From a virus (lineage: Duplodnaviria; Heunggongvirae; Uroviricota; Caudoviricetes): 64,000 bases of DNA. The position numbers and the translations under genes were made by a program. Positions within the stretch are counted from its first letter, which is position 1. Each line of letters begins with the position of its first letter. The notes beneath the pieces are model-generated. The model had not been told where the DNA came from, searched no databases, and worked only from the letters and a program-made list of their open reading frames with translations. The stretch spans positions 73,310 through 137,309 of the IMG/VR virus record IMGVR_UViG_3300032334_002267. The stretch is one strand, 5' to 3'. This document shows positions 1 to 64,000 of this stretch, one piece after another.

Positions 1-112
1 TAAGAACGCCATAGTTAAATACAGATTTTATTCAACCGCTGCAGAAACAACAAGAAACGTTTATGCAAGTCTGGTAGAAGAGATCTTAGGAGGATCACTA
101 TTTAGATCTTGC

Positions 113-634
113 GTGGGAACTTTAAATTCAAGATATAGCGACTACGAAACCTGGACAGTTACAAACACAAATAGAATACCTCTAAACTCTGTAAACTTCA
201 GAACTGGAGAAAATACCCTTAAATGTCACGTTCAAAGTAACGAAATGATGAGTGCAGTTTTCTTCTCTATCATCAAAAGAACATTCAGAAGAGCAAAGGG
301 AAAAAATATAAGCCAAAAAATGATTTGGCACGGAAACGATCCTCTAGTTAATGAGGTTAACGATCTTCTGGCAGATTATTTCTTTGAAGCTTCAGCAGGT
401 CTTGAACCCAGTGTTTTTATAGAAAGAGATCTTCAATCACACCCAGAAATAGTTAAAAACGCTAAAGCGCTTTTAATTAAACATCTACTTAAAAACGGAT
501 CAACAGATCTTAAAGGAAAAATAGCAGCAAATCCAAGATTGGAAGATCTGGTGGAATTCTCAACTTCACAAGAAGATATTGACGATCTATCAAGAAGATT
601 GATTAAGGCTGCTAAGCTACTCCAATTTATTTAA
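113..634 (+). CDS. hypothetical protein
   Basis: 173-aa ORF with no overlap; no recognisable motif. Confidence 0.4.
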   Translation: MGTLNSRYSDYETWTVTNTNRIPLNSVNFRTGENTLKCHVQSNEMMSAVFFSIIKRTFRRAKGKNISQKMIWHGNDPLVNEVNDLLADYFFEASAGLEPSVFIERDLQSHPEIVKNAKALLIKHLLKNGSTDLKGKIAANPRLEDLVEFSTSQEDIDDLSRRLIKAAKLLQFI

Positions 635-637
635 CAT

Positions 638-928
638 ATGGAAAACATTAAAGCATACGACCAAATAGAGGAAAGGAGAAGACAAGACGTCTGCTCGGGG
701 TGCGGGAAATCAATCGAGGACCCGGAAAAAGAATGTCCTAGCTGTGGTGCATTCCCTCATAAGGCATATCACGAAAGAGCAGCGGCTAGAACATTAGGAA
801 TTTCAAAATGGATCCAGAATGCTCCTGTTATGCAGCCAAATCAAAAGCTCACAGAATCTGGCGAAGACAAGGGAATTCTTAAATTCTCAGAATACTCAGG
901 AAAGGTCAAAAATCAAAGAGATATATAA
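638..928 (+). CDS. small zinc-ribbon protein (CxxC...CxxC)
   Basis: CSGCGK...CPSCG Cys pairs; starts 4 nt after the previous stop. Confidence 0.45.
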   Translation: MENIKAYDQIEERRRQDVCSGCGKSIEDPEKECPSCGAFPHKAYHERAAARTLGISKWIQNAPVMQPNQKLTESGEDKGILKFSEYSGKVKNQRDI

Positions 929-942
929 AAAAAAGATAAAAC

Positions 943-1575
943 ATGAAAAGAATATCAAAATTTACTGATTTCAGCTTAAATAATTTAGCTACCTCTGACG
1001 TAGAGATCGATTACACTTTGGACGAGTCTGAAGGTAAAGGTCTAAGTTCATTCGAACAAATCTGCTTAGAAGAAGGTATAGAATTTCAGGAAGATCAAAA
1101 TCTAAACGAGGAATACTTTGAAGGATCTTTAGATGAAATAGATCGTTTGGACGAGGGTAAATTTAAAGAATTTCTTAAAAAAGTTGGTAACAAAGCTTTA
1201 GGGTTTGCTAAAAACAATTTCGGAACCATAGTTAAAACATTAGGTCTAAGTCTAGCTGGTCCTCTTGGACCTATAGCAGGATTGCTAACTCAAGGTATAG
1301 GTGGAATTCTAAGTAAAATTAAACTTAAACCAGGAGAGGGAATTGATAAGACTCAGCTTTCTTCTGCGGTTTCAGAAAACCCAGATCTTCAAAAAGTAGG
1401 AAACGTTTGGACTAAGACGTTACAAAAACTTCTAGACGATTCTAAGAAGAATCCTGCAACTTTCATGACGGGAGACGCTTCAACTTCCATTAAGAATTTG
1501 GCTGCAATTGCTACCGCAGCAAACCAAACAATTAAATCAGTTTCTAAAGAAGCTAAGTCTACTTCAAAAGCTTAA
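943..1575 (+). CDS. hypothetical protein; N-terminal MKRISKFTDF family motif
   Basis: 210-aa ORF followed by a hairpin terminator. Confidence 0.5.
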   Translation: MKRISKFTDFSLNNLATSDVEIDYTLDESEGKGLSSFEQICLEEGIEFQEDQNLNEEYFEGSLDEIDRLDEGKFKEFLKKVGNKALGFAKNNFGTIVKTLGLSLAGPLGPIAGLLTQGIGGILSKIKLKPGEGIDKTQLSSAVSENPDLQKVGNVWTKTLQKLLDDSKKNPATFMTGDASTSIKNLAAIATAANQTIKSVSKEAKSTSKA

Positions 1576-1602
1576 TCTACAGAAATATCCATAATTTAAA
1601 AT

Positions 1603-1627
1603 TCCAGCTAATTGCTGGAATTTTTTT
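1603..1627. terminator. bidirectional rho-independent terminator between convergent genes
   Basis: TTCCAGC-TAAT-GCTGGAA stem followed by T7; A-run on the other side. Confidence 0.6.
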
Positions 1628-2159
1628 ATGTCCTTAGCTTCCCTGAGATTTTTTTCTTAACATCATATATGTGCCATTTTGAGGTGCCCTCTGAAATCCC
1701 CAAGGAGTCACCAATCTCTTTATGTGTATATCCGTCGAGGAAAAGGTTAAAAGCTTTTCTTTGGACCTCACTCACCTTTTCAAGGGATTTATGGAGCATG
1801 TTCAAAACATCTTTAGATTCAGGAACTTGTGATTCATCAGGTGCATCATACGTCTCAGGGATAGAAACAATGTTGATTTTTTCTCTTCTTTTTATTTTGC
1901 TTCTTAGATGATCATAAGCAGTTCTTTTTGCTATAACTGATATCCATCCATCAAATCGGCCTTTACCGCTGTAGAGATCTATTTTTATAAAGGCTTTAGT
2001 AAATGCTATGTTTACTATCTCTTCCCTGTCCTCTTTTGATTCAATATATTTTCTCAAGTAGGCCATGATCTTGGGCTTGAGAGTTTCGTAAACCTCTCTC
2101 TGGGATTTAGGATCTTTAATCATGCACCCCAATATTAGCTCCTGTGATATTTCTTTCAT
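1626..2159 (-). CDS. ECF-type sigma-70 family RNA polymerase sigma factor
   Basis: Region-2-like FTKAF..DGWISVIAKRTAYDHLR and region-4 HTH GYTHKEIGDSLGISEGTSKWHIYDVKKKI. Confidence 0.75.
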   Translation of the reverse strand: MKEISQELILGCMIKDPKSQREVYETLKPKIMAYLRKYIESKEDREEIVNIAFTKAFIKIDLYSGKGRFDGWISVIAKRTAYDHLRSKIKRREKINIVSIPETYDAPDESQVPESKDVLNMLHKSLEKVSEVQRKAFNLFLDGYTHKEIGDSLGISEGTSKWHIYDVKKKISGKLRT

Positions 2160-2295
2160 ATAAATCTAAAAAGAAACAAATATAAAGCAGAATCCCGGAA
2201 TAGCATCGAAAATCTGGGAATTTTTTAGTGGGTATATAATAAAATAGATGAAGATCGGAATTAATTTGGTTAGCATTTATAGCACTTAATAAGAC

Positions 2296-2994
2296 ATGAC
2301 TAATATAAGGGTAGCAGGAATGATGAGATTAGCTGAAGTAGATCAGCTAAAATTGGGTAAGGAATTAATGAAGCTGTCAATTTCACTCTTAGCAGAAAAA
2401 GTATCTGCAATCTATTTTTTACAAATAGGTGAGGTTGATAGTGACGTGATAGATCATATAATATCTTTAAAAATACCATCAAAAATAACCAGGTCAACTG
2501 AGGATTACCTTAGCGGGTGGATGTTCAGAAACAACGAATCTCTTGACGCTCTCTATAAGACAATAGATGAGGATTTTGATTGGGTTTTATATCCCGATGC
2601 AGACGATCTGTTGCCTGAAAATATCTTAGAGATACTCGGAGAAGCAGACTCGTCCGGGGCTGATACCGTTAGGATGTATTTTATAGAATGCTTTGGGTCC
2701 ATAGATAAAGTAATAGAAATTAAGACAGGATATCCGATAGGTCCTCACTTTAAGGCAGTCAAACTTAGGAAAGATATAGGTTTTATCGGGTCCGATGGAT
2801 TTAATGAGGCAAGATGCGATGCAGGCTTAGTTAGATTCGAAACTAATTACTGCATGAGACATTTAAGATATGCAAATCCTAGTGGTATAGAGGAAAGAAA
2901 AAGGATGAACTATTTCCAAGAATACTTCTTGGAAGATCACAATTTGTTAGATTATATCCCAGGAAAGGAATTTAATTATTATAGGAGAGACTAA
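2296..2994 (+). CDS. hypothetical protein
   Basis: 232-aa ORF upstream of a glycosyltransferase-like gene. Confidence 0.45.
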   Translation: MTNIRVAGMMRLAEVDQLKLGKELMKLSISLLAEKVSAIYFLQIGEVDSDVIDHIISLKIPSKITRSTEDYLSGWMFRNNESLDALYKTIDEDFDWVLYPDADDLLPENILEILGEADSSGADTVRMYFIECFGSIDKVIEIKTGYPIGPHFKAVKLRKDIGFIGSDGFNEARCDAGLVRFETNYCMRHLRYANPSGIEERKRMNYFQEYFLEDHNLLDYIPGKEFNYYRRD

Positions 2995-2999
2995 AATAT

Positions 3000-3791
3000 A
3001 TGAAAAAAGTAAGCTTTGTTTGCACAACATACAGAAGATTCACATGCGTAGAGAGAATAGTTGCTCAGTATCACGCACAAACTTATTCGAATAAGGAGTT
3101 AATTATATTTAACACTGATGTTGATTTTCCATATTCATTAGGATTTGAGGACTCCTCAATTATAGTGGTTAATAATGGTACAGATTATCAAACGGGTAAA
3201 CCGTACGAGAACAGAGGACAGATATGCAGAGATGCTGTTACCCATGCGACTGGAGATTACTTTATGCTAGCAGATGATGATGACATATATCTTCCTTGGC
3301 ATATTCAGCAAGCTGTCGATGGTATACTCTCAAATGGCAAAGATGCTTGGAAACCTGCAGCTAGCTTTTTTGCAGCTCCTGGAAAGATTGAGATGTGTCA
3401 GAATACTTTAGAGGCTTCGGTTATAGTTAAGATGGAAAGAATCAGAGAGATAGGATTTAGATCTGATTTAACAGGGTACGAAGGTCTGAGCTGGTACACA
3501 AAACTTAGAGACGAGGGAAATCTAGATGAACATAATAGGGACTATGTTCCATCATACTGTTTCAATTGGAGCGATCCCCACGAGGTTGCTGGGCATAAAC
3601 AATCAGGAGACATCAACAATCCAAGCAATTTTGAAAATCATAAAAGAGCATCCACGGACTACGCTAAAAGGCCACTGGAGTTAGGGTTTAACCTAGACAA
3701 CGTCTACAAACCTTACTACAACTACATTAGAGATAACGCTCAGCAATTCCCGTTAGAGTGCATCCATAAATACGCTTCAAAATACCTCTAG
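3000..3791 (+). CDS. glycosyltransferase-like protein (GT-A DxD motif)
   Basis: FMLADDDDIYLPWHI acidic DxD-type motif. Confidence 0.4.
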   Translation: MKKVSFVCTTYRRFTCVERIVAQYHAQTYSNKELIIFNTDVDFPYSLGFEDSSIIVVNNGTDYQTGKPYENRGQICRDAVTHATGDYFMLADDDDIYLPWHIQQAVDGILSNGKDAWKPAASFFAAPGKIEMCQNTLEASVIVKMERIREIGFRSDLTGYEGLSWYTKLRDEGNLDEHNRDYVPSYCFNWSDPHEVAGHKQSGDINNPSNFENHKRASTDYAKRPLELGFNLDNVYKPYYNYIRDNAQQFPLECIHKYASKYL

Positions 3792-3812
3792 TTTTATTTT
3801 TTTATTCCGAAT

Positions 3813-4442
3813 GTGTTTTCTACATTTGGGGTTATGGTGAATAATTTCGATAACATAAGATCTCTTCTTAAATTTCCCAATGAGAACTCGTTCTACTTTC
3901 TCCAGATTTTAAAAAGGAGGAAGGATAATCCAGATCTGGGTAAGGACATGGTTCATATTGCAGATTACTACATTTATAGTCTTGAACAATTTGATGGACT
4001 AAAGCAAAGGATTATAGATCAATGTAACTCTGAGAACGCAAGAGCTTACTTTAGATTGAACGTTAGAGATGCTAGGAAGGTAGCTATGCAGGTTTTGAAG
4101 AGAACTGTGGACTATATCGTGTCAGAGAATTATCGAGCTGTAAAGAACGCATTTGCGTCTTGTACTGGTGAATATCACTCAGATCCAGATAAGACCTGGA
4201 TAGTTGATGTGGATTGGAAAGATGTCCCACAAGGAAAGGACCCCGATTTATACCTCAACAAGATCATAGCTAAAATACAAGAGCTTGTTTTTGAAACCGG
4301 AAAGGACGATACCATTTACACGTTAGTAACAAAAAACGGAATTCATGTAATAAGCAGGCCTTTTAATCTTAAAAAATTCAGAGAGGTTTATCCTCAGATT
4401 GACGTACATAAAGATAACCCAACAATTTTATATTGCCCTTAA
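3813..4442 (+). CDS. hypothetical protein
   Basis: 209-aa ORF; its stop overlaps the helicase start (TAATG). Confidence 0.45.
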   Translation: MFSTFGVMVNNFDNIRSLLKFPNENSFYFLQILKRRKDNPDLGKDMVHIADYYIYSLEQFDGLKQRIIDQCNSENARAYFRLNVRDARKVAMQVLKRTVDYIVSENYRAVKNAFASCTGEYHSDPDKTWIVDVDWKDVPQGKDPDLYLNKIIAKIQELVFETGKDDTIYTLVTKNGIHVISRPFNLKKFREVYPQIDVHKDNPTILYCP

Positions 4443-5890
4443 TGAGTAAAGCTAAAAAGAAGAAACCCATAATAGACTTAGAGTCACTTAACTCTGATCA
4501 GAGGAAAGCCTTTGATGAGTTAGTGGGATTTGTTTGTGATCCATTAGATGATAGCGTTTACGTTCTCAAAGGTTGGGCAGGAACAGGTAAAACCTACTGT
4601 GTAAGCGTTTTAGTTAGATATGTTCTAGATTCTATCCATCCCACACATAATTGGTACAAAATAGCAGTTACTGGACCGACTAATAAATCAGTAAGAGTGA
4701 TTAAGAAAACTAGTGGTCTTAAGAACGGCAGGGTTACATTCCAAACAATACACAAATTGCTAGGGTTAACAGAGAAGATCACCAGCGATGGAAAGCAGGA
4801 ATTTGTGAATCAAGGGGACTTCAAACCTCAGATCAATTCAATCAAGCTTCTCATTATAGATGAGGTGTCAATGTTAAATGATGACCTTTTTCACGAGATC
4901 CTAAAATATAGGGGAAAGATCAAGATCATCTGCATGGGTGATCCAGCACAAATACCTCCTGTCGGAAGACCTGATTGCATTCCATTTAGGGAGGAATTAG
5001 CCTCAGCATACAGAATCAAGACACTCGATCTTAAACGGATCATGAGACAGAAGGAGGGTAATGCTATCATAGAATCCTCTGTTGCTATCCGATCTGATTT
5101 GGGAGGATCTAAAAATCCGGTTGAACCTGTTACTAAACTAAATCCTAATGGCGAAGGCATAGAATTTTTGAATCTTAATGATCCGGAGATAAGAAGAGGA
5201 TTTTCAGAAAGACTGAAGGAGTATTTCGTGACCGAGGATTTCAAAAAAGATTCAGAGTACGCCAAGATCATTGCATGGAGAAATAAAACTGTTGCAACAA
5301 TGAATGACGTTATCCGTAGAGTTATCTACGGAGACGAGGCTTTGGGCTCTAAGATATTGGTTGGCGAGAAGCTAATTGCTAACAGTCCGATTATTCAAGG
5401 CGAGACCGTAGTTCTGAACACCAACGAGGAGTTTACAGTGGAAAGCTTTACAATCAAGAGCGACGATCTACGCTATCAGGTGTCAGATCACCCCGACGCA
5501 GATCCTTTAGCAGTAACTCTCAAATACTACGACGCAGTAGTTTCGTATATAGATGACGAAGACGATAAGATAAAGATTAACATAGAGATCCTTCATGAAG
5601 ATAGCGAGGGAGAATTTAAGAAGTTAGCAAACATTTTTAAACTAAGAGCTATCGAGAAGAAAGGCAAGAATAAAAGTTGGATCATATACTACAATTTCCT
5701 TAGAAAATATGCTGATGTGAATTATGGTTATTGCATAACCGCCCACAAATCGCAAGGAAGTACATATAACACAACATTTGTACTTGAAGATGATATCGAC
5801 ATGAATTGGGATATCGTTGAGAGAAATCGAATTAAGTACACTGCATACACTAGAGCAAGTAGAAAAGTATATGTTCTAAAAAGGTTTTAA
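4442..5890 (+). CDS. Dda/RecD-like SF1B DNA helicase
   Basis: Walker A GWAGTGKT, Walker B LLIIDEVSM, C-terminal AYTRASRKVYVL; ATG at 4442 preferred over the TTG at 4433. Confidence 0.8.
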   Translation: MSKAKKKKPIIDLESLNSDQRKAFDELVGFVCDPLDDSVYVLKGWAGTGKTYCVSVLVRYVLDSIHPTHNWYKIAVTGPTNKSVRVIKKTSGLKNGRVTFQTIHKLLGLTEKITSDGKQEFVNQGDFKPQINSIKLLIIDEVSMLNDDLFHEILKYRGKIKIICMGDPAQIPPVGRPDCIPFREELASAYRIKTLDLKRIMRQKEGNAIIESSVAIRSDLGGSKNPVEPVTKLNPNGEGIEFLNLNDPEIRRGFSERLKEYFVTEDFKKDSEYAKIIAWRNKTVATMNDVIRRVIYGDEALGSKILVGEKLIANSPIIQGETVVLNTNEEFTVESFTIKSDDLRYQVSDHPDADPLAVTLKYYDAVVSYIDDEDDKIKINIEILHEDSEGEFKKLANIFKLRAIEKKGKNKSWIIYYNFLRKYADVNYGYCITAHKSQGSTYNTTFVLEDDIDMNWDIVERNRIKYTAYTRASRKVYVLKRF

Positions 5891-5945
5891 TTTTGAAACA
5901 TTCAACTCCAAATAAGTATAAAAATCGGATAAAATATTTTTTATT

Positions 5946-6188
5946 ATGATATGCCCAGCATGTAAAGAACAAGGATCAAAATCTCAAGTACAAACTGAAG
6001 GTGTTATGACAACACTTATGGGGTATGCAACGTACTACGATGAAGAAGGTAGACAACATCACCACGATGATAATTCAAGAACAACGATAGGAGAGTGTAG
6101 TAATGGCCACGTTTTTTCTTATAGATATGAGAATAGCTGTTGGTGTGGATGGGTAGGTAAAACCGAAGAATATAAGATTATAAAATAG
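5946..6188 (+). CDS. small zinc-ribbon protein
   Basis: MICPACKEQG...CWCGW. Confidence 0.4.
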   Translation: MICPACKEQGSKSQVQTEGVMTTLMGYATYYDEEGRQHHHDDNSRTTIGECSNGHVFSYRYENSCWCGWVGKTEEYKIIK

Positions 6189-6279
6189 TCAGGTGGCGCA
6201 ATGGTAGCGTGTTGGTGAGTAATCCGCTTACGGCGGAACCAAAAGACAAAGGTCACAGGTTCGAATCCTGTCCTGACTA
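6187..6279 (+). tRNA. tRNA-like gene, 93 nt, non-canonical
   Basis: Acceptor AGTCAGG/CCTGACT; D-stem GCGC/GCGT; T-arm ACAGG-TTCGAAT-CCTGT; candidate anticodon arm TCCG-CTTACGG-CGGA (UAC, Val) but the D region is about 8 nt too long. Confidence 0.45.
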
Positions 6280-6378
6280 CAAAAAGTTCTTTGAATAATA
6301 CTAAAAACAGACCCACGCTTCCCATCTAGAAGGATAATGAGAAGAATAATACGTCTTTTAAGGTCTGTTTTTAAAAAT

Positions 6379-6493
6379 AGTCAGGTGGCGGAAGGGTAGA
6401 CGCAACAAGTAAGCTAACGAAGTAATTCGTGAGGCCATTAATTCCGAGATGTAAGAGAAGTACATCGTACCCGTTCGAATCGGGTCCTGACTA
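6379..6493 (+). tRNA. tRNA-like gene, 115 nt, with about 40 nt of extra internal sequence
   Basis: Same acceptor AGTCAGG/CCTGACT; T-arm ACCCG-TTCGAAT-CGGGT; internal ACGAA-GTAA-TTCGT tetraloop hairpin. Confidence 0.4.
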
Positions 6494-6710
6494 CAATGAG
6501 TAAGAGGTACTCAGAGTCTTTAATCCAAGACTTAAACAATGGGTAGGGTATTGGACTGGACATCCTTAAACGCCAGTCTCTTTGGGTTAAAGCTAGGTAA
6601 CAGAGGCTCCAAGTAGTTTGACTAATTTTAAGAGGATAAGACCCACAGGTTTATTGAAAGAAAGAAAACCGATATATCTACTCACCAGTAATCTCAAGGT
6701 GGGGTAACAT

Positions 6711-6817
6711 AGTCAGGTGGCGGAGTGGCTTAACGCTGAGCATACATAAAGTCCTTGGGTGTGGTATGTATGATACCCATACACGAGGGCTCACAGGTTC
6801 GAATCCTGTCCTGGCTA
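6711..6817 (+). tRNA. tRNA-like gene, 107 nt, with an internal extended hairpin
   Basis: Acceptor AGTCAGG/CCTGGCT (one GU pair); T-arm ACAGG-TTCGAAT-CCTGT; internal CATACAT...ATGTATG stem. Confidence 0.4.
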
Positions 6818-6887
6818 CTGACAATAACAACTCTGGGGTCAGGGTTTTGTTGCACCGAAAGGTGGTGTTTTCAACGGTTCGAGTCCG

Positions 6888-6984
6888 AGTCAGGTGGGCG
6901 TAATGAGGGGATGGTTCCCGAATCCAGTTAAATGGTTGCTTAATCCGTCTTGAACGGTACTCGGTTCGAATCCGACCCTGACTA
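6888..6984 (+). tRNA. tRNA-like gene, 97 nt
   Basis: Acceptor AGTCAGG/CCTGACT; T-arm TCGG-TTCGAAT-CCGA. Confidence 0.4.
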
Positions 6985-7349
6985 CTAAAAATATTATCCG
7001 ATATTATTTTTTTTTATTCGAAGTATGTTCATATATTTGCAACTCAAAAGTATAAAAGTAATTAGATTCTTTATAAAGCTGGGTAACATACTTACTTATG
7101 TGATATTGTGAAAATGTGGGTTCAATTCCCATCTCAGCTGCTAAAACTAAATATTATGAATAAATCAAAGAGCATATTGTCTATCATTTTATTAGGTTTA
7201 CAAGACAAGCTTATCGAGGCCAGCGAGATTCGACGCTATGAAAATGCAATATTAAACATTAAAGCAGCTTCAATCGCAATTGCTATTAGCGTGGGTTTGT
7301 TCATAATACTGATTTAACACTTACTAAAGAACGATAAAAAAAATAAACT

Positions 7350-7634
7350 ATGAGTTACATTAGCGTTGATATCGATATAGACGATATTATTTCCGACATG
7401 GGAAGATACGACAGGAAAGAATTTTTTAAATCTATGCAAGAGTCCGGGTATATTTCCAAGAGCTGCTTCATCACGGACGATGGAGAGGTTAAAGCATCTA
7501 AATTAGAAGAGAGAAGAACATTGGATGAAAGCAATGACGATTTCAATAAAGCTCTCCAAAAATTATTCGGAAACGGATGGAAGCTAACTAAAGAACAGGA
7601 GGAATATATTATAGAACTCTCTAAAAGATTTTAA
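7350..7634 (+). CDS. hypothetical protein
   Basis: 94-aa ORF. Confidence 0.4.
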   Translation: MSYISVDIDIDDIISDMGRYDRKEFFKSMQESGYISKSCFITDDGEVKASKLEERRTLDESNDDFNKALQKLFGNGWKLTKEQEEYIIELSKRF

Positions 7635-7646
7635 AACTAAATAGAT

Positions 7647-7841
7647 ATGGAAAATAAAGAAAAACTTAAAGATGTTACTGAGAAAATTCAAGATGAATGT
7701 CATAAGTTTACTGAATCTATATTAGCTACCTCCAGTGTTAGCTATCAAGATGCTACAAATACCTTTTTGTACATGAAACTTGCAGAACTCACAATAAAAC
7801 TTGATAGATATGAAAAACATACACTTAATACCAACAGATAA
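7647..7841 (+). CDS. hypothetical small protein
   Basis: 64-aa ORF; overlaps the next ORF. Confidence 0.3.
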   Translation: MENKEKLKDVTEKIQDECHKFTESILATSSVSYQDATNTFLYMKLAELTIKLDRYEKHTLNTNR

Positions 7842-8562
7842 ACCAAGTAGGTTATTTTTAAAAGAAACTACTCTTTTATTAAATAATCAATACACACTTC
7901 AAGAAGTGTTTCCTAAAGAGAAATGTCAAAACATCTACATCACTTCCGATGAAGAAGTTAAAGAAGGAGATTGGTATTGCAGTCCAAGTGGTATAATATC
8001 TAAACATAATGGAACTGAAATGTTACCTGATGATTGGAGGAAAATCATACTAACCACAGACGAAGACTTAATCGAAGATGGTGTACAAGCTATTGATGAT
8101 GACTTTCTTGAATGGTTTGTAAAGAATCCAAATTGTGGATACGTAGACCAAAGATTAATATGGGATGAAGAAAAACTAACTTCAATTTATAAAATCATTA
8201 TTCCTAAAAGAGGTATTACTATTACTCACGTTGGTAAACCTAAACAAGAAAGTAACTTTTATGCTGCTCTAAGTTTTGACTTTTCAGAAAAATTAAAACA
8301 ATATTTTGAGGAAACACCTATGGAAAAAGTATTGGAAGATTGGGCTAAGAGTGTGGAATATGATAATGTTGGTCCAACTGTTAATGAGTTTTTAGATAAT
8401 ACTAATAAACAAAAAATTCTTGACACATCAAAAGTTACAAGAGTAGAAGTAATACAACATTCCGAACCTTATAATGGTAGGGCATACACAAATTATAATG
8501 CTAAAGATGTTGAAATACAATTACAAGATGACAATAAAACACTTAAAATATTTTTAAAATGA
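7801..8562 (+). CDS. hypothetical protein
   Basis: 253-aa ORF. Confidence 0.45.
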   Translation: MIDMKNIHLIPTDKPSRLFLKETTLLLNNQYTLQEVFPKEKCQNIYITSDEEVKEGDWYCSPSGIISKHNGTEMLPDDWRKIILTTDEDLIEDGVQAIDDDFLEWFVKNPNCGYVDQRLIWDEEKLTSIYKIIIPKRGITITHVGKPKQESNFYAALSFDFSEKLKQYFEETPMEKVLEDWAKSVEYDNVGPTVNEFLDNTNKQKILDTSKVTRVEVIQHSEPYNGRAYTNYNAKDVEIQLQDDNKTLKIFLK

Positions 8563-8765
8563 AAAACAAACAGACAGCAGTAGAATGGTTAAGACAAGAA
8601 TTATGGGAGAAATTTAAGTTTTCATCTTCAGTAAATAATATATTTGAAAAAGCCAAAGAGATGGAAAAAGAACAAATAAACAAAGCTTGCTACGATGGCT
8701 ATTATCAGGAAGAGATGATGAATACAAAAGAGTATTACGATAAAACATACAATCAAGAAGTATGA
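8559..8765 (+). CDS. hypothetical small protein
   Basis: Its ATGA start overlaps the previous stop. Confidence 0.3.
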   Translation: MKNKQTAVEWLRQELWEKFKFSSSVNNIFEKAKEMEKEQINKACYDGYYQEEMMNTKEYYDKTYNQEV

Positions 8766-8953
8766 GTGTAAAGATACTACAGAAAGAAACAACCTTCGAG
8801 GTTGTCTATAAGGAAGAATCATACCAGGTTACAGTCTTGGAGGATAGCGTAAGTCTAGGCTATACAAACTACGACGTGTATGACATGGAGGGTGAAGAAG
8901 TTGACGGAGACTTAGAAACAGAAATTGTTAACTATCTAGAAGAAAACATATGA
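8762..8953 (+). CDS. hypothetical small acidic protein
   Basis: Its ATGA start overlaps the previous stop. Confidence 0.3.
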   Translation: MSVKILQKETTFEVVYKEESYQVTVLEDSVSLGYTNYDVYDMEGEEVDGDLETEIVNYLEENI

Positions 8954-9060
8954 GTTGGAAGTATATAAGAATCATAACGTATTTAGCAATAATTTTTATC
9001 ACCATTATTTTATGGTATAATATAATTAAAATTCTTTAAACCCACCTTAAATAAAATATC

Positions 9061-9387
9061 ATGAGTAAAAACGATTTTCAGTATAGTATTTCTTCTTTTG
9101 TTTGGAACGAATTGACAAGAACATTCAGTGCGGATGCATGGAGTCTTTATGACATAGATAGTAAATATCCATATCCATTTCCTAGTGACAAGAAGCAATT
9201 TTATATTGTTAACAAAAAAACTAAGGGATTTAGAAGGTTTACTTTTGTAAAGGAAATAGAATATCTCTATGATATACAAGAAGTAGATTCTCTAGAGAAC
9301 GATGCGGATTATTCTTTTAAGTGTGTGGATTGGTTATTCGAGAGTGAGGATGGTATAAGATGTTTGGTCCAAGTGACCGTTTCTTAA
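9061..9387 (+). CDS. hypothetical protein
   Basis: 108-aa ORF followed by a terminator; preferred over the overlapping low-complexity minus-strand ORF. Confidence 0.4.
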   Translation: MSKNDFQYSISSFVWNELTRTFSADAWSLYDIDSKYPYPFPSDKKQFYIVNKKTKGFRRFTFVKEIEYLYDIQEVDSLENDADYSFKCVDWLFESEDGIRCLVQVTVS

Positions 9388-9404
9388 TCTTACAAATAAA
9401 ACTA

Positions 9405-9438
9405 AAAACCCCAGATATTATCTGGGGTTTTTTTTATT
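9405..9438. terminator. bidirectional hairpin terminator
   Basis: AAAACCCCAGAT-ATTA-TCTGGGGTTTTTTTT. Confidence 0.6.
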
Positions 9439-10372
9439 TCTTTTTCCATGGTGCAATTGCTGACGCCGGAGCGAATAGTATTTTACCGAATGATGGAGGA
9501 TTATACATAGTTGGAGAACATATAAACCAAATCACTTTTTTAATGTACTTAGGAATTCCATATTTTTTAGGATCTGGCATTTCACCGCCAGTATCTGTTA
9601 GATATATGAAAACTGATGGTTTGATATTGTTCTTTTCAACGTATTGAAAAGGAGGGATAAACCCTTTAGCATTACCACCTGTTGTTGCCCATAAAGAGAA
9701 ATCCGGCTGACCTCCTTTCTTAATGATATCAACATTATCTATATCATCACTACAGTAAATGATGTAGGTTTTATCAGCATCAAACATTTTAACCAAGTGC
9801 ATAACTTCAGTTACGAATGTTCTTGATTGTTCCTGAGATATTGAGCCAGACGTATCCACTGCTGCCACTATCGTTTTTAATGTGTCAGATCCTATATTCT
9901 TTCTTCCGTATAGATATTCTCCTCTAGCAACAAATCTTTTATTCGGAAGAACCCAATCTTGTTTATTAAATGTGCTATCGAAAAATTTCTTAAGCTCCAT
10001 TTTCCAGTTAACCAAAGGTTTCGTAGACGATAGAGTATCGATCAATCTTTTAATCTTTGAAGAAACAGAAGATGTGGCTCTACCTAAAGCTCTCATTGCT
10101 GCAGAATCCCAATCTATTTTACCTTTATGTATTCTGCTTTTCTTTTTACCGGTATACTCAGAAACCTTAGTTTTTATTTGTTTACCACCTAAATCAGAAG
10201 TTGTTTTAGCTCCGGGTGTTTCCTGTCCAACTAGAGGAATATCCTCCATCTGTATTGTTTTTTTAGATATAGCAACATTTCCACCTTTTTTACCGTCATC
10301 TGGTGATTTCTGGCCTCCAGATAAATCTTGGGCTTGAGCTATTACAGCATATTCTCCTTTTTTTACAAACAT
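9434..10372 (-). CDS. VWA-domain protein (MIDAS DxSxS), MoxR partner
   Basis: VAAVDTSGSISQEQ MIDAS-like motif; lies downstream of the MoxR ATPase. Confidence 0.7.
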   Translation of the reverse strand: MFVKKGEYAVIAQAQDLSGGQKSPDDGKKGGNVAISKKTIQMEDIPLVGQETPGAKTTSDLGGKQIKTKVSEYTGKKKSRIHKGKIDWDSAAMRALGRATSSVSSKIKRLIDTLSSTKPLVNWKMELKKFFDSTFNKQDWVLPNKRFVARGEYLYGRKNIGSDTLKTIVAAVDTSGSISQEQSRTFVTEVMHLVKMFDADKTYIIYCSDDIDNVDIIKKGGQPDFSLWATTGGNAKGFIPPFQYVEKNNIKPSVFIYLTDTGGEMPDPKKYGIPKYIKKVIWFICSPTMYNPPSFGKILFAPASAIAPWKKK

Positions 10373-10389
10373 GTTTTGAGTTTTAAATT

Positions 10390-11340
10390 TTAAACGTCTA
10401 TATCTCCGTTAGGATAAACCTTTTTGATAACAGCTTCTCTTCCGTCACTTAACCTAACCTTTTGTCCCACCCTAGGGAGTTGGGATTGTTGTTGGTTATT
10501 GCCAGGCTTATCCGAAGGTTTATTTCCTGGACTATTTCCCGGTCCATCTCCCTCTCCTTCTTCGTCTCCCTCATCACCGCTACCGTTTCCTGGTTTATCT
10601 CCTTCTTCATCACCTTCATCGCCATCGTCTCCGCTACCGTTTTGTCCGCCGTTTGGTTCATCGTCGTCTGAAACCTGAATATCCATACCCTGACCAGGTC
10701 CAGGTACTTCAGAATCCTCGTCAACAACTTCACCAAGTTCTGCACTTTTTGCCATTTTTGAAGATTTAGGCTTTCCGTCAGGGTTTAAAACTCCTTCCTC
10801 TATTAGAAGATCGTAAATATCTTCTGCTGACATGCCTTCGTATTTTTCCTCGTAAAGTCCCATTTTCTGACCCGTCTCGTCAACTGGCCATTCGAACCCC
10901 GGCTCTCCCTCAAGTATAGGATTGATAGCATAATCACATGCTATATTCCAACCTTTAGGGTCTCTAGTCCCTCTTCTTTCTTGGTGCTTACCTATACAGT
11001 GTAGAAGCTCGTGTGCAAGAACAAGTCTTAAAGCCTCCTCTTTCTGCTTAGTCACAAATTCAGGATGGAATATAATTTCTATCCCGTTTGTGCACATTGT
11101 TTTAGGATTAATTTCATCAGATCCATAAATATCTAGGTTTGCCATTAGTTCAGCATAAAATCCTTTATTGATACTAAGCCAGATTATAATCTTTCTGATT
11201 TTTCTGTTCACCTCGGTGTAATCTTCCTGAGCGTAATCTTCGGGGTTATCCACTGATTCTACCACCTTAATTCTTACGAACTCGTCAAAGTTCGTTATTG
11301 CTCTCTCGATGAGGGATTTATTTTTAAATGATCTTTCCAT
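10390..11340 (-). CDS. putative metallopeptidase-like protein (HExxH) with an acidic GDEGDEEGD low-complexity tail
   Basis: VLAHELLHCIGKH motif; resembles the N-terminal half of DUF2201-type MoxR partners. Confidence 0.55.
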   Translation of the reverse strand: MERSFKNKSLIERAITNFDEFVRIKVVESVDNPEDYAQEDYTEVNRKIRKIIIWLSINKGFYAELMANLDIYGSDEINPKTMCTNGIEIIFHPEFVTKQKEEALRLVLAHELLHCIGKHQERRGTRDPKGWNIACDYAINPILEGEPGFEWPVDETGQKMGLYEEKYEGMSAEDIYDLLIEEGVLNPDGKPKSSKMAKSAELGEVVDEDSEVPGPGQGMDIQVSDDDEPNGGQNGSGDDGDEGDEEGDKPGNGSGDEGDEEGEGDGPGNSPGNKPSDKPGNNQQQSQLPRVGQKVRLSDGREAVIKKVYPNGDIDV

Positions 11341-11361
11341 CAGTTTAGTGATTTTAGTGTT

Positions 11362-12912
11362 TTATAGTCCTTGTTCTTTCTTTCCTTGTCTAACTATCTC
11401 AACTGCCTCTTTTCTGTATTCCCATCCTGGCTCATCCTTGTAAGAAGCCTCAAATTTTCCGAATTCTGGGAATTTGTCGTAAATTCTCTTTAGAAGCCAC
11501 GTAAGAACTTCATATTGACCATATCTGCTAATGTACTTAACTATGCTCAATAGCTTCTGTGCATCACCGTCTGGTACTTTATTTATAAGTGTTTGGATAA
11601 GACCAAATAAGAATCTTTTCTCCTTCTTGAATTCAGGAATAATTCTAGCACCATCTGGATCAGTAAGCATTTCTTCGATATCAGAATCAGATGCTTTTCT
11701 TAGAATGTCTAGGAAGTCAGCAAATTTTCCAGCTGCTTGAGGTCCAACCTGATCGAAGAAGATGTTCTTAATCTTTTGAGCCGGAACGTCTCTCCAAGAG
11801 CTAAGTCCCTTGTTTCTCATATAGTCATTCAGAACTAATGCTCCATCTGCCCAAGATCTAGGAGTTGGGTAGTTTAGCACTTTCTTTTCTGTGTCCAATC
11901 TGTGGAATAACTCTCTGTTATCAGCAAGGAAGTAAATTAATTCAGGAAGGATCTTTCCTGATGAAGAAGCCCATTTAGCCCAACCCCCCGTGATTGCTCC
12001 GCTTGGATCTATTCCCAATTCAGGAACGTAATTCACAATTGTGAAACGATCAGCAAACGCAAAGTCAAATTCTGCAACTTCTGCTTCTGCAGGTCTATTA
12101 CCAGCAGCTACTATAATCCATTTTGTAGGAAGCTGATAATCTCCAATTCTACCCATTTGAACGAATTGCATTAGAGATCTTAAAACAATAGGGTTTGCTC
12201 TATTTGCTTCGTCCATGAATATAATACCACCTTTACCATTAGCTCCATTATCCCTAGGCAAAATAGAAGGAGGATTTGATCTTGTAAAACCAGCACCGTA
12301 ATCTTTTACCACCATCGTTTTCTCACCAGTTGTTTCATCCTCTACTTCAGAGAATTCCGGTTTTTTTATGTCCACTTGAACAGGAACCCCGATGAAATCT
12401 TCAGGTCCCATAAATTGTAGGTCAAGATTTAAAAGAGGAACGCCTAAAGATGTAGCGGCTTGTCCAACTATCTGGGTTTTACCGATACCAGGTGCTCCGT
12501 ATATAAATATGGGTTTTGCTCTTCCACCGGAAACTTTAGCTTCGTAAAGCTCCATTATCTCTTCCATAAGATCTTCAGCATTGATATTTCTAACGCTTTG
12601 ATCTTCTTCAGTGTATTCTAAGGGAACCACAGCTTCTTCAATCTCCTGGGATTCATTAGCTTTTGTTCCGTAGAATTCTGCTATTTGCTTATCTATAGGT
12701 CCATTTTCAGGAACAAATAGCATAGCTACAGGCTTACCTTTTTTAGGTCCACTTGGAATTGTTTTGATTAGGCCATTTTCTAAAGCCTGATAAAAGCTTT
12801 TTGTCCATCCAGTTAGTCGGTCCATTACGTTTTTCTTGAACCAGGAAAATAATCCCTCGCTAACATATGACTCGTTAACGAAGTCATCAAAGTTGTAAAT
12901 TTTCTTACCCAT
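11362..12912 (-). CDS. MoxR-family AAA+ ATPase
   Basis: Walker A GAPGIGKTQIV, Walker B IIFMDEANRA. Confidence 0.8.
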   Translation of the reverse strand: MGKKIYNFDDFVNESYVSEGLFSWFKKNVMDRLTGWTKSFYQALENGLIKTIPSGPKKGKPVAMLFVPENGPIDKQIAEFYGTKANESQEIEEAVVPLEYTEEDQSVRNINAEDLMEEIMELYEAKVSGGRAKPIFIYGAPGIGKTQIVGQAATSLGVPLLNLDLQFMGPEDFIGVPVQVDIKKPEFSEVEDETTGEKTMVVKDYGAGFTRSNPPSILPRDNGANGKGGIIFMDEANRANPIVLRSLMQFVQMGRIGDYQLPTKWIIVAAGNRPAEAEVAEFDFAFADRFTIVNYVPELGIDPSGAITGGWAKWASSSGKILPELIYFLADNRELFHRLDTEKKVLNYPTPRSWADGALVLNDYMRNKGLSSWRDVPAQKIKNIFFDQVGPQAAGKFADFLDILRKASDSDIEEMLTDPDGARIIPEFKKEKRFLFGLIQTLINKVPDGDAQKLLSIVKYISRYGQYEVLTWLLKRIYDKFPEFGKFEASYKDEPGWEYRKEAVEIVRQGKKEQGL

Positions 12913-13078
12913 TTTTTTATTTTTTGTTTGTTTTATATATCGTTGTTTTTAGAATTAAAAATTAAGATGTTTCTGAGGAAAGTCTTAATTTTATGCCCTA
13001 TATATCAAAAAAAATGGCCAATTTGTTTTTTTAACACGGGAATATTGATTAATTTTAGGATACAATGAAAAATGCGAG

Positions 13079-14218
13079 ATGAAATACGATTTAAACACTC
13101 TTAACGCCTATATCCAGAGGGGTCTTTTAGAAAGGAATCCACACCCGACATTACCGCTTGATATCTATAATTATTCAAGGGAATGTCAGTTCACGGAGTC
13201 TTGGGACGAGATCACTTTAAATATGAGAGGCACTGTTTTAGACCGGGAGGGAAATGTTATTGCTAAACCATTCCCCAAGTTTTTTAACATGGAGGAGCAT
13301 AAGCCAGAGGAAATACCTAATGAGGAATTCGAGGTTTTCGAAAAATTGGACGGGTCTCTAGGCATACTTTTCCATTATGCCGATGAGTGGCACTTAGCGA
13401 CCAGAGGATCTTTTGCATCTGAGCAGGCAATTAGGGGTAGAGAAATCCTAAAAAAATACAGATATGAGAGACTGATCCCAGGATTTACCTATCTGTTCGA
13501 GATCATCTATCCCGAAAACAGGATCGTGTGCAACTATGACTATGAGGACTTAATACTTCTTGGGGTAATTGATAACAAAGATGGTTATGAACTTAGAATC
13601 CACCATAATAGCATACATTTAGAGGGTATTAGATTCGTAAATTTATATAACAACTTGGGATTTAAGATGGTTAAGAAGTACGATGGGATAGACGATTATA
13701 AGAAGCTTAAGAAAATGATAGACGGAGAATCTGAGGGATTTGTTGTTAAATTCAAATCCGGACTTAGAATGAAGATCAAAGGCGAAGATTATGTTAGATT
13801 GCATCGACTATTGACCAATTTCTCGAATGTCGACATCTGGGAGCTTTTAAAAGAAGGAAGAAACATTGAAGAATTTCTAGAAAGAGTTCCTGACGAATTT
13901 GACAAGTGGGTTAAGAAAACAATACACAGTCTAGAATATCACCGATGTAAAGTCGAGGAAAGAGCGGAAAAGATCTATGAGTATTTTAGATATGGAAGAT
14001 ATTGGGATCGAGAGAATGAGCCTACTAAGAAAGAATTTGCTGAACATCTAGAATTTTGTAATGTTGAGCCCAGCATAAGATCCATATGTTTTGCTATGTG
14101 GGACGGAAAGAAATACGATCATATAATCTGGAAGATAGTAAAACCAAAGTATCAAAAGCCATTTTGGAATAGAGAGGAAGAAATACCAGTGGATTCAAAA
14201 TGGATTAAAAAAGATTAA
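13079..14218 (+). CDS. rnlA: RNA ligase 1 (T4 RnlA-like)
   Basis: Nucleotidyltransferase motif KLDGS; N-terminal NMRGTVLDREG...PFPKFFNMEEH closely mirrors T4 Rnl1 CRGIMFEMDGE...PMEKFFNLNEN. Confidence 0.8.
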   Translation: MKYDLNTLNAYIQRGLLERNPHPTLPLDIYNYSRECQFTESWDEITLNMRGTVLDREGNVIAKPFPKFFNMEEHKPEEIPNEEFEVFEKLDGSLGILFHYADEWHLATRGSFASEQAIRGREILKKYRYERLIPGFTYLFEIIYPENRIVCNYDYEDLILLGVIDNKDGYELRIHHNSIHLEGIRFVNLYNNLGFKMVKKYDGIDDYKKLKKMIDGESEGFVVKFKSGLRMKIKGEDYVRLHRLLTNFSNVDIWELLKEGRNIEEFLERVPDEFDKWVKKTIHSLEYHRCKVEERAEKIYEYFRYGRYWDRENEPTKKEFAEHLEFCNVEPSIRSICFAMWDGKKYDHIIWKIVKPKYQKPFWNREEEIPVDSKWIKKD

Positions 14219-14221
14219 AAA

Positions 14222-14863
14222 ATGAAAATTATATTAGAAAAAAATCAGAACATATTTTTCACCTCCGATTCGCATTTTTCGCACCAAAATATTTGTCGTG
14301 GAGTTTCAAACTGGCCTAAAGGAAGAGGTACACGGGATTTTCACTCTCTAGGTGAAATGAATGATGCTATAGTAGCAGGAATAAACTCGGTCGTTGGACC
14401 GGACGATTATTTGGTTCATATGGGAGACTGGAGCTTTGGTGGATTCGAATCTATTATCGAGTTCAGAAATAAAATAGTATGCAAAAACATTATTCTATTT
14501 TTAGGAAATCACGATCATCACATTAGAAATAATAAGGAGGGGGTACAGGGGTACTTCAAGCACGTTAGTAGCTATGATATTATAGATATCCGTAGGCCAG
14601 AGGGTAAAGAGACGGGTAAGTACCAATTCGTATGCTGTCACTTCCCAATAGCAAGTTGGGATGGAATGAATAAAGGGGTTCCTCATTTACATGGACATGT
14701 TCATCTACCGCCCAGATTAAAGATCCACGAAGGACAAGCAATGGACGTTGGAGTAGACGGAAACAATCTGGAGCCTTATAGCTTAAATGAGATATTGAAA
14801 ATAATGAAGGGTAGACCTGTTAGGCACCTGGTTCTACCTAAAGATCATCACACGGAAGAATAA
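14222..14863 (+). CDS. calcineurin-like metallophosphoesterase
   Basis: SDSHFS, GDWSFGG, GNHDHH, HLHGHVH motifs. Confidence 0.7.
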   Translation: MKIILEKNQNIFFTSDSHFSHQNICRGVSNWPKGRGTRDFHSLGEMNDAIVAGINSVVGPDDYLVHMGDWSFGGFESIIEFRNKIVCKNIILFLGNHDHHIRNNKEGVQGYFKHVSSYDIIDIRRPEGKETGKYQFVCCHFPIASWDGMNKGVPHLHGHVHLPPRLKIHEGQAMDVGVDGNNLEPYSLNEILKIMKGRPVRHLVLPKDHHTEE

Positions 14864-14885
14864 AAAAAAAATAAAAAAATAGAAA

Positions 14886-15578
14886 ATGGAACACATAGAA
14901 GGTAAAAAGTGGAAATATTGGGATCGTGCTACAAATACCTATGGATATAAAACTTTTGATCATGTTAAAGAATTGGATTCCTGCTGGGAATATGATTTTT
15001 TCTACAAGGAGAATTATTATTTTAGTTATTCACCAAAAAATTGCTGTTACCAAATGTGGGACTGCGTGATCGAACCGGGATCGGTGGTTGTTGATTTGGG
15101 TGCAAACATAGGATTATTTACACATGGAGCTTCTAGAATTGCTAAGAAAGTTATCTCTATCGAAGGTAGTCCTGAACATTATTCTTGTCTGGTTGAAAAT
15201 AACTCGGACAGAGATAACGTTTATTTTTGTAACTCCATAGTCACCGGTGAAATCCCAGCGGATACCTATATTCCATCGGGAAGAGTATGGACAGACAGAA
15301 AAAATCCAATCGAGTTTACTATTAAAAAAATAATGGAGATTTATCAGCTAGAAAAAATAGATTTTTTAAAAATAGACATCGAGGGATTTGAGTATGATGT
15401 CTTTGATTCATTAAGTCCATCCATCCTTTCTAGGATTGATAAGATCGCGTGTGAAACACATGACCCCGATGATCGAAAAAAAAATCTACAGCTTCACGGG
15501 AAGATAAGGAGCACTTTCAGTGTCATAGATTTTTGTGGTAACGTGACTGATTTTTATTATTTTACAACGCCTAAATAG
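14886..15578 (+). CDS. FkbM-type methyltransferase-like protein
   Basis: VVVDLGANIGLFT motif. Confidence 0.45.
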   Translation: MEHIEGKKWKYWDRATNTYGYKTFDHVKELDSCWEYDFFYKENYYFSYSPKNCCYQMWDCVIEPGSVVVDLGANIGLFTHGASRIAKKVISIEGSPEHYSCLVENNSDRDNVYFCNSIVTGEIPADTYIPSGRVWTDRKNPIEFTIKKIMEIYQLEKIDFLKIDIEGFEYDVFDSLSPSILSRIDKIACETHDPDDRKKNLQLHGKIRSTFSVIDFCGNVTDFYYFTTPK

Positions 15579-15736
15579 AAATAAGATGCTAGAATACAAT
15601 GTTTCAGAAAGAAGATTTTTTATTTGGAAATTGGAATTGTGGTGGATCGCTTTTGATCAACCCCAATTTTATCCAGAGGGCAGAAAACATTTAAGAGGTA
15701 ATTGGTTCTGGAGAACCAAAAGAATAAAAGAATAAT

Positions 15737-16186
15737 ATGGAAAACGTAAGAAACGAAGGATACAGCACATTAAATCCAACACTATTTCTTGTGAGAGGAA
15801 TACCTGGATCTGGTAAATCAACTTTTGCAAAGCACATCTGGAATGAGTATGCAATCTGCGAGGCTGATAAGTTTTTTCACAACAAGGAAACTGGTGAATA
15901 CAACTTTGAAGCATCAAGGTTGAAAGAAGCTCACGAATGGTGCAGAAACGAAGTTGAGACCAGAATGAAAGATCACCAAGTTAATCCCCAGTATTACCCG
16001 GAGATCGTAGTGTCAAACACGTTCACTCAGGAATGGGAGATGCAGGCTTATTTAGACCTTGCTAAGAAATATCAATATCAGGTGGTTTCTCTGATCGTTG
16101 AAAACCGTCATGGAAACAACAATGTACACAACGTTCCAGCAGAGACTCTAGAAAAAATGAGACAGAGGTTCGAGGTTAAACTTTAA
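15737..16186 (+). CDS. P-loop polynucleotide kinase-like protein (T4 Pnk kinase-domain-like)
   Basis: LVRGIPGSGKSTFAKH Walker A; 149 aa, kinase domain only. Confidence 0.6.
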   Translation: MENVRNEGYSTLNPTLFLVRGIPGSGKSTFAKHIWNEYAICEADKFFHNKETGEYNFEASRLKEAHEWCRNEVETRMKDHQVNPQYYPEIVVSNTFTQEWEMQAYLDLAKKYQYQVVSLIVENRHGNNNVHNVPAETLEKMRQRFEVKL

Positions 16187-16190
16187 ATCG

Positions 16191-16568
16191 GTGAGAATCA
16201 ACATTGAGATAGAAAAGGATCTGTATAAACACTACGGACTAACCGAGAGTGAGGTTTCGCATATTCTCGAGCTGCTATCAAAAGAGGTTGAAAGGTTGAT
16301 TGTGCATCTTTATTGCAAATACGCTTTCGAGCACAGAACAGAAAAAAATCTAAAACTCATGCTTGATTATGTTAACGAAACTCTTCTCACAGGGGTTAAT
16401 AAAGCCGAGGTGATTTTTAATAAAAAGATCAAAAGCAACCTACTTCAGGTGGGAACTATACTGGGTTCGATGGATATAAAACACCAGAAAGAAAAATACC
16501 GACTCGTGGACTATCTCTTTCACCTAACCGTGATCAAATCACAAAAAGCATTCATAATAATAAAATGA
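16191..16568 (+). CDS. hypothetical protein (GTG start)
   Basis: 125-aa ORF. Confidence 0.35.
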   Translation: MRINIEIEKDLYKHYGLTESEVSHILELLSKEVERLIVHLYCKYAFEHRTEKNLKLMLDYVNETLLTGVNKAEVIFNKKIKSNLLQVGTILGSMDIKHQKEKYRLVDYLFHLTVIKSQKAFIIIK

Positions 16569-16969
16569 CACAATATAATCTTTTTTTAGACGATTTTAGA
16601 TACCCGGCGGATTGCCAGAGGTACATGTTAGACGGAGCAATGTATACAAACTGGGAATGGACGATTGCAAGAAGCTATGACGAATTCGTAGAAATTATTA
16701 ATGCTCAAGGACTTCCTGAGTTTATTTCTTTCGATCATGATCTTGCAGACGAACACTACTCACAGGACATGTACAAGGGGATGGAGGAGTATAATAAAAA
16801 CTACGAGTCTTTTAAAGAGAAGACAGGTTTAGATTGTGCAAAATGGTTAGTTGATTATTGTACGGATAAAGGGATAAAACTTCCTAAATATAGAGTTCAT
16901 TCGATGAATCCAGCAGGAGGAAGAAACATTTCAGAATATCTACAATCATACGAAAAATTCTCAAGTTAA
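16565..16969 (+). CDS. hypothetical protein
   Basis: 134-aa ORF with a 4-nt overlap. Confidence 0.4.
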   Translation: MTQYNLFLDDFRYPADCQRYMLDGAMYTNWEWTIARSYDEFVEIINAQGLPEFISFDHDLADEHYSQDMYKGMEEYNKNYESFKEKTGLDCAKWLVDYCTDKGIKLPKYRVHSMNPAGGRNISEYLQSYEKFSS

Positions 16970-16970
16970 A

Positions 16971-17375
16971 ATGGATAAGGTTAGAAAAATTCCAAGAGAG
17001 ATTAAAAAAGAAGATCTTCCCTCGTATAAGAAAAACGGTTATCTAACAGTAGGCGAGTTAAAGAAATCTATCCTAGATATGCCGGATGAAGGCCTAGTTC
17101 TTATCCAGAGAATCGAGGACACTTATTTTGAAAATAATGGATGGGGAGTCGTACTGAAAGAGGGAGAACATTATCACTGGGGATTGCAGTTTAATGAGGA
17201 TATAAAATCAGGAAAGTATGATAATTTAGAAGAATATCCCAATATGAAAAAAGACAACTTAAAGCTTTTTACGGAGGATGAACTTAATCAAGCTAAAGAC
17301 CAATATCATCCTGCATGGTGCGCAGTAAAGTACAAAGATGACACTGAAAATTTATATTTAGACCTTCACTATTAA
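16971..17375 (+). CDS. hypothetical protein
   Basis: 134-aa ORF. Confidence 0.4.
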   Translation: MDKVRKIPREIKKEDLPSYKKNGYLTVGELKKSILDMPDEGLVLIQRIEDTYFENNGWGVVLKEGEHYHWGLQFNEDIKSGKYDNLEEYPNMKKDNLKLFTEDELNQAKDQYHPAWCAVKYKDDTENLYLDLHY

Positions 17376-17387
17376 ATCCAAATTAAA

Positions 17388-17654
17388 ATGAGTTTTACCG
17401 AAAAGTTTTTCTTAGTAATGGGATGTATGATTCTTGCTGATATCTGCTGGGCCTACTATTTCATTAAAATCGAAGAGAGAAAATCAATAGCTTCAGGAAT
17501 CTGGGCTTCTCTGATTTATATCTTTGGAGCTTTCACCGTTACCTCTTACGTCGAGGATAAAAGACTAATAGCAGCTGCAATTATAGGATCATTTATAGGA
17601 ACTTCTGCAACCGTTGAGTATAAAAAAAGAAGAGAGAAAAAAAATGCAAAATAA
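17388..17654 (+). CDS. small membrane protein
   Basis: Two hydrophobic helices. Confidence 0.4.
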   Translation: MSFTEKFFLVMGCMILADICWAYYFIKIEERKSIASGIWASLIYIFGAFTVTSYVEDKRLIAAAIIGSFIGTSATVEYKKRREKKNAK

Positions 17655-17883
17655 AAAGATCCTATTTTATGTCGGGATAAACCCGGAAGACCAAATAAAG
17701 CTAAAAGACTTTATTGGAAATTTTATGGAGGATGATGTGGATGAAAAATTCCATATAAACATCGTTAATGAATTCGATGATCCTGACGGCTACTACACAT
17801 ATTTACTAGAGGGATCTTGGTATTCCTATAAATGTTTTATCGGAAGAGATTTCGTAAAATCTTTGAACCATTACGAAGAATAA
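17644..17883 (+). CDS. hypothetical small acidic protein
   Basis: ATG at 17644 (MQNKKILFYV) preferred over the upstream alternative start. Confidence 0.35.
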   Translation: MQNKKILFYVGINPEDQIKLKDFIGNFMEDDVDEKFHINIVNEFDDPDGYYTYLLEGSWYSYKCFIGRDFVKSLNHYEE

Positions 17884-17920
17884 AAATCAAACTCACTTAT
17901 ACTACTTAAACCGATCAAAA

Positions 17921-18970
17921 ATGAAATTCGACTTCGACGATATCCTAATTCAGCCTGCTCCAATTTCTAGAATTCATTCAAGAAAACAAGTGGATGTTTT
18001 TTATGAATATGGTAGATTGCCTCTTTTTACCGCTCCAATGGACACCGTTGTTAGCGGAGAGAATAAAGATCTATTTCTCAAAGCTGGTATCAATGTTATA
18101 ATGCCAAGAACGGAATCTTTAGAAAGTATAGACAACACATTTCCAGATTTTTTTAGATCTTTAGGCATGGATCAATTTGAAGATCTTTTTATTAACAACA
18201 AAAGAGATGGATATCATCATATTCTGATAGACATCGCTAATGGACATATGCAAAGACTTCTAGATATAACTAGAAGAGCTAAGGAGATGTACGGAAGTCA
18301 TCTAGTTCTTATGGTGGGCAACGTTGCACATCCTGAAACATACAGAGCATTTTCTGTGGCTGGTGCAGATTACATCAGGGTTGGTATAGGAAACGGCGGA
18401 GGGTGTTTAACAACAGTACAAACAGGTGTTGGTTATCCGATGGCTTCATTGATTAATGAGTGCTATGATGTGAGTCTGGCTTTAGAAACCCCTGCTAAGA
18501 TCGTGGCAGATGGGGGATTCAAAAGCTACTCTGATATCATTAAAGCTCTTGCTCTTGGAGCTGACTATGTTATGCTTGGTTCCATTCTAAACAAAGCTCT
18601 AGAGAGCGCAGGGGAAACATATCTAGCTAATAATAAAAAAGAAGGCTGGACAGAACCTGGGGATAGGATTAATCAATACTCGCAAGAAACTGAAAAACTC
18701 TTCTCATACGGAACCCGTATGTTTAAGAAATTTAGAGGAATGAGCACCAAGGAAGCTCAGAGAGCTATGGGAAAAGAGATTCTAAAAACAAGTGAGGGGG
18801 TAACTAGAATGCAGCCTGTTGAGTATACTTTGAATGGATGGGTCGATAACTTCAAAAGTTATCTTAGCTCTGCTATGAGCTACAGTGACGCAATGAATCT
18901 AAACGAATTTATCGGATATGCAAAATGGAATATGATAACAACCAATTCGTTAAATAGATTTAAAAAGTAA
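17921..18970 (+). CDS. guaC: GMP reductase (IMPDH/GMPR family)
   Basis: IRVGIGNGGGCLTTVQTGVGYPMASLINEC matches the GuaC catalytic Cys loop; 349 aa. Confidence 0.75.
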   Translation: MKFDFDDILIQPAPISRIHSRKQVDVFYEYGRLPLFTAPMDTVVSGENKDLFLKAGINVIMPRTESLESIDNTFPDFFRSLGMDQFEDLFINNKRDGYHHILIDIANGHMQRLLDITRRAKEMYGSHLVLMVGNVAHPETYRAFSVAGADYIRVGIGNGGGCLTTVQTGVGYPMASLINECYDVSLALETPAKIVADGGFKSYSDIIKALALGADYVMLGSILNKALESAGETYLANNKKEGWTEPGDRINQYSQETEKLFSYGTRMFKKFRGMSTKEAQRAMGKEILKTSEGVTRMQPVEYTLNGWVDNFKSYLSSAMSYSDAMNLNEFIGYAKWNMITTNSLNRFKK

Positions 18971-18975
18971 ATAAT

Positions 18976-19521
18976 ATGGCACACCAGCAACAGAAAAATT
19001 TTTATAAAGGGATTAAAGATAAACATCCTAGATTTTTTAGCGATGTTAAAGTCCTTGATGTCGGATCACTAGATATCAACGGATCAACCAAAGATCTCTT
19101 TGAGCATCCTTTCTATTACATCGGAATAGATCTTGCTGCGGGGAAAAACGTAGACGTTATTTGTCCAGGACACCTGTACGATTCAGGATTTCTCTTTGAC
19201 GTGGTGACATCTTCAGAATGTTTTGAACATGACATGTATTACGTAAGGACTATAAACAATATGGTAAGACTACTAAGATCTGGGGGTCTTATGGCTTTTA
19301 CCTGCGCAACAGAGGGTAGACACGAGCACGGAACTTTAAGAACTAGTCCAGAGGATGCTCCATTTTTATTAAGCATAGATGAGAAGTGGGCTAATTACTA
19401 TAAGAATTTAACTGAGGATGACATTAGATCAGCAATTGATATTAATAATACATTTTCAGAATTCGGATTCGAGATAGGCGAAGAAACTAGAGATCTATAT
19501 TTCTGGGGCATAAAAAAATAG
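18976..19521 (+). CDS. putative SAM-dependent methyltransferase-like protein
   Basis: VLDVGSLDINGS motif, weak. Confidence 0.35.
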   Translation: MAHQQQKNFYKGIKDKHPRFFSDVKVLDVGSLDINGSTKDLFEHPFYYIGIDLAAGKNVDVICPGHLYDSGFLFDVVTSSECFEHDMYYVRTINNMVRLLRSGGLMAFTCATEGRHEHGTLRTSPEDAPFLLSIDEKWANYYKNLTEDDIRSAIDINNTFSEFGFEIGEETRDLYFWGIKK

Positions 19522-19526
19522 TTACA

Positions 19527-20951
19527 ATGAAGATTGATGTTATATGTTTAACCAAAACTGATGATGTCCGTTATTTTGACATGTGTTCAAAAACAATATC
19601 GACTCTATTTGAATCTCAGCCTCAAACTGAATTCAATTTAGTTTTAGTTGAATCGTCAAATTCACCAAGGTGGGAATACTCAGAGATTAAAGCGGGAAAT
19701 GTTAATAATTCGATAAAATACATAACCCCTAATGAGAAGTTTGCGTATAATAGATTTCTTAATATAGGAATGACACACACCGAAAATTCAGACTGGTTAT
19801 TAATCATAAATAACGATCTTATATTCGAAACAGGGTGGTTTGATAGAATATTGGAGGCTTCTAGATCTAGACCCGATATAGATTCTTTCAGTCCATTTGA
19901 ACCAGATTTCCATAATAAATATTATACAGGATGGGCTAGTTCAGAGATTAATGAAAGTTATGAAGTTGGATTTGGTGTTTGTGGATGGTGTATTCTGATG
20001 AAAAAATCTGTTATTGATAGAATAGGTAAATGGGACGAAAGATTTTTACACTGGTATCAGGATAATGATTATGCAGAGAATCTTAAACATCACGGGATTA
20101 AACATGCTCTCATAAAATCTTCAATCGTTCACCACCTAACTGAAAGCAGTAAAGATCTTTTGGATGATGAATTAGGGATGACTCTAGGTATGAAAAAAGT
20201 TTTCGATGATAAATGGATGAATAAAAAGAAACCTAGGATAAAGATTTGTCATCTGTTACTGGATCCAAGTCAGCCACAGGATATCCCTTCTGATAAATGG
20301 GATTCTGTTATGGCTAAACAGAAAGCTTCGGTTTCTGCATTCGAAAAAATAGCAAGTAACTTTGCTTGCTACTCCCAGAGGTATTCCGTTGTTAATAGAA
20401 CGGAATTACCATCAGAGAATTGTGCACAGCCAGAAATAATAGATCGATCCAAAGATTTTATTAACAATCCTCCTGTGCTTTCATATGGGCATTATGGTGC
20501 TTACGTTGCTCACAGATCAGCTGTAGAGGATTTTGGAAATTATGATGCACTGATTATTGTTGAAAGCGACGTTGTATATGATCTAAGGCCAGAAGAATTT
20601 ACCAAGAAGATATACGATGCTTATGAATTCGGGTTAGCTAGATCTGGAGCTATGTTTACATTCGGAGCTGTTAGCTACGGCATGGCATCGAGAGCTTCGG
20701 TTAGTGACACTGCAATCTATATGGGTGATTACAAACAGATAGACCATTTTCTCTGTGCTCACTGTTATATGGTCTTTAAATCAGAAAAAGAAAACATTCA
20801 GAATAAATTAGCTAATACCGGATGGCATGCATGGGATATTTGGCTTTATTGGAATTACGATATGAGAGTTCCTATATTTGCTACAACAGCACCTCTTGTA
20901 CATGAGCCGGATGGATATTCCGTTATAGATTACCAGAAAAAAATTACCTAA
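19527..20951 (+). CDS. hypothetical protein, possible glycosyltransferase
   Basis: 474 aa; NNDLIFETGW DxD-like motif, weak. Confidence 0.35.
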   Translation: MKIDVICLTKTDDVRYFDMCSKTISTLFESQPQTEFNLVLVESSNSPRWEYSEIKAGNVNNSIKYITPNEKFAYNRFLNIGMTHTENSDWLLIINNDLIFETGWFDRILEASRSRPDIDSFSPFEPDFHNKYYTGWASSEINESYEVGFGVCGWCILMKKSVIDRIGKWDERFLHWYQDNDYAENLKHHGIKHALIKSSIVHHLTESSKDLLDDELGMTLGMKKVFDDKWMNKKKPRIKICHLLLDPSQPQDIPSDKWDSVMAKQKASVSAFEKIASNFACYSQRYSVVNRTELPSENCAQPEIIDRSKDFINNPPVLSYGHYGAYVAHRSAVEDFGNYDALIIVESDVVYDLRPEEFTKKIYDAYEFGLARSGAMFTFGAVSYGMASRASVSDTAIYMGDYKQIDHFLCAHCYMVFKSEKENIQNKLANTGWHAWDIWLYWNYDMRVPIFATTAPLVHEPDGYSVIDYQKKIT

Positions 20952-21529
20952 TTCTTATCTTTTCTGTTAGCCTTAGCTCTCTTATAAAGAGCTTTATCTC
21001 CCATCTTTGTTGTTTTACCTCCCGTTAAAAAAGAGTTAACCCTAGCCATAGCCCACTGCTGAGGGGTAGTTCCGGGAATATGACCAACTTTCCAAGCTGC
21101 GTACCCCCTACCCCAAACTTGTCTTAGAATCCCTAGAGGAAATCCTGTTTTATCCGATTTCTTTTTAAGAGCTTTATAAACGGGACTGTTCTTACCCATC
21201 TTAGACGCTTCTTCTAGCACGTCTGCTGTGATACTCTCGTCTTCCAAGACAATCTCTTCAAAAACGTTTTGAGGCTCGCTATAGTCATTAAAACTCACTA
21301 TATTGTCGATCTCGAAGTCCTCTGACTCACCAAACATCTCCTTGTATTTTTTAGTGTATTTGCTGGTCTTAGTTGGGACTGGTTTGCCCTTGCCTGCTTT
21401 GCCGCTTTTATAGTCGGCATCCCATGGTCCATATGCTGAAGAATCATCATCAGCCTTGTGCCCATGTTTTTTGATCTCCCTCTTCATTATATTGGGATTG
21501 GTTGTCAGGTATTTTTTAGGGTATTTCAT
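20948..21529 (-). CDS. hypothetical basic protein
   Basis: 193-aa K-rich ORF. Confidence 0.4.
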   Translation of the reverse strand: MKYPKKYLTTNPNIMKREIKKHGHKADDDSSAYGPWDADYKSGKAGKGKPVPTKTSKYTKKYKEMFGESEDFEIDNIVSFNDYSEPQNVFEEIVLEDESITADVLEEASKMGKNSPVYKALKKKSDKTGFPLGILRQVWGRGYAAWKVGHIPGTTPQQWAMARVNSFLTGGKTTKMGDKALYKRAKANRKDKN

Positions 21530-21604
21530 GATTATCTATATATTCACGAGGAACTGGATAAAAATATTTTTTTTATTTCCGAAAGAATTCCATACCTTTG
21601 GGCT

Positions 21605-22063
21605 ATGAAAAATAACGAAAACAAGAGCGTTTGTTCATCCTGTCAAGGAAAATGCTGTAAGGCATTCCCAGGAATAGTCTCTCCTGAGGATCTAAAAGAA
21701 ATAACGGTTGAATCTTTATCTGAGATGTTCAAGAACGGATACCAGTTTGATTACTGGGAAGGTAATCTAACAGGTAACCCAGAACACGATGATCTTACTT
21801 TCTATTATCTAAGACCGCAGACTAAGAAATCTGTTGGCAGAATAGTAGATGCCTCTTGGGGAGGTGAATGCGTTTTTTTGACCGAATCGGGATGCTCAAA
21901 AGAATTTGATCAGAGACCTGCTCAGTGTAAAGCTCTTAAACCGTCCGAGGATCTAAAGTGCTATTTCCCGGATAAAAAGTACGACAAAGAATCCATGATT
22001 AAATCATGGATTCCCTATAATGAAATAATAGTAAAAACTATCGATAAAATATACGGAGAATAA
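21605..22063 (+). CDS. CxxCxxCC putative Zn/Fe-chelating domain protein (YkgJ-like)
   Basis: CSSCQGKCCKAFPG; ATG at 21605. Confidence 0.5.
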   Translation: MKNNENKSVCSSCQGKCCKAFPGIVSPEDLKEITVESLSEMFKNGYQFDYWEGNLTGNPEHDDLTFYYLRPQTKKSVGRIVDASWGGECVFLTESGCSKEFDQRPAQCKALKPSEDLKCYFPDKKYDKESMIKSWIPYNEIIVKTIDKIYGE

Positions 22064-22093
22064 GTATCTAATAAATTAAAAAATTAAAATATA

Positions 22094-23188
22094 ATGGAAA
22101 GAAAATTAGCTTCGATACAGAGAATTGGAAAAATTCTTCCTATCGGGGGAGCGGACGCAATAGAAATAGTAACCGTGAATTCATGGAAGGTTGTCTCAAA
22201 GAAAGGGGAGTTTAACGAAGGAGACCTTTGTGTCTATTTCGAGATAGATTCTTTCTTACCTGTGAGGGAAGAGTTTGAATTTCTAAGAAAATCTTCGTTT
22301 AAAAAAATGGGAGATAAAGAGGGATTTAGATTAAAGACAATAAAACTCCGAGGACAAATCTCTCAGGGACTTTGTCTTCCTCTTTCAGTTTTAAACAGTA
22401 AAGAGTTTGAAGAAATGGTAGTAGGGATTTCAGAGCAGCCTTGGGGAAATCAGTTACAATTAGGTCCTTATGATGATGCAATGATTATAGAGGAGGGGAT
22501 GGATCTTACTGACTATCTTGGGATATTAAAATATGAACCTCCGATCCCAGCTTCATTAGCAGGAAAGGTAAAAGGCTATTTCCCAGGATTTATCAGAAAG
22601 ACCGACGAGGAGAGAATCCAGAACATGACTAAAGAATTCGATAGCATGCGTGATAAGCACTATTACGTAACAGAAAAACTTGACGGAAGCTCTGCAACAT
22701 ATTATTTTAATAATGGTGTGTTTGGAGTTTGTTCAAGAAATTTAGAGCTATTAGAAACAGAGGAAAATACGTTTTGGAAAGTTGCCAGAGAACTTTTCAT
22801 CGAAGAGAAATTGGGAACTCTTGAAGGTAACTACGCGATTCAGGGAGAACTCATCGGCGAAGGGATACAGGGAAATCCATATAAGATTAAAGGTCAAACG
22901 GTTAAAATATTCAACATGTTCAACATAGACACCCGGGAGTATTTGGGACTTGATGATATGATTAGAATACTAGAAAAGATAAATGTTGACGATAAGCCAT
23001 TAGAGCTCGTTCCGGTGATTTATTACGATTATAAACTTCCTTCGACCATAGAGGAGGTTTTAATTCAAGCAGAGGGTAAATCTAGGTTGAACGAACAGAC
23101 AGAAAGAGAAGGATTGGTTATTAGGAATAAAGATAAATCAATATCTTTTAAAGCCATTTCTAATAACTTTTTACTTAAAGCAGGATAA
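22094..23188 (+). CDS. second ATP-dependent RNA/DNA ligase-family protein (KxDG) with a roughly 190-aa N-terminal extension
   Basis: Motif I VTEKLDGSSATYYF. Confidence 0.6.
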   Translation: MERKLASIQRIGKILPIGGADAIEIVTVNSWKVVSKKGEFNEGDLCVYFEIDSFLPVREEFEFLRKSSFKKMGDKEGFRLKTIKLRGQISQGLCLPLSVLNSKEFEEMVVGISEQPWGNQLQLGPYDDAMIIEEGMDLTDYLGILKYEPPIPASLAGKVKGYFPGFIRKTDEERIQNMTKEFDSMRDKHYYVTEKLDGSSATYYFNNGVFGVCSRNLELLETEENTFWKVARELFIEEKLGTLEGNYAIQGELIGEGIQGNPYKIKGQTVKIFNMFNIDTREYLGLDDMIRILEKINVDDKPLELVPVIYYDYKLPSTIEEVLIQAEGKSRLNEQTEREGLVIRNKDKSISFKAISNNFLLKAG

Positions 23189-23253
23189 AGATAAAAGGCA
23201 AAGACAGGACAAAGAACTACAGACGAATTAATTTTAAACTAAAGAATAAAAAC

Positions 23254-25317
23254 ATGAAACGACTATCTTTATTGGGGATCTTTATGATTCTATCTATTTT
23301 TGCAAATGCAAGAAAATTCTATTTCAGTAGTTCAACGGGAAACGATAACTACACCAGCGATCAGGCTCAAAATCAATCGACTCCATGGCAGAGTCTTAAA
23401 AAAATCCAGTATTACACCACATCCGGAAGAGTTTTATTTCAACCCGGAGACACCCTGTTATTTAAAAGGGGAGATGTTTTTTCAAACGGTAATAATGCTT
23501 ACGTTAGCGTGTTCTGGTGGAACGTTCCAAACAATCCATCACAGTCTAGTCTCCCACAGTATTTTACAGCTCCTAGCGGAACATCGACATCTCCGATAGT
23601 AATAACAAACTACGGTGATCCTGCTCTACCACTTCCCAATTGGATACATCCCAATAACACAGTCCCAAGTACATCGGATAAGAATGTAATTGGGTTTGCT
23701 GGAGTAAGATGGATAATAATAGACGGTATTCAATTCAATGACACCAGATTCCCAGTAGCAGACAAAACAAACCCGGCCTACACAACCGGAGCAATCATAT
23801 TAGGGGAATACACTAAATCTAAATTAGTTAATGGTGTTATCATCCCAGGCTCAGCAAGTGACACAGCAAATAGAAAATACTATGTTAAGGATTTTGTAAT
23901 TAGGAATTGTGCATTTAGTAATATAAGTTATGCTTTTCAAGGAATAGCTGCTGAAAGAGCCACTTTAACGAATAACAGAATTACAAATCTAAAATCCACA
24001 ACGGATACGTCTGGAACTTACGATGTCATGGCAGGAGCATTTGAAGGAATGAATTGTGACAACTGCGAGATCAGCTATAATTACATAAAAGGTGCTTGGG
24101 CAAAATCAGGTAGAGTTAGTTCAACATTTGGATTAGGCGGGGTTGGTCTTGACATGTTTAACTGCAATAACACACGAGTAGTTTATAACACTTTTATAGA
24201 TTGCAGTGGTGTATTCGAAATGGGTAATATTGATAATTTAGACACGACAGCTGGTTGCAAGTATGTTACATTCGCATATAATAAAGTAATTAATTGTGGA
24301 CAGATGGGGTATATCCATGCTTCAACAGGATCTTTTGTTGGTAACAGTAGAAACATAGGAATATACAACAACGTTTCCATCAATAACAACAGTTCAAGAA
24401 TGAATGGTCCTAATTTCGGAAGCGACATTTACGGTGATGGACAGTCTTTTATGCAATGGTGGTTCTTTAGGAATAGATATAAGTGTCCTAACAATACTTT
24501 ACCTGTAACAGACAATACATGGAGTAACCCGATTCATCCATCCGTTTGTAATTACGGAGGACATAGGGCTACCGTCCAATACTCATCTGACAATATTAGA
24601 GGAAATGCTGATACGCTTGTTGATAGCAGAAATAACATATTCTATTCAACTGTGGGTGATCAAATGATCTATGGTCATTCTAGAATAAAATACAAGCACT
24701 CTAACAACATCTATTACATAAACGGTGGATTGATAAATCCAACATCTCTTGGAGGAACTTTAGAATCAGGAGAGAGGATTATTAGCACCAAATTATTTTC
24801 AGATACAACTGCAGCCTTTCCAGAAGATTGGGATTTACATTTGGTAGACACCAGTTATGGGGTATCTCATGGACTTATCATACCGGGATTAACTAAGGAT
24901 TTCGGAGGAATGCCTATCTCTTCTACACCTAGCATCGGACTGTATGAAAAATACAATATAGTGAGCACTCCAAATTGTACATTCACCTATGGTCAGTGGT
25001 CAACATGTAATGGAAGTTTCCAATCCAGATCTTACACATCATCTCCCTCAGGATGTAACGGAACGCCTCCTTTAGACAGCATTCAAAGAACGTGCAATAA
25101 CAACGTGGTTATTTCATCTTTTTACTACAGTTCAACCAATAAGCGTATTTATATTAAATGTAATGTTCCTGGCGTGATGGTCATCACAAATGTTTCCGGA
25201 AATATCACCAGAACAGTAAGCTATAATGCAAACGGATATTTTATAAACGTTAGCACGTTACCTTCTGGGACCTATTTTGCATCAACGTATGGAAGATCTA
25301 TAACTTTTATAAAATAA
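23254..25317 (+). CDS. secreted right-handed beta-helix (pectate-lyase-like) protein with a T9SS-type C-terminal sorting domain
   Basis: N-terminal signal peptide; NxxI/N-rich parallel-beta-helix repeats; C-terminus ...VSTLPSGTYFASTYGRSITFIK resembles Por_Secre_tail. Confidence 0.55.
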   Translation: MKRLSLLGIFMILSIFANARKFYFSSSTGNDNYTSDQAQNQSTPWQSLKKIQYYTTSGRVLFQPGDTLLFKRGDVFSNGNNAYVSVFWWNVPNNPSQSSLPQYFTAPSGTSTSPIVITNYGDPALPLPNWIHPNNTVPSTSDKNVIGFAGVRWIIIDGIQFNDTRFPVADKTNPAYTTGAIILGEYTKSKLVNGVIIPGSASDTANRKYYVKDFVIRNCAFSNISYAFQGIAAERATLTNNRITNLKSTTDTSGTYDVMAGAFEGMNCDNCEISYNYIKGAWAKSGRVSSTFGLGGVGLDMFNCNNTRVVYNTFIDCSGVFEMGNIDNLDTTAGCKYVTFAYNKVINCGQMGYIHASTGSFVGNSRNIGIYNNVSINNNSSRMNGPNFGSDIYGDGQSFMQWWFFRNRYKCPNNTLPVTDNTWSNPIHPSVCNYGGHRATVQYSSDNIRGNADTLVDSRNNIFYSTVGDQMIYGHSRIKYKHSNNIYYINGGLINPTSLGGTLESGERIISTKLFSDTTAAFPEDWDLHLVDTSYGVSHGLIIPGLTKDFGGMPISSTPSIGLYEKYNIVSTPNCTFTYGQWSTCNGSFQSRSYTSSPSGCNGTPPLDSIQRTCNNNVVISSFYYSSTNKRIYIKCNVPGVMVITNVSGNITRTVSYNANGYFINVSTLPSGTYFASTYGRSITFIK

Positions 25318-25368
25318 AAAAACCATATAGAATAATAGAGAACAATTAAAAACTAAAAACGATTAATT

Positions 25369-25698
25369 ATGAAAAATAAAATTATTATACTTCTGATATC
25401 AATTCTTGGATTGGCAAGCTGCAGGGAGGAGATGAACGAAAAACAGGAGCCCTATAATGAGTTACGATCAATCGGGATTGAAGAACTCGATACCTTTGAT
25501 GAAAGCTATGATAGGTACTACCAAATTTACACCTTAGAGGGATGTGAGTATATTGTAGTATCTCCCGGGAATAGTCATTTTACCTGGGGATCACATAAAG
25601 GAAATTGTAAAAATCCAATTCACAAGATGGAGCAAAGAAATGACAGCACAGAGAAACAAAAAAAATCACGGACGAATAATGACGGCGATCAGTATTAA
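25369..25698 (+). CDS. lipoprotein
   Basis: LLISILGLASC lipobox. Confidence 0.45.
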   Translation: MKNKIIILLISILGLASCREEMNEKQEPYNELRSIGIEELDTFDESYDRYYQIYTLEGCEYIVVSPGNSHFTWGSHKGNCKNPIHKMEQRNDSTEKQKKSRTNNDGDQY

Positions 25699-25728
25699 GG
25701 AGCTTTAATTTGTTAAAACACAAGCAGA

Positions 25729-26763
25729 ATGAAAATAATTATAACAGGAGGAGCAGGGTATATTGGTTCTCATACAGCAGTAGAAGCTCTCCGTGCAGGG
25801 CATGAAGTAATCATATTGGATTCTTTAATTAATTCGTCATACGAATCGATTGAGAGGATAGAAAAAGCAGCAGGAAAAGCTCCTATATTTCACAAGGTAT
25901 CTCTACTGGATTCTCCACTAGATATCTACGATACCATAGGAGAAGATTCAATAAGGGCTGACGCTCTTATTCATTTTGCTGCACTCAAATCTTCTCCAGA
26001 GTCAGTGGGAAATCCTTTGACTTATTATCGAAACAATATAGATTCCTTGCTCACTTCCATCAGACTGTGCGAGATCCTATGTATCAAGAATTTTATATTC
26101 TCAAGTTCATGCACCGTTTATGGGCAACCCCAGTATCTGCCTATAAATGAATCACATCCGATATCAAAGGGTACAACTCCTTACGGATCTTCAAAAGTTG
26201 TTGGTGAATGGATATTGGAAGATTGCACAGCTATCAAAAAATTAAAATCAGTAGCCCTCAGATACTTCAATCCCGCTGGAGCGGATGCTTCTGGATGGAT
26301 TGGTGAAATGCCAATAGGTAAACCAGGAAATCTCGTTCCTATCATAACTCAGGCAGCTGCAGGTATCTATGAGCAGCCAATAAAAGTTACAGGGGTTGAC
26401 TATCCAACTCCAGACGGATCGGCTATCCGCGATTATATTCATGTAACTGATCTGGCTCAAGCGCATTTAGCTTCATTGGAATGGCTGAACAAACAGGAAC
26501 TTCACACCTATGATGTTTTTAATATCGGGACAGGAAAGGGAACATCTGTTTATGAAATGATCGATACCTTTGTTTTAGATGTTGAACCTGATCTAATCGT
26601 CTGTGAACAAGCAGACAGAAGACCAGGAGATACTGCAGAAGTTTGGTGTGATCCATCGAAGGCTAAATCTACTCTAGGTTGGGAGGCTAAGCTAACAACT
26701 TTAGATATATTAAAGAGTGCATGGGAATGGGAACAGAGGATTAGAGGTATTGGTTTTAATTAG
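25729..26763 (+). CDS. galE: UDP-glucose 4-epimerase
   Basis: MKIIITGGAGYIGSHT Rossmann motif, YGSSK catalytic motif, 344 aa. Confidence 0.9.
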   Translation: MKIIITGGAGYIGSHTAVEALRAGHEVIILDSLINSSYESIERIEKAAGKAPIFHKVSLLDSPLDIYDTIGEDSIRADALIHFAALKSSPESVGNPLTYYRNNIDSLLTSIRLCEILCIKNFIFSSSCTVYGQPQYLPINESHPISKGTTPYGSSKVVGEWILEDCTAIKKLKSVALRYFNPAGADASGWIGEMPIGKPGNLVPIITQAAAGIYEQPIKVTGVDYPTPDGSAIRDYIHVTDLAQAHLASLEWLNKQELHTYDVFNIGTGKGTSVYEMIDTFVLDVEPDLIVCEQADRRPGDTAEVWCDPSKAKSTLGWEAKLTTLDILKSAWEWEQRIRGIGFN

Positions 26764-27217
26764 ACCTGTATTTAATCTGGAGTTCAGCGTGTCTGATTAG
26801 ATAGCTTTTAACCCCTGGAACTTTAAGAAGAAAATCTCTTTCGTACTGATAACAAAAGACTTCCTCTTCATTCTCACTACATGACATCCTTAAAGATCTA
26901 AGTTTAAGATGGAGAGACTCGTGAACTATCACAGCACAGATGTTATCCAAGTCTTCAATGTTCATGTCTTTGGCCGAAATTATGATGGTTCCTCTTATTA
27001 GAGAATCACCAGAGTTTGTTGAGTATGGTCCGTTCCAAAATGAGATCTCCTGACAGTAATCATTTACAGTTTTATAGTAGTTGCTGTCTATGGATTTGAT
27101 TTTCTGGAGTGCCTCAGAAACTCTAAGATCCCAAAAATTGCCTCCCTTGTCTATTTTTATCTGGGAATAAGCTATAGACGGAATAAAAACAAAAAATAAA
27201 ACTATAAATCTAATCAT
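26756..27217 (-). CDS. secreted HExxH protein (putative metallopeptidase)
   Basis: Signal peptide; VIVHESLHLK. Confidence 0.4.
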   Translation of the reverse strand: MIRFIVLFFVFIPSIAYSQIKIDKGGNFWDLRVSEALQKIKSIDSNYYKTVNDYCQEISFWNGPYSTNSGDSLIRGTIIISAKDMNIEDLDNICAVIVHESLHLKLRSLRMSCSENEEEVFCYQYERDFLLKVPGVKSYLIRHAELQIKYRSN

Positions 27218-27227
27218 AAAAGTATAT

Positions 27228-27686
27228 ATGGAAAGAAAAAACGTTAAGAGGAAAGGAATTAAGACTCCGAAAGAAACACAAAAGGAAAAATCACTCGTAG
27301 AGGTTAGCGATCTGGAGATAGCTAAAAAAATGCTAAAAATATATCAGAGTGCAGTAGACAGAAAACTCGAATTTAACCTCACGTTAGAAACTGTTAGAAA
27401 ACTTCTATCCTACCCAACTTGCTATTACACAAACCGAAAATTTGAGGAGGAAGGAAACTACGCTAGAAGCTTTGACCGCATAGATTCTTCTAAAGGGTAT
27501 ATTGACGGAAACGTCGTAGCTTGCACTGTTGATATAAATGGTAAGAAAAGCAATCTTTCAATTGAGGAGATAGAATGCCTATATAAAAAGCTCGTTTCTA
27601 CTAAAAATCGTGTGGAAACCACCGTTCCTGACGAAAAAACATCAAAACTCGCAGAACCGGGCGTTACTGGTCCGCAGGAAGATTAG
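27228..27686 (+). CDS. hypothetical protein, possible degenerate HNH/beta-beta-alpha-Me nuclease
   Basis: CYYTN..FDRIDSSKGYIDGNVVAC..N pattern. Confidence 0.3.
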   Translation: MERKNVKRKGIKTPKETQKEKSLVEVSDLEIAKKMLKIYQSAVDRKLEFNLTLETVRKLLSYPTCYYTNRKFEEEGNYARSFDRIDSSKGYIDGNVVACTVDINGKKSNLSIEEIECLYKKLVSTKNRVETTVPDEKTSKLAEPGVTGPQED

Positions 27687-27721
27687 AAAGGATATATAGA
27701 TAAAATCTTAGGTTTTTATCA

Positions 27722-28597
27722 ATGTCCCAGCTATTAAAATTCAAAAACTTTATCAACGAAAACGAAGTCCCTAACGAGGGAGGGTTTATAGTTACTGATG
27801 AATTCGTATCCGTACTAGAACAGACATTTGGCTTACTAAGAAAGGGTATTGCTTATGAAATGTTTGCTATCAAGACGCACTCTAAAGCAAAAGGTTTACT
27901 GAATGGTGTAAAGATTAAGGTGAAAGCAAAAGGGTTAGCATCATTGGTAGAATCATTGAGTGAAGAGAGATATAATATTTCACCCGATTGGTTTAACTCT
28001 GATTCTAAGGATTATGGTAATTTAATATATTTCATATTTAATCAAAACACCGATTTAAAAATAGGTTCTTATGAATTGGACTCCACGTGGAGCACAAAAT
28101 ACAGAACTTATCTAGATTCTAAATCCACTCTTTGGCCTGGATACGGCGGAAAAAGATCGGAAAGACCCAAAGAAATGGTAATAGAATACAATTGTGAGTC
28201 TGAAGATCAGTTTATTGATATTTTTGAAAACGGGATTTCTGATATAGTAAAAGAATTGTGCGACGTTAAGATCATATACCTAAAAGAGAAAGAAGAGGAA
28301 AAAAACATTCCGCTTGAGCTTAATTCTAAAATAAAAGAGAGCATAAAGGATCTATATCAAAAATCAGTGGTTAGTTTTTTTGAAACAGGTGAGGTTGAGA
28401 GCAAAGACATCTCAATAAGCCAAATTATTCTTGACATCTACGAGGAGACGCCAAGTCTATTCTCAACATTTAAAAGTGTTCCTGAGGATTTAGCAGATGA
28501 TGTTATAGAAAAAGCAGAGTCGGAGTCATATCCTTCAGATTTCATTATCGGGCTAAAGAAAATGCAGAAGCTCAATAAGATATTAAAATATAACTAA
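27722..28597 (+). CDS. hypothetical protein with N-terminal family motif
   Basis: MSQLLKFKNFINE. Confidence 0.45.
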   Translation: MSQLLKFKNFINENEVPNEGGFIVTDEFVSVLEQTFGLLRKGIAYEMFAIKTHSKAKGLLNGVKIKVKAKGLASLVESLSEERYNISPDWFNSDSKDYGNLIYFIFNQNTDLKIGSYELDSTWSTKYRTYLDSKSTLWPGYGGKRSERPKEMVIEYNCESEDQFIDIFENGISDIVKELCDVKIIYLKEKEEEKNIPLELNSKIKESIKDLYQKSVVSFFETGEVESKDISISQIILDIYEETPSLFSTFKSVPEDLADDVIEKAESESYPSDFIIGLKKMQKLNKILKYN

Positions 28598-28605
28598 TTT
28601 TTAGA

Positions 28606-28992
28606 TTGAAAGCAATAAAGATATACGAGGATTTTGAAGATGCGTCTCCGGAGGAAATTCAAAAAGAGATGTTAGAGGAATTTATAGCAGACAGAGAAAC
28701 TAATGATTTTGTGTATAGATTCCTAAGAGGTAGAGGTATGAATCTAGATGAAATGGAATGTGTCGATTTCGACCAATTCTTCATAAGATATAGTCCGATG
28801 GGAGAATTTATACCCCAAAGAATCTCATATTACATTGACGATCTAAAAGAGCTTTTAAGCGAAATGATAGGAACTGATGTGGAATGGAGTTTCGGAGCAG
28901 GATTTCAGGGAGTGGGAACACTAACATTCACATTAGACGGAGAAATAGATCCTAAATTTATAAAGGCTAAGAAAATAATGAAGTATTCCTAA
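28606..28992 (+). CDS. hypothetical protein (TTG start) with N-terminal family motif
   Basis: MKAIKIYEDF. Confidence 0.4.
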   Translation: MKAIKIYEDFEDASPEEIQKEMLEEFIADRETNDFVYRFLRGRGMNLDEMECVDFDQFFIRYSPMGEFIPQRISYYIDDLKELLSEMIGTDVEWSFGAGFQGVGTLTFTLDGEIDPKFIKAKKIMKYS

Positions 28993-29002
28993 TATATAAG
29001 AT

Positions 29003-29605
29003 ATGAAATTTCTTAAAAAATATGACGAATGGATTGTTGAAGAAAATGATTCCTCGACGATTCATTTTTCCATGTTCATAACAGAAGGAAATGAAAGAAT
29101 AATTCTTAGACCGGGAGATCTTCTAGACAGATTTAAGCGTAATAGATTTAAAGACCCTCTAATTCTTGATATTTTCAAATACATGCAGGATTCAAGAGTT
29201 GAAAAAATGAAATCCGTCATAAAGAAAAAATGGCCGAACGTGGAAACCGTACAGGATTCGGACTTTCCGATCTACAGAGGGATATCAATATCAAAGAAAG
29301 ATCCAAAATACAAATTCTGGGACGGGGTATTAGGCGAAAGAAAAGAAACTACACACTTCCCAGCTTCCATTGCTAGGGAAAAAATAAACTACCAATTTAA
29401 CGACTACACCTCTTGGAGTCTAGACCCGTTCATAGCTCAAAGCTATGCGGAGGAAAGAGAAGGTGATATTAAAGTTGTATTCTCAACAAACGTTAAAAAA
29501 GTTAAATGTTTTGCAAATCTCTATGAGATAGGGGACGAATCAGAGGAGATTATAGTTTACCCAACAGATAAGATAGAGTTACACTACAAAGCCTGGAGAG
29601 TGTAA
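29003..29605 (+). CDS. putative ADP-ribosyltransferase-like protein (R / S-T-S / E-x-E pattern)
   Basis: IYRG...TSWSLDPF...DESEEIIVYP; N-terminal MKFLKKYDEW family motif. Confidence 0.35.
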   Translation: MKFLKKYDEWIVEENDSSTIHFSMFITEGNERIILRPGDLLDRFKRNRFKDPLILDIFKYMQDSRVEKMKSVIKKKWPNVETVQDSDFPIYRGISISKKDPKYKFWDGVLGERKETTHFPASIAREKINYQFNDYTSWSLDPFIAQSYAEEREGDIKVVFSTNVKKVKCFANLYEIGDESEEIIVYPTDKIELHYKAWRV

Positions 29606-29669
29606 AAAAATCCACTTAAAATTTTTTTTATTTCGTAAATAATCATTACCTTTGTTAAAAATAAGGTTT

Positions 29670-30227
29670 ATGATATTATTTAAGGGTAAGAAGTACAAGT
29701 ATATTCACACCAGGGATATCATATTGGATGATGTTCGAGCCGTGTTTTTTCCCAAGAATTTTTGTGAGAAGTACAGATATCTTGGAAGTGTTCCTTATCG
29801 GGAAAGTGGAAAAATATTTAAAGCTATGGAACCCTTGGTAATATTTATGGACAACAAGGCCAAGCCCTGGTGGTGTCCAAGATGGTTTCTAAGATTCCTG
29901 CATTTATTTGGTGATGATAATTCAATCGTTCGAGTTAGAAATAGAAGCTTGAGCAATTTAAAGCGTAAAATAACTAAAGGTGTGATGCTTTGGGATTATA
30001 AAACAAAATGGGAGTGGTATGACTTAAGAATATCAATTGCGGGAACAGAACAGATGCAAGATTTAGCTGATTCGATTGAAGAGAAGTTCTATAACAACGG
30101 AATAAGAGAGGATTTAGCAAGTAAGATTAAAGCTCTGGATCCCAATACAAAATACCACAAAGGATACTTATCAGAAACACTTAGGGAGGAATTGGATAGA
30201 CTTGAAAACCAAAAACCTGAGGTATAA
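29670..30227 (+). CDS. hypothetical protein
   Basis: ATG at 29670 preferred over the TTG at 29652. Confidence 0.4.
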   Translation: MILFKGKKYKYIHTRDIILDDVRAVFFPKNFCEKYRYLGSVPYRESGKIFKAMEPLVIFMDNKAKPWWCPRWFLRFLHLFGDDNSIVRVRNRSLSNLKRKITKGVMLWDYKTKWEWYDLRISIAGTEQMQDLADSIEEKFYNNGIREDLASKIKALDPNTKYHKGYLSETLREELDRLENQKPEV

Positions 30228-30279
30228 AATATTAGATCGAAACACAAGATAAAAAAACAATAAAACAATAAATTAAAAG

Positions 30280-30804
30280 ATGAAGCTAAATTTCAACTCA
30301 CCGATCTCCAAGACATATAGATGGTTTTATGCAACAGACCAGATGCCACAAAATCTGTGTCCATATTTCTGGAAACTTGTTTTAATGTGGATCTTAATAG
30401 TTCCCTATGTGATATTGTCCCTTCCGTATTTAATTGCTTATAAAAAAGATAAGGGGAATTCAGTTGCGGAAAAACCAGGATCCGGATTGATGATTTGGGT
30501 AGCACTAGGTATGGTTGCAGCAATGCTTTTTTCATTCTCCCTTTTTTGGACTGTTTTTCCTAAAGATTCATTTTTACAACAAATGCAAATTTTAGGGGTT
30601 GTTCTTTGGTTAGTTGCAGTCGTTCTTGTTGCATATCAGGGAATATTATGGATAAAAGAAAAATACAAAGAGTCTAAAATAAAATATGACGAGAATGGCC
30701 GCAGAATATGGAGGCCGGTGGAAGAAAAATCTCCAAGTATAATAAAAGAATTTATTAAATCAAAATATAATAAATACTGTCCTAAAATAGATTGGAAAAA
30801 ATAG
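30280..30804 (+). CDS. membrane protein
   Basis: Several hydrophobic helices. Confidence 0.45.
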   Translation: MKLNFNSPISKTYRWFYATDQMPQNLCPYFWKLVLMWILIVPYVILSLPYLIAYKKDKGNSVAEKPGSGLMIWVALGMVAAMLFSFSLFWTVFPKDSFLQQMQILGVVLWLVAVVLVAYQGILWIKEKYKESKIKYDENGRRIWRPVEEKSPSIIKEFIKSKYNKYCPKIDWKK

Positions 30805-30826
30805 CAAATCAAAGATAAAGAAAATT

Positions 30827-31333
30827 ATGAGCAGCGAATCAAAACCCTGGTTAAGAGGAAGCATCAAAATCACAAAACCTATTGTTCTAATAGACATGGA
30901 TGGGGTTATCTGCGACTTTGATAAGAGGGCTAAAGAATTAGAAGCTCAGGGGATAAAAGGTAGCAGTCTGTTTAAACACCCCGATGCTTATAAGGATCTT
31001 GAACCTATAGAAGGAGCTATTGATGCATGGGCTGCTCTACAGGATAAGTATGAGACTTATATTTTAAGTACACCACCCTGGAGCAATCCTGAAGGATGGT
31101 CAGAAAAGAGAATATGGGTTCAGAAGTATCTTGGGGATTCTGCAAAAAAGAAATTAATACTGTGTCACAATAAAGGTCTAGTTAAAGGTGATTATCTTAT
31201 AGACGATCGGATTGCTAACGGAGTAGCAGACTTCGAAGGAGAACATCTGCATTTTGCAACAGAGAAATTCCCCGGATGGGAATCAATTTTAGAATACTTA
31301 GGAATTAAAAATAATAACATTTCAAACAATTAA
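30827..31333 (+). CDS. 5'(3')-deoxyribonucleotidase (HAD superfamily)
   Basis: VLIDMDGVICDF DxDG nucleophile motif. Confidence 0.7.
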   Translation: MSSESKPWLRGSIKITKPIVLIDMDGVICDFDKRAKELEAQGIKGSSLFKHPDAYKDLEPIEGAIDAWAALQDKYETYILSTPPWSNPEGWSEKRIWVQKYLGDSAKKKLILCHNKGLVKGDYLIDDRIANGVADFEGEHLHFATEKFPGWESILEYLGIKNNNISNN

Positions 31334-31342
31334 AAAATCAAT

Positions 31343-31567
31343 ATGGGGCCAAAATTAAAATCTTTCTTAATCATATTCATAGTTACAGTAGCTATAATAG
31401 AGCTAATTGAATTAGGATTCAAGCTAATGAATACCAGCGACGATTACACTTTCTTTATCGGACTTTTTATAATCGGTGTTTTGGGGTTTGCTGGGGGATA
31501 CCAAATAGGTAAAGAATTACACAAAATAGTAAAAACAATAAAAGAAGAAAAAATTAAAAACAAGTAA
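31343..31567 (+). CDS. small membrane protein
   Basis: Two transmembrane helices. Confidence 0.35.
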   Translation: MGPKLKSFLIIFIVTVAIIELIELGFKLMNTSDDYTFFIGLFIIGVLGFAGGYQIGKELHKIVKTIKEEKIKNK

Positions 31568-31586
31568 AAATTAAAAACAAGTAAAT

Positions 31587-32429
31587 ATGAACAAAGTAAA
31601 ATTAGTATTAGGAGTAATCCTCGGAATCTTTTTAATGACTTTTTTATTCAACTCATGTGAGCGAATTGACGCTGGACATGTCGGAGTAAGAGTTAATCTT
31701 TATGGAACAGGTAAAGGAGTAGGTGACGTCACCGAGTGTACAGGATGGGTATTTTATAACCCAATCTCAACAAAAATCTACGAATTCCCAACCTTTATTC
31801 AACACAAGGAATACACAAAAACAGAAGATATCGATAATTCTTTTGTGGTTAACTCGAAAGACGGTAGCGAATTTCACGTATCCCCGATTATTAACTATTC
31901 AGTACAAAGGGATAAGGTACCTTTCATCTTTGGGAAGTATCGTAGAACTTTAGAGTCAATAGAAGAGGGATTCTTAAAGACAACTATCTATGACGCATTC
32001 CGTATGACAGCAAATGCTTACACTGCCGAAGAATTGATTTCTAACCGTCAAGAATTTGAAACAAAAGTTAGATCAACATTAGATGCAAATCTTCTTAAAG
32101 AGGGATTTATAATTAGCCAGCTGACCTCCAATTTAGGGTATCCTGAAACTTTTAAGAAAGCTATTGAGGCTAAGAACAATGCAGTTCAGACTGCACTTAC
32201 TGCAGAGAATCAAGTTAAAACAGCAGAAGCTCAGGCTAAGATACAGGTTGCACAGGCTCAAGGTAAAGCTGAAGCAATGTTAACCGCTGCAAAAGCTGAA
32301 GCTGAAGCGAATAGACTAAAACAACAAACCATTACACCAATGCTATTGCAACTTGAGTGGATCAATAAATGGGACGGGAAATTACCAGTTTATGGAACAT
32401 CTCCAGTTTTATACAAGCCAGTAAATTAA
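31587..32429 (+). CDS. SPFH/band-7-like membrane lipoprotein
   Basis: Signal peptide plus Cys; Ala/Gln-rich coiled-coil tail typical of HflK/C. Confidence 0.5.
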   Translation: MNKVKLVLGVILGIFLMTFLFNSCERIDAGHVGVRVNLYGTGKGVGDVTECTGWVFYNPISTKIYEFPTFIQHKEYTKTEDIDNSFVVNSKDGSEFHVSPIINYSVQRDKVPFIFGKYRRTLESIEEGFLKTTIYDAFRMTANAYTAEELISNRQEFETKVRSTLDANLLKEGFIISQLTSNLGYPETFKKAIEAKNNAVQTALTAENQVKTAEAQAKIQVAQAQGKAEAMLTAAKAEAEANRLKQQTITPMLLQLEWINKWDGKLPVYGTSPVLYKPVN

Positions 32430-32434
32430 TAAAG

Positions 32435-32782
32435 ATGAAAGTAATCATAGCAGGCAGTAGAGGTTTTTCAGATCTTCAACTTCTTTATGCAAAGTGCGAA
32501 GAAATACTCGCAAACGTAAAAGAAGCTGAGATCGTAAGCGGAACTGCTAAAGGAGCCGATAAAATGGGAGAGCACTATGCAAGTCTCAGAGGATTTTCAG
32601 TTAAGCAATTTCCTGCTGACTGGAACAAACACGGTAAAGCTGCTGGATATCTCAGGAATAAAGACATGGCAGAGTATGCTGATATGTTAATAGCTTTCTG
32701 GGATGGAGAAAGCAGAGGGACTAAGCATATGATTGATTTAGCTAACGAAAGGAAATTAACAGTACACGTAATAAACTACTAA
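32435..32782 (+). CDS. DUF2493/SLOG-family Rossmann-like protein
   Basis: MKVIIAGSRGF...SGTAKGADKMGE...FWDGESRGTKHMI; ATG at 32435. Confidence 0.6.
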   Translation: MKVIIAGSRGFSDLQLLYAKCEEILANVKEAEIVSGTAKGADKMGEHYASLRGFSVKQFPADWNKHGKAAGYLRNKDMAEYADMLIAFWDGESRGTKHMIDLANERKLTVHVINY

Positions 32783-32784
32783 AA

Positions 32785-32820
32785 CAAAAAAAGCTCAGAA
32801 TTAATTCTGAGCTTTTTTGT
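32785..32820. terminator. bidirectional terminator
   Basis: A7-GCTCAGAATT/AATTCTGAGC-T6. Confidence 0.65.
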
Positions 32821-32834
32821 GGGGTTTAGAAAAA

Positions 32835-33305
32835 TTATTTAGCGAAGAATCCTTCCAATCTGTCAAGAAAAGAAACTTTAGAAGGATCTTGTTTTAATTC
32901 GTTTGCATCGATGTGCTTATCAGTAAGAGTTCCAAGAGTCCCAGGTATAGCTTGAACCATAGCTTTAGCTATATTTGAGCCCTGCGATTTCATTTGCTGA
33001 ATAAATTCAATTTTAGTACCAGGTACTGCTGAAAGTATACCCTCTATTTTTTGCTGAAGATAAGAAGCCGCCGAATTTGGGTTGGTCTCTGCCATTTTAG
33101 CTATTCTCTCAGCCTCGCCAGAGTTTATAACTGATTGAGCCATAAGACCAGCGATTAATTTCATAGCGTCATCTGAAACTCCAGACATGCTGAAATCTAT
33201 TTCACCGAACACTGGGGGCGCAACCTCTATTCCTGCTGGTTGAGCATCTGGTTGAGTTGGAGTAGTCCCGGGAAGGAACGACTGGAATTCTAAAATGTTA
33301 TCCAT
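32835..33305 (-). CDS. hypothetical protein with N-terminal family motif
   Basis: MDNILEFQSF. Confidence 0.45.
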   Translation of the reverse strand: MDNILEFQSFLPGTTPTQPDAQPAGIEVAPPVFGEIDFSMSGVSDDAMKLIAGLMAQSVINSGEAERIAKMAETNPNSAASYLQQKIEGILSAVPGTKIEFIQQMKSQGSNIAKAMVQAIPGTLGTLTDKHIDANELKQDPSKVSFLDRLEGFFAK

Positions 33306-33354
33306 TTTTTATAATTTATTTTTAATCTGCGTGAATTTTTATTAATGAAGCGTA

Positions 33355-33594
33355 TCATGGTTGACCCATCATTTCTTTAAGGTATCCCATGCATTCATTA
33401 ACATATCCTTCGTAGGTGTGAGCCTCATTAGCATCATTGTGATACTCATCAGCTTCTCTGCAAAGAACGTCTTCGCAAATTTGCTTCATGGCACTTTTTG
33501 CTCCTTCACTCATAGCAGAGTATTCTTTCTCCATCATATTGGAGTTTTCTTGTAAATCTGAATCAAAAGATTCGAACGGTGTTAGGTTTTTCAT
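33355..33594 (-). CDS. hypothetical Cys/His-rich small protein with N-terminal family motif
   Basis: MKNLTPFESFDSDLQE. Confidence 0.4.
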   Translation of the reverse strand: MKNLTPFESFDSDLQENSNMMEKEYSAMSEGAKSAMKQICEDVLCREADEYHNDANEAHTYEGYVNECMGYLKEMMGQP

Positions 33595-33614
33595 ATGCTA
33601 TTTATCTTTTTAAA

Positions 33615-33872
33615 TTATAAATTTGTAGGATCTTCTTCCTTTTTAGCCGCCTGTTTAGCGGTAAATATTTTTTCTATAACAGTTAACCCTAGTCCTCCAC
33701 CAGCTATAAGGGCTAGAGAATCGAACATAAATTCAGGGGTTATGTGGTTTTCATCTTTAATAGTAGCAACCCAAGTTATGGCTATAATGTTAAAAAGAGC
33801 GAATAAAGCAGCAAATCTCTTGCTAGAAGTATCGCTAGATCCGGACATTAAGTCAGAAAAGAACTTTTTCAT
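33615..33872 (-). CDS. small membrane protein
   Basis: Hydrophobic core; strand consistent with neighbours. Confidence 0.35.
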   Translation of the reverse strand: MKKFFSDLMSGSSDTSSKRFAALFALFNIIAITWVATIKDENHITPEFMFDSLALIAGGGLGLTVIEKIFTAKQAAKKEEDPTNL

Positions 33873-33932
33873 GTTTGTTTGGTTATTTTACCATATATAT
33901 CCCGGATTTAACAAAAAAGGGATATATAAGAC

Positions 33933-34364
33933 ATGATCAACCTTCTAAATTTTGAAAAATGGACTGAGATTAACGAGGGCTATTCCGGACCGGACTGGGT
34001 AGATGGGGGCTTGGTTTTTATCAAGGGTAAGCCGCTAAATGGCAGACCACCCTTTATGTACTTATCCCGTATTAAATGGATGACAAAGACAACCTACGGT
34101 GCTAACATGGCTTCTCTATACCAGGATTTCTATATAGTTTTAAAAGATGGATCTGATTATACTGCCCATAGAATAGACATGAATCAGGAAATTCTATCCA
34201 GAGTGTTGGGTATGAAAAATTATTCTCTGGCGTTAAATGATAAAACTGGAAAAACTCCTAAATGGTTTATAACTGTTAAGGAAACTGATACAAGGGTACT
34301 TCTGAAAAGAATGGCTCCTTTCTTAGACGCAATTCCTGATGTTAATTACTCTCGACCTTCTTAG
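33933..34364 (+). CDS. hypothetical protein
   Basis: 143-aa ORF. Confidence 0.4.
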   Translation: MINLLNFEKWTEINEGYSGPDWVDGGLVFIKGKPLNGRPPFMYLSRIKWMTKTTYGANMASLYQDFYIVLKDGSDYTAHRIDMNQEILSRVLGMKNYSLALNDKTGKTPKWFITVKETDTRVLLKRMAPFLDAIPDVNYSRPS

Positions 34365-34953
34365 ATTTAATTAGATCACTTAATACAAAATCACTTCTTT
34401 CGTCTAGTGGAATATCTGAAAGATCTGTATATGGAATACATTCAAGATCAAGATAGTTTTTAATAATGTTATCTAGTTTAATTATCTCCTTCTTATTATG
34501 AAATCTTATTCCATCGTTCTCTTCATCTTCTAAAACAGGAGGAACGTAATATATCTTATGCCATTGGTTTATTGATTTCAATATCTCCTTCTGAACATGG
34601 TTTATTGTTGCTATGTCCTTTAGCGATAAATTATCTCTAAAGAGAGATCTAAAGTAAAAATAATTAAGGATAGAACTCGAATCGCAGATAATCCATTCTT
34701 TTGATCCAACATACATTCTTTCCCTTCCGAGTTGTTTATAAAAGATCACCAACTGATCAGTAGGACTATCAGGAACTCCCCATTCTGCTATGTAGTCGGT
34801 GGCTGCTTCTCCCACGAATATCGAGTTCTTCTTTCTGATTTTTAATCCATGATGAACTGATGCTGCTAGTGTGCTCTTCCCTGAAGACGGAGCACCTATG
34901 ATTGAAACTAACTGGGATTTTTTTCCTTCTGACATTATTTTTATTTGATACAC
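34342..34953 (-). CDS. P-loop NTPase (AAA_28/NadR-kinase-like)
   Basis: IIGAPSSGKSTLA Walker A. Confidence 0.5.
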   Translation of the reverse strand: MYQIKIMSEGKKSQLVSIIGAPSSGKSTLAASVHHGLKIRKKNSIFVGEAATDYIAEWGVPDSPTDQLVIFYKQLGRERMYVGSKEWIICDSSSILNYFYFRSLFRDNLSLKDIATINHVQKEILKSINQWHKIYYVPPVLEDEENDGIRFHNKKEIIKLDNIIKNYLDLECIPYTDLSDIPLDERSDFVLSDLIKSKKVESN

Positions 34954-35042
34954 TTTATACCAAACATATAGGAAAAGTATCCATCTTTTATGTCTAAAAA
35001 CTTTTTAAACTGGATACAGTGGAAAAATGGGATTCTGATAGA

Positions 35043-35747
35043 TTAAATAGACTTCTCAAACTGATTGTACGACCAAACTAAGTAGTCGTGTCCAGCTCTA
35101 GCATTTAAAAAAGGATTTAACGGAGGGTTTGGTCCTTTGTAAACAGAAGGGTTTATTTTCTTAAGTTGCGACCAAGCCTCTTTACCTATCTGAAAAAGAC
35201 CAGTATAAGATTTATTGGATTTAGGATTAGGATCAAACCTAGACTCTTTGAAAGCAACCGTTGTTAGAAAATCTTTACTCAGCTTAGGGTTTGGTATTTT
35301 TTCGATAGCCTTTCTAGCTTTAGAGTTGTCCGGTAGATTTATTTTACTCAGTGCTTCTTTTTTATAAGAATTCCAAGTTCTTTGTTGGTAATCCAAAAAA
35401 GCTAAAACAGCTTCTTTATCCTTTCCGGTTTTAACCTTATTATAAGAAAGATCGGACGAAGGTAGATTTGCAATCATTCTTGCTCTCAATCCTGGATCTA
35501 ATTTTTCTTTACCCTTAGCAATCTTAACAATTTTAGCTGCCCCGCTAGGTCCCTGCTGATGTGGAAGATAAAGCATATGAGGTCCAACTAATTGTGGGGG
35601 TGGAGGGGTTGGTGCTTTTGTAACCTTTGGTTTATCACTAGAAAAAACTCTTTTTATGAAGGATACGAATCTACCCCATATATCACCAAGGCCCTCATTG
35701 AGAACATATTCTTGAGTAAATTCTTGATATTCTTTTATGTGTTTCAT
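35043..35747 (-). CDS. lytic-transglycosylase-like (SLT-domain) protein with N-terminal MKHIKEYQEF motif
   Basis: AFKESRFDPNPKSNKSYTGLFQIGKEAW (E-S...GLxQ). Confidence 0.6.
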   Translation of the reverse strand: MKHIKEYQEFTQEYVLNEGLGDIWGRFVSFIKRVFSSDKPKVTKAPTPPPPQLVGPHMLYLPHQQGPSGAAKIVKIAKGKEKLDPGLRARMIANLPSSDLSYNKVKTGKDKEAVLAFLDYQQRTWNSYKKEALSKINLPDNSKARKAIEKIPNPKLSKDFLTTVAFKESRFDPNPKSNKSYTGLFQIGKEAWSQLKKINPSVYKGPNPPLNPFLNARAGHDYLVWSYNQFEKSI

Positions 35748-36548
35748 TTAATTACCTCCCAAAAATTTAGAAGCGCTATCAGAAGTTACTGTGCTGTAAC
35801 CAAGAGATTTTGCCAGTCCACCTAATATCTTTCCTGCTATTGTTGCCGGAGGTTCTTTACCTGCAACAGCTTCACCAGGAGTTTCATATTGTGGTTTAAT
35901 AACAGGTTCCGTTTCCATATAAGGAGCAACAGTTCCTAGAGCTTTAGAGATATCGGAATCAAATTCCGGTGTTCTTCTTCCTTTAAAATAATCTATAAAT
36001 CCTAATAGGTTTGTCTGAGAAAAACTTCTTTTATTGACACCAACTCTATCTCCTTCTCCTGATTTCTGATCGTTGGTATTTCCCTCAATTGAAGTAAATG
36101 TTTTTGAAGATGGATCTACAGAAACAACTATTCCGGTGTGTCCTTTATCTCCTCCGCCTCTTTTCATCATAAATACCATTCCGGGTTTAATTTGGTTCAT
36201 GTCCTTCCTTGCATCTGCTATGTTGATCTTTAAACTAGGATCTGCAGATTTCCAGTGGGTTAGACAATGTCCGGTTTTAATCAGGGTGTTTGGAACCCCA
36301 AGTCTTTTAGAAAGTTCATCGAACATAGCATAAACGTAGGCTGCACACCATTGTTCTCCAGGACCTAGTCCTACACTTTTTAGATAGCTGTTAACTTCTG
36401 GTCCTGAATTAGATCCAACTGGAGATTCTTTAACATCCTTGGTGTTTGCAAGAATCTCAGCAAAACGATCACCTGCCGTGGATGGATCAGCTATTGCCAT
36501 TGAAACCTCGTCCAATCTAAAATCTAAAAAACTCTTAATTTTTGTCAT
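35748..36548 (-). CDS. CHAP/NlpC-P60-like peptidoglycan peptidase with N-terminal motif
   Basis: Cys box EQWCAAYVYAMF, His box GHTGIVVSVD. Confidence 0.6.
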   Translation of the reverse strand: MTKIKSFLDFRLDEVSMAIADPSTAGDRFAEILANTKDVKESPVGSNSGPEVNSYLKSVGLGPGEQWCAAYVYAMFDELSKRLGVPNTLIKTGHCLTHWKSADPSLKINIADARKDMNQIKPGMVFMMKRGGGDKGHTGIVVSVDPSSKTFTSIEGNTNDQKSGEGDRVGVNKRSFSQTNLLGFIDYFKGRRTPEFDSDISKALGTVAPYMETEPVIKPQYETPGEAVAGKEPPATIAGKILGGLAKSLGYSTVTSDSASKFLGGN

Positions 36549-36621
36549 CTTATGTGTTTTATGATATATTTATCCCTAAATATTTTTTTATTTCGGAATC
36601 TTTCTATATATTTGCATCTGT

Positions 36622-37005
36622 ATGAGATTAAATGGCAAATGGATCAAAGAGGAGGAAATATATGTAAACCGATATGGGGATTGTCTTAAATTCACAAGGA
36701 TTTCCGAACTGGAGTTCATTATGAGTGGAGGTCAGCTCAGCCAATTTGTGAAGATTTCAAGAGATCCTGCAGGAAATTTGCTCCTCATAGACCCTCCAGG
36801 AGGTCCAATGATAATGGCAACACCCGCTATGATTTGGAAGGGGGAGGGCGAAATTTATACGAAAAACATGTCTAATAATATGGGTGAATTTTCACCACAA
36901 TGGAAAGACCTTATAATAGTAGAGCTTGAATGGACAACAGAGGTTAAAATTAAATGTTTACCTATCTGGGCATTCGAAGAAATGAAATGGGAAAAAATAA
37001 AATAG
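36622..37005 (+). CDS. hypothetical protein
   Basis: 127-aa ORF. Confidence 0.4.
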   Translation: MRLNGKWIKEEEIYVNRYGDCLKFTRISELEFIMSGGQLSQFVKISRDPAGNLLLIDPPGGPMIMATPAMIWKGEGEIYTKNMSNNMGEFSPQWKDLIIVELEWTTEVKIKCLPIWAFEEMKWEKIK

Positions 37006-37009
37006 CAAT

Positions 37010-37687
37010 ATGAATTATCGATCAGAATTTGAAAAGTACGCCAGAAGTGAATACGGGATTTCTTCTTCCCGAATCAACTATTTCGAAAAAAAGATAGAGT
37101 CTTCAATGACTCCTTACATCCTAGAAGAAAGAGAAATGAGAGTAACCCAAATGGACATCTTTTCTCGATTAATGCGTGACCGCATTCTATGGGTAGCGGG
37201 TGAGGTTGATGATAGCATGTCAACAGTTGTCCAAGCACAGTTAATGTTTTTAGACTCTGTTGATGATAGAGATATCACCATGCACATAGACTCTCCAGGG
37301 GGTTCAGTAAAATCAGGTTTATCTATGGTTGATGTAATGGAATACATTTCTGCAGACATCAGAACAGTTAACACCGGAATGGCAGCTTCAATGGGATCAG
37401 TTTTACTTGGAGCAGGTACTAAAGGAAAGCGTAGCTCACTTAGATTCAGCAAGGTGATGTTACACCAATCAAGTGGAGGATTCAGGGGGAACATTCAAGA
37501 CGCTAAAATTGACATGAAAGAATGGGAAGAGGTTAACAAAATTCTTTTCGATCTTCTAGGAGGTTACTGTGGAAAGAAGCCAGAGCAGGTCATGAAGGAC
37601 GCAACAAGAGATTTTTGGCTGAGTGCTGATGAAGCGGTTAAATACGGAATCATCGATGAGGTGGTTCTTAAGAAGAAGAAAAAATAA
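37010..37687 (+). CDS. clpP: ATP-dependent Clp protease proteolytic subunit
   Basis: GMAASMGS (Ser), MLHQ (His), SPGGSV. Confidence 0.85.
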   Translation: MNYRSEFEKYARSEYGISSSRINYFEKKIESSMTPYILEEREMRVTQMDIFSRLMRDRILWVAGEVDDSMSTVVQAQLMFLDSVDDRDITMHIDSPGGSVKSGLSMVDVMEYISADIRTVNTGMAASMGSVLLGAGTKGKRSSLRFSKVMLHQSSGGFRGNIQDAKIDMKEWEEVNKILFDLLGGYCGKKPEQVMKDATRDFWLSADEAVKYGIIDEVVLKKKKK

Positions 37688-37693
37688 TTCAGA

Positions 37694-38116
37694 ATGAATC
37701 CGATAAAAAACAGAAAAGCTAATTTTGATTACAGCTTTATAGAGGAATTTAACGCAGGTATATGCCTCTATGGATCTGAAGTTAAGGCCATCAGAGAATC
37801 AAGGGTTTCTCTGGTGGATGCTTTTTGCTTTATACAAGATGGCGAGGTGTGGCTAAAAGGCATGCACATCTCAGCAGATTCTAAGGACTGGAACCACGAT
37901 CCACTTCGAAATAAAAAACTCTTACTAAAAAAGAAAGAGATTTCAAAACTTCAAAAGGGTTTAGATAAAGGGGTCACTATAGTTCCAACCCTAATTTTTT
38001 TATCAGATAGGAATTTAATAAAGGTAAAGATTTCTCTAGCTAAAGGAAGAAAGGAATATGACAAAAGAGAAAGGATTAGATCAAGAGAGATCGAAAGAGA
38101 AATTAAAAACATTTAG
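37694..38116 (+). CDS. smpB: SsrA-binding protein SmpB
   Basis: Aligns along its length with E. coli SmpB (F..EEFNAG..L.GSEVK..R....L.D....I.DGE..L.G..I..Y...HD..R.RKLLL...E). Confidence 0.9.
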   Translation: MNPIKNRKANFDYSFIEEFNAGICLYGSEVKAIRESRVSLVDAFCFIQDGEVWLKGMHISADSKDWNHDPLRNKKLLLKKKEISKLQKGLDKGVTIVPTLIFLSDRNLIKVKISLAKGRKEYDKRERIRSREIEREIKNI

Positions 38117-38118
38117 TT

Positions 38119-38874
38119 ATGGATAATATATTAGAGGCAATATACCCATTCTGCCAAGAAGCTAGGAATAAAGGAAACGCTACGGAAAACGGTAGGGTGC
38201 CAACCCCTAGGGTTATTTTTATTCTATCAATGCTAGAAAAATTTGGAATAAAAAAGATCATTGACGCTTTTAGTTTTTCAGGAAAAAACAACTTCTATAA
38301 TGTAATTCTACCCGGGACTTCCAAGTATATCATCACAGCTCACCATGATATAGTGAATCCGGATTCTGACAATGCAAATGACAATTCAGCTTCTGTTATA
38401 AATGCAATTTATCTTAAGTCACTGGTGCCAGAGGCAACCGTTGTTTTAACTGACGGAGAGGAGGTTGGGCTCATAGGGGCAACTAGGTTAGCAGAGCAGA
38501 TCAACCAAGGGGTTTATGGAAAAATAGAAGGGGTTATAAATTTGGAGCTATCTGGGATGGGCGGTGAAAATTTTATAATAGGAGACAACCCTGGAAATCT
38601 GAATGATAAAATATTGGAGATGTTTAACCCCACGGTGGTCAAGACACCTGTTAGCGACACGACTGCTTTTAGAATGGCAGGAATAGATAGCACGGTACTA
38701 AACCCGTTACCTCTTTTAACTGAGGGTGTTTCTTTTATATCTAATCAGAGAGGGTTCTTAGATAATAGATCTTGGTCAAGGTGCCACACCGACGAGGACT
38801 CTGTTGATCTCATCTCTTTAGACGATATGGAAGCTTTTGTCACTAAAATTTTAATACCCATAGTTAGGTCATGA
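38119..38874 (+). CDS. M28-family zinc peptidase-like protein
   Basis: AHHDIV, DNSASV, TDGEEVGLIGA, CHTDED. Confidence 0.55.
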   Translation: MDNILEAIYPFCQEARNKGNATENGRVPTPRVIFILSMLEKFGIKKIIDAFSFSGKNNFYNVILPGTSKYIITAHHDIVNPDSDNANDNSASVINAIYLKSLVPEATVVLTDGEEVGLIGATRLAEQINQGVYGKIEGVINLELSGMGGENFIIGDNPGNLNDKILEMFNPTVVKTPVSDTTAFRMAGIDSTVLNPLPLLTEGVSFISNQRGFLDNRSWSRCHTDEDSVDLISLDDMEAFVTKILIPIVRS

Positions 38875-39185
38875 TTTGGTATTTAGATGCCGTAATGAGA
38901 GCTATAGCTATCGTTATTCTTATTTTTGGAGTGAGTTTGGTTATATACGTAAAAGCAAGAGAAGTAATTTACAAAAATCTAAGCATGAACTACCTTGTTA
39001 TAAAAAAAGAGAAGATGCAGGAATTAACCGGTAAATACGGTAGTTCTATAGTGGGTAAGTGTTTTGAGCTTGCCTCAAAAGAACATCCAGGTATTGTGTA
39101 TGATAATCTACCGGAAAATGAAAAGGAGCTAAGAGGATGCTTCCGCGATCTTTTCAACGATCTGATAGAAGACGATAATTTTTAA
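38871..39185 (+). CDS. hypothetical membrane-anchored protein
   Basis: N-terminal TM helix. Confidence 0.4.
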   Translation: MIWYLDAVMRAIAIVILIFGVSLVIYVKAREVIYKNLSMNYLVIKKEKMQELTGKYGSSIVGKCFELASKEHPGIVYDNLPENEKELRGCFRDLFNDLIEDDNF

Positions 39186-39300
39186 TTCAATATAGACGAA
39201 TCTATTCGAAACAAAAAGTATAGTAAGTCTATAATATCAGTAACCCTACGAAGGATTTGTTACACAATAGCAGCTTTCATAGGTGTTTGTTTTGGTTCAA

Positions 39301-39330
39301 CCCGGGATCTTTCTAGATTCCGGGTTTTTT
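39301..39330 (+). terminator. rho-independent terminator
   Basis: CCCGGGATCT-TTCT-AGATTCCGGG-T6. Confidence 0.65.
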
Positions 39331-39990
39331 GTTGCAATTGTCAAAATGGAATCTTTTAAGATTCCCCATATTTTTACTGGACTTATTACAGTGAGGACAG
39401 CTAGATTCTTCTCTGTTTTTCCAAGATTCCTTTAATCTTTCCCTGGTCTCAGGACTGTGGGATTTCCCATAAAAAGAATTTTTATCGCCCTTCCTAGATT
39501 CTGACATCTTTAATTTTACAGTATCCGAAAGTACTAATCCCTTAGCAGATTTAGAAATGTTCATTCTATGGGATTCCGTAAATTTAATTCCTAGGAGTCC
39601 TAAAGAAATATTTACTTTATGGGATTCGCTTTTTGGTTTCCTCATTTTCTTTTTAGTTGATTCACTTTTACTAACCCCCTTAAATTTTTCGGATATATCA
39701 CTTCTCATTTCTGAATATAATCTAGATCCGCATTTATATTTACTGTCCGAATTGCACATTAACCAGAAAGCGAAAGAAAGACCTATGCTATTAGGATAAA
39801 CCCTAAATAAAAGTAAATGCGCTATAAAATGTTCTCTGGCTGTTAGTAATATTAAATTGCCTTCTGAATTATCCCCTCCCATGCAAAGAGGATTTATATG
39901 ATGAAGCTCGTAATAGACACCAGATCCTTTCTTTCTATTGAGATTAGACCTAGTTTCTATTAATCTATCGTAGTGTCTTTGGTAATCCAT
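39313..39990 (-). CDS. HNH homing endonuclease with NUMOD3 repeats
   Basis: ELHHINPLCMGGDNSEGNLILLTAREHFIAHL, plus four GxSKSEETRxKM-type NUMOD3 repeats. Confidence 0.8.
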   Translation of the reverse strand: MDYQRHYDRLIETRSNLNRKKGSGVYYELHHINPLCMGGDNSEGNLILLTAREHFIAHLLLFRVYPNSIGLSFAFWLMCNSDSKYKCGSRLYSEMRSDISEKFKGVSKSESTKKKMRKPKSESHKVNISLGLLGIKFTESHRMNISKSAKGLVLSDTVKLKMSESRKGDKNSFYGKSHSPETRERLKESWKNREESSCPHCNKSSKNMGNLKRFHFDNCNKKPGI

Positions 39991-40298
39991 TTTTTAGAAA
40001 AAAGGTAAGCGACAAAAAAAATTCCTGATATTACATAGAATATTATGTCTGCGATCCAATAGCTACCCGTTAATCGCATTATGTAAGCAAATAGCCCATC
40101 GTATCCTAACGGAAAAAAAAACATGGAAGCCATCAAGAACCATATTGGTAATTTTTCTTTTATTTTTGTTTTTTGTATCACCAGGGTCGTCCATAATGGA
40201 AATTTTTTTCTGAATTTACTCGTATTGTGGAAAATACTTGAGATATTTCCAAGAAAACATCTTTTAATGGAAAAATTCAGGGATTCTTTGTTATCCAC
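39960..40298 (-). CDS. small membrane protein
   Basis: Hydrophobic helices. Confidence 0.3.
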   Translation of the reverse strand: MDNKESLNFSIKRCFLGNISSIFHNTSKFRKKFPLWTTLVIQKTKIKEKLPIWFLMASMFFFPLGYDGLFAYIMRLTGSYWIADIIFYVISGIFFVAYLFSKKWITKDTTID

Positions 40299-40348
40299 TT
40301 GTATATATTGAAACCCCGTCTGTTATAGAAAATAAAGATATATAGGAC

Positions 40349-41014
40349 ATGGCGATACTAAAATATATGGGGTTTCTGGGAAGCACTAAGGTTCAAGAAA
40401 CTTTTAAAATGGCAGAACCAGAGGACGAAACTGAATACTCCTATGAGGAGCTGGATACCTATGCACAAGCTAAGGCAATAGACAATTTCAGATCTGACGA
40501 AGATCTGATCCCCCATGATTGGTACAAGGAAATGGTGAAAGAATTTGAGGATGAACTAGCGGAGATAGGGATAGAAGATGTAGACTTTCAATTTAGTGGA
40601 TTCTACAGTCAAGGCGACGGGGCTTCTTTTACAGGAAGTATCACGGATAATAAAAAATTCATAGAGGATGTTCTGGGTATTAGAGATTTAAGACCAGAGG
40701 TCTATGATAATTTAACAATAGAGATAAAAAGATCTCAATCTAGATACGTTCACGAGAACACAGTTGATGTTGAAGTTGATTTGGAAGAGACAGAATTGGA
40801 ATTTCCGGTTTCTGCCGATTTCTCAATTATAATAGACATGGAGAAAGAGGCAGGAAAGATCGAGGAGAAGGGTAACGATTGGCTCAGATCTAAATGCAGA
40901 GAATTCTACAGAAAACTGGAGGATGAATACGAAAGTTTCACTTCTGACGATTACATCGAGAACTTTATCACAGCTAATGACTATAAATTCGATAAAGAGG
41001 GGAACCTCATATAA
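40349..41014 (+). CDS. highly acidic protein
   Basis: D/E-rich across 221 aa. Confidence 0.45.
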   Translation: MAILKYMGFLGSTKVQETFKMAEPEDETEYSYEELDTYAQAKAIDNFRSDEDLIPHDWYKEMVKEFEDELAEIGIEDVDFQFSGFYSQGDGASFTGSITDNKKFIEDVLGIRDLRPEVYDNLTIEIKRSQSRYVHENTVDVEVDLEETELEFPVSADFSIIIDMEKEAGKIEEKGNDWLRSKCREFYRKLEDEYESFTSDDYIENFITANDYKFDKEGNLI

Positions 41015-41190
41015 AAATTTATAGAAATGAGCAAATCAGTAAAATTAGACGACTGGTACAAGCCTGAAGAACATCAGGGAAGAAGTAAAAAACAGGTAGA
41101 GGGAAATTATAAAATCCAGGGTATAGCTATTCTTGGTCTTTTAATTACCTTTATAGCTTCAATGGTGTACCTGATCATCAGATCAATTCA

Positions 41191-41676
41191 CTAAGAAAAA
41201 CTTTCAGATTTATTTCTTAAAGATTCCTCCCATTTTCTAAAAATGAGATTTCCTCTCTTGTAGGCATCAGCCTCTATTTTCTCTGAGCCTTTTGATTTTT
41301 TGTAAATACCCTCTGCGGCCTTTTCTATATCCATGCCTTTATTGAGCTTCTGATCTGCATGAATTAATTCGTGGGTTAGTGATCTTAGACAGTCTTTAAG
41401 TGATCTTCCTTTTGTGTAGATGATAATTTGATTAAAATCAGGTGAATAATTCCCAGTCTCTTTGAAAACAGGGAATTCTTCTTGCTTAGCTCTGCTGAAA
41501 AAAATCTTAGGCATTTCTTTGAACTTTATGCCTTCTTCCTCATCCATGAATTTGATAATGTCTGAAGCCAATTTTGTTACATCCTGATTCTCCATTCGAA
41601 AAGATCTCCCGGAGTTAATAGGATCTAGCTTTTTTATGTCTTCAATATAATCAGAAAATGTTTTTACCTTTTTCAT
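41191..41676 (-). CDS. HExxH protein with N-terminal family motif
   Basis: LTHELIHADQ. Confidence 0.4.
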   Translation of the reverse strand: MKKVKTFSDYIEDIKKLDPINSGRSFRMENQDVTKLASDIIKFMDEEEGIKFKEMPKIFFSRAKQEEFPVFKETGNYSPDFNQIIIYTKGRSLKDCLRSLTHELIHADQKLNKGMDIEKAAEGIYKKSKGSEKIEADAYKRGNLIFRKWEESLRNKSESFS

Positions 41677-42500
41677 TATCTCAATTTACCTAAATTCATT
41701 TTGTTTTTCATCTTAATATAACGATCTGTGGAAATTCTAGGTCTAATAAATTCTTTTCTGTCTATCTCTCTGTTTTGGCTTACTATTTCAAGGCCTCTCT
41801 CTAAAACATAAACCATATATCTGCAATCAAATAGCGCATCATGTGCTTCGTTAGGATCTATTCCGAGACCAGCAGCAACTTTAGGTAGAGAAGATGTTGG
41901 GAGTTTACCTCCTGATGTTGTTCCTATTGCGGTTAATATTTTTTGAACCTCTGGATCAGTCTCAGCTAGTTTCTGAAGAGTTGGAAGCATGAAGTATGCA
42001 AAGAAATCCTTTGTGTCAAAAATCTCTGTATCTAACCCTTTGAACTCTGATCTGATATTAATCATCGGCATATCGAAAGGTGCATTCTGTATTAAAAGAA
42101 CAGTACTGTCAAATTGATTAACAAATTTTATTAGGTTATCAATTACCTCTTGTTCTTCTTTGAATTTACCTTTACTTACTCCATATCTTGTGTATTTAAA
42201 AACGTCTTTTATTCTGGATCCCTCCGTGTCTTTCTGAGCTAATGTTTCAGGGGTTAGCTTAATTTTTTCATTATAGCTATCAACCTCCGAGAATTTTAAT
42301 GATTCAAAATCGAAAGAGAATGCTACTGCAGCTATTTGAGTTAGTTGCTCTTTCCAAGGACCTCTTAGTCCTGTTGTTTCTGTATCTAGAGCTATGAATG
42401 TGCAATTTTTTCTCTTTTCTAGCCAACTGAAAAGTTCATCCGTACTTAGATATTTAATTGCCTCGTTTATAAAGTCCTTATATGAATGTATATTCTGCAT
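41676..42500 (-). CDS. DEDDh (DnaQ-like) 3'-5' exonuclease with N-terminal family motif
   Basis: Exo I IALDTETTGL, Exo II NAPFDM, Exo III HDALFDCRYM. Confidence 0.7.
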   Translation of the reverse strand: MQNIHSYKDFINEAIKYLSTDELFSWLEKRKNCTFIALDTETTGLRGPWKEQLTQIAAVAFSFDFESLKFSEVDSYNEKIKLTPETLAQKDTEGSRIKDVFKYTRYGVSKGKFKEEQEVIDNLIKFVNQFDSTVLLIQNAPFDMPMINIRSEFKGLDTEIFDTKDFFAYFMLPTLQKLAETDPEVQKILTAIGTTSGGKLPTSSLPKVAAGLGIDPNEAHDALFDCRYMVYVLERGLEIVSQNREIDRKEFIRPRISTDRYIKMKNKMNLGKLR

Positions 42501-42501
42501 G

Positions 42502-42930
42502 TTAAATTTCGCTCTGATATTTCTCTATTCTAGATTTTAAATTATTTAGTCTTCTCATAATCTCGTCTTTGTTCTGGAGAAGATCTCTTGCCATTTTTTT
42601 CTGATCTTCGGGATTTCTCTCGTAGTTGGCAGCATACTCAAGTGTTTCAAAAGCATCTTTTGTTGATTCTATAACTTCATCTAGAAATTCAAGATCAAGG
42701 AAATTCTTAAAGTATTTTGTTAGAAGATTAAAACTCTTTCTGTTTACTATCCCACCTTGAGCAAATTTTTTCTTAAACTCATTAATCTCCTTTTGATTTA
42801 GACTAAATATAAAGTCTTCAACTTCAACGGATCTAAAATCCTTCTCTTTTAACATAGCGAAGAGATCTCTTGCTTTATCAATCTTATCACCCTTTGCTGT
42901 GTAAGCTTCAAAAATTTGAATATGTTTCAT
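42502..42930 (-). CDS. hypothetical protein with N-terminal MKHIQIFEAY
   Basis: 142-aa ORF. Confidence 0.45.
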   Translation of the reverse strand: MKHIQIFEAYTAKGDKIDKARDLFAMLKEKDFRSVEVEDFIFSLNQKEINEFKKKFAQGGIVNRKSFNLLTKYFKNFLDLEFLDEVIESTKDAFETLEYAANYERNPEDQKKMARDLLQNKDEIMRRLNNLKSRIEKYQSEI

Positions 42931-42950
42931 TTTTTTATATTTTTGTTTAT

Positions 42951-43991
42951 TTAGAATCCTAAGTCTGCAAGATCTGCAGATGCGTCCGAACCTTCTTTAT
43001 CGTAATCTTCAATTGTTTTCCAGATAGCAGGAAGCTCCTTCTTAATATGATCTATTATTTCAAACTTCTTAGGGTGATCGGTTATAGCACCATAAGCAGT
43101 TGAAACGTCGGCTAATGAGAATAAATTTCTGATTACGTTAGACTTATCGGACCATCTATCTTCCCAACTTCTAAGTAAAGCATTTTTAAAACTTAAATTA
43201 TATTGCTTCATTACCTTAAACGTGTTTACAAGAGAATCATAAATTTTTGGAGCAATTCCATTCTCCTCAAAATTTACAGTTCCTTGAGGGATTGGAATAT
43301 CGCTTATATCTGTGATCTGATTTTTAGAAAAATCCATGTTTCCTTTAATAGAAGTCGTGCCAGGTTTAAGTCCTTTTAGATTCTTAAGTTTATTGTTACT
43401 AACATTAATGTTATTAGAAATATCTTCCGGACATCCTTCCAATGTTTCAAGATCATTATTTTGAGCCATAAGAGATCTAACTGATTTAGGAGCTCCTGAA
43501 AGATCCTCTAAATTATTATAGCTACAGATTAAACTACCGTTTATCTTTTTAGGTAATCCTTCTAATGAAGTTAATCCGCAATGTGAGCAATCAACTTTAC
43601 CTCCGATTTCACTAGGGGCAAATTCTAAACTTTTTAGCTTCTTGTTATAAGAGCAATTGAAATCAGCTCCAACTGTTAAAGGTCCATTCTTTAAACTTGT
43701 TAATTTATTGTAGTCGCAATCAAAGCTACCGCCAACTTCTTCTGGTGCACCCTTTAGACCATCTAAGTCGTTGTGGCTACAGTCAAAGTTTCCTGAGACT
43801 GTTCCAAATAGAATTCCTTTAAAATCCGATAGATCGTGATCGGAGCAATCCAAGTCACCTTGGATGTCTATTCTTCTGGTTAAGGAGTTGTACTCCCATT
43901 TACCGTCAACCACCTCTTCGAGGAATTGTTCTTGCTCCTCAGTTAAATTTGATGAGGATTCGAAAATTTTAAAATCTAGTATTCTTTTCAT
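42951..43991 (-). CDS. LRR-repeat paralog-family protein (ends ...ADLADLGF)
   Basis: About seven 22-23-aa repeats FxCSxNxLxSLxGAPxxVGG; conserved termini. Confidence 0.6.
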   Translation of the reverse strand: MKRILDFKIFESSSNLTEEQEQFLEEVVDGKWEYNSLTRRIDIQGDLDCSDHDLSDFKGILFGTVSGNFDCSHNDLDGLKGAPEEVGGSFDCDYNKLTSLKNGPLTVGADFNCSYNKKLKSLEFAPSEIGGKVDCSHCGLTSLEGLPKKINGSLICSYNNLEDLSGAPKSVRSLMAQNNDLETLEGCPEDISNNINVSNNKLKNLKGLKPGTTSIKGNMDFSKNQITDISDIPIPQGTVNFEENGIAPKIYDSLVNTFKVMKQYNLSFKNALLRSWEDRWSDKSNVIRNLFSLADVSTAYGAITDHPKKFEIIDHIKKELPAIWKTIEDYDKEGSDASADLADLGF

Positions 43992-44008
43992 ATCTTTATG
44001 TTGTAAAA

Positions 44009-44509
44009 TTAAAATCCAAGTTCTCCCAGATCTGCAGAAGCCGAAGCCGAGTCAGCATCGTTATTTCTTTTTAATATATCCCAGAGATCCGGTGTCTTTT
44101 TTAGTATTGAAGCAACTTTAAATCTATTTTCAAGCTTAGAAATATCACTAAGAAGAGTGTCAAAGCTTGTATTTTTAATCTCGCACACTCTTTCGTATTC
44201 GCTGTCAAAAACTTCAAAGTCAAATTTCAAGGGAGAGGGTTCAGTTAAAACGATAGAAACAAATTCTCCCGTCGGCGATTCCTCGCATCCTAGGTATGTT
44301 CCAGGTCCTTTACCTTTAGTGAAATATCCCGGAGCAATGCTTGGGGCTAATTCGATAAGCTCTTCTGAGTTTAAGGAAGGGGGTAGATTAGATTTTTGAA
44401 TATTGGTGTCGAAATGCCAAAAGTCAAACACTAAATTTCCTATAAATCTGGATCTAGATCCTAAATCATCCCTTTTTAAAAAGCTCTCAAAAAGTAAAAT
44501 ATGCTTCAT
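44009..44509 (-). CDS. paralog-family protein without LRRs (MKHILLFESF ... ADLGELGF)
   Basis: Conserved N- and C-terminal modules. Confidence 0.5.
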   Translation of the reverse strand: MKHILLFESFLKRDDLGSRSRFIGNLVFDFWHFDTNIQKSNLPPSLNSEELIELAPSIAPGYFTKGKGPGTYLGCEESPTGEFVSIVLTEPSPLKFDFEVFDSEYERVCEIKNTSFDTLLSDISKLENRFKVASILKKTPDLWDILKRNNDADSASASADLGELGF

Positions 44510-44560
44510 TACAGACTATATATCCTCCTCGGTATCATTGTATATTGGATATATACAGGA

Positions 44561-45034
44561 ATGAAATACTTATCCCTATTTGAGACCTATACGGCAACAT
44601 TAAACAGCGATTACCTGCCAGTGGTTACGTCAGTACCCCACATAAAAGCAGGTTGTGAAAGACTCGCCGAAGTTTTTTTAGACGAATTAGGCAAAGAATA
44701 CGACCTAAGGAAGGGTAAGAAATTCGATAAAGAAATAGGGAATTGCGCATGGTTTACCCTGGAGTTTTTCAGATGGTGTGAAAATCAAAGGCTTCCTGTA
44801 AAAGTTATCTATTTCCCGGAGACCTCAAAAGCTAAAGATGCTCACGTGGCTCCTTATCTACAGGGGTTTGTTATAGATTTTGCTCATAAGCAGTTTTCAC
44901 AAAATCCAAAGGAGAGATTCAAAGTTTCAGAACCTAAGCAGTATTCTAAGTATGGATATGATCCTAGTCAGGCGGATATTCTGGATGAATTTCCTAATTG
45001 GATTCAAACCATTCACCCTTTAAAGAAGAAGTAA
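44561..45034 (+). CDS. hypothetical protein (MKYLSLFETY)
   Basis: ATG at 44561, preceded by GGATATATACAGGA. Confidence 0.45.
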   Translation: MKYLSLFETYTATLNSDYLPVVTSVPHIKAGCERLAEVFLDELGKEYDLRKGKKFDKEIGNCAWFTLEFFRWCENQRLPVKVIYFPETSKAKDAHVAPYLQGFVIDFAHKQFSQNPKERFKVSEPKQYSKYGYDPSQADILDEFPNWIQTIHPLKKK

Positions 45035-45682
45035 TCACTTCTTTTTTCCCAAAAGAATTGGAATTATAAAAGAGAGTAAAACTCCTCCGGAGAAGAGAAG
45101 ATCCACGTGTTCAGTGGTTAAATCTTTTAGCCAATAAGATGCTATCAATTTAAGCCCTAAAGCTCCTATAACATAATAGGCCACTTTTTCTAAAATTGGG
45201 GTTTTTTCAAGAAGGTCTATAAAGCTGTTTGTTGCAAATCTCATAGCCAGAATTCCAATGAAAACCCCTCCACAGATAAGCCACAGGTTCGGTGTAAATG
45301 CTACAGCTGCAAAAACATTATCTATAGAAAAAACCAAGTCCATAACCTCGATCATAAAAATAGTGGACCAGAAAGCATTCAAAAATGGAATCTTAACAGC
45401 TCCGGGTTCCTTGCTACCTTCATTTTTAGATAAGGATTTCCAAGCTATATAAAAGAGGTATGCTCCTCCAAGAACTTTAAGCCAAGTGAGTTTAATAAGC
45501 CAGCTGGCAAGAACTAATGCTAACCACCTAAAAAGATATGCTCCTAGAAGTCCATAGGTTAGCGCTTTTTTGCGTTTTTCTGTTGGTAATGGTTTTACCA
45601 TCGTAGCTAAAACAGCTGCGTTATCGATGCTTAAAATGACTTCTAGAACGAATATATTTACGAGTATTAGTAAATCTGTCAT
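45035..45682 (-). CDS. TerC-family integral membrane protein
   Basis: LSIDNAAVLA and FSIDNVFAAVAF motifs. Confidence 0.7.
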   Translation of the reverse strand: MTDLLILVNIFVLEVILSIDNAAVLATMVKPLPTEKRKKALTYGLLGAYLFRWLALVLASWLIKLTWLKVLGGAYLFYIAWKSLSKNEGSKEPGAVKIPFLNAFWSTIFMIEVMDLVFSIDNVFAAVAFTPNLWLICGGVFIGILAMRFATNSFIDLLEKTPILEKVAYYVIGALGLKLIASYWLKDLTTEHVDLLFSGGVLLSFIIPILLGKKK

Positions 45683-45684
45683 TT

Positions 45685-46164
45685 TTAGTGTTTAAGGTTG
45701 AGCTTATTCTGGATATCTTTTATCTTATCAGACATCTTTGGGTATTTAATGCTCGTTTCATTTCTAATCTCAGTAACAGGGGATTCTGTTGTGTCTGAAG
45801 CTGGCCTTCTTACAACCATTCTCAACATTTTATTAGAGGATGACTCCTCGTATTTCTTTGCATCCTTTCTTAAATCCTCCAGCATAGCATAAAACTCCTT
45901 CTCCCTCTGGTAAGCATTATCTCCGCAATCATTCCTCTCCCTTCTTATTTTAGCATTAAGAGTGTCAACCTGATTCTCAAGTATTTGTATTCTAGAGCTG
46001 TTTCTTGCGTTTTCCTCCTTAAGATCCTTGCAGTCTACAGTTAAAGCAGATATAAGGGAGGGAGCTATTGTTATAATCGTAATTGAAAAAAGAAGCATCA
46101 GTAAAGCCAGGGTCTTCTGAGCCCGGGTAAACTGTTTTAGTATTTCTGAAATGTATTTAAACAT
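45685..46164 (-). CDS. membrane-anchored coiled-coil protein
   Basis: N-terminal TM helix, then heptad-like region. Confidence 0.4.
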   Translation of the reverse strand: MFKYISEILKQFTRAQKTLALLMLLFSITIITIAPSLISALTVDCKDLKEENARNSSRIQILENQVDTLNAKIRRERNDCGDNAYQREKEFYAMLEDLRKDAKKYEESSSNKMLRMVVRRPASDTTESPVTEIRNETSIKYPKMSDKIKDIQNKLNLKH

Positions 46165-46169
46165 GTTAA

Positions 46170-46856
46170 TTAAAACCCTAGATCTCCCAAATCAGCAGAG
46201 GCTTCTACCGAATCAAGATCACCTAATTTATTTTTAAGTATTTTCCAAACCTCTGGACTATTCTTTTTAAGAGAGCTCATGATTTTAAATTTATAGGGAC
46301 TCGCATAAATTAAATCTACAATTTCACTAGAATCTTCAGAATTTAATAGAGCGGATACCAGAATATATTCAATCAATCCGGGAAATGGATCTAATTTTGC
46401 TGAATTTGTGAGAATCTCTTTCATGAGTTCTGGGTTTTTTCCAGCTTTTAATTTAGCAATGTTGCTGTTGTAATTATTTCTGAATCCGATTCTTGGTAGA
46501 AGAGTGGAAATGAAGTAGTTGCTCATATTCTCAACGGCTTTATTCCAGTCATCCATAGTAACAAGATTGCACCTTCTAACTGTATAACCATCTCTTATTA
46601 TCTGACCTTTTAAAGGATAAAAATTAAAAACATGAAATGGTTTTCCGTCAATAGAAACCACAGGCCCCATTCCTAAAGTTCTTGTCCCATTCTTGTATGC
46701 AACACTACCTGTGACCCAAGATGCGGGCATAAAATTTTTAAACATCAAAAAACTTGGAAGTTTACTTAACTCCTCGTGGGAAGGAATTTCAGAAATGTTA
46801 CTAGGAAAATTGGTAGCAGCTTCAAAAAGCTCTTTAAAATTTAATATTTTTTTCAT
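46170..46856 (-). CDS. paralog-family protein (MKKILNFKELFE ... ADLGDLGF)
   Basis: Conserved termini. Confidence 0.5.
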   Translation of the reverse strand: MKKILNFKELFEAATNFPSNISEIPSHEELSKLPSFLMFKNFMPASWVTGSVAYKNGTRTLGMGPVVSIDGKPFHVFNFYPLKGQIIRDGYTVRRCNLVTMDDWNKAVENMSNYFISTLLPRIGFRNNYNSNIAKLKAGKNPELMKEILTNSAKLDPFPGLIEYILVSALLNSEDSSEIVDLIYASPYKFKIMSSLKKNSPEVWKILKNKLGDLDSVEASADLGDLGF

Positions 46857-46871
46857 CTAATATAATTCGAT

Positions 46872-47960
46872 TTAGTATAATCCAGATCTTATCATCTTGC
46901 CTATTCTGCCAATGTCTTTGATCCCTAATTTCTTTAAAACTTTTTCCTTTAACTCAGGTAAAGAATCTAGGAGATAGATGTCCAACGGATTATCTTCAAA
47001 ATATTTATATAGATAATGTCCTGAACCTACACCCTCAAGATAAGAAAGTAAGGAATCCAAACTTTCCTTATTCTTTATTGGAAGATGACCTGTGTTGTAA
47101 CCTCCGTTGAATTCTAAAATTGCCTTCATTATACCTTCGATTGTCCAGTCATATTTGCTCGGGAAAAAATGAAATCCAAAGTCATCTGATGAATTCACAT
47201 ACAATCCACCTTTAATATTCCCAGGAAGAGTCAGTCCAGATAGATCCCTAGGAACTCTTGATCCGTATATAGAGAAAGACCCTCTGATTTCATCAGGGGA
47301 TCCAATTAGATTTTTTAAGAAATCACTACTGTCAATCCTAAAATTACCACCAACATATCTTGGTGCTATATTTAGATCTTTGACTTTTACCCTGATAACA
47401 AAGGAGCCATCGACCTTTCCGAACTGAACACCAGAGAGATCACTGATGTCTTTATCTGAATTTACCTCAACTGAGGATGAAAAGTCAACTTTTTTAGTTT
47501 GATCGTTATACTTCCATTTTCCTTTGGTAACTCTATTAACTGCTTTAATTTGATCATCAGTTAAAGGCCCATGGTTTTTAGTTCTGATGTCTCTCTGGAC
47601 ATCTTTCTCCCATCTTTGTATTAGGTAGTCTAAAATATCCTTTAGATCGACAGGGAAATCTTTATATCTTTTAATGAAACCACTAGAAACCGATTTATCC
47701 CTAATGTAGCCACTTTTTTGTAGAACTATGCCATCCTTGTATCCTAGATCTCGGGTAAAGTTTTTTAGCAATATAGTTTGATTTAAAGCCATACGTGAAG
47801 TTGTCACATCGCTAAAACCAAGTTGTTGGAGGGTCTTCCATTCTGGCATGTCCTTCCAATTTGTGGGCCAGTTTGGATCTCCAGAGGGGATAAATCCCTC
47901 GTTAATTTTGGATTCTTTTATGTGATTGCTAAAAGAAGTGTAGTTTAAAATGTTAGGCAT
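46872..47960 (-). CDS. paralog-family-related protein
   Basis: NWPTNWKDMPEWKTLQQLGF and KGKWKYNDQTKKVDFS mirror segments of the 56895 gene. Confidence 0.5.
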   Translation of the reverse strand: MPNILNYTSFSNHIKESKINEGFIPSGDPNWPTNWKDMPEWKTLQQLGFSDVTTSRMALNQTILLKNFTRDLGYKDGIVLQKSGYIRDKSVSSGFIKRYKDFPVDLKDILDYLIQRWEKDVQRDIRTKNHGPLTDDQIKAVNRVTKGKWKYNDQTKKVDFSSSVEVNSDKDISDLSGVQFGKVDGSFVIRVKVKDLNIAPRYVGGNFRIDSSDFLKNLIGSPDEIRGSFSIYGSRVPRDLSGLTLPGNIKGGLYVNSSDDFGFHFFPSKYDWTIEGIMKAILEFNGGYNTGHLPIKNKESLDSLLSYLEGVGSGHYLYKYFEDNPLDIYLLDSLPELKEKVLKKLGIKDIGRIGKMIRSGLY

Positions 47961-48034
47961 ACCCTATATATCAAATAAAGAGGGACTCAAATATTATCTG
48001 AATCCCCCTTATAGGTGTTGGTTTTGGACTATTA

Positions 48035-48535
48035 TTAGTTTGAATAACCTCTGCTGTATCCCCAAACAGATCCTGTAGTTCCAGCTACTGTTCTTAGAAC
48101 CGATATTCCCAATTGTCCGGTTACTCCGGTTAATGTTGCATTTGTTCCATCTAGGTCGAGATAAGCTAATGTTGACCCTGATGCAGCTAAAACACTAGTT
48201 ATAGGGAGTTGTTTTTCGTTTGGTGCGTCTTTAAAATACCAGTTAATCCAATCTCCTGATGGACCTGCTGAAACTGAGACTGAATACGGATAAGTTAAAG
48301 TGATAGTTGTGCCAGAAGCACTGGTAACTGAGCCTCCTAGAGGAAGAGTTGAACCTATAACAGTTACTGTCCTTGTTGCAATAGAGGAAGAAATAGCACT
48401 AACTGCTCCTCTATCAGCTGAAGTGATGCTAACCGTTGTGCTTCCTGATGTAGCCCCCACGGTTCCGACTGTTCTGTTAACCGGATTATCTACCGGATTA
48501 TAACTTCTTGACGCTGTAAGTTGAAATATTGGCAT
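48035..48535 (-). CDS. S/T/G-rich putative structural protein
   Basis: Compositional bias typical of fibre or decoration proteins. Confidence 0.35.
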   Translation of the reverse strand: MPIFQLTASRSYNPVDNPVNRTVGTVGATSGSTTVSITSADRGAVSAISSSIATRTVTVIGSTLPLGGSVTSASGTTITLTYPYSVSVSAGPSGDWINWYFKDAPNEKQLPITSVLAASGSTLAYLDLDGTNATLTGVTGQLGISVLRTVAGTTGSVWGYSRGYSN

Positions 48536-48572
48536 TTTATACTCTTTTATTTAAAGTATATATCCAAAGTCT

Positions 48573-48800
48573 TTACTGATACATTTCGTCCAAAAAAGCA
48601 GATTCTATCTCTCCGTAGGTCTCGGAATTCATCTCCTCACTAAGAGAAGTATCTAAATACATTATATTTTCAACTGTCCACTCGTCCCATTCATTCCAGT
48701 TAGCGTATATTTCAAAAGAACGGCCTTTAAATTCCCCATTAAATGTTTTGTTGATGGAGGTTACTCTTCCCTCCGAGTAGTTAATAGTTAAAGATTCCAT
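48573..48800 (-). CDS. hypothetical small acidic protein
   Basis: 75-aa ORF. Confidence 0.3.
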   Translation of the reverse strand: MESLTINYSEGRVTSINKTFNGEFKGRSFEIYANWNEWDEWTVENIMYLDTSLSEEMNSETYGEIESAFLDEMYQ

Positions 48801-48804
48801 GTTT

Positions 48805-49617
48805 TTATTTTTGTATTTGAGGTACCCAGTGGGTCATTCTCCCGTCTGGTGTTATTTCATGTTTAATCTCATTACCCAGAGGATCTTTTTCCCTCCGATA
48901 AACTTCGAAAGAGAAAACAAAACTCCCGTGGTTTCCGTCCATGTCCGTGTAGGTAGCCAGAGTTGCACCTCCCTGATCGTAGCTCTTTTTTATAATTTTT
49001 CTGCTCCACTCCCATAGCTTTTTTAATCCATCATCCGGAATCTCGTTAGCCTTGAGATGGGGATTTATCCCTGCCCTATATAAAGATTCGCTTTTAATGT
49101 AATTTCCTATACCACTTACAACCTTCTGATCCATTAAAAGTTGACAAATGTTTTTATTCCCTCTCTTTACCAGTCTTTCTTTAAATAAATCAAACCCAAC
49201 ATCTTCGTTAAGTAGATCAGGTCCAGCTCCCTTTAGTTTCTCTTCAATCTGATTGGAATTATCATAGAATGAAATGTTACCAAACCTTCTAACATCATCA
49301 AAGTACACTGAGGATCCATCGGTGAATTCAAGAACAAAATGTGCGTGCTTTCCTTTTAGATCTCTCCATCCTCCGCTCATTCCCAACGTGTTCCACATGA
49401 AGATCTCTCCTATTTTTGCATAGATGAATTTTCCTTTCACCTTTACCCAATGAACTCTCTGTGGGGAATCTAACAGAGATTCTTGAATAATCGAAATCCC
49501 CGTGGGTGGCTTCTTTAACCATTTACCTCCGATCACTTCAGCTTTAGCTAAATCTTTTCCGACAATTCTCTGGGCTAAACCCTCAGACATTCTTCTAACT
49601 TCTGGTCCTTCTGGCAT
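48805..49617 (-). CDS. Fpg/Nei-family DNA glycosylase (zincless-finger type)
   Basis: N-terminal MPEGPEV (catalytic Pro2/Glu3); no C-terminal Cys4 finger. Confidence 0.8.
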   Translation of the reverse strand: MPEGPEVRRMSEGLAQRIVGKDLAKAEVIGGKWLKKPPTGISIIQESLLDSPQRVHWVKVKGKFIYAKIGEIFMWNTLGMSGGWRDLKGKHAHFVLEFTDGSSVYFDDVRRFGNISFYDNSNQIEEKLKGAGPDLLNEDVGFDLFKERLVKRGNKNICQLLMDQKVVSGIGNYIKSESLYRAGINPHLKANEIPDDGLKKLWEWSRKIIKKSYDQGGATLATYTDMDGNHGSFVFSFEVYRREKDPLGNEIKHEITPDGRMTHWVPQIQK

Positions 49618-49622
49618 AACGT

Positions 49623-49931
49623 TTAAATATTTTTAGTTGCTTCGTATGAAATTCTATCGTAGTCTGATGCAAAGGTCATCGCCATATAAGCTAGGACTTT
49701 CTGCATTGTGCTATCCGCTCTTCCCGATGCTGCTATAAGGTTATTCTCACAAACAGCTTCAACAAAACCTCCTCCGGGTCTAGCACCTATTCTATTAAGT
49801 ACTATAGAAGATCCAATGTGAGCAATGTGGGAAAGCTCTTCTGAGGTTACACCGAATCGGGTTTTAAGCATAACATCATCCCTCTTAACAATGTTATTGC
49901 AGTATTCGATAATTGCATCTATCTTATCCAT
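49623..49931 (-). CDS. hypothetical protein
   Basis: 102-aa ORF. Confidence 0.4.
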   Translation of the reverse strand: MDKIDAIIEYCNNIVKRDDVMLKTRFGVTSEELSHIAHIGSSIVLNRIGARPGGGFVEAVCENNLIAASGRADSTMQKVLAYMAMTFASDYDRISYEATKNI

Positions 49932-49945
49932 AATTTTTATTTTAG

Positions 49946-50047
49946 CGGTCAGGACAGGATTCGAACCTGTATCTTGCCTTTCTGTATCGTCCCACTACTG
50001 GGTTGATTGGGGGGTCGAACCCCATGTTGCCATTACACCACCTGACC
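49946..50047 (-). tRNA. tRNA-like gene, about 102 nt, same acceptor family (GGTCAGG/CCTGACC); possible Ser(CGA) with a very long variable region
   Basis: Reverse complement gives GGTCAGG-TG-GTGT-AATGGCA-ACAT-GGGG-TTCGACC-CCCC-[38 nt]-ACAGG-TTCGAAT-CCTGT-CCTGACC. Confidence 0.45.
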
Positions 50048-50270
50048 AAAAATGCTATCCGAACTTGATAGCAATATAACCAATTCCTATAAAACACAGT
50101 ACGAGTACTGAGATGACGATGTAGGCTTCTATACGAATCGCATCATCGGTAAACGACCCATCTTTTTGTTTTTGGAAGATTTGTTTTTGAACTTCTATCT
50201 TATCCATAATTGTAATTTAGATCACAAATGTAGGGAAAGATTTCGAAAATAAAAAATTAATTGGAGATTT

Positions 50271-50660
50271 TTATAAATCTCTCACAAAAGCAGCGTTTGC
50301 TGTGCTTGGCTCGGTATCGTAATCATCCGGTCCGTTTTCATAATAGTAGTACATAGGTCTGGTTTCCATTCTTTCCTTATTCGAAAGTGTGTGAACCACT
50401 CTATGACTTAAAGCGTCGTCTTCCCTATCGGGATTTTCGTTAGTCCAATACTCGTCCAATAAAACATCAAGTTCATATTCTATACTTTTTGTAATTATAA
50501 AATCAATTTCTTTAAAACTAGGTAGTCTCCAACCAGGTCCAAGTTTTTTAAGATTTAATTCAATCTCATCCCAGGTTGTTAAAGTATTATTAGCTCCTGC
50601 TGTTGGAAGATAAAACTCTAAGTTATTCCACTTGCTCTTTTTGTAATCTGAAAAATCCAT
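50271..50660 (-). CDS. hypothetical protein
   Basis: 129-aa ORF. Confidence 0.4.
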   Translation of the reverse strand: MDFSDYKKSKWNNLEFYLPTAGANNTLTTWDEIELNLKKLGPGWRLPSFKEIDFIITKSIEYELDVLLDEYWTNENPDREDDALSHRVVHTLSNKERMETRPMYYYYENGPDDYDTEPSTANAAFVRDL

Positions 50661-50669
50661 ATAGATAAT

Positions 50670-51503
50670 TTAAGCTATTGAGCTAGCCCAAGATCCTAAT
50701 CTTAATGTTGCTAAAGTTGCTGGGCCCAAATATTTTTTAAAGTCTCTGATGTTGTTTCTAAGACATTGTATTCCAGCGTTTACATTGTTATCCAGATTAT
50801 AAATATTTCCACCAGGAACGTATTTACTGAATTCACTCTGACTAAGAGCAAATAGCCCTTTGTATTTACTGTTGCCCGAATTGGGATTAAATCCAGATTC
50901 TATATTTGCTACTGTTGCTGCAAATTCAAACGGAACTCCGTATTTTGTGCAGTACTTTTGGATAGTTTGTTTTACTGCTGCATTCTTTGGCTGACTGATA
51001 AGGGTAAGTGCCTCTTTACCTTTAGAAGCCCATTTCTCTTTCCACATATTTAAAAATAACAAAGCAGCAGTTTTCTGATCGCCTGCATCTAAAGCTTTTA
51101 TTAGATTAGCTTTGATTTGAGGTCTATCCTTAGGGATGTTCATTACCAGATTTGCGTACTTGGTTCCTTTTTTTGTTTTGATTGTATCTGGTGCCATCTT
51201 ACCCGTTCCTTGAGAAGCCTGAATTAGACCTTTAGCTCCAGCAATACCCTGTTGATGTTGCATATACAAAGTGAAATCATCATTTCCAGGAACAATCTTA
51301 ACGTCTATTCCAGAAGTTCCGTTGCCTGAATCTATAGATGTTTGTTCCCCAGGTTTATGTGTACCTATTGTTGTTGGGGTTTCGCTATCTGATTTTTTGT
51401 CATCATCGCTCATAAGGTCTTTAAACATTGCTCCAGCAGCAGCGAGTAGAGAGTCTCCCCCTCCTTCGTTTAGAAATTCAGAAAATGATTTTATATTGCT
51501 CAT
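50670..51503 (-). CDS. lytic-transglycosylase-like protein with N-terminal MSNIKSFSEFLNE
   Basis: IESGFNPNSGNSKYKGLFALSQSEF. Confidence 0.55.
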   Translation of the reverse strand: MSNIKSFSEFLNEGGGDSLLAAAGAMFKDLMSDDDKKSDSETPTTIGTHKPGEQTSIDSGNGTSGIDVKIVPGNDDFTLYMQHQQGIAGAKGLIQASQGTGKMAPDTIKTKKGTKYANLVMNIPKDRPQIKANLIKALDAGDQKTAALLFLNMWKEKWASKGKEALTLISQPKNAAVKQTIQKYCTKYGVPFEFAATVANIESGFNPNSGNSKYKGLFALSQSEFSKYVPGGNIYNLDNNVNAGIQCLRNNIRDFKKYLGPATLATLRLGSWASSIA

Positions 51504-51535
51504 TAGTATTACTTTTTTTGTATATATTCTTTAAT

Positions 51536-52288
51536 TTAAAACATGTGTCTAGATTTGTTATATCTAGCCATCATTTCCAGTCTTTTAACCTCTTCGTTAG
51601 ATAAATCCTCTTTTATATCGGGATAGAGTAGTGACTTGTCCTCCTCTCCTAGTCTAAAAGTCCATATGTCTAATAACGCCTCCTTATATGATTTGCCCTT
51701 GCGCATCTCAGGTAAAATATAATGAATCGCTGATTCTGATATTGGATTTTTCTGACCGTTAAACCCACTGGTTACAACATTTACTTTAAGACCTCTGAGA
51801 GAAACCACATTGTTATTATTAAAATATAAAGATCCGATTTCTCCTGATTGGGGAAGTCCTTCTAAATTTTCAAGAAGATTATGCGAACAATCATAATTTT
51901 CAAAAACCTGACTAGGACCACCCTGAAGTGTTAAAAGATTGTTGTTTGAACAATCAAAGTTTCCTCCAATAAAATCAGGAGATCCTTCGAGTGTTTCAAG
52001 TTTATTGTAACTACAATCAAAACTATGGGAAACTTTTCTAGGACTACCCTCTAGTGATTCTAGAAGATTTTTAGAGCAATTAAAATATGAAACTTTCCCA
52101 AATTTTAATCCCATAAAGTCCTTTAGGTTATTCCCACTAACATCAAAGCTATATCCCGAATTTATAAATCCATCCTCCATCGACCAAGGATTCCCTCTGA
52201 ATCCCATATTCAAAAAATCTATCTGTTCCTCGGTGAGTTCTGAGGTTACATTTGACTCAAACAATCTATATGTCTTAATGTGTTTCAT
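51536..52288 (-). CDS. LRR-repeat paralog-family protein
   Basis: MKHIKTYRLFES plus 22-aa repeats. Confidence 0.55.
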   Translation of the reverse strand: MKHIKTYRLFESNVTSELTEEQIDFLNMGFRGNPWSMEDGFINSGYSFDVSGNNLKDFMGLKFGKVSYFNCSKNLLESLEGSPRKVSHSFDCSYNKLETLEGSPDFIGGNFDCSNNNLLTLQGGPSQVFENYDCSHNLLENLEGLPQSGEIGSLYFNNNNVVSLRGLKVNVVTSGFNGQKNPISESAIHYILPEMRKGKSYKEALLDIWTFRLGEEDKSLLYPDIKEDLSNEEVKRLEMMARYNKSRHMF

Positions 52289-52491
52289 TATAAAGAATTA
52301 GTGAAATCTATGATGTCTGTGGTGATTTAACTTTTTTGCGGGTACACATTTAAAACAGGTCTTATGTCTATTCGGTTTAACGATTAAACAAGATTGAATG
52401 CCAAATGAAAATGAAATTAAAAGAGCAAATATTGCGGTTTTTATCATGTTTTTACAGGTTATGTCTACTTATATATCGTAAAAAAAGATCC

Positions 52492-53244
52492 CTAGAATCC
52501 CAATTCTCCTAAGTCAGACATTAGTTCAGCATCAGAGGAAAACTCCTCAGAAATTTTAGAATAAAGATTTGGCATTTTTTTCTTTATATCCGAAACCAAG
52601 CCTATCTTTTTAATCGGATTATTCTCGATGTAAGATTTAACTCTTTTTACTAATATAGGGTCAGAAATATCACTAGGCAGAGTGAATAACATTAGAGCAA
52701 AATCGGAATCAGGAATGCGAATGCTGGAAAGACATTCTAGAAAAGCTTCTGTATAAGAACTTTTTTTATCAGAATTTATTCTTACCTTTAGCATCTCGCG
52801 GCACACTGCATCAAGAACTTTTTCTGAGACAGGATTATCATACGACCAAAAATTACCACCAATATGTACAGGAAGTCCTTCCAGAGACACTATTCTATTT
52901 TTTTCACACCAAAGGCTTTCCCCCACTCTAGTAGGTGCTCCAACTAAAGACGTAAGTCTATTACCATCACAAACAAAACTTCCCTCAACATTTATTGGCG
53001 CTCCTTCAAGGGATTCAAGAAGATTGTTTTTACAGATGAAATTACCCTTGATGTGGCCGAATTTTACACCTTTGAAATCGGTTAGACCCTGATCATTGCA
53101 CCAAAACCCACCATATACATCTACAAGTCCATCCTCGTTAATATCCCATCTAGATCCCAATGCGGATTTATTCAACCAAGCCTCCTGCTCTGAAGTGAGA
53201 ATACCTACGCTCTCGAAAAACTTATAGCTATTAATGTGCTTCAT
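52492..53244 (-). CDS. LRR-repeat paralog-family protein (ends ...SDLGELGF)
   Basis: MKHINSYKFFES, repeats, C-terminal module. Confidence 0.6.
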   Translation of the reverse strand: MKHINSYKFFESVGILTSEQEAWLNKSALGSRWDINEDGLVDVYGGFWCNDQGLTDFKGVKFGHIKGNFICKNNLLESLEGAPINVEGSFVCDGNRLTSLVGAPTRVGESLWCEKNRIVSLEGLPVHIGGNFWSYDNPVSEKVLDAVCREMLKVRINSDKKSSYTEAFLECLSSIRIPDSDFALMLFTLPSDISDPILVKRVKSYIENNPIKKIGLVSDIKKKMPNLYSKISEEFSSDAELMSDLGELGF

Positions 53245-53257
53245 CTCTTATATATCA

Positions 53258-53288
53258 TAAAAAAGCAGGGGTTATTGGCCCCCGCTTT
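53258..53288 (-). terminator. rho-independent terminator (minus strand)
   Basis: AGCGGGGG-CCAATAA-CCCCTGCT-T6 read on the minus strand. Confidence 0.6.
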
Positions 53289-53328
53289 TGATAAAAATCT
53301 CATTGATATGTGAGATCTAAAATATTTA

Positions 53329-54762
53329 TTAATTTAATGAGTAATTTCTTATAGCTAATTTATTAACCTTTAACCCTTTAACTAACTCTCCGTCTTGCTT
53401 GTAAATAACGATGTCATATTTATTTGAGGTGTTAAGCTCGTATTTAAAAACTGTCATTGGTTTCCCATCTTCACTTACTGGGCTGCAACATCCATTTAAA
53501 CATTTTTTATTTCTAGGATCGCCGTGATTAGCACCAAAGAAAGACATTATACCAATAAATGATACATCCTTAGGATCGAACTGAGTACCGTCAGTGTGAT
53601 TGATATAAACCTCATAAACTCCCATAGGAAGTTCATCGAAAGTGGTTGAGATCTCTAATAAAGTTTTAGAGTTGTTATAATTGGCTGGACTCGTTAAAGT
53701 ACCAACGTGTGTTGATTTTCCTTTTATTAGAGTGTTTGGAGTTGAAGAAGCAAGAATTTCTCTAGGTCCTATTTTAGCATCAGGAGCATTTGTGTTAAGA
53801 TAAACCTTAGTGTCATCATAATCATAGTCCATGTTATAAACAACAGCCATAACCTCCTCTGGAGTGTAGACTACAGATTTACCATTCTCGTCGAAGAATT
53901 GATATTTCCAAGGATTATCCTTTAACTGCTGTAAAGTTATTTTCTGACCATACGGAGAATTCAGCCACTTTTGAAAAACTCTATCAATGTTTGAATGATG
54001 AGTCCAAAAGATAGGATCGAATCCTGCTGTAGGAACTTGAGCCATTAAACCAGTTAGAGAATTTTTCTGCATGATTCTATTATAGTAGATGTCATGAATG
54101 TGGTTACCCATACCGATGTAGTTATGCATGGTTCCATGTATTCCTCTATCAAAGTTCGAATTGAATGTTTGATAATCTGTGATCTGCATTAGTTTAGGAT
54201 AATCCCCGTCAATGGCTCTACGTGCTGATCCCTCTATAGGTTTACCGCTATTTAATGATTTAACTCTGGCTTCTTCATACAGTGAGCTACTAGTGTCTCT
54301 CCATTCGGTTGGCATGATCTTATCTGGGTTATTATAGTTTGTGTAACCCCAGTAAGGCAAAGCAAAATCTTTTTTACCTGATGTTTTTCTAACTATCTTT
54401 TCGAAGTGCCAGATATACATTCTGTGCCAGATCAGGAAGTTTATTTCTTCTGCCCCGCTATTTGAGTGCGTGCACTCATCCCAAGCCATTTTTAATTCTG
54501 TCCAATCTGCATATGATTCACACAGCTTATTGGAATCAATTTGTTGAGGAACCCAGTGGATTGCTGCTTGGTAATACCAGCTTGTAGGATCGTTACAGTC
54601 TTTTGACTTCATAATCTCCATAGCCTTGTTCATTGCCTCAACGTCTGCCTGAGCATCGGAGGTGTTTGCGTTTTTCCTCACATATCTAGAACCCGATTTA
54701 TCGTTGCAAGAAGCAACAAGTAGAACAGACAGGATACTGAGAACACTTAATACTTTTCTCAT
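53329..54762 (-). CDS. tyrosinase/polyphenol-oxidase-family copper protein, lipoprotein
   Basis: CuA FLIWHRMYIWHFE and CuB FDPIFWTHHSNIDR signatures; lipobox LLVASC; start probably at MRKVL. Confidence 0.75.
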   Translation of the reverse strand: MRKVLSVLSILSVLLVASCNDKSGSRYVRKNANTSDAQADVEAMNKAMEIMKSKDCNDPTSWYYQAAIHWVPQQIDSNKLCESYADWTELKMAWDECTHSNSGAEEINFLIWHRMYIWHFEKIVRKTSGKKDFALPYWGYTNYNNPDKIMPTEWRDTSSSLYEEARVKSLNSGKPIEGSARRAIDGDYPKLMQITDYQTFNSNFDRGIHGTMHNYIGMGNHIHDIYYNRIMQKNSLTGLMAQVPTAGFDPIFWTHHSNIDRVFQKWLNSPYGQKITLQQLKDNPWKYQFFDENGKSVVYTPEEVMAVVYNMDYDYDDTKVYLNTNAPDAKIGPREILASSTPNTLIKGKSTHVGTLTSPANYNNSKTLLEISTTFDELPMGVYEVYINHTDGTQFDPKDVSFIGIMSFFGANHGDPRNKKCLNGCCSPVSEDGKPMTVFKYELNTSNKYDIVIYKQDGELVKGLKVNKLAIRNYSLN

Positions 54763-54852
54763 TTTAATTGTTTTTTTAGTGTACATTAATTTATTATAGA
54801 GCAAAACAATTCAGGGGTTTCAGAGGATTCTTAGATAACACACACAAAAAAA

Positions 54853-54880
54853 GCAGACCAAAGCCTGCTTAAACTATATG
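54853..54880 (-). terminator. hairpin terminator (minus strand)
   Basis: AAGCAG-ACCAAAGC-CTGCTT plus T7 on the minus strand. Confidence 0.5.
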
Positions 54881-54891
54881 ATTAGTTATAT

Positions 54892-55584
54892 TTACTTCTC
54901 TTTCTTCTGAAGTTCTTTACTATACTCAGCAACAGGAACCGGCGTGCCAACAGGATAAGGAAATCCCAATTTAGCTGCTGTTATTGAAGTCATACCGTTT
55001 TGAACCGGTATTGCTTTACGTAATGGAACTGCTGCTTCATTAAGTGGTCCATACACTTTTGCCAATACAATACCTGTAGATGTTGTGTCGAAGATAACGC
55101 CTGGCATTGCAAACATGTTACTCTCACTTGTACTTGGAGAATCCAAATTGATCACAAAAGCTCTATTCACAGGTGGTAGTAATTCCCACTTCTTGGTTTC
55201 AGGATTAAATTGAGGAATGGTTGTTGTGGAATCGTAGTACCAAAACAAAGACCATATAGTATTACTTGTTCCATCGGGGGTTTGGAAGTTATTCTTTACG
55301 TTGAAATTTCCATAGGTTCCGCTGAAACCTTCCATTGCTAAATTAGAAAGAGATGGTCCGTCTAATACTGGACATATTGCACATCCTTCATCATACTCAA
55401 CTCCTTGTATAACAATCTTTTTCCCTGTAGGAACCGCTGCTGATGCTCCGCAAAAAGCAAAAGCTCCTTGATGCACTTCTACGATTTTCTCAGCCTTGAT
55501 GTCTTCCGCTGTTTCTGTTTTTGTGCTTGTTTCACAGCCAAATAACATAGTAGCAGCAACAACACTTAAAATAAATTTTTTCAT
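54892..55584 (-). CDS. lipoprotein
   Basis: MKKFILSVVAATMLFGC lipobox. Confidence 0.5.
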   Translation of the reverse strand: MKKFILSVVAATMLFGCETSTKTETAEDIKAEKIVEVHQGAFAFCGASAAVPTGKKIVIQGVEYDEGCAICPVLDGPSLSNLAMEGFSGTYGNFNVKNNFQTPDGTSNTIWSLFWYYDSTTTIPQFNPETKKWELLPPVNRAFVINLDSPSTSESNMFAMPGVIFDTTSTGIVLAKVYGPLNEAAVPLRKAIPVQNGMTSITAAKLGFPYPVGTPVPVAEYSKELQKKEK

Positions 55585-55620
55585 AATCGTGTTTATCTTT
55601 ATATGAGGATTTTTTTCGGC

Positions 55621-55929
55621 TTATTCCGACCAAGCTGGATTAGCAATAATCAGCTTTCCCCCTTCTATTCTTGGAATAGGCTCTGTTGAGTTATAGTCAT
55701 CATAAACTATGTCTTCTGAGTAGAATTTTTTTCCGTCAAACATAACGTAGTTGTGTTCGTCTCTTGAGACGTTATCTCTACCCGTAGCGCTCCAACCTTG
55801 GCCTCTATAGGAGTCGTGTGCAGCTTGGTGTATTGATGGTTTACCGAAAAGTCTATCCCAAAGTCCCTCATTTACCTCAGATTGAGGTTGATTTGAGTTG
55901 AAATTCTCATATTTTTTAAGATTCTCCAT
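55621..55929 (-). CDS. hypothetical protein (MENLKKYENF)
   Basis: 102-aa ORF. Confidence 0.4.
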   Translation of the reverse strand: MENLKKYENFNSNQPQSEVNEGLWDRLFGKPSIHQAAHDSYRGQGWSATGRDNVSRDEHNYVMFDGKKFYSEDIVYDDYNSTEPIPRIEGGKLIIANPAWSE

Positions 55930-55969
55930 TTTTATTGTTTTTTTTTATATTATTTTTCTATATATCGCA

Positions 55970-56878
55970 TTAAAACCCAAGATCCATCAAATCCGAAGTG
56001 GCTCCATCCGGATCTAATTGATCCTTAACCTTAGACCAAACATCCGGCAGAGTGTCTTTAATTTCTCCGTAGATCTCAAACTTATCTGACGGGGAAAAGT
56101 TATTCGATAGTATACAGTCAACGTCTAATAGTGACAGAAGCATTTCTTTTAATTTAGGTTGAAAATGCCTCCAATCGTCCACTTCTTTTAACTTTGCAAG
56201 GAGGGTTTTGACAAATTCAGCATCACCTTTTTTGTCCCAGCCTTTAGACCAATTTAATAACCCGGATAAACCTTCATCCCCCACGAAGTTGCCTACACTT
56301 TCAGGTGCTCCTGCAAAGGAGGTAAGTTTTATATTATGAGAACAATTGAATAGTTTGCCAACAGTCAGAGGTGCTCCTTCCAGATTTTTAAGATCATTAA
56401 AGCGACAATCGAAATTCCCACCAACAGTCTCTGGTGCTCCATCTAGACTTTCTAGATTATTAGAGCTACAGGAGAAATCTCCACCAACACTCAGAGGTGC
56501 TCCTTTCAGATTTTTAAGCGGTTTACACCAATCGCAATTGAAATCTCCCACAACAGTCTCTGGTGATCCATCTAGACTTTCTAGAGGATTAGAGCTACAA
56601 TCGAAATTCCCACCAACACTCAGAGGCGCTCCAGTCAGAATTTTGAGCTCATTTTGTTTACACGTGAAATCCCCTTCAACCCGTCCAAATTTTACCCCCT
56701 TAAAATCCTCCAGATTTTGAAGAATGCAATTGAAATTCCCCATAACATCAACAAGACCTGTTGATGGATTAAGAGCCCAACCTTTAGAGTTTTTTGTACA
56801 GCTATTCAACCAATAGATCTGTTGTTCAGTAAGAGATGTAGGAGTATTAAAATCCTCGAATAATTTTACATGCTTCAT
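55970..56878 (-). CDS. LRR-repeat paralog-family protein (ends ...SDLMDLGF)
   Basis: Start at MKHVKLFEDF; the upstream part of the table ORF is the neighbour's C-terminus plus the TATATA box. Confidence 0.6.
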   Translation of the reverse strand: MKHVKLFEDFNTPTSLTEQQIYWLNSCTKNSKGWALNPSTGLVDVMGNFNCILQNLEDFKGVKFGRVEGDFTCKQNELKILTGAPLSVGGNFDCSSNPLESLDGSPETVVGDFNCDWCKPLKNLKGAPLSVGGDFSCSSNNLESLDGAPETVGGNFDCRFNDLKNLEGAPLTVGKLFNCSHNIKLTSFAGAPESVGNFVGDEGLSGLLNWSKGWDKKGDAEFVKTLLAKLKEVDDWRHFQPKLKEMLLSLLDVDCILSNNFSPSDKFEIYGEIKDTLPDVWSKVKDQLDPDGATSDLMDLGF

Positions 56879-56894
56879 TGTCCTATATATCGCA

Positions 56895-58196
56895 TTAAAA
56901 CCCAAGGTCAAGCAAATCCGAAGTGGCTCCGTCTGGATCTACTTTGTCTTTAATCTTATTCCAAATATCAGGCATATTGTCTTTGATTAATCCGTAGATC
57001 TCAAACTTCTCATCTGGTGGAAGAGATTTAGATAGAAGGTAATCAGACATATCTTTAGCACCTTTAGCCCCTAGCATTGACAGAAGCATTGTTTTTAATC
57101 TGGGTTTGTCAACTGGTTTATCTTTATCATACTCAAGATCTTCAATTTCTTTTAACTTGCTCATGACAGTTTTGATAAATTCAGCACCGCCCTTTTTATT
57201 CCATCCCTGCTTCCAATCCAATATGAAGAACCCACGCTCGGAATTCCAATTTTTAATAAAGAAATTTCCAACACTTTCTGGTGCTTCTGCAAGTGAGACG
57301 AGAGGATTATCCGCACATTGAAAAGAACCCTCCACCACCTCTGGAGCTCCTTCTAGGGTTTTAAGAGAATTGTACCCGCAATTAAAAATTCCTTTTATTC
57401 TCTTGGGTGCTCCCTCAAGCGAGGTAAGGGCATTTTGTGCACAATTGAAATATCCACCAACTTCCTGAGGTGCTTCCTTAAGCGAGGTAAGGGCATTTTG
57501 TGCACAATTGAAATCCCCGCCAACCTTTCGGGGTGCTCCCTCTAGAGATTTGAGTCCAGCACTCTGGATATTAAAATAACCACTCACCTCTCCAAACTTA
57601 ATCCCCCTAAATCCGAGTTTGTTTTCAGCGATTGATGAAAAATTTCCAGAGATATCAATCTCCCCTGTGGTTTCGTTGAACTCCCACTCTCCCTTTGTTG
57701 ATTTATTCATCCAGTTAACCACTGATGGAGTGAGTCCGTGTCTTTTGTATAATTCACCCATGGGATCAGTAATCCCAGTTCTGCTTACAACACCCTCTCT
57801 AACCTTTGGCAGATCCAATAACACATCGATCATCTCAGGATTGGCCTTCATGAAGTCGTCTAGGTCTTTAACGGGAATTAAAGAAATGCCTTTTTTGGCG
57901 AATCTTTTAATCACGTAGTAGAGTAGGCTTGACATTATCTTTGGTCCAGAGGTCATTGAAGATTGATACACGTAACCCTGATCTGACGTTCTCACATAGC
58001 CACCCGCAGTGAGTCTGTGAACAACTTTAGAATATGAGGACCCGATTGAAACAGTGCCTTTGCTGTTTGTTCCTAGAATTTCAAATCCCATTAGTTGTAG
58101 GAGTTTCCACTCAGGCAGATCCTGCCAGTTGCCAGCCCAATCCTCGGATGTGATGGCCTTGGATTCGAATAAGGAGAAAGGTAGAAGATTTTTCAT
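56895..58196 (-). CDS. LRR-repeat paralog-family protein (ends ...SDLLDLGF)
   Basis: Start at MKNLLPFSLFES. Confidence 0.6.
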   Translation of the reverse strand: MKNLLPFSLFESKAITSEDWAGNWQDLPEWKLLQLMGFEILGTNSKGTVSIGSSYSKVVHRLTAGGYVRTSDQGYVYQSSMTSGPKIMSSLLYYVIKRFAKKGISLIPVKDLDDFMKANPEMIDVLLDLPKVREGVVSRTGITDPMGELYKRHGLTPSVVNWMNKSTKGEWEFNETTGEIDISGNFSSIAENKLGFRGIKFGEVSGYFNIQSAGLKSLEGAPRKVGGDFNCAQNALTSLKEAPQEVGGYFNCAQNALTSLEGAPKRIKGIFNCGYNSLKTLEGAPEVVEGSFQCADNPLVSLAEAPESVGNFFIKNWNSERGFFILDWKQGWNKKGGAEFIKTVMSKLKEIEDLEYDKDKPVDKPRLKTMLLSMLGAKGAKDMSDYLLSKSLPPDEKFEIYGLIKDNMPDIWNKIKDKVDPDGATSDLLDLGF

Positions 58197-58200
58197 ATTG

Positions 58201-58212
58201 CTATATATCGCA
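58201..58212 (-). promoter_or_regulatory. TGCGATATATAG box between the stop and start of tandem paralogs
   Basis: Same 12-mer at 55958-55969 and 56883-56894; variants at 59405-59415, 47963-47974, 44506-44515 (-), 44547-44556 (+), 53246-53258 and 60497-60509. Confidence 0.5.

Positions 58213-64000: not shown

What the first reader, a model, noticed from the sequence alone, without database searches (positions are those of the whole stretch)
6187..6984. Array of four 93-115-nt tRNA-like genes with identical acceptor stems and extra internal hairpins
Each element begins AGTCAGG-TG-G(C/G)CG and ends with a canonical T-arm (xxxGG-TTCGAAT-CCxxx) followed by CCTGACT/CCTGGCT, so the 7-bp acceptor stems are the same. 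The internal parts differ and are 20-40 nt too long for standard tRNAs. The 6379 copy has a GNRA-type ACGAA-GTAA-TTCGT hairpin. The 6711 copy has a 7-bp CATACAT/ATGTATG stem. The spacers carry an 11-bp perfect inverted repeat (AAAAACAGACC...GGTCTGTTTTT, 6303-6372). Real tRNA isoacceptors rarely share acceptor stems. These may be tRNAs with unusual insertions or intron-like elements, or a tRNA-mimic ncRNA family. They sit next to an RNA-repair cassette.
Basis: seen in the sequence. Interest (0 to 1): 0.65.

Follow-up and report, generated by a model that had tools for sequence, protein, structure and literature searches.

The report
Anticodon-less tRNA-like RNAs in phage
The four repeats are real members of a large, apparently undescribed family of phage genes that copy the body of a leucine tRNA but carry an unrelated structured insert where the anticodon arm should be, so they cannot decode and are probably stable, tRNA-processed small RNAs that also mark the cutting points of a multi-RNA transcript.

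Summary
A covariance model built only from other viral contigs finds exactly five members in the window: 6187-6279, 6379-6493, 6711-6817, 6888-6984 and a fifth at 50047-49946 on the minus strand (E 8e-14 to 2e-7).

They are not decoding tRNAs. ARAGORN assigns them "anticodons" no more often than it does to copies with shuffled inserts, whereas true tRNAs in the same phages have a normal anticodon set.

The shell matches tRNA-Leu: AGUCAGG acceptor stem, Leu-type D arm, covarying 15-48 Levitt pair, T arm, and A73 in four of the five window copies (92% of the family).

The family occurs in more than 120 uncultivated viral contigs and in no bacterial isolate genome or GenBank phage searched. Copies are always co-oriented with tRNA genes, and the inserts are 17-140 nt and mostly unrelated to each other.

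The "spacers" between copies are themselves conserved RNAs. The longest is bounded by tRNA-shaped genes in every homologue.

Best reading: a polycistronic RNA island cut by the tRNA-processing enzymes, with tRNA-Leu-derived RNAs carrying lineage-specific inserts. What the inserts do is unknown.

The adjacency to RNA-repair genes is not conserved in the closest relatives.

The parts
6187..6279 (+). E1, family member of 93 nt. Acceptor strands 6187-6193 and 6272-6278. D arm 6196-6210. Anticodon-arm analogue: UUGGU (6212-6216) pairs with ACCAA (6238-6242); a 6-nt bulge (6217-6222) and a UCCGC/GCGGA hairpin (6223-6237) replace the 7-nt loop. Short variable hairpin within 6243-6254. T arm 6255-6271. 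A73 at 6279.
   Evidence: R1 66.4 bits, E 8e-14. Rfam tRNA 52.5 bits with a 32-nt unaligned block. MFE fold. The stop codon of ORF 5946-6188 overlaps the first two bases.
6280..6378 (+). sp1, a conserved small RNA between E1 and E2. A long-range stem (6303-6313 with 6362-6372) encloses a highly conserved 48-nt interior.
   Evidence: The homologue at L083 11065-11139 is 79% identical and lies between a canonical tRNA-Leu and a family element. Two compensatory pairs occur in the stem, and the interior is almost invariant.
6379..6493 (+). E2, family member of 115 nt. Complete Leu-type D arm. Insert contains the GNRA hairpin 6417-6430, the conserved block CCAUUAAUUCCGA, and a variable-arm-like hairpin GAUGUA/UACAUC. 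T arm 6469-6485 (ACCCG/CGGGT).
   Evidence: R1 59.0 bits. Not reported by Rfam tRNA or ARAGORN. In the orthologue at L020 4244-4360, the hairpin changes from ACGAA/UUCGU to GGAAUU/AAUUCC and the T stem to ACAGG/CCUGU, while a 32-nt block stays conserved.
6494..6710 (+). sp2, a conserved structured RNA of about 216 nt between E2 and E3. It has a 5' hairpin (UGAGUA/UACUCA) and a 3' hairpin (CUCACC/GGUGGG).
   Evidence: Homologues occur in L056, L011, L060, L017, L012, L139 and L084 (68-96% identity). Each starts 2-3 nt after the discriminator of a tRNA or family element. All seven whose 3' end was retrieved end at the first base of the next one. RNAalifold gives 27 pairs, 9 with compensatory changes. 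No Rfam match.
6711..6817 (+). E3, family member of 107 nt. U3.G70 in the acceptor stem and a G15-C48 Levitt pair. The insert is a long irregular hairpin (about 6750-6791). Its apical ATGTATG (6766-6772) can alternatively pair with CATACAT (6741-6747).
   Evidence: R1 59.5 bits. Rfam tRNA 33.9 bits with a 43-nt unaligned block. MFE -41.8 kcal/mol, z -2.7.
6818..6887 (+). sp3, a 70-nt conserved RNA between E3 and E4. It contains a CACC-GAAA-GGUG hairpin and a T-loop-like GGUUCGAGUCC.
   Evidence: 98.4% identity over 193 nt, spanning sp3, E4 and the 3' part of the preceding element, between the window and L093. Coding DNA in the same locus is 87-89% identical.
6888..6984 (+). E4, family member of 97 nt from a distinct conserved subclass. 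By-eye pairing: a D-stem-like GCG/UGC encloses a junction of two hairpins. One is extended by tandem G.A pairs and has a UGG loop; the other is variable (CC..GG). A small hairpin at 6946-6958 follows. T arm 6960-6976.
   Evidence: R1 40.1 bits, E 2e-7. Subclass members in L093, L024, L070, L107, L044 and L144. The two hairpins covary in RNAalifold. The enclosing GCG/UGC stem and the tandem G.A pairs are my own reading of the aligned sequences, not a tool result.
7077..7140 (+). A separate 64-nt tRNA-shaped element. It has a 7-bp acceptor stem (AGCUGGG/CUCAGCU), a 4-bp D-like hairpin without GG, a 12-nt linker in place of the anticodon arm, and a T arm. It is not a member of the AGUCAGG family.
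   Evidence: Rfam tRNA 29.3 bits against a threshold of 29. R1 only 12 bits. It overlaps the start of a called 67-aa gene.
49946..50047 (-). E5, the fifth family member (102 nt, minus strand). GGUCAGG/CCUGACC acceptor stem and G73. The insert has a second T-arm-like hairpin (GGGGUUCGACCCC) and a CCCA-GUAG-UGGG hairpin.
   Evidence: R1 57.5 bits. Rfam tRNA 42.8 bits. It lies in a block of minus-strand genes, so it is co-oriented with local transcription.

Best explanation
These are genes for non-decoding, tRNA-Leu-derived small RNAs. Each has a constant tRNA 'chassis' carrying a lineage-specific structured insert where the anticodon arm, and often the variable arm, would be.

**Chassis.** AGUCAGG acceptor stem, U8, Leu-type D arm with G18G19, a 15-48 Levitt pair, ACAGG/CCUGU T stem, UUCGAAU loop and, usually, A73.

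**Proposed mechanism.**
1. The 6187-7140 region is transcribed on the + strand as one precursor, together with the interleaved RNAs sp1, sp2 and sp3.
2. Host RNase P cuts at U(-1)|A1 of every tRNA-shaped unit. The same cut makes the 3' end of the upstream RNA.
3. 3' processing after A73/C74 makes the 5' end of the downstream RNA. CCA completion follows, because only C74 is encoded.
4. The L-shaped chassis gives exact ends, nuclease resistance and a handle for tRNA-binding proteins. The insert is the specific functional module, and its target is unknown.

**Status of the steps.** Shown: family membership, absence of an anticodon arm, tRNA-Leu likeness, tertiary-pair covariation, co-orientation with tRNA genes, head-to-tail packing with conserved non-tRNA RNAs, and conservation of inserts in the orthologues available (E2, E4). 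Inferred: transcription, the processing enzymes, stability, and any activity of the inserts.
For: **Family membership**
- A model built without window sequences finds five hits at 40-66 bits; nothing else exceeds 12 bits.
- 178 elements of 60-190 nt, median 102.

**No anticodon**
- ARAGORN/175 real elements against 27-37/175 insert-shuffled ones. With introns allowed, the figures are 118 against 102-109.
- The 238 other tRNAs called in the same loci (ARAGORN intron mode) show a normal phage anticodon spectrum: Met-CAU 28, Leu-UAA 19, Glu-UUC 14.

**tRNA-Leu chassis**
- tRNA-Leu is the closest canonical isotype in the same phages.
- U8 95%, U48 83%, A73 92%.
- The Levitt pair covaries: A15-U48 in 112, G15-C48 in 6, against 6 A-C or G-U combinations. 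Fisher p = 7e-7, not corrected for phylogeny.
- 99.9% of acceptor and T-stem cells are paired, and 4 pairs show double changes.
- In a sample anchored on the 5' half, so unbiased for the 3' half, CCUGACU is kept in 86% and ACAGG/CCUGU in 76%.

**RNA genes inside tRNA transcription units**
- 199 of 199 canonical tRNAs lie on the same strand as the family copies. In 35 of 36 multi-copy loci all copies share a strand.
- The -1 position is U in 82% of elements.
- Canonical tRNAs in these phages have the same N73-C-A/U trailer.

**Punctuation**
- sp2 is flanked upstream by a tRNA-shaped gene in 8 of 8 cases and downstream in 7 of 7, with 0-3 nt between them.
- sp1 and sp3 are flanked in the same way in the window and in the one other locus found for each (L083, L093).

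**Inserts under selection**
- Compensatory changes in the E2 orthologue.
- sp3-E4 is 98.4% identical to L093, against 87-89% for nearby coding DNA.
- Insert folding energy averages z = -0.65 over 159 inserts.
Against: - There is no expression or end-mapping data. Processing is inferred only from anatomy.
- No protein family is consistently linked to the elements; the best is present in 14 of 121 loci.
- No shared motif was found in the inserts, and no antisense match of 15 nt or more in the sequence held. The inserts therefore have no demonstrated function.
- Most inserts (134 of 178) have no relative in the sample. The E3-like unit of L011 has an unalignable insert despite conserved surroundings. 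Some inserts may therefore be drifting rather than functional.
- Punctuation alone does not explain why the chassis sequence, not just its fold, is near-identical across phages whose few shared proteins are mostly 30-70% identical.
- Canonical tRNAs can serve as punctuation equally well, as they do next to sp2 in L056 and L084.
Confidence: 0.6

Rival explanations
1. The chassis is a leucine acceptor. These RNAs are charged by host LeuRS, which does not read the anticodon. They then act as non-decoding Leu-tRNA mimics: sponges for LeuRS or EF-Tu, leucine donors for a non-ribosomal transferase, or SmpB-assisted entrants into stalled ribosomes. This can be true in addition to the best explanation.
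For: - The D arm is that of tRNA-Leu, and the E. coli leucine identity elements are kept: A73 92%, A15-U48, G18G19, intact T loop.
[quoted passage not shown] Charging depends on A73 and on the D/T-loop tertiary contacts.
- The window encodes SmpB next to ClpP.
Against: - Nothing shows charging.
- E5 has G73, which PMC9976931 lists as an antideterminant for E. coli LeuRS.
- Only 75 of 175 elements match the full Leu-type D-arm pattern.
- The strict conservation of the acceptor-stem sequence is not required by LeuRS.
- A related phage contig carries an ordinary tmRNA (L010), so the phage SmpB has a conventional candidate partner. SmpB lies near an element in only one other locus (L043).
- This model does not explain why the inserts are conserved in orthologues.
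Confidence: 0.15
2. They are decoys or competitive inhibitors of host anti-phage enzymes that recognise the tRNA body or its 3' end (tRNA nucleases, nucleotidyltransferase toxins and similar). The missing anticodon loop makes them harmless to translation.
For: - Multiple copies per genome, and a constant acceptor/T/D body.
- The window and some related loci carry tRNA-repair genes: an Rnl1-like ligase, a phosphoesterase, a P-loop kinase and a cREC domain. This suggests hosts that attack tRNA.
- Jumbo phages are known to counter such attacks with tRNAs and RNA repair (PMC7824862).
Against: - A decoy needs no specific insert, yet the inserts of the two window copies with orthologues are conserved, with compensatory changes.
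- Most known anticodon nucleases read the anticodon loop, which is absent here (my own knowledge).
- The adjacency to repair genes is not conserved. Across all loci it is about what chance predicts (about 6 of 120).
Confidence: 0.1
3. They are true tRNAs whose inserts are introns. The introns are removed, for example by an endonuclease together with the phage RNA ligases, to give decoders that share one body.
For: - ARAGORN in intron mode can force a tRNA reading on 118 of 175 elements.
- There are two RNA ligases and a polynucleotide-kinase-like protein in the window.
- Some family members are only 69-77 nt long.
Against: - Intron-mode calls are as frequent for shuffled inserts, and the implied anticodons are random and A34-rich.
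- No group I intron or other intron family is found in the region.
- No splicing endonuclease was found among about 70 window ORFs scanned.
- A shared acceptor stem would defeat isotype-specific charging.
- The shortest members have a 3-5-nt loop hairpin, not an anticodon arm (by inspection).
Confidence: 0.05
4. They act at the DNA level, as miniature mobile elements or recombination sites whose 7-bp terminal inverted repeats happen to be the acceptor strands. Alternatively, they are decaying tRNA-Leu pseudogenes.
For: - The constant ends flank variable interiors.
- The array lies in a 7.2-kb accessory segment that is absent from close relatives.
- Homing-endonuclease genes are common nearby, in 10 loci.
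- Mosaic similarity, for example L139 at 95-96% identity over only 72-94 nt.
Against: - Strict co-orientation with tRNA genes, 199 of 199.
- Compensatory changes in the stems and covariation of the non-helical 15-48 tertiary pair. A DNA site would not impose these.
- Conserved U(-1).
- No target-site duplications were seen in the flanks printed.
- Pseudogenes would not keep a near-invariant body across divergent phages.
Confidence: 0.05

Closest known systems
Phage T4 stable RNA species 1 (rnaC), with species 2 (rnaD), in the T4 tRNA gene cluster
   Same: - A non-decoding small RNA gene placed head-to-tail with, and co-oriented with, phage tRNA genes.
- It ends with a canonical T arm (CCGGGUUCGAAUCCCGG) closed by a terminal acceptor-like stem. 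The interior is enlarged and strongly structured: 139 nt, z -4.6.
- The record names no function beyond 'small, stable RNA'. That none has been found since is my own knowledge.
   Different: - No specific sequence relationship. R1 gives rnaC 20.7 bits, the same range as ordinary T4 tRNAs at 17-26 bits.
- T4 has single genes, not a multi-copy family with one shared acceptor stem.
- rnaC has no Leu-type D arm.
Bacterial type II tRNA-Leu
   Same: - D arm identical or nearly identical to GUGGCGGAAUUGGUAGACGC.
- A15-U48, G18G19, the T loop and A73 are shared.
- tRNA-Leu is the closest isotype among the phages' own tRNAs, some of which have acceptor stems such as ACUCAGG.
   Different: - No 5-bp anticodon stem with a 7-nt loop, and no Leu anticodon.
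- The insert is 17-140 nt, against about 33 nt for the same region in a tRNA-Leu.
- One acceptor-stem sequence is shared by all copies.
YrlA-type bacterial Y RNAs (tRNA-mimicking module; Chen et al. 2014, PMC4201824)
   Same: A modular non-coding RNA in which a tRNA-like domain is joined to a second, unrelated module. Examples occur in phages and next to RNA-repair genes. This is based on the title and abstract seen, and on my own knowledge.
   Different: - No Ro60/TROVE gene was found among the window ORFs scanned.
- In YrlA the 5' and 3' ends form the Ro-binding stem and the tRNA-like part is internal (my own knowledge). Here the ends form the acceptor stem.
- No Rfam Y-RNA hit.
tmRNA tRNA-like domain with SmpB
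   Same: An acceptor stem plus T arm without an anticodon. SmpB is encoded in the window.
   Different: - The 3-70 pair is U-A (U.G in E3), not the G3.U70 of alanine acceptors.
- A full D arm is present.
- At 93-115 nt there is no room for a tag reading frame and pseudoknots.
- ARAGORN and Rfam tmRNA models are negative in the window.
- A related phage contig has a normal tmRNA.
Gammaherpesvirus 68 tRNA-like RNAs, mitochondrial tRNA punctuation and engineered tRNA scaffolds
   Same: These show the same working principle. tRNA-shaped units serve as RNase P / RNase Z cutting marks that release neighbouring non-tRNA RNAs, or as stabilising carriers for an RNA inserted at the anticodon position. 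This comparison rests on my own knowledge and is an analogy only.
   Different: They come from different domains of life and use different polymerases, and are unrelated in sequence. Here both roles would be combined in a natural bacteriophage family.

Membership tests
Decoding tRNA (Rfam RF00005 / ARAGORN) | 7-bp acceptor stem plus discriminator, and a T arm with a UUCRANY loop | tested here: met
   All five window copies have these. 99.9% of acceptor and T-stem cells are paired in 59 family members.
Decoding tRNA (Rfam RF00005 / ARAGORN) | D arm with G18G19 and the core tertiary pairs (U8, 15-48) | tested here: met
   U8 95%; A14A15..G18G19 in 129 of 175. The 15-48 pair covaries, p = 7e-7. 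E4 has a rebuilt D domain.
Decoding tRNA (Rfam RF00005 / ARAGORN) | 5-bp anticodon stem with a 7-nt loop carrying a usable anticodon | tested here: not met
   Rfam leaves 32-43 nt unaligned at that place. ARAGORN calls are no more frequent than for shuffled inserts. The MFE folds show other structures.
Decoding tRNA (Rfam RF00005 / ARAGORN) | Isotype-specific acceptor stems among different tRNAs of one genome | tested here: not met
   The acceptor stem is AGUCAGG/CCUGACU in 156 of 178 elements.
tRNA-Leu (bacterial, type II) | A73 plus the hinge elements A15-U48, G18G19 and A20a | tested here: met
   A73 in 161 of 175; the Leu-type D-arm pattern in 75 of 175. In the window, E2 matches the pattern in full. 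E1 and E3 depart from it in part (C48; G15-C48), E4 has a rebuilt D domain and A at position 48, and E5 has G73. The identity rules come from PMC9976931.
tRNA-Leu (bacterial, type II) | A Leu anticodon (NAG or YAA) in a canonical loop | tested here: not met
tRNA-Leu (bacterial, type II) | Leucylation by LeuRS | not testable with these tools
   This needs an aminoacylation assay.
tmRNA | G3.U70 alanine identity, a tag reading frame and pseudoknots (about 300 nt or more) | tested here: not met
   The 3-70 pair is U3-A70, or U3.G70 in E3. Length is 93-115 nt. There is no tmRNA hit from ARAGORN or Rfam.
YrlA / Y RNA | An adjacent Ro60 (TROVE) gene, and a Ro-binding stem formed by the RNA termini | tested here: not met
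   No TROVE hit among about 70 window ORFs scanned with Pfam. The termini form the acceptor stem. No Rfam Y-RNA hit.
T4 species-1-type stable RNA | A non-decoding RNA inside a phage tRNA cluster, with a T arm, a terminal stem and an enlarged interior | tested here: met
   This shows a shared architecture only.
T4 species-1-type stable RNA | Sequence or profile homology to rnaC | tested here: not met
   R1 gives rnaC 20.7 bits, no better than ordinary T4 tRNAs.
Intron-containing tRNA | A group I intron, or another contiguous segment whose removal restores an anticodon arm | tested here: not met
   No intron family is found in 5900-7400. Intron-mode calls equal the shuffled control. Bulge-helix-bulge motifs were not searched for separately.
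DNA repeat / miniature mobile element | Orientation-independent copies, target-site duplications, and no RNA-type covariation | tested here: not met
   Copies are co-oriented with tRNA genes, 199 of 199. Helical and tertiary covariation are present. No duplications were seen in the flanks printed.

The most novel reading that the evidence does not exclude
The tRNA-Leu chassis is a universal handle and the hypervariable insert is a specificity module. On this reading, the family is a phage-encoded library of adaptor or guide RNAs. Each would bring one tRNA-binding activity (RNase P or Z, LeuRS or EF-Tu with a leucyl end, the CCA-adding enzyme, or SmpB and the ribosome) to a different RNA or protein target. 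More than 130 unrelated inserts were sampled from about 110 loci. In effect it would be a natural counterpart of the engineered tRNA scaffold, used for targeting rather than only for stability.
Probability: 0.12. Interest if true: 0.9.

Novelty: new variant of a known kind. Interest (0 to 1): 0.66.

Why it matters
**Annotation.** These elements are picked up as tRNAs. In the loci studied they make up 41 of 263 ARAGORN calls in default mode and 111 of 349 with introns allowed. About half pass the Rfam tRNA threshold. Published tRNA counts and codon-usage arguments for large uncultivated phages may therefore be inflated by RNAs that cannot decode.

**Biology.** The family shows that phages have repeatedly reused a tRNA-Leu body as a carrier for many different structured inserts. 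It also shows that whole "RNA islands" of tRNAs, tRNA-like RNAs and other conserved small RNAs are laid out head to tail. This points to tRNA-processing enzymes as the maturation machinery for a much larger phage non-coding transcriptome. The family offers many natural examples of the same kind of RNA as T4 species 1 (function unknown since the 1970s, to my knowledge).

**Tools.** The chassis is a ready-made, evolution-tested scaffold for expressing RNAs in bacteria.

Tried and rejected
1. **Known RNA families.** An Rfam gathering scan of the window and an E-value scan of 5900-7400 gave only tRNA hits. There was no tmRNA, Y RNA, intron, ribozyme or riboswitch. A scan of nine related loci added tmRNA, a group I intron and freshwater-1 nearby, but nothing inside the inserts.
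2. **Cultured phages.** blastn of the region and of the chassis consensus against GenBank phages found no record holding both halves.
3. **Bacterial genomes.** The chassis pattern occurs only on MAG contigs, about half of them binned to Bacteroidota. It also hits an unrelated genuine tRNA-Ser(CGA) in Algimonas and Litorimonas. No copy of the family was found in an isolate genome.
4. **A linked protein partner.** All-against-all clustering of 2,022 ORFs from 121 loci gave no family present in more than 14 loci. The top clusters are DUF932, terminase, a homing endonuclease, a phosphoesterase and unknowns.
5. **RNA-repair linkage.** The ligase, phosphoesterase and kinase lie near elements in about 6 of 120 loci, roughly the chance rate. 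The linkage is absent from the closest relatives.
6. **Antisense targets.** No complementarity of 15 nt or more was found between inserts and about 1.3 Mb of held phage sequence, apart from orthologues and T-loop look-alikes.
7. **A shared insert motif.** k-mer enrichment found only subclass motifs (GGUUGC, GAAUCC, GUGGUA) and nothing universal.
8. **A mini-tmRNA working with the phage SmpB.** This was dropped, for the reasons given in the tmRNA membership test.
9. **Homology to T4 rnaC.** The resemblance is in architecture only.
10. **Literature.** Seven searches ran (one more failed on syntax), and none found a description of the family.
11. **Orthologues of E1, E3 and E5.** None were found for their inserts in the sampled loci, so their insert structures rest on single-sequence folds.
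Full report
**Observation**

There are four elements:

| Element | Coordinates | Length (nt) |
|---|---|---|
| E1 | 6187-6279 | 93 |
| E2 | 6379-6493 | 115 |
| E3 | 6711-6817 | 107 |
| E4 | 6888-6984 | 97 |

Each starts AGTCAGGTGG and ends with a T arm, then CCTGACT (CCTGGCT in E3), then A-C.

ARAGORN calls only E1, as an implausible tRNA-Asp(atc). The Rfam tRNA model passes E1 and E3, plus a further copy on the minus strand at 50047-49946. In each case it leaves a 32-43-nt unaligned block where the anticodon arm should be. It misses E2 and E4.

To test membership independently, I built covariance model R1 from 59 elements of other viral contigs, with no window sequence. With filters off it finds exactly five hits in the 64 kb: 66.4, 59.5, 59.0, 57.5 and 40.1 bits, E from 8e-14 to 2e-7. 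The next hit scores 12 bits. E5 has a GGUCAGG/CCUGACC stem, a compensatory 1-72 change.

**A large viral family**

In the first set plus the window I extracted 178 elements of 60-190 nt, median 102. Of these, 156 have the AGUCAGG/CCUGACU stem, and 162 are followed by A-C. In the 5'-anchored sample, which is unbiased for the 3' half, CCUGACU is kept in 86%, the ACAGG/CCUGU T stem in 76% and A73 in 87%.

No GenBank phage holds both halves. Among 185,579 species genomes the chassis occurs only on MAG contigs, about half of them binned to Bacteroidota. The pattern also matches an unrelated genuine tRNA-Ser in Algimonas and Litorimonas.

The window comes from a 132-kb scaffold of a metagenome assembly, and no gene is called over 6189-7113. 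Its nearest relatives are jumbo-phage contigs of up to 373 kb. Peptidoglycan hydrolases, an ECF sigma factor, SmpB and ClpP mark it as a bacteriophage.

**They are not decoders**

Across 175 distinct elements, ARAGORN finds a tRNA in 35 real sequences, against 27-37 when only the insert is shuffled. With introns allowed it finds 118, against 102-109. The first anticodon base is A-rich in both the real and the shuffled sets.

By contrast, the 238 other tRNAs called in the same loci have a typical phage anticodon set: Met-CAU 28, Leu-UAA 19, Glu-UUC 14, Arg-UCU 14 and so on.

Single-sequence folds also show other structures in place of a 7-nt anticodon loop.
- E1 has a 5-bp stem extended through a 6-nt bulge into a second 5-bp helix with a pentaloop.
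- E2 has a GNRA hairpin followed by a variable-arm-like hairpin.
- E3 has a long irregular hairpin.

**The shell is a tRNA-Leu body with a tRNA-like tertiary core**

Among canonical tRNAs of the same phages, tRNA-Leu is clearly the closest to the chassis, especially in the D-arm half. Some phage tRNA-Leu genes even have acceptor stems such as ACUCAGG.

- U8 is present in 95%, U48 in 83%, an intact UUCGAAU loop in 87% and A73 in 92%.
- The Levitt pair covaries: A15 with U48 in 112 elements and G15 with C48 in 6 (E3 is one). Only 6 are A-C or G-U. Fisher p = 7e-7, uncorrected for relatedness.
- Acceptor and T stems are 99.9% paired, with double changes at 4 pairs.

Covariation at a non-helical tertiary pair is hard to explain except by selection on an L-shaped RNA.

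According to the identity review PMC9976931, E. coli LeuRS needs A73, A15-U48, G18G19, A20a and the D/T-loop contacts. [quoted passage not shown] Leucylation of many family members is therefore plausible, but untested.

**The inserts**

- In 109 elements with a canonical D arm, the insert is 17-140 nt, median 58. It forms one or two outer helices, and the last helix ends 2 nt before the T stem in 40 cases, like a type II variable arm.
- Inserts fold somewhat better than shuffles: mean z -0.65, with 38% below -1.
- They are extremely diverse. In all-against-all comparison, 134 of 178 have no relative. No motif is shared by all. None has a long antisense match in the sequence held.
- Where orthologues exist, the inserts are conserved. 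E2 and its L020 counterpart share a 32-nt block, while the GNRA hairpin changes from ACGAA/UUCGU to GGAAUU/AAUUCC and the T stem from ACCCG/CGGGU to ACAGG/CCUGU.
- E4 belongs to a subclass found in six other contigs. It has conserved GCGUAAUGAG, GAAUCC and GGUUGC segments and two covarying hairpins.
- The sp3-E4 unit is 98.4% identical to L093, while nearby coding DNA is 87-89% identical.
- On the other hand, the E3-like unit of L011 has an unalignable insert in a conserved setting. Not every insert need be constrained.
- No orthologues of the E1, E3 or E5 inserts were found.

**The array is an RNA island, and the spacers are RNAs too**

The 216-nt stretch between E2 and E3 (sp2) has homologues in seven other loci. 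In every case it begins 2-3 nt after the discriminator of a tRNA or family element. In all seven cases where the 3' end was retrieved, it ends at the first base of the next tRNA-shaped gene. Its consensus fold has 27 pairs, 9 with compensatory changes, and it matches nothing in Rfam.

There it has two compensatory pairs in the long stem and an almost invariant interior. sp3 recurs in L093 between two family elements.

- In 35 of 36 multi-copy loci all family copies share one strand. The exception is the window, where E5 sits 43 kb away among minus-strand genes.
- All 199 canonical tRNAs in family-bearing loci lie on the same strand as the family copies.
- The base before A1 is U in 82% of elements. 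To my knowledge that is the base bacterial RNase P prefers.
- Canonical tRNAs of these phages carry the same N73-C-A/U trailer.

The simplest reading is one precursor cut by the tRNA-processing enzymes. On that reading, each tRNA-shaped unit both yields a stable RNA and defines the ends of its non-tRNA neighbours.

**Genomic context**

In the closest relatives (L158, L159 and L162; helicase 88-74% identical), the helicase is followed after roughly 1-1.4 kb by the Rnl1-like ligase. The 7.2-kb window segment 5891-13078 is absent there. That segment holds an 80-aa zinc-ribbon-like ORF, the RNA island, small ORFs and a MoxR/VWA operon. R1 finds no family member within 6 kb of the helicase in the closest relatives; among all twelve related loci only L167 has two weaker hits.

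The array therefore sits in an accessory insertion, and its adjacency to the repair cassette is incidental. That cassette consists of the Rnl1-like ligase, a metallophosphoesterase, an FkbM-type methyltransferase, a P-loop kinase and a cREC domain. No protein family is consistently linked to the elements.

**Mechanism and rivals**

I commit to the chassis-plus-insert model with processing punctuation, at confidence about 0.6. The narrower statement, that these are non-decoding tRNA-like RNA genes, I hold at about 0.85.

- *Shown:* membership, loss of the anticodon arm, tRNA-Leu likeness, tertiary covariation, orientation, head-to-tail packing, and insert conservation in the orthologues available.
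- *Inferred:* transcription, the enzymes involved, stability, and what the inserts do.
- *Leu-acceptor mimic (0.15; may coexist with the main model):* fits the identity elements, but not E5's G73, and does not explain insert conservation.
- *Decoy (0.10):* does not need specific inserts.
- *Intron-containing tRNAs (0.05):* fails the shuffle control.
- *DNA-level elements or pseudogenes (0.05):* fail on orientation and covariation.

An open point for every model is why the chassis sequence itself is so uniform across divergent phages. This implies a sequence-reading partner that I could not find, or frequent exchange of cassettes.

**Comparison with known systems**

- The nearest known thing is T4 species 1 RNA (rnaC). 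It is a 139-nt stable RNA in the T4 tRNA cluster with a canonical T arm, a terminal stem and a large structured interior. R1 scores it no better than ordinary T4 tRNAs, so the relation is one of architecture, not homology.
- YrlA Y RNAs share the modular idea. They differ in topology and in their Ro60 linkage.
- tmRNA shares the lack of an anticodon, but differs in identity pair, size and detectability.
- Herpesvirus tRNA-like RNAs, mitochondrial punctuation and engineered tRNA scaffolds are functional analogies, drawn from my own knowledge.

Literature searches found no description of this family. I rate it a new variant of a known kind (tRNA-like non-coding RNAs).

**Limits**

- Both collection scans were truncated at 120 loci, so abundance and diversity are lower bounds.
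- The first sample was selected on the 3' half. The 5'-anchored sample corrects for this.
- The covariation statistics are not phylogenetically corrected.
- The structures of the E1, E3 and E5 inserts rest on single-sequence folds.
- Host assignment to Bacteroidota rests on MAG binning and one weak domain hit.

Noticed in passing
window 6494-6710; L056 1985-2208(-), L011 628-839(-), L060 5723-5933(-), L017 5207-5429(+), L012 about 10417-10630(-), L139 from 3081, L084 from 12118: A conserved structured RNA of about 210-260 nt with no Rfam match. It is bounded on both sides by tRNA or tRNA-like genes with 0-3 nt between them. It has a conserved 5' AAUGAGUAAGAGAUACUCA hairpin and a 3' CUCACC/GGUGGG hairpin. 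Nine predicted pairs show compensatory changes.
   Followed up: partly
window 6280-6378 and L083 11065-11139; window 6818-6887 and L093 1043-1112(-): Two further conserved 'spacer' RNAs, sp1 and sp3. sp1 is a long-range stem around a nearly invariant 48-nt interior. sp3 has a GNRA hairpin and a T-loop-like motif, and with E4 forms a unit 98.4% identical between two phages.
   Followed up: partly
window 7077-7140: A 64-nt tRNA-shaped element with a different acceptor stem, no GG in its D-like loop, and only a 12-nt linker instead of an anticodon arm. It just reaches the Rfam tRNA threshold (29.3 bits) and overlaps the start of a called 67-aa gene.
   Followed up: partly
window 37010-38874: A phage-encoded ClpP (37010-37687), SmpB (37694-38116, Pfam E 1e-48) and M28 peptidase (38119-38874) lie in a row. 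No tmRNA was detected in the 64 kb.
   Followed up: partly
L010 7609-8193 (minus strand): A related viral contig carries a tmRNA (Rfam 49.2 bits) that abuts or overlaps a group I intron (97.8 bits), close to three family elements. This may be an intron-interrupted phage tmRNA.
   Followed up: no
L017 2200-4400: A gene-free RNA island of more than 2 kb. It holds canonical tRNAs, family elements, several other T-arm-containing units that no tool calls, and a near-threshold match to the Rfam freshwater-1 RNA (70.1 bits against 72).
   Followed up: no
window 5891-13078: A 7.2-kb accessory segment inserted between the Dda-like helicase and the Rnl1-like ligase, relative to the closest jumbo-phage relatives. 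Besides the RNA island, it carries a minus-strand MoxR AAA ATPase with two DUF2201 (VWA / metallopeptidase) genes (9434-12912).
   Followed up: partly
window 5946-6188: An 80-aa ORF rich in Cys/His (CPAC ... CWC) whose TAG stop codon (6186-6188) overlaps the first two bases of E1. RNase P cleavage at 6186|6187 would remove the stop codon from that mRNA.
   Followed up: no
window 13079-16969 and 22094-23188: RNA-repair gene set: Rnl1-like ligase, metallophosphoesterase, FkbM-type methyltransferase, P-loop (AAA_33) kinase and a cyclic-phosphate-processing receiver domain. A second RNA ligase with a PHA02142 OB fold lies 6 kb further on.
   Followed up: partly
window 49900-50230: E5 lies between two small ORFs that both begin ATGGATAAGATAGA (MDKIE / MDKID). 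This suggests a local duplication around the element.
   Followed up: no
window 58000-64000: G+C content rises from about 36% to 44-52% over the last 6 kb of the window. This could be a compositionally foreign segment, or the region could differ in origin.
   Followed up: no
window 53329-54804(-), 39313-39990(-), 41676-42500(-): Unusual cargo for a phage: a tyrosinase-domain protein, a NUMOD3 homing-endonuclease-like gene, and an RNase_T-family (DEDD) exonuclease.
   Followed up: no

Follow-up and report, generated by a model that had tools for sequence, protein, structure and literature searches.

The window, i.e., the whole analysed stretch of 64,000 nucleotides from the virus record IMGVR_UViG_3300032334_002267, contains a complete gene for an exported-type beta-helix protein. 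Its parts are a signal-peptide-like N-terminus, a long body, a module with four conserved cysteines and a tail that resembles the C-terminal domains (CTDs) of Type IX secretion system (T9SS) cargo. They are listed in Table 1. The span, the ATG start and the length of 687 aa given by an earlier reading from the letters of the DNA (the sequence-only reading) agree exactly with the ORF listing. The richness in Asn, Thr and Ser noticed by that reading is borne out as well, with an N/T/S content of 30.3% compared to 18.5 ± 4.9% in the other ORFs of at least 150 aa in the window. A sigma-70 promoter scan around the gene gave the number expected from shuffled sequence, the sigma-70 consensus being ill-suited to Bacteroidota promoters, and no terminator hairpin was found 3′ of the gene.

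Table 1. Features of the gene and its product in the window.
Feature	Position in the window	Strand	Basis
Complete gene, exported-type beta-helix protein	23254..25317, stop codon included	+	ORF listing: ATG start, 687 aa
Signal-peptide-like N-terminus, aa 1-19, MKRLSLLGIFMILSIFANA	23254..23310	+	Sequence features; predicted cleavage between ANA and RK
Predicted right-handed parallel beta-helix body with Asn ladder, aa 20-565	23311..24948	+	AF2 model, Foldseek, invariant columns
4-Cys module, aa 575-614	24976..25095	+	Invariant columns of the family alignment
Putative divergent T9SS type-A CTD, aa 616-687	25099..25314	+	Profile tests, AF2 model, selection

The N-terminus consists of MKR, a hydrophobic core of 13 residues (mean Kyte-Doolittle value of 2.48) and ANA followed by RK, and sequence features reveal no second hydrophobic segment elsewhere in the protein. 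A comparable start is present in 113 of the 120 closest homologues. In comparison with the related locus L003, the signal region shows 42% identity, i.e., the sequence drifts and the hydrophobicity is kept. These observations agree with the signal peptide claimed before, a call that is made from sequence features only.

The tail had been described as looking like a T9SS CTD, and the HMM search proposed as a check on this was run. PF18962 (Por_Secre_tail) matches residues 642–678 with 17.7 bits (E 0.0046; gathering score 27) and TIGR04183 matches residues 637–679 with 14.8 bits (E 0.021; cut-off 23). Both are the sole Pfam and NCBIfam matches of the protein, and neither reaches its curated cut-off. 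These scores confirm the resemblance to a CTD, and homology therefore had to be sought with further profile tests. Firstly, PF18962 is matched by 12 of 23 relatives, with a best E-value of 1.9e-5. Secondly, an hhalign comparison of the tail with 12 canonical CTDs, all of which score above the Pfam cut-off, gave an E-value of 1.9e-4 and a probability of 47% over 41 in-register columns. Thirdly, an exhaustive search of 1.84e9 proteins with a profile of the phage-type tail returned 135 matches, 53 of which are single-stretch matches at or within approximately 15 residues of the C-terminus. PF18962 is present on 35 of these 53 (best value 1.1e-16), the bodies of which include Big_2, BspA-LRR, reprolysin, S8, GH53 and hyaluronate-lyase domains. 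An earlier word-indexed protein search with the same profile had returned 8 matches only, mostly fragments. By profile methods, the tail is homologous to bona fide CTDs.

The AF2 model of the tail (aa 616–687) has a pLDDT of 96.4 and forms a seven-stranded beta-sandwich; CTDs have been described as 7-stranded sandwiches (Lauber 2024, PMC10994853). In the Foldseek list of the tail against the PDB, the solved CTDs 8qb1, 8glk_D and 5m11 rank high at non-significant E-values of 0.016–0.046, a ranking that is consistent with a CTD and not decisive. According to the same study, a Lys near the C-terminus is the sole conserved contact with PorV, and the sequence motifs of CTDs specify the fold, not the contacts with the translocon (Lauber 2024, PMC10994853). 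The 687-aa protein ends in TFIK, with K687 as terminal residue; most relatives have an Arg at this position, and in canonical CTDs the Lys lies one to two residues earlier. The G-T-Y motif at residues 672–674, which corresponds to the conserved G-x-Y ahead of the last strands of CTDs, is present and invariant. The PNP motif, which canonical CTDs have in their first strand, is missing, and F-Y-Y-S-S stands in its place. The tail is under purifying selection (pN 0.14 vs pS 0.73), as is the beta-helix body (pN 0.09 vs pS 0.71), although these ratios are indicative only because synonymous sites are saturated. Altogether, these results support the view that the tail is a true T9SS type-A CTD, albeit a divergent one. 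Of the earlier claim, the resemblance stands and is extended to homology by the profile tests, but the curated cut-offs are missed and PNP is absent. Curated CTD thresholds would accordingly overlook a viral subclass, and the divergent tail may be regarded as a natural experiment on recognition by the T9SS translocon.

The tail is preceded by the 4-Cys module, which follows the pattern C-x9-C-x15-C-x12-C with W582, Q590 and R592 invariant in the family alignment. By eye, the module looks like a thrombospondin-type-1 repeat; it has no Pfam match. It is duplicated in P0015, P0023 and P0035.

The family is abundant, with 209 matches, and sampled cases lie on phage-like contigs of up to 320 kb. 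In the window protein, which starts with the signal-peptide-like segment, the tail domain ends on the last residue. In 78 of the 120 closest relatives, 72 of which also have a signal-peptide-like N-terminus, the domain is likewise terminal, with Lys or Arg as the last residue. The remaining 42 (35%) end differently, either in an SprB repeat with a terminal Cys or in a short basic tail. A swap to a type-B CTD was considered for the SprB-bearing members and is not supported: CHU_C and type-B models do not match them, and their C-termini consist of one SprB repeat, a basic stretch and the terminal Cys.

All parts of a cargo are recognizable in silico, namely a Sec-type signal peptide at the start, a passenger and, at the very end, a type-A CTD, and from this architecture we infer export by the T9SS. 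Alternatively, the protein could be exported by Sec without being a T9SS substrate, in which case the CTD-derived sandwich and the Cys module would bind carbohydrates or surfaces, and the enzyme would act at the outer membrane or within the periplasm, or leave the cell only upon lysis. The beta-sandwich is internal in at least seven more distant related proteins (P0152, P0159, P0162, P0165, P0170, P0176 and P0249), and thus the domain can also have a plain structural or binding role. This alternative also accommodates the sub-threshold model scores, the missing PNP motif, the third or so of the family without the tail domain and the homologues from Sediminibacterium, which are lipoprotein-like and have no CTD, as well as the fact that the tail fold is that of a generic small sandwich. 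However, it does not account well for a domain placed at the very C-terminus with a Lys or Arg end in the window protein and most of its close relatives, nor for a tail profile that retrieves bona fide terminal CTDs on many types of cargo. Moreover, the proteins with a homologous body that are encoded on chromosomes are T9SS cargo of the canonical type. Chromosomal genes of Ferruginibacter/Chitinophagaceae combine a signal peptide, the homologous body, SprB repeats and a canonical CTD of 31–46 bits (cut-off 27), and two of them, encoding 1522 and 1241 aa, lie in tandem in the Ferruginibacter MAG JASGIL010000001.1 (locus L021). Export by Sec without the T9SS is for these reasons considered unlikely.

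The body is predicted to be a right-handed beta-helix of the glycanase or lyase type, which is supported by the AF2 model, by Foldseek and by invariant Asn residues. In the model, strand triplets with high pLDDT cover residues 20–380, and confidence is low from approximately 390 to 575. The Foldseek matches of the body in the PDB span E-values from 1e-11 to 1e-4. They are headed by GH136 lacto-N-biosidases (E 1e-11 to 1e-9), followed by PL6 lyases, RbmB and the HK620 tailspike, and an RG lyase is among the enzyme matches. An Asn ladder is formed by N245, N276, N312, N343 and N372/373, which are spaced by approximately 30 residues within a repeated xYNxx[IFV] motif. These five positions are invariant even in comparison with chromosomal homologues of 23–32% identity. 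The combination of this fold and an Asn ladder, as found in right-handed beta-helix GH/PL enzymes, bears out both the beta-helix and the ladder of the sequence-only reading. Its further likeness to lyases and tailspikes holds for the beta-helix enzyme fold, whereas tailspikes are structurally farther away than GH136 and PL6.

With regard to sequence, no CAZy-type family was matched by the body in Pfam or NCBIfam, where the CTD models were the exception, and the family profile retrieved no solved enzyme from the PDB sequences. The PDB-sequence matches that the family and tail profiles did give, coronavirus spike and the WD40 protein SMU1, were rejected as noise. Within the family, P0075 alone has a local match to the NCBIfam model LnbX, over the N-terminal cap (E 1.8e-11). 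The lack of a CAZy-type match in Pfam, NCBIfam and PDB sequences would suit a non-catalytic beta-helix, exported by the T9SS as an adhesin or shield on the surface of the infected cell, where it would mask receptors and exclude superinfection. Beta-helix adhesins such as PfbA (4mr0) are indeed among the fold matches. Nevertheless, enzymes (GH136, PL6, RG lyase and RbmB) lead the fold matches, and D163, E322, K344, E507 and D549, which are candidate functional residues, are invariant across the same distant chromosomal homologues. In addition, the phage-type tail recurs on a PL6 Chondroitinase_B protein (E 1.5e-59), whose gene adjoins that of a family member in a related viral contig. A non-catalytic role is therefore judged improbable.

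A tailspike or depolymerase of the virion, with the C-terminal sandwich as receptor-binding domain, would share the fold, as the body matches the HK620 tailspike (E of about 1e-4, PDB) and several tailspikes in BFVD (E of about 1e-5). Tailspikes such as HK620 TSP (2x6x) and CBA120 TSP2 (6w4q) are likewise phage-encoded beta-helices and act on glycans of the host surface. They have no signal peptide, however, but an N-terminal particle-binding domain, they are assembled in the cytoplasm and their genes lie in tail modules, none of which holds for the 687-aa protein. In the latter, the conserved signal peptide of the cleavable type directly precedes the beta-helix cap, so that an N-terminal virion-adaptor domain is absent. 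The protein has no match in PHROGs, tail or other, and none by tblastn in 50,697 phage records (INPHARED), and cellular enzymes are structurally nearer to it than tailspikes. The gene does not lie in a structural module but amid genes of nucleotide and sugar metabolism. Its neighbours, which vary between phages, encode an RNA ligase, GMP reductase/IMPDH and GalE, with a thymidylate synthase in L003. These results agree with the sequence-only reading that the protein is not merely attached to the tail, and a virion tailspike is very improbable.

Lastly, homologues do occur in Chitinophagaceae MAGs, but hardly any credence can be given to a cellular gene that reached the record through mis-assembly or mis-binning, as the window carries phage hallmarks (a Dda-like helicase, T4 Rnl1-like and PHA02142 RNA ligases, an endolysin, a DNA-polymerase exonuclease and phage-only PHROGs), an identical 687-aa protein is encoded on a syntenic, phage-like contig of 122.5 kb (ERZ28594134, scaffold_13), relatives are present on 19 IMG/VR viral contigs, the long contigs on which close homologues were sampled provide phage-like contexts and the chromosomal homologues are merely 23–32% identical and differ in architecture. 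The initial expectation that contigs of 100–320 kb with relatives are bacterial was dropped, since these contigs proved phage-like. That the window belongs to a phage replicon is corroborated by the hallmarks and the syntenic contig. The cellular homologues overwhelmingly come from MAGs assigned to Chitinophagaceae/Sphingobacteriia, in line with the pointer to a Bacteroidetes host given before. From this distribution, we infer that the host of the phage is a member of the Chitinophagaceae, a T9SS-bearing lineage, and the gene family may serve in practice as a marker that links uncultivated phages to such hosts. The cellular homologues outside Chitinophagaceae/Sphingobacteriia are on short, probably mis-binned contigs of MAGs labelled Streptomyces and Comamonas.

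Overall, the observation made in the sequence-only reading is confirmed and its interpretation is partly supported. The reading that is preferred here, and that we hold to be rather probable, is export by Sec and then by the T9SS of a glycan-cleaving enzyme acting on polysaccharide at the surface or outside of the host cell. The GalE-type epimerase and a glycosyltransferase near the gene in the window form a glycan context that speaks for this reading. Given the cargo-like build of this phage enzyme, its export from the infected cell probably takes place ahead of lysis. The pre-protein would be made by the host ribosome during infection and exported by Sec, with signal peptidase I cutting after Ala19. 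The SprA/PorV translocon would then recognize the folded protein by its CTD and pass it across the outer membrane, after which the CTD would be removed by the PorU sortase and the enzyme released or anchored to surface lipopolysaccharide. Outside the cell, the enzyme would cleave the surface or extracellular polysaccharide of the host. The likely benefit for the phage would be destruction of receptors and matrix on the infected cell and on debris, which could result in superinfection exclusion, a smaller loss of progeny by re-adsorption and easier release through exopolysaccharide. The substrate and this benefit are the least certain steps.

Among the enzymes that share the fold, GH136 (LnbX 5gqc, BsaX 7v6i, TnX 7v6m and ErLnb136 6kqt) is the best Foldseek class, and together with the PL6 alginate and chondroitin lyases (7o84 and 6qps), likewise right-handed beta-helices, it gives matches of E 1e-11 to 1e-5. 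In contrast to membership of these families, there is no family-level sequence match and the TM-scores are just 0.33–0.43. A gene for an LnbY-like chaperone is not adjacent to the phage gene. RbmB of Vibrio cholerae (9ozl) is a beta-helix lyase of the extracellular polysaccharide of its own producer, encoded within an exopolysaccharide locus. It is matched by fold (E of about 1e-4), and close homologues of the phage protein in MAG contig L016 adjoin a WbaP-type phosphoglycosyl transferase (E 5.6e-39), an initiating transferase. RbmB has no sequence relationship to the phage protein and is secreted by another route, and a functional analogy between both may be suggested by these likenesses.

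The idea of a phage-encoded T9SS cargo is not new, as there is one published precedent. Bellas et al. (2020, Nat Commun, PMC7468147) described cargo genes in the genome of 'Cryophage' from cryoconite, the glycan-active or binding passengers of which end in a T9SS type-A sorting domain, and read them as a hijack of the host T9SS. The gene in the window similarly lies in a phage genome and ends in what appears to be a type-A sorting domain. The Cryophage passengers (endoglucanase, GH39 and PA14) are flexible, variable genes, and in the family described here the neighbourhood and the C-terminus also differ between phages. The passenger is an unannotated beta-helix family instead, and the phages are from freshwater lakes. 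The CTD differs as well, being a divergent, sub-threshold subclass that follows a 4-Cys module and is reused on several bodies. In both cases, T9SS export is predicted from the genes. The phage version shares with the Chitinophagaceae chromosomal proteins a signal peptide, a type-A tail and a homologous body, in which the motif set and the Asn ladder are the same. The chromosomal versions are, however, two to three times longer, with long stalks of SprB/Ig repeats, and have an above-cut-off CTD with PNP and no 4-Cys module, whereas the phage version is compact and shows the opposite in both respects.

If export before lysis is true, infected Bacteroidota cells would be temporary factories that serve the virus by reshaping the cell surface and the polysaccharide matrix around it. 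The phage would then act outside the cell before lysis, possibly by receptor destruction, superinfection exclusion and escape from exopolysaccharide, and carbon turnover in lakes may be altered. Being abundant and compact and having clear cellular counterparts, the family is a convenient test case.

A broader proposal, which is tentative and somewhat more doubtful than even, is that large freshwater Chitinophagaceae phages use a divergent, phage-lineage-specific subclass of the type-A CTD as a portable cassette for export by the host T9SS before lysis. This subclass would be without PNP, would end in Lys or Arg and would usually be preceded by the thrombospondin-like 4-Cys module. Its passengers would include the beta-helix family, the PL6 lyase, an RCC1/PKD protein and a protease-like body, and virulent phages would in that case hijack host secretion for a tailored set of enzymes. 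On phage-like contigs, the phage-type tail is found on RCC1/PKD and other bodies as well, and the 4-Cys module and the tail occur together on other bodies in P0129 and P0153. A scan of IMG/VR with the tail profile returned family members only, because the degenerate pattern was family-specific. Related IMG/VR contigs encode further CTD proteins that score above threshold, for instance one in L093 with 29.7 bits.

The gene under study lies on a phage genome and encodes a protein with all parts of a T9SS cargo, i.e., signal peptide, beta-helix body and sorting domain, each of them homologous and conserved. Its open reading frame is present exactly as the sequence-only reading had given it (see table). 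A signal-peptide-like sequence, as claimed there, is also seen: in the N-terminus, MKRLSLLGIFMILSIFANA/RK, a basic n-region precedes a hydrophobic core of 13 residues (mean Kyte-Doolittle 2.48) and an AxA site, and the rest of the protein contains no second hydrophobic segment. Likewise, the proposed richness in N, T and S amounts to 30.3%, compared to 18.5 ± 4.9% in the window's remaining long ORFs. In Pfam and NCBIfam searches, T9SS sorting-domain models are the sole matches. Both models suggested as a check do hit the C-terminus, yet remain under their curated cut-offs: PF18962 (Por_Secre_tail) scores 17.7 bits at residues 642-678 (cut-off 27) and TIGR04183 14.8 bits at residues 637-679 (cut-off 23). 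Neither a PHROGs search nor tblastn against 50,697 phage records yielded a match to the protein.

Coordinates of features in the window and on contigs (L-handles) carrying relatives
Feature	Location	Strand	Remarks
Window protein gene	23254-25317	+	687-aa ORF
GT2-like glycosyltransferase gene	19527-20951	+	missing in L001
Lipoprotein-like ORF	25369-25698	+	109 aa; signal ...LGLASC
Exported ORF	26756-27217	-	153 aa; signal peptide, HExxH-like VHESLH motif
Rnl1-like RNA ligase	13079-14218
PHA02142-type RNA ligase	22094-23188
Rfam tRNA matches	6187-6279, 6711-6817, 49946-50047	+, +, -	unusual length, 93-107 nt
Repeat proteins	42951-43991, 58213-59400	-, -	'GAPxTVGGDFxCxxNxxTSLxGAP' units
PL6 Chondroitinase_B-type lyase	L092:4432-6198	+	E 1.5e-59; own signal peptide and phage-type tail, 51% identity
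567-aa protein	L093:9545-11245		IMG/VR viral contigs; signal peptide, CxxCH motif, repeated domains, canonical CTD of 29.7 bits (above Pfam cut-off)
Same ORF	L099:8474-10186
PKD_6, CHU_C and PKD_4 genes	L008-L010: ~4366-6992

The CTD-like appearance of the C-terminus proved to reflect homology. PF18962 is matched individually by 12 of 23 relatives (best E 1.9e-5). Twelve canonical CTDs, all above the Pfam cut-off (best 45.7 bits), were gathered from homologues in Chitinophagaceae genomes, and in hhalign the phage-type tail profile aligns with them in register over 41 columns (E 1.9e-4, probability 47%). A profile built from the phage-type tail only was searched exhaustively against 1.84 billion proteins (E ≤ 1e-3) and gave 135 matches; 35 of the 53 single-stretch matches that lie no more than about 15 residues from the C-terminus are called PF18962 by Pfam (best 1.1e-16), on bodies of classic T9SS passengers (Big_2, BspA-type LRR, reprolysin and S8 peptidases, GH53, hyaluronate lyase, PKD). 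Comparison with an 82%-identical gene from an unrelated phage context points to purifying selection on both tail (pN 0.14, pS 0.73) and body (pN 0.09, pS 0.71), the ratios being only indicative because synonymous sites are saturated. Together, these results establish the tail as a genuine but divergent type-A CTD. Modelled alone, residues 616-687 form a seven-stranded beta-sandwich (pLDDT 96.4), the fold given for T9SS CTDs (Lauber et al., 2024). Foldseek ranks the solved CTDs of mirolase (8qb1), translocon-bound NucA (8glk_D) and PorZ (5m11) 3rd, 8th and 19th, at E-values of 0.016-0.046 that are not significant for so small a sandwich. The tail keeps the G-x-Y motif and lacks the PNP motif; the C-terminal residue is Lys in the window protein and Arg in most relatives.

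The tail is reused on other bodies, usually accompanied by a conserved 4-Cys module (residues 575-614). On IMG/VR contig L092, a PL6 lyase with this tail is encoded directly upstream of a family member. Elsewhere the tail is joined to an RCC1-like/PKD protein and further bodies, encoded near Tad6 or S-AdoMet lyase on short phage-like contigs. No other ORF of the window has a phage-type tail or canonical CTD. The 567-aa protein of viral contig L093, which recurs in L094 and L099, is a candidate for another phage-encoded T9SS cargo. On a 205-kb phage-like contig (L008-L010), PKD_6, CHU_C and PKD_4 genes lie just 5′ of a family member, followed by a YkuD L,D-transpeptidase; CHU_C (PF13585) is a type-B T9SS signal, and phages of this type seem to encode surface-directed proteins in clusters.

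Overall, it is fairly likely that the window protein is a T9SS-exported glycan-active enzyme. The main rival, in which the sandwich is a mere binding module on a Sec-exported enzyme, is rather unlikely, but draws on two observations. Firstly, at least seven related proteins (P0152, P0159, P0162, P0165, P0170, P0176, P0249) have the domain at an internal position, which bears on whether it always works as a secretion signal; in one example it spans residues 158-225 of an 898-aa protein with a C-terminus that is papain-like by eye, and elsewhere it precedes a SprB repeat. Secondly, one third of the family is devoid of the domain. A signal-peptide-like N-terminus is shared by 113 of the 120 closest relatives. 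Of the 120, 78 end in the C-terminal domain of the window protein, 20 in a SprB repeat with a basic stretch and terminal Cys behind it (...RRRRNC, ...SSVTCP), and 22 in a short basic tail (...NSFRTRKRFVQKL, ...IIKSRLKFKN). Both alternative C-termini, found among P0016-P0120, join the same signal peptide and beta-helix body and may be other localization signals.

The beta-helix with Asn ladder, as originally proposed for the body, is borne out. An AlphaFold2 model made with the family alignment is confident for residues 20-380, with the strand triplets of a beta-helix, and poor for residues 390-575. Alignment to chromosomal homologues (23-32% identity) shows N245, N276, N312, N343 and N372/373 to be invariant at a spacing of about 30 residues; D163, E322, K344, E507 and D549 do not vary either. 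In the PDB, Foldseek places GH136 lacto-N-biosidases at the top (E 1e-11 to 1e-9), followed by PL6 alginate lyases, a rhamnogalacturonan lyase, Vibrio RbmB and the HK620 tailspike. The LnbX model matches locally in one relative, P0075, across the N-terminal cap. The body is thus reasonably regarded as a putative glycan-cleaving enzyme, hydrolase or lyase. No sequence-level family membership of the body was found (Pfam, NCBIfam, family profile), and a non-catalytic surface shield is an improbable reading beside these matches and invariant residues. A virion tailspike is more improbable still: despite HK620 in the PDB list, the best matches in a viral structure library are unnamed beta-helix proteins from uncultured phages, with named tailspikes only at E ~1e-5, and structural genes are not among the neighbours.

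The window is phage DNA. It encodes a Dda-like helicase (~28% identical to helicases from many unrelated phages), T4 Rnl1-like and PHA02142-type RNA ligases, a DUF5824 protein, a CHAP endolysin, a DNA-polymerase exonuclease subunit and several phage-only PHROGs, and an identical copy of the protein is encoded on a syntenic 122.5-kb metagenomic contig, L001. A protein search found 209 relatives, and 19 IMG/VR viral contigs carry relatives as well. The long contigs carrying close relatives were expected to be bacterial, but every context examined (84-kb, 167-kb, 205-kb, 141-168-kb and 320-kb) is phage-like, with densely packed small ORFs without Pfam matches and genes for family-B DNA polymerase, ArdC-N, SegE, thymidylate synthase and RecA/UvsX-like proteins; a cellular artefact deserves hardly any credence. 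Since the neighbourhood varies between phages, the gene behaves as an independent module. In the window, its 5′ neighbours are IMPDH/GMP reductase, the GT2-like glycosyltransferase, DUF5824, a CxxCxxCC protein and an RNA ligase; 3′ lie a small lipoprotein-like ORF and a GalE-type epimerase. In L001, IMPDH is followed directly by DUF5824, a flexible-gene indel. The two small exported ORFs flanking galE have no Pfam match, and the lipoprotein region is called differently in L001 (66 + 115 aa).

Cellular homologues, scanned in species-representative genomes, lie overwhelmingly in MAGs assigned to Chitinophagaceae/Sphingobacteriia, including megabase chromosomal contigs (Ferruginibacter, 5.97 Mb; other Chitinophagaceae, 4.69, 2.3 and 1.4 Mb). 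Apart from these, there are only a few short contigs, probably mis-binned, in MAGs under the labels Streptomyces and Comamonas. In the chromosomal proteins, a signal peptide and the homologous body are combined with long SprB/Ig repeat stalks and canonical CTDs of 31-46 bits. This distribution and architecture support a Chitinophagaceae host, in line with the Bacteroidetes pointer of the sequence-only reading. On MAG contigs L015 and L016, closer relatives (56-58% identity) occur as giant paralogues in tandem, and those of L016 lie in a surface-polysaccharide locus, next to a WbaP-type initiating phosphoglycosyl transferase (E 5.6e-39) and a methyltransferase. This locus, together with GalE and the glycosyltransferase near the phage copy, suggests the cell's own surface or extracellular glycan as predicted substrate. 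Two Sediminibacterium MAG contigs (L054, L057) encode 465-aa body homologues with a lipoprotein-type signal (...INGC) and without CTD; they would represent a lipid-anchored form of the enzyme in a genus that is a likely host.

In the proposed T9SS route, Sec would export the pre-protein, with cleavage after Ala19, and SprA/PorV would recognize the folded CTD for transport across the outer membrane. After CTD removal, the protein would be released or lipopolysaccharide-anchored and cleave host polysaccharide outside the cell, and the phage might profit in that receptors are destroyed, superinfection is excluded or progeny escape more easily. Of the original interpretation, cargo architecture and host pointer thus stand, whereas T9SS export is a prediction. 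The concept is already known, as three variable 'Cryophage' genes with T9SS type-A sorting domains (endoglucanase, GH39 and PA14 protein passengers) were described as a unique case of phage-encoded cargo, presumably hijacking the host system (Bellas et al., 2020; PMC7468147). The literature collection that we searched yielded neither a later report nor an experimental test of such cargo. New here are an abundant, unannotated beta-helix family in large freshwater phages and an apparently phage-associated, divergent CTD subclass, under curated thresholds and reused on several passengers.

Elsewhere in the window, two LRR-like looking repeat proteins match phrog_21719 (function unknown). GC content climbs from ~0.36 to 0.44-0.52 at the 3′ end (about 58000-64000), where the stretch at 62.4-63.1 kb holds, on both strands, nothing but overlapping junk-like ORFs rich in Pro/Arg/Ser, has no Rfam match and could be a non-coding element, foreign insert or assembly join. 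Of the three long tRNA matches, which may be phage tRNAs with introns or long arms, only the first is also called by ARAGORN, which gives tRNA-Asp with an odd 'atc' anticodon. As two RNA ligases are encoded near them, a tRNA-repair theme is suggested.

Follow-up and report, generated by a model that had tools for sequence, protein, structure and literature searches.

Genes for a cellular-type ClpP proteolytic subunit, the SsrA-binding protein SmpB and an M28-family peptidase-like protein lie in direct succession in a stretch of viral DNA of 64,000 nucleotides (the window; positions 73,310 to 137,309 of IMG/VR record IMGVR_UViG_3300032334_002267), where they form the core of a tightly packed five-gene block. 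The source of the DNA is probably a giant phage of Bacteroidota, the hints to the host being at the level of the phylum. The block is most likely a working trans-translation and proteolysis module, which would use either host tmRNA or a phage tmRNA encoded beyond the region read. The reading tentatively preferred here is that the phage uses the block to rescue ribosomes and clear away proteins, with host tmRNA as the partner of SmpB. The linkage of ClpP and SmpB, including a ClpP–SmpB–tmRNA arrangement in a distant lineage, is the modestly new part.

Organization of the Gene Block

The ClpP, SmpB and M28 ORFs are co-directional on the plus strand and lie exactly where they had been placed in an earlier note written from the DNA sequence alone, which had also named the three genes correctly (profile matches to PF00574, PF01668 and PF04389; Table 1). 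SmpB starts 6 nt after ClpP, and M28 starts 2 nt after SmpB. A 127-aa ORF ends 4 nt upstream of ClpP, and a 104-aa ORF overlaps the M28 stop codon via ATGA. Gaps of 2–6 nt suggest that the genes of the block are co-transcribed. A sigma-70-like promoter candidate lies ahead of the block, in a divergent intergenic gap of 73 nt; its score reflects the match to the sigma-70 consensus only, as the tool has no Bacteroidota promoter model. The motif TAnnTTTG occurs at 36607, before the first ATG of the block. As a marker of the host, this Bacteroidota −7 motif was discarded, since it is not enriched (66 occurrences in the window versus ~70 in shuffled sequences). A terminator-like hairpin downstream, which overlaps the 3′ end of a minus-strand homing-endonuclease ORF (39313–39990), is tentatively regarded as the terminator of the block.

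Table 1. Features of the window discussed in the text.
Feature	Position	Strand	Length	Characteristics	dN/dS
Promoter candidate, sigma-70-like	36542..36570	+		TTGTCA-17-TATATT, with TG; 10/12 consensus matches	
Five-gene block	36622-39185	+		tightly packed ORFs	
Conserved ORF, function without assignment	36622..37005	+	127 aa	first gene of the block	0.23
ClpP proteolytic subunit, cellular-type	37010..37687	+	225 aa	PF00574, E 3e-57	0.021
SmpB (SsrA-binding protein)	37694..38116	+	140 aa	PF01668, E 1e-48; with C-terminal tail	0.030
M28-family metallopeptidase-like protein	38119..38874	+	251 aa	PF04389, E 3e-10	0.043
Conserved ORF	38871..39185	+	104 aa	last gene of the block; hydrophobic N-terminal segment	0.14
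Terminator-like hairpin	39299..39326	+		12-bp stem, then T run; 3′ of the block	
Scaffold RNAs	6187-6985 and 49946-50047			tRNA-Leu-like; five copies in all	

The ClpP, SmpB and M28 genes are under strong purifying selection, with dN/dS values of 0.02–0.04 computed against a relative whose SmpB is 93% identical and at which synonymous sites are near saturation. A PADLOC search for defence systems gave no match for any of the five block proteins. Neither outer ORF belongs to a Pfam or PHROG family. Weak homologs of the 127-aa ORF precede ClpP–SmpB in lineages L049, L062, L071 and L073–L075, and the 104-aa ORF is conserved in L001–L015 and L019/L020. The 127-aa protein was considered as an SspB/ClpS-like adaptor but could not be classified: in addition to the lack of a family match, a word search found two homologs, and its AlphaFold model (pLDDT 51) is unusable for a fold search.

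SmpB

On profile and alignment evidence, the 140-aa protein is judged to be a true SmpB. It scores 164.4 and 165.5 bits against the NCBIfam equivalogs TIGR00086 and NF003843 (cut-offs 119.1 and 130), covering profile positions 3–141 of 144 and 14–151 of 156, respectively. It aligns over its full length with SmpBs of solved structure, the tail being aligned up to residue 138. The tail residues Asp123-Lys124-Arg125 (D123-K124-R125) are invariant across 19 phage and cellular sequences, and I133 occupies the hydrophobic position of the tail. In E. coli, tagging reportedly needs the D-K-R of the tail and, after it, a basic helix that includes a hydrophobic position. Scores above the equivalog cut-offs, together with the retained DKR and I133, exclude the misassigned paralog that the earlier note had considered possible.

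SmpBs of the phage clade have no N-terminal extension, share a 2-residue deletion and have shorter C-termini than the SmpBs of cellular Bacteroidota. The window SmpB ends ~6 residues before the C-terminus of E. coli SmpB, if the E. coli tail is as we take it to be. Because of these indels and the short C-terminus, compatibility with host tmRNA remains putative.

ClpP and the M28 Peptidase

ClpP matches PF00574 with 193.8 bits over profile positions 5–180 of 182, and its N-terminal extension is covered by the NCBIfam ClpP model PRK14514 (profile positions 2–221 of 221). The NCBIfam models of cellular ClpP score 177–244 bits on the protein, which is below every ClpP equivalog cut-off (best, NF011091, 243.8 bits versus 361). 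By these scores, it is a divergent cellular-type ClpP that is no equivalog of any curated bacterial subfamily. It aligns with solved ClpPs at about 164 bits, placing Ser127-His152-Asp201 on the catalytic triad, and its best matches are cellular ClpPs. Phage head-maturation proteases belong to the same S14 fold family, and the PHROG matches of the window ClpP bear the head-maturation label; the window protein differs from them in matching cellular ClpP models over the full length, N-terminal region included. Identity as a prohead protease was rejected, given the score against NF045542 (68.8 bits; cut-off 120) and the absence of a portal or capsid gene nearby. Its neighbours are CHAP and SLT lysins, SmpB and M28. 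No ClpX, ClpA or ClpC unfoldase was present among the window ORFs scanned, the sole AAA+ protein found being MoxR-like (11362–12912), and no adaptor gene of the SspB/ClpS type was recognised in the window.

The M28 protein scores 40.4 bits against PF04389 (cut-off 21.3; profile positions 14–185 of 193) and matches no NCBIfam or PHROG family. Its N-terminus (MDNILEAIYPFCQE...), judged by eye, is unlike a signal peptide. Peptidases of this family have a co-catalytic zinc site with the ligands His, Asp, Glu, Asp/Glu and His, plus a catalytic Glu. Weak alignments to the aminopeptidases SGAP (1cp7, E 0.1) and YwaD (6hc6) put H75, D88, E114-E115 and E143 at metal-ligand or catalytic positions, with Glu replacing Asp at the ligand position in the case of E143; H223 was assigned as a ligand by eye from a CHTDED motif. 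These assignments presuppose the ligand numbering that we take to be that of SGAP.

Search for tmRNA

The earlier note had seen no tmRNA in the window, and none was found there by ARAGORN or by the Rfam standard family RF00023 and the permuted families, either at the gathering score or down to E ≤ 10. The search by ARAGORN and covariance models that the note had proposed was carried into the flanks, 7 kb upstream and 10 kb downstream, as represented in near-identical contigs, with the same result. In total, ~81 kb yielded no tmRNA; a relative has a genome of 333 kb or more, of which this is ~24%. In the window, ARAGORN reported one tRNA-like gene. The same tools detect real phage tmRNAs in related loci (57–86 bits in L059, L066 and L098), which lends weight to the negative result.

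In phage loci, SmpB as a rule has no tmRNA beside it. A tmRNA lies within 10 kb of SmpB in only 4 of 80 IMG/VR SmpB loci, representing three lineages. None lies within this distance in the lineages of the ClpP–SmpB clade, even at Rfam E ≤ 5 (20-kb loci), and ARAGORN called none up to 20 kb from the SmpB match in Lak-B1, LR756501 or LR756504. Phage tmRNAs were also called by ARAGORN alone in the tRNA islands of L162, L183 and L220, and a single tmRNA is on record for the megaphage Mar_Mega_1. Too few positions are fixed among the six phage tmRNAs found for an exact-pattern scan. Three phage tmRNA tags end in VAA, VAA and VVA, as read by us from an alignment; such ends are Clp-type C-terminal degrons.

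The window also contains five copies of a phage-specific family of tRNA-Leu-like scaffold RNAs with highly variable inserts, a more unusual feature than the SmpB block (Table 1). The family occurs on at least 120 viral contig stretches and is almost absent from cellular genomes; a conserved RNA of ~225 nt adjoins these scaffolds. The oversized tRNA-like genes were rejected as tmRNA-like, as their D arms are normal and G3:U70 is missing, and as intron-bearing tRNAs, as the ARAGORN intron models give inconsistent anticodons.

Conservation of ClpP–SmpB Order

IMG/VR contains at least 379 contig stretches that encode relatives of the window SmpB. In one monophyletic SmpB clade (window, L001, L019, L049, L062, L073 and L075), the gene immediately upstream of SmpB is always ClpP, and this order is kept where the SmpBs are only about 50–64% identical and synonymous sites are saturated. 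All contigs of two lineages, whose SmpBs are 93 and 64% identical to that of the window, show the same full ClpP–SmpB–M28 order, M28 after SmpB being conserved only in L001–L015 and L019/L020.

The adjacency recurs in a distant lineage, represented by IMGVR_UViG_3300014204_000168 and a near-duplicate (L066/L067). As in the window, ClpP immediately precedes SmpB, in the same orientation, on a large viral contig (248 kb for L067). The two loci differ in that a tmRNA (57 bits; acceptor stem G3:U70) follows SmpB where the window has M28, and the SmpB, which belongs to a distant clade, is only 46% identical to that of the window. Elsewhere the two genes occur separately: SmpB lacks ClpP in the relatives L016 and L017 and in most phage loci, ClpP lacks SmpB in L197, and LR745206 has a 70%-identical ClpP stretch with no SmpB within 15 kb. 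The earlier proposal that SmpB and ClpP are functionally linked in ribosome rescue or tagged-protein turnover gains support from synteny in one clade and in a distant tmRNA-bearing clade, but the link is not universal (L016, L017, L197).

Relation to Known Phage and Bacterial Systems

The attribution of the DNA to a phage is plausible. Relatives in IMG/VR, a related contig of 332,679 bp and phage-type enzymes of the window (a T4 Rnl1-like ligase, a second phage RNA ligase and a T4 MobE-like homing endonuclease) speak for it, whereas no hallmark gene (capsid, portal or terminase) was recognised in the window or in the 7 kb upstream.

SmpB and tmRNA occur in huge phages, and ribosome rescue during infection has already been proposed as the role of phage SmpB (Al-Shayeb et al., 2020, PMC7162821). 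SsrA-binding proteins are annotated in at least eight of the genomes searched. The novelty implied by the earlier note is therefore not upheld, and the locus is a solid, fairly ordinary case, since SmpB genes of huge phages were already known. As in Lak and other huge phages, many of which have predicted Bacteroidota hosts, SmpB is here encoded by a very large phage. The SmpBs of Lak phages and of the LR7565xx genomes are 45–50% identical to that of the window, and an SmpB of 140 aa whose short N-terminus and tail motif match those of the window protein is annotated in a published circular genome. The window differs from these phages in that SmpB lies in a conserved block between ClpP and M28, whereas in Lak-B1, LR756501, LR756504 and the circular genome it has other neighbours; a protein scan of Lak-B1 that covered ClpP and M28 matched SmpB alone. 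A literature search found no paper linking phage SmpB to ClpP.

In bacteria, SmpB as the rescue factor and ClpP as the tag-directed protease are an established pair. The window resembles bacterial trans-translation and ClpXP in the conserved core and tail of SmpB and in the ClpP triad, and differs in that the genes are phage-borne and that no ssrA, ClpX, ClpA or SspB gene was found in the region read. To our knowledge, smpB and clpP are not operon partners in familiar bacteria. Growth of some phages (lambda-immP22, Mu and P22) is defective in E. coli and Salmonella hosts mutated in smpB or ssrA.

Possible Roles of the Module

As the module is envisaged here, SmpB and alanyl-tmRNA would enter ribosomes that have stalled on mRNAs that are broken or lack a stop codon, an event expected to be frequent after phage attack on host nucleic acids. 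The partner of SmpB would be the tmRNA of the Bacteroidota host, favoured because no phage tmRNA is in view. The phage ClpP would assemble with a host unfoldase (ClpX or ClpA/C) and degrade the tagged products, and the M28 peptidase, if cytoplasmic, may trim the resulting peptides, supplying free amino acids for the synthesis of phage proteins.

A serious, if rather unlikely, alternative is that a tmRNA gene lies in another part of the phage genome (333 kb or more), perhaps within a tRNA island, in which case the locus would belong to a routine SmpB–tmRNA system with non-adjacent parts. Huge phages with both tmRNA and SmpB are on record (PMC7162821), as is the tmRNA of Mar_Mega_1; real tmRNAs adjoin phage SmpB in L059, L066/L067 and L098, those called in L162, L183 and L220 lie in tRNA islands, and the search covered only about a quarter (24%) of the length of the relative's genome. 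This has to be set against the ~81 kb free of tmRNA, which include a tRNA-like gene cluster at 6.2–7.1 kb, and against the zero counts within 10 kb of SmpB in any lineage of the ClpP–SmpB clade (Rfam E ≤ 5) and within 20 kb in three published megaphages. It is improbable that the genes are adjacent without a shared pathway, ClpP and M28 serving general phage needs (bulk host proteolysis, phage protein processing or amino-acid scavenging) and SmpB being an independent translation gene between them. Maintenance of the ClpP–SmpB order at about 50–64% SmpB identity and saturated synonymous sites, its recurrence with tmRNA in a distant clade and the suggestion of co-transcription in the 2–6 nt gaps all argue against such independence, which would nevertheless agree with the ClpP genes that lack SmpB (L197 and LR745206), the majority of phage SmpB loci, which lack ClpP, and the presence of M28 in only part of the clade.

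More improbable again is a role of SmpB as a weapon that would titrate the tmRNA of the host, misdirect it or compete with the host's own SmpB, altering the choice of proteins that are tagged or blocking a host stress or abortive response. The derived indels common to phage-clade SmpBs could change function, but all residues invariant between cellular and phage SmpBs are kept, the DKR of the tail included, whereas a protein acting as a dominant negative should have lost its tail, and a dN/dS of 0.03 fits a conserved canonical activity. Least probable, and very much so, is a partnership of SmpB with a non-canonical phage RNA instead of tmRNA, either the tRNA-Leu-like scaffold RNA or the ~225-nt RNA; if true, it would be a new, phage-only, SmpB-dependent ribosome targeting. 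Scaffold RNAs are present in the window, L016 has oversized tRNA-like genes 2.2 kb downstream of SmpB, and in L093/L094 SmpB occurs together with a homolog of the ~225-nt RNA. However, the scaffolds, with a normal D arm and with neither G3:U70 nor a conserved tag frame, are unlike the tRNA-like domain of tmRNA; they lie 30 kb from SmpB in the window, and in the 120 IMG/VR stretches with scaffolds that were retrieved, SmpB is absent from the sequence read.

Significance for Phage Biology

Little is gained immediately, because ribosome rescue by phages has been proposed in print before and the phage is not in culture. Testable reagents suggested by the locus are the pairs of phage SmpB with host tmRNA and of phage ClpP with host ClpX. 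The recurrent ClpP–SmpB linkage gives genomic support for a coupling of rescue and proteolysis in phages, and in one lineage SmpB is followed by a tmRNA with a Clp-type tag end. If the module works as envisaged, some giant phages would bring more than tRNAs and translation factors to infection, and they would secure the rescue of stalled ribosomes, as well as the disposal and recycling of aborted products, while host mRNA is being destroyed.

Gene Block Containing clpP, smpB and an M28 Peptidase Gene

The ClpP, SmpB and M28 peptidase genes lie at exactly the coordinates claimed for them in the earlier note (37010–38874), each with a Pfam match, and belong to a plus-strand block of five ORFs packed tightly head to tail (see table). 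A CHAP lysin gene diverges from the block start across a gap of 73 nt that holds a sigma-70-like promoter candidate, and a terminator-like hairpin lies beyond the block end; both signals are consensus matches only. None of the five block proteins matches a known defence system. The NUMOD3 homing-endonuclease gene just past the block is present in three related contigs (L011, L013, L014) and missing from three otherwise identical ones (L009, L010, L012), which indicates that it is a currently mobile insertion.

Coordinates of features in the window and in related viral loci (L-numbered coordinates are within the locus)
Feature	Position	Strand	Remarks
Scaffold RNA copies 1–4	6187–6279, 6379–6492, 6711–6817, 6888–6985	+	oversized tRNA-like genes
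Conserved non-coding element, about 225 nt	6486–6709		between scaffold copies 2 and 3
DUF2201 and DUF2201_N proteins with MoxR-like AAA+ ATPase	9434–12912	−	
T4 Rnl1-like ligase	13079–14218		
AAA_33 kinase	15737–16186		
Cyclic-phosphate-processing receiver domain	16565–16969		
Second RNA ligase	22094–23188		PHA02142 OB fold
127-aa ORF	36622–37005	+	gap to next ORF, 4 nt
ClpP, 225 aa	37010–37687	+	PF00574, E 3e-57; gap to next ORF, 6 nt
SmpB, 140 aa	37694–38116	+	PF01668, E 1e-48; gap to next ORF, 2 nt
M28, 251 aa	38119–38874	+	PF04389, E 3e-10, 40.4 bits against a gathering score of 21.3
104-aa ORF, last of block	38871–39185	+	start overlaps M28 stop (ATGA)
Terminator-like hairpin	39299–39326		consensus match only
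NUMOD3 homing-endonuclease gene	39313–39990	−	DNA similarity to T4-family mobE genes
Scaffold RNA copy 5	49946–50047	−	oversized tRNA-like gene
491-aa protein, tyrosinase central domain	53329–54804	−	PF00264, E 2e-29
L016 tRNA-like genes	12637–13885		about six
L059 GOLLD RNA	8446–8871		
L059 tmRNA	10903–11297	−	adjoins SmpB
L066 tmRNA	10696–11064		adjoins SmpB; G3:U70 acceptor stem
L098 GOLLD RNA	7377–7785		
L098 tmRNA	8956–9359		adjoins SmpB

Many metagenome contigs (JGI, ENA and Logan) of up to 332,679 bp encode an SmpB identical or 93% identical to that of the window; the ClpP–SmpB–M28 order is the same in every one of them, and the trio is kept in a lineage with 64% SmpB identity (L019, L020). 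A reasonable reading is that the DNA comes from a jumbo phage of Bacteroidota, because the 64% lineage encodes a protein with a type-IX-secretion sorting domain (Por_Secre_tail), the closest named cellular SmpBs are from Bacteroidia, the window has phage-type genes (a T4 Rnl1-like ligase, a second phage-type RNA ligase, a MobE-like homing endonuclease, and CHAP and SLT lysins), and IMG/VR contains relatives. This source is inferred from relatives and window genes and is not proven inside the window, in which no capsid, portal or terminase genes were found.

The tyrosinase-domain gene of the window is unusual for a phage. Between 58000 and 64000, G+C rises from about 0.36 to 0.44–0.52. A same-strain ENA scaffold (scaffold_23) stops near window position 58,650 by our own coordinate arithmetic, and about 2 kb (roughly 61.1–63.1 kb) are left uncalled by gene callers in related contigs, although ORFs there have pterin-4a and DUF2452 matches. 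The 58000–64000 stretch may be recently acquired or hard to assemble.

Identity and Integrity of SmpB, ClpP and M28

With both NCBIfam smpB equivalog models (cut-offs 119 and 130) SmpB reaches 164–165 bits, and it aligns over its full length with solved SmpB structures. The C-terminal tail is present, and all 19 phage and cellular SmpBs that were aligned keep D123-K124-R125 unchanged; we take this motif to be D137-K138-R139 of E. coli SmpB, needed for tagging, and the hydrophobic I133 to occupy the position of E. coli W147, the protein presumably ending about six residues before E. coli SmpB (our own count). Given the equivalog scores, the full-length alignment and the tail motif, the misassigned paralog that the earlier note had considered is ruled out, and the SmpB is genuine. 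Derived features common to the phage-clade SmpBs, namely absence of the N-terminal extension and a deletion of two residues, mark them as a long-established phage lineage and not a recent acquisition.

ClpP finds its best match in cellular ClpP models (NF011091, 243.8 bits, profile positions 2–221 of 221); the match takes in the N-terminal extension and scores below the equivalog cut-offs. In alignments with solved ClpPs, S127, H152 and D201 fall on the catalytic-triad positions. A ClpP-related head-maturation protease was rejected as a poor match (68.8 bits against a cut-off of 120). In M28, H75, D88, E114-E115 and E143 fall at metal-ligand or catalytic positions in weak alignments with SGAP and YwaD, H223 was assigned by eye from the CHTDED motif, and the N-terminus, also judged by eye, is unlike a signal peptide. 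Compared with the relative whose SmpB is 93% identical, dN/dS is 0.021 for ClpP, 0.030 for SmpB and 0.043 for M28, with synonymous sites near saturation (pS 0.64–0.71); at the level of sequence, these ratios indicate that all three proteins are kept functional.

Search for tmRNA and Occurrence of SmpB in Phages

The absence of a tmRNA from the window, as first noticed by inspection, holds: ARAGORN finds none, Rfam gives no tmRNA family, standard or permuted, at the gathering score or at E ≤ 10, and flanks taken from near-identical contigs (7 kb upstream from L021; 10 kb downstream from L104 and L105) are likewise negative. The search spans about 81 kb in all, about a quarter of a 333-kb relative. 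Both tools do recognize phage tmRNAs: among IMG/VR loci with an SmpB alignment they detect tmRNAs directly beside SmpB in L059 (84.5 bits), L098 (85.8 bits) and L066/L067 (57.1 bits). By our own reading of the alignment, the tags of the three phage tmRNAs have 21–26 residues, start with GN or AN, and end in VVVA (L059), AVAA (L066) and KVAA (L098), all predicted Clp-type C-terminal degrons. The tag frame called by ARAGORN for L066 differs from this reading and is probably wrong. GOLLD RNAs (298–305 bits) lie no more than 1–2 kb from SmpB and tmRNA in L059 and L098, two jumbo-phage contigs.

Huge phages carry tmRNAs and SmpB (Al-Shayeb et al., 2020; PMC7162821). Of 200 files searched among the genomes deposited with that study, at least 8 have annotated SsrA-binding proteins, and one of these proteins, of 140 aa, has the short N-terminus and tail motif of the window SmpB. 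SmpB is also detected by tblastn in Lak megaphages and in LR756501–LR756504 (45–50% identity), and SmpB relatives occur on at least 379 IMG/VR contig stretches; phage-encoded SmpB itself is not very unusual. A tmRNA lies within 10 kb of SmpB in only 4 of 80 IMG/VR loci (three lineages), and none within 20 kb of SmpB in the megaphages Lak-B1, LR756501 and LR756504. SmpB without an adjoining tmRNA is the rule in phages.

Linkage of ClpP and SmpB

In the window lineages and in L049, L062, L071 and L073–L075, SmpB is immediately preceded by ClpP on the same strand; in several of these L-numbered loci, weak homologs of the 127-aa ORF come before ClpP. In a neighbour-joining tree, the ClpP-linked SmpBs (window/L001, L019, L049, L062/L073/L075) form one clade, only part of which has M28 3′ of SmpB. 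The ClpP–SmpB order recurs far off in the tree in L066/L067, with a genuine tmRNA after SmpB where the window has M28. L016 and L017 have SmpB without adjoining ClpP, and L197 and the megaphage LR745206 have a close ClpP without SmpB. In the literature, no paper was found that connects phage SmpB with ClpP or with an M28 peptidase; the ClpP–SmpB linkage is conserved, previously unremarked and modestly new.

tRNA-Like Scaffold RNAs

The five scaffold RNAs of the window have a near-identical acceptor stem (AGUCAGG/CCUGACU, followed by A73), the T arm ACAGGUUCGAAUCCUGU, a D arm that we take to resemble that of tRNA-Leu, and unrelated inserts of 40–65 nt that replace the anticodon and variable arms. 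By pattern scan, the scaffold is present on at least 120 contig stretches of IMG/VR but, among 185,579 species genomes, on only four short MAG contigs. Scaffold positions that the pattern did not fix are mostly 84–99% conserved, with lower values in the D arm (0.71–0.96), whose 3′ part is not conserved. Among the matches listed, 121 distinct inserts form 96 clusters, and ARAGORN calls a tRNA in only 37 of 121 scaffold sequences, with scattered anticodons. Copies mostly occur in arrays next to ordinary phage tRNA genes. They recall RNAs C and D, unexplained stable RNAs of the T4 tRNA cluster. No description of the family was found in the literature, and nothing ties it to SmpB.

One scaffold copy and its upstream spacer (6793–6887, between copies 3 and 4) are 98% identical in L130 and L197, in which nearby protein genes are only 72–87% identical to those of the window; the spacer is probably also part of a functional RNA. 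Homologs of the conserved element of about 225 nt occur in L093/L094 (E 1e-22), in L207 at 73% identity and, with a weak match, in L016; in each of these loci the element is bordered by tRNA or tRNA-like genes. RNAalifold on four sequences gives 11 pairs with compensatory changes, and the element has no Rfam match.

Near the tRNA-like cluster lies an island of RNA-repair-type genes (9434–23188). In L016, a distant relative (358-kb contig), a gene-free stretch of 1.5 kb lies 2.2 kb downstream of SmpB; it contains about six oversized tRNA-like genes, recognized by Rfam and by eye, that have differing acceptor stems, and ARAGORN models some as tRNAs with anticodon-loop inserts of 16–52 nt.

Possible Role in Ribosome Rescue

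Host tmRNA is tentatively favoured as the partner of the window SmpB. A phage tmRNA elsewhere on the genome is somewhat doubtful, the limited span searched speaking in its favour, and a non-canonical RNA as partner is highly improbable. That SmpB acts as an inhibitor or decoy is quite improbable, with its intact tail and low dN/dS standing against such a role, and it is unlikely that the three genes are merely adjacent and have no common pathway.

The suggestion that the phage manipulates ribosome rescue or tagged-protein turnover gains from the conserved ClpP linkage and loses in novelty, as phage SmpB and tmRNA were already known. The best-supported reading of the module is phage-borne ribosome rescue and clean-up, in which SmpB with alanyl-tmRNA would release stalled ribosomes from damaged mRNAs, ClpP, paired with a host unfoldase, would degrade the tagged products, and the M28 peptidase would finish the peptides.
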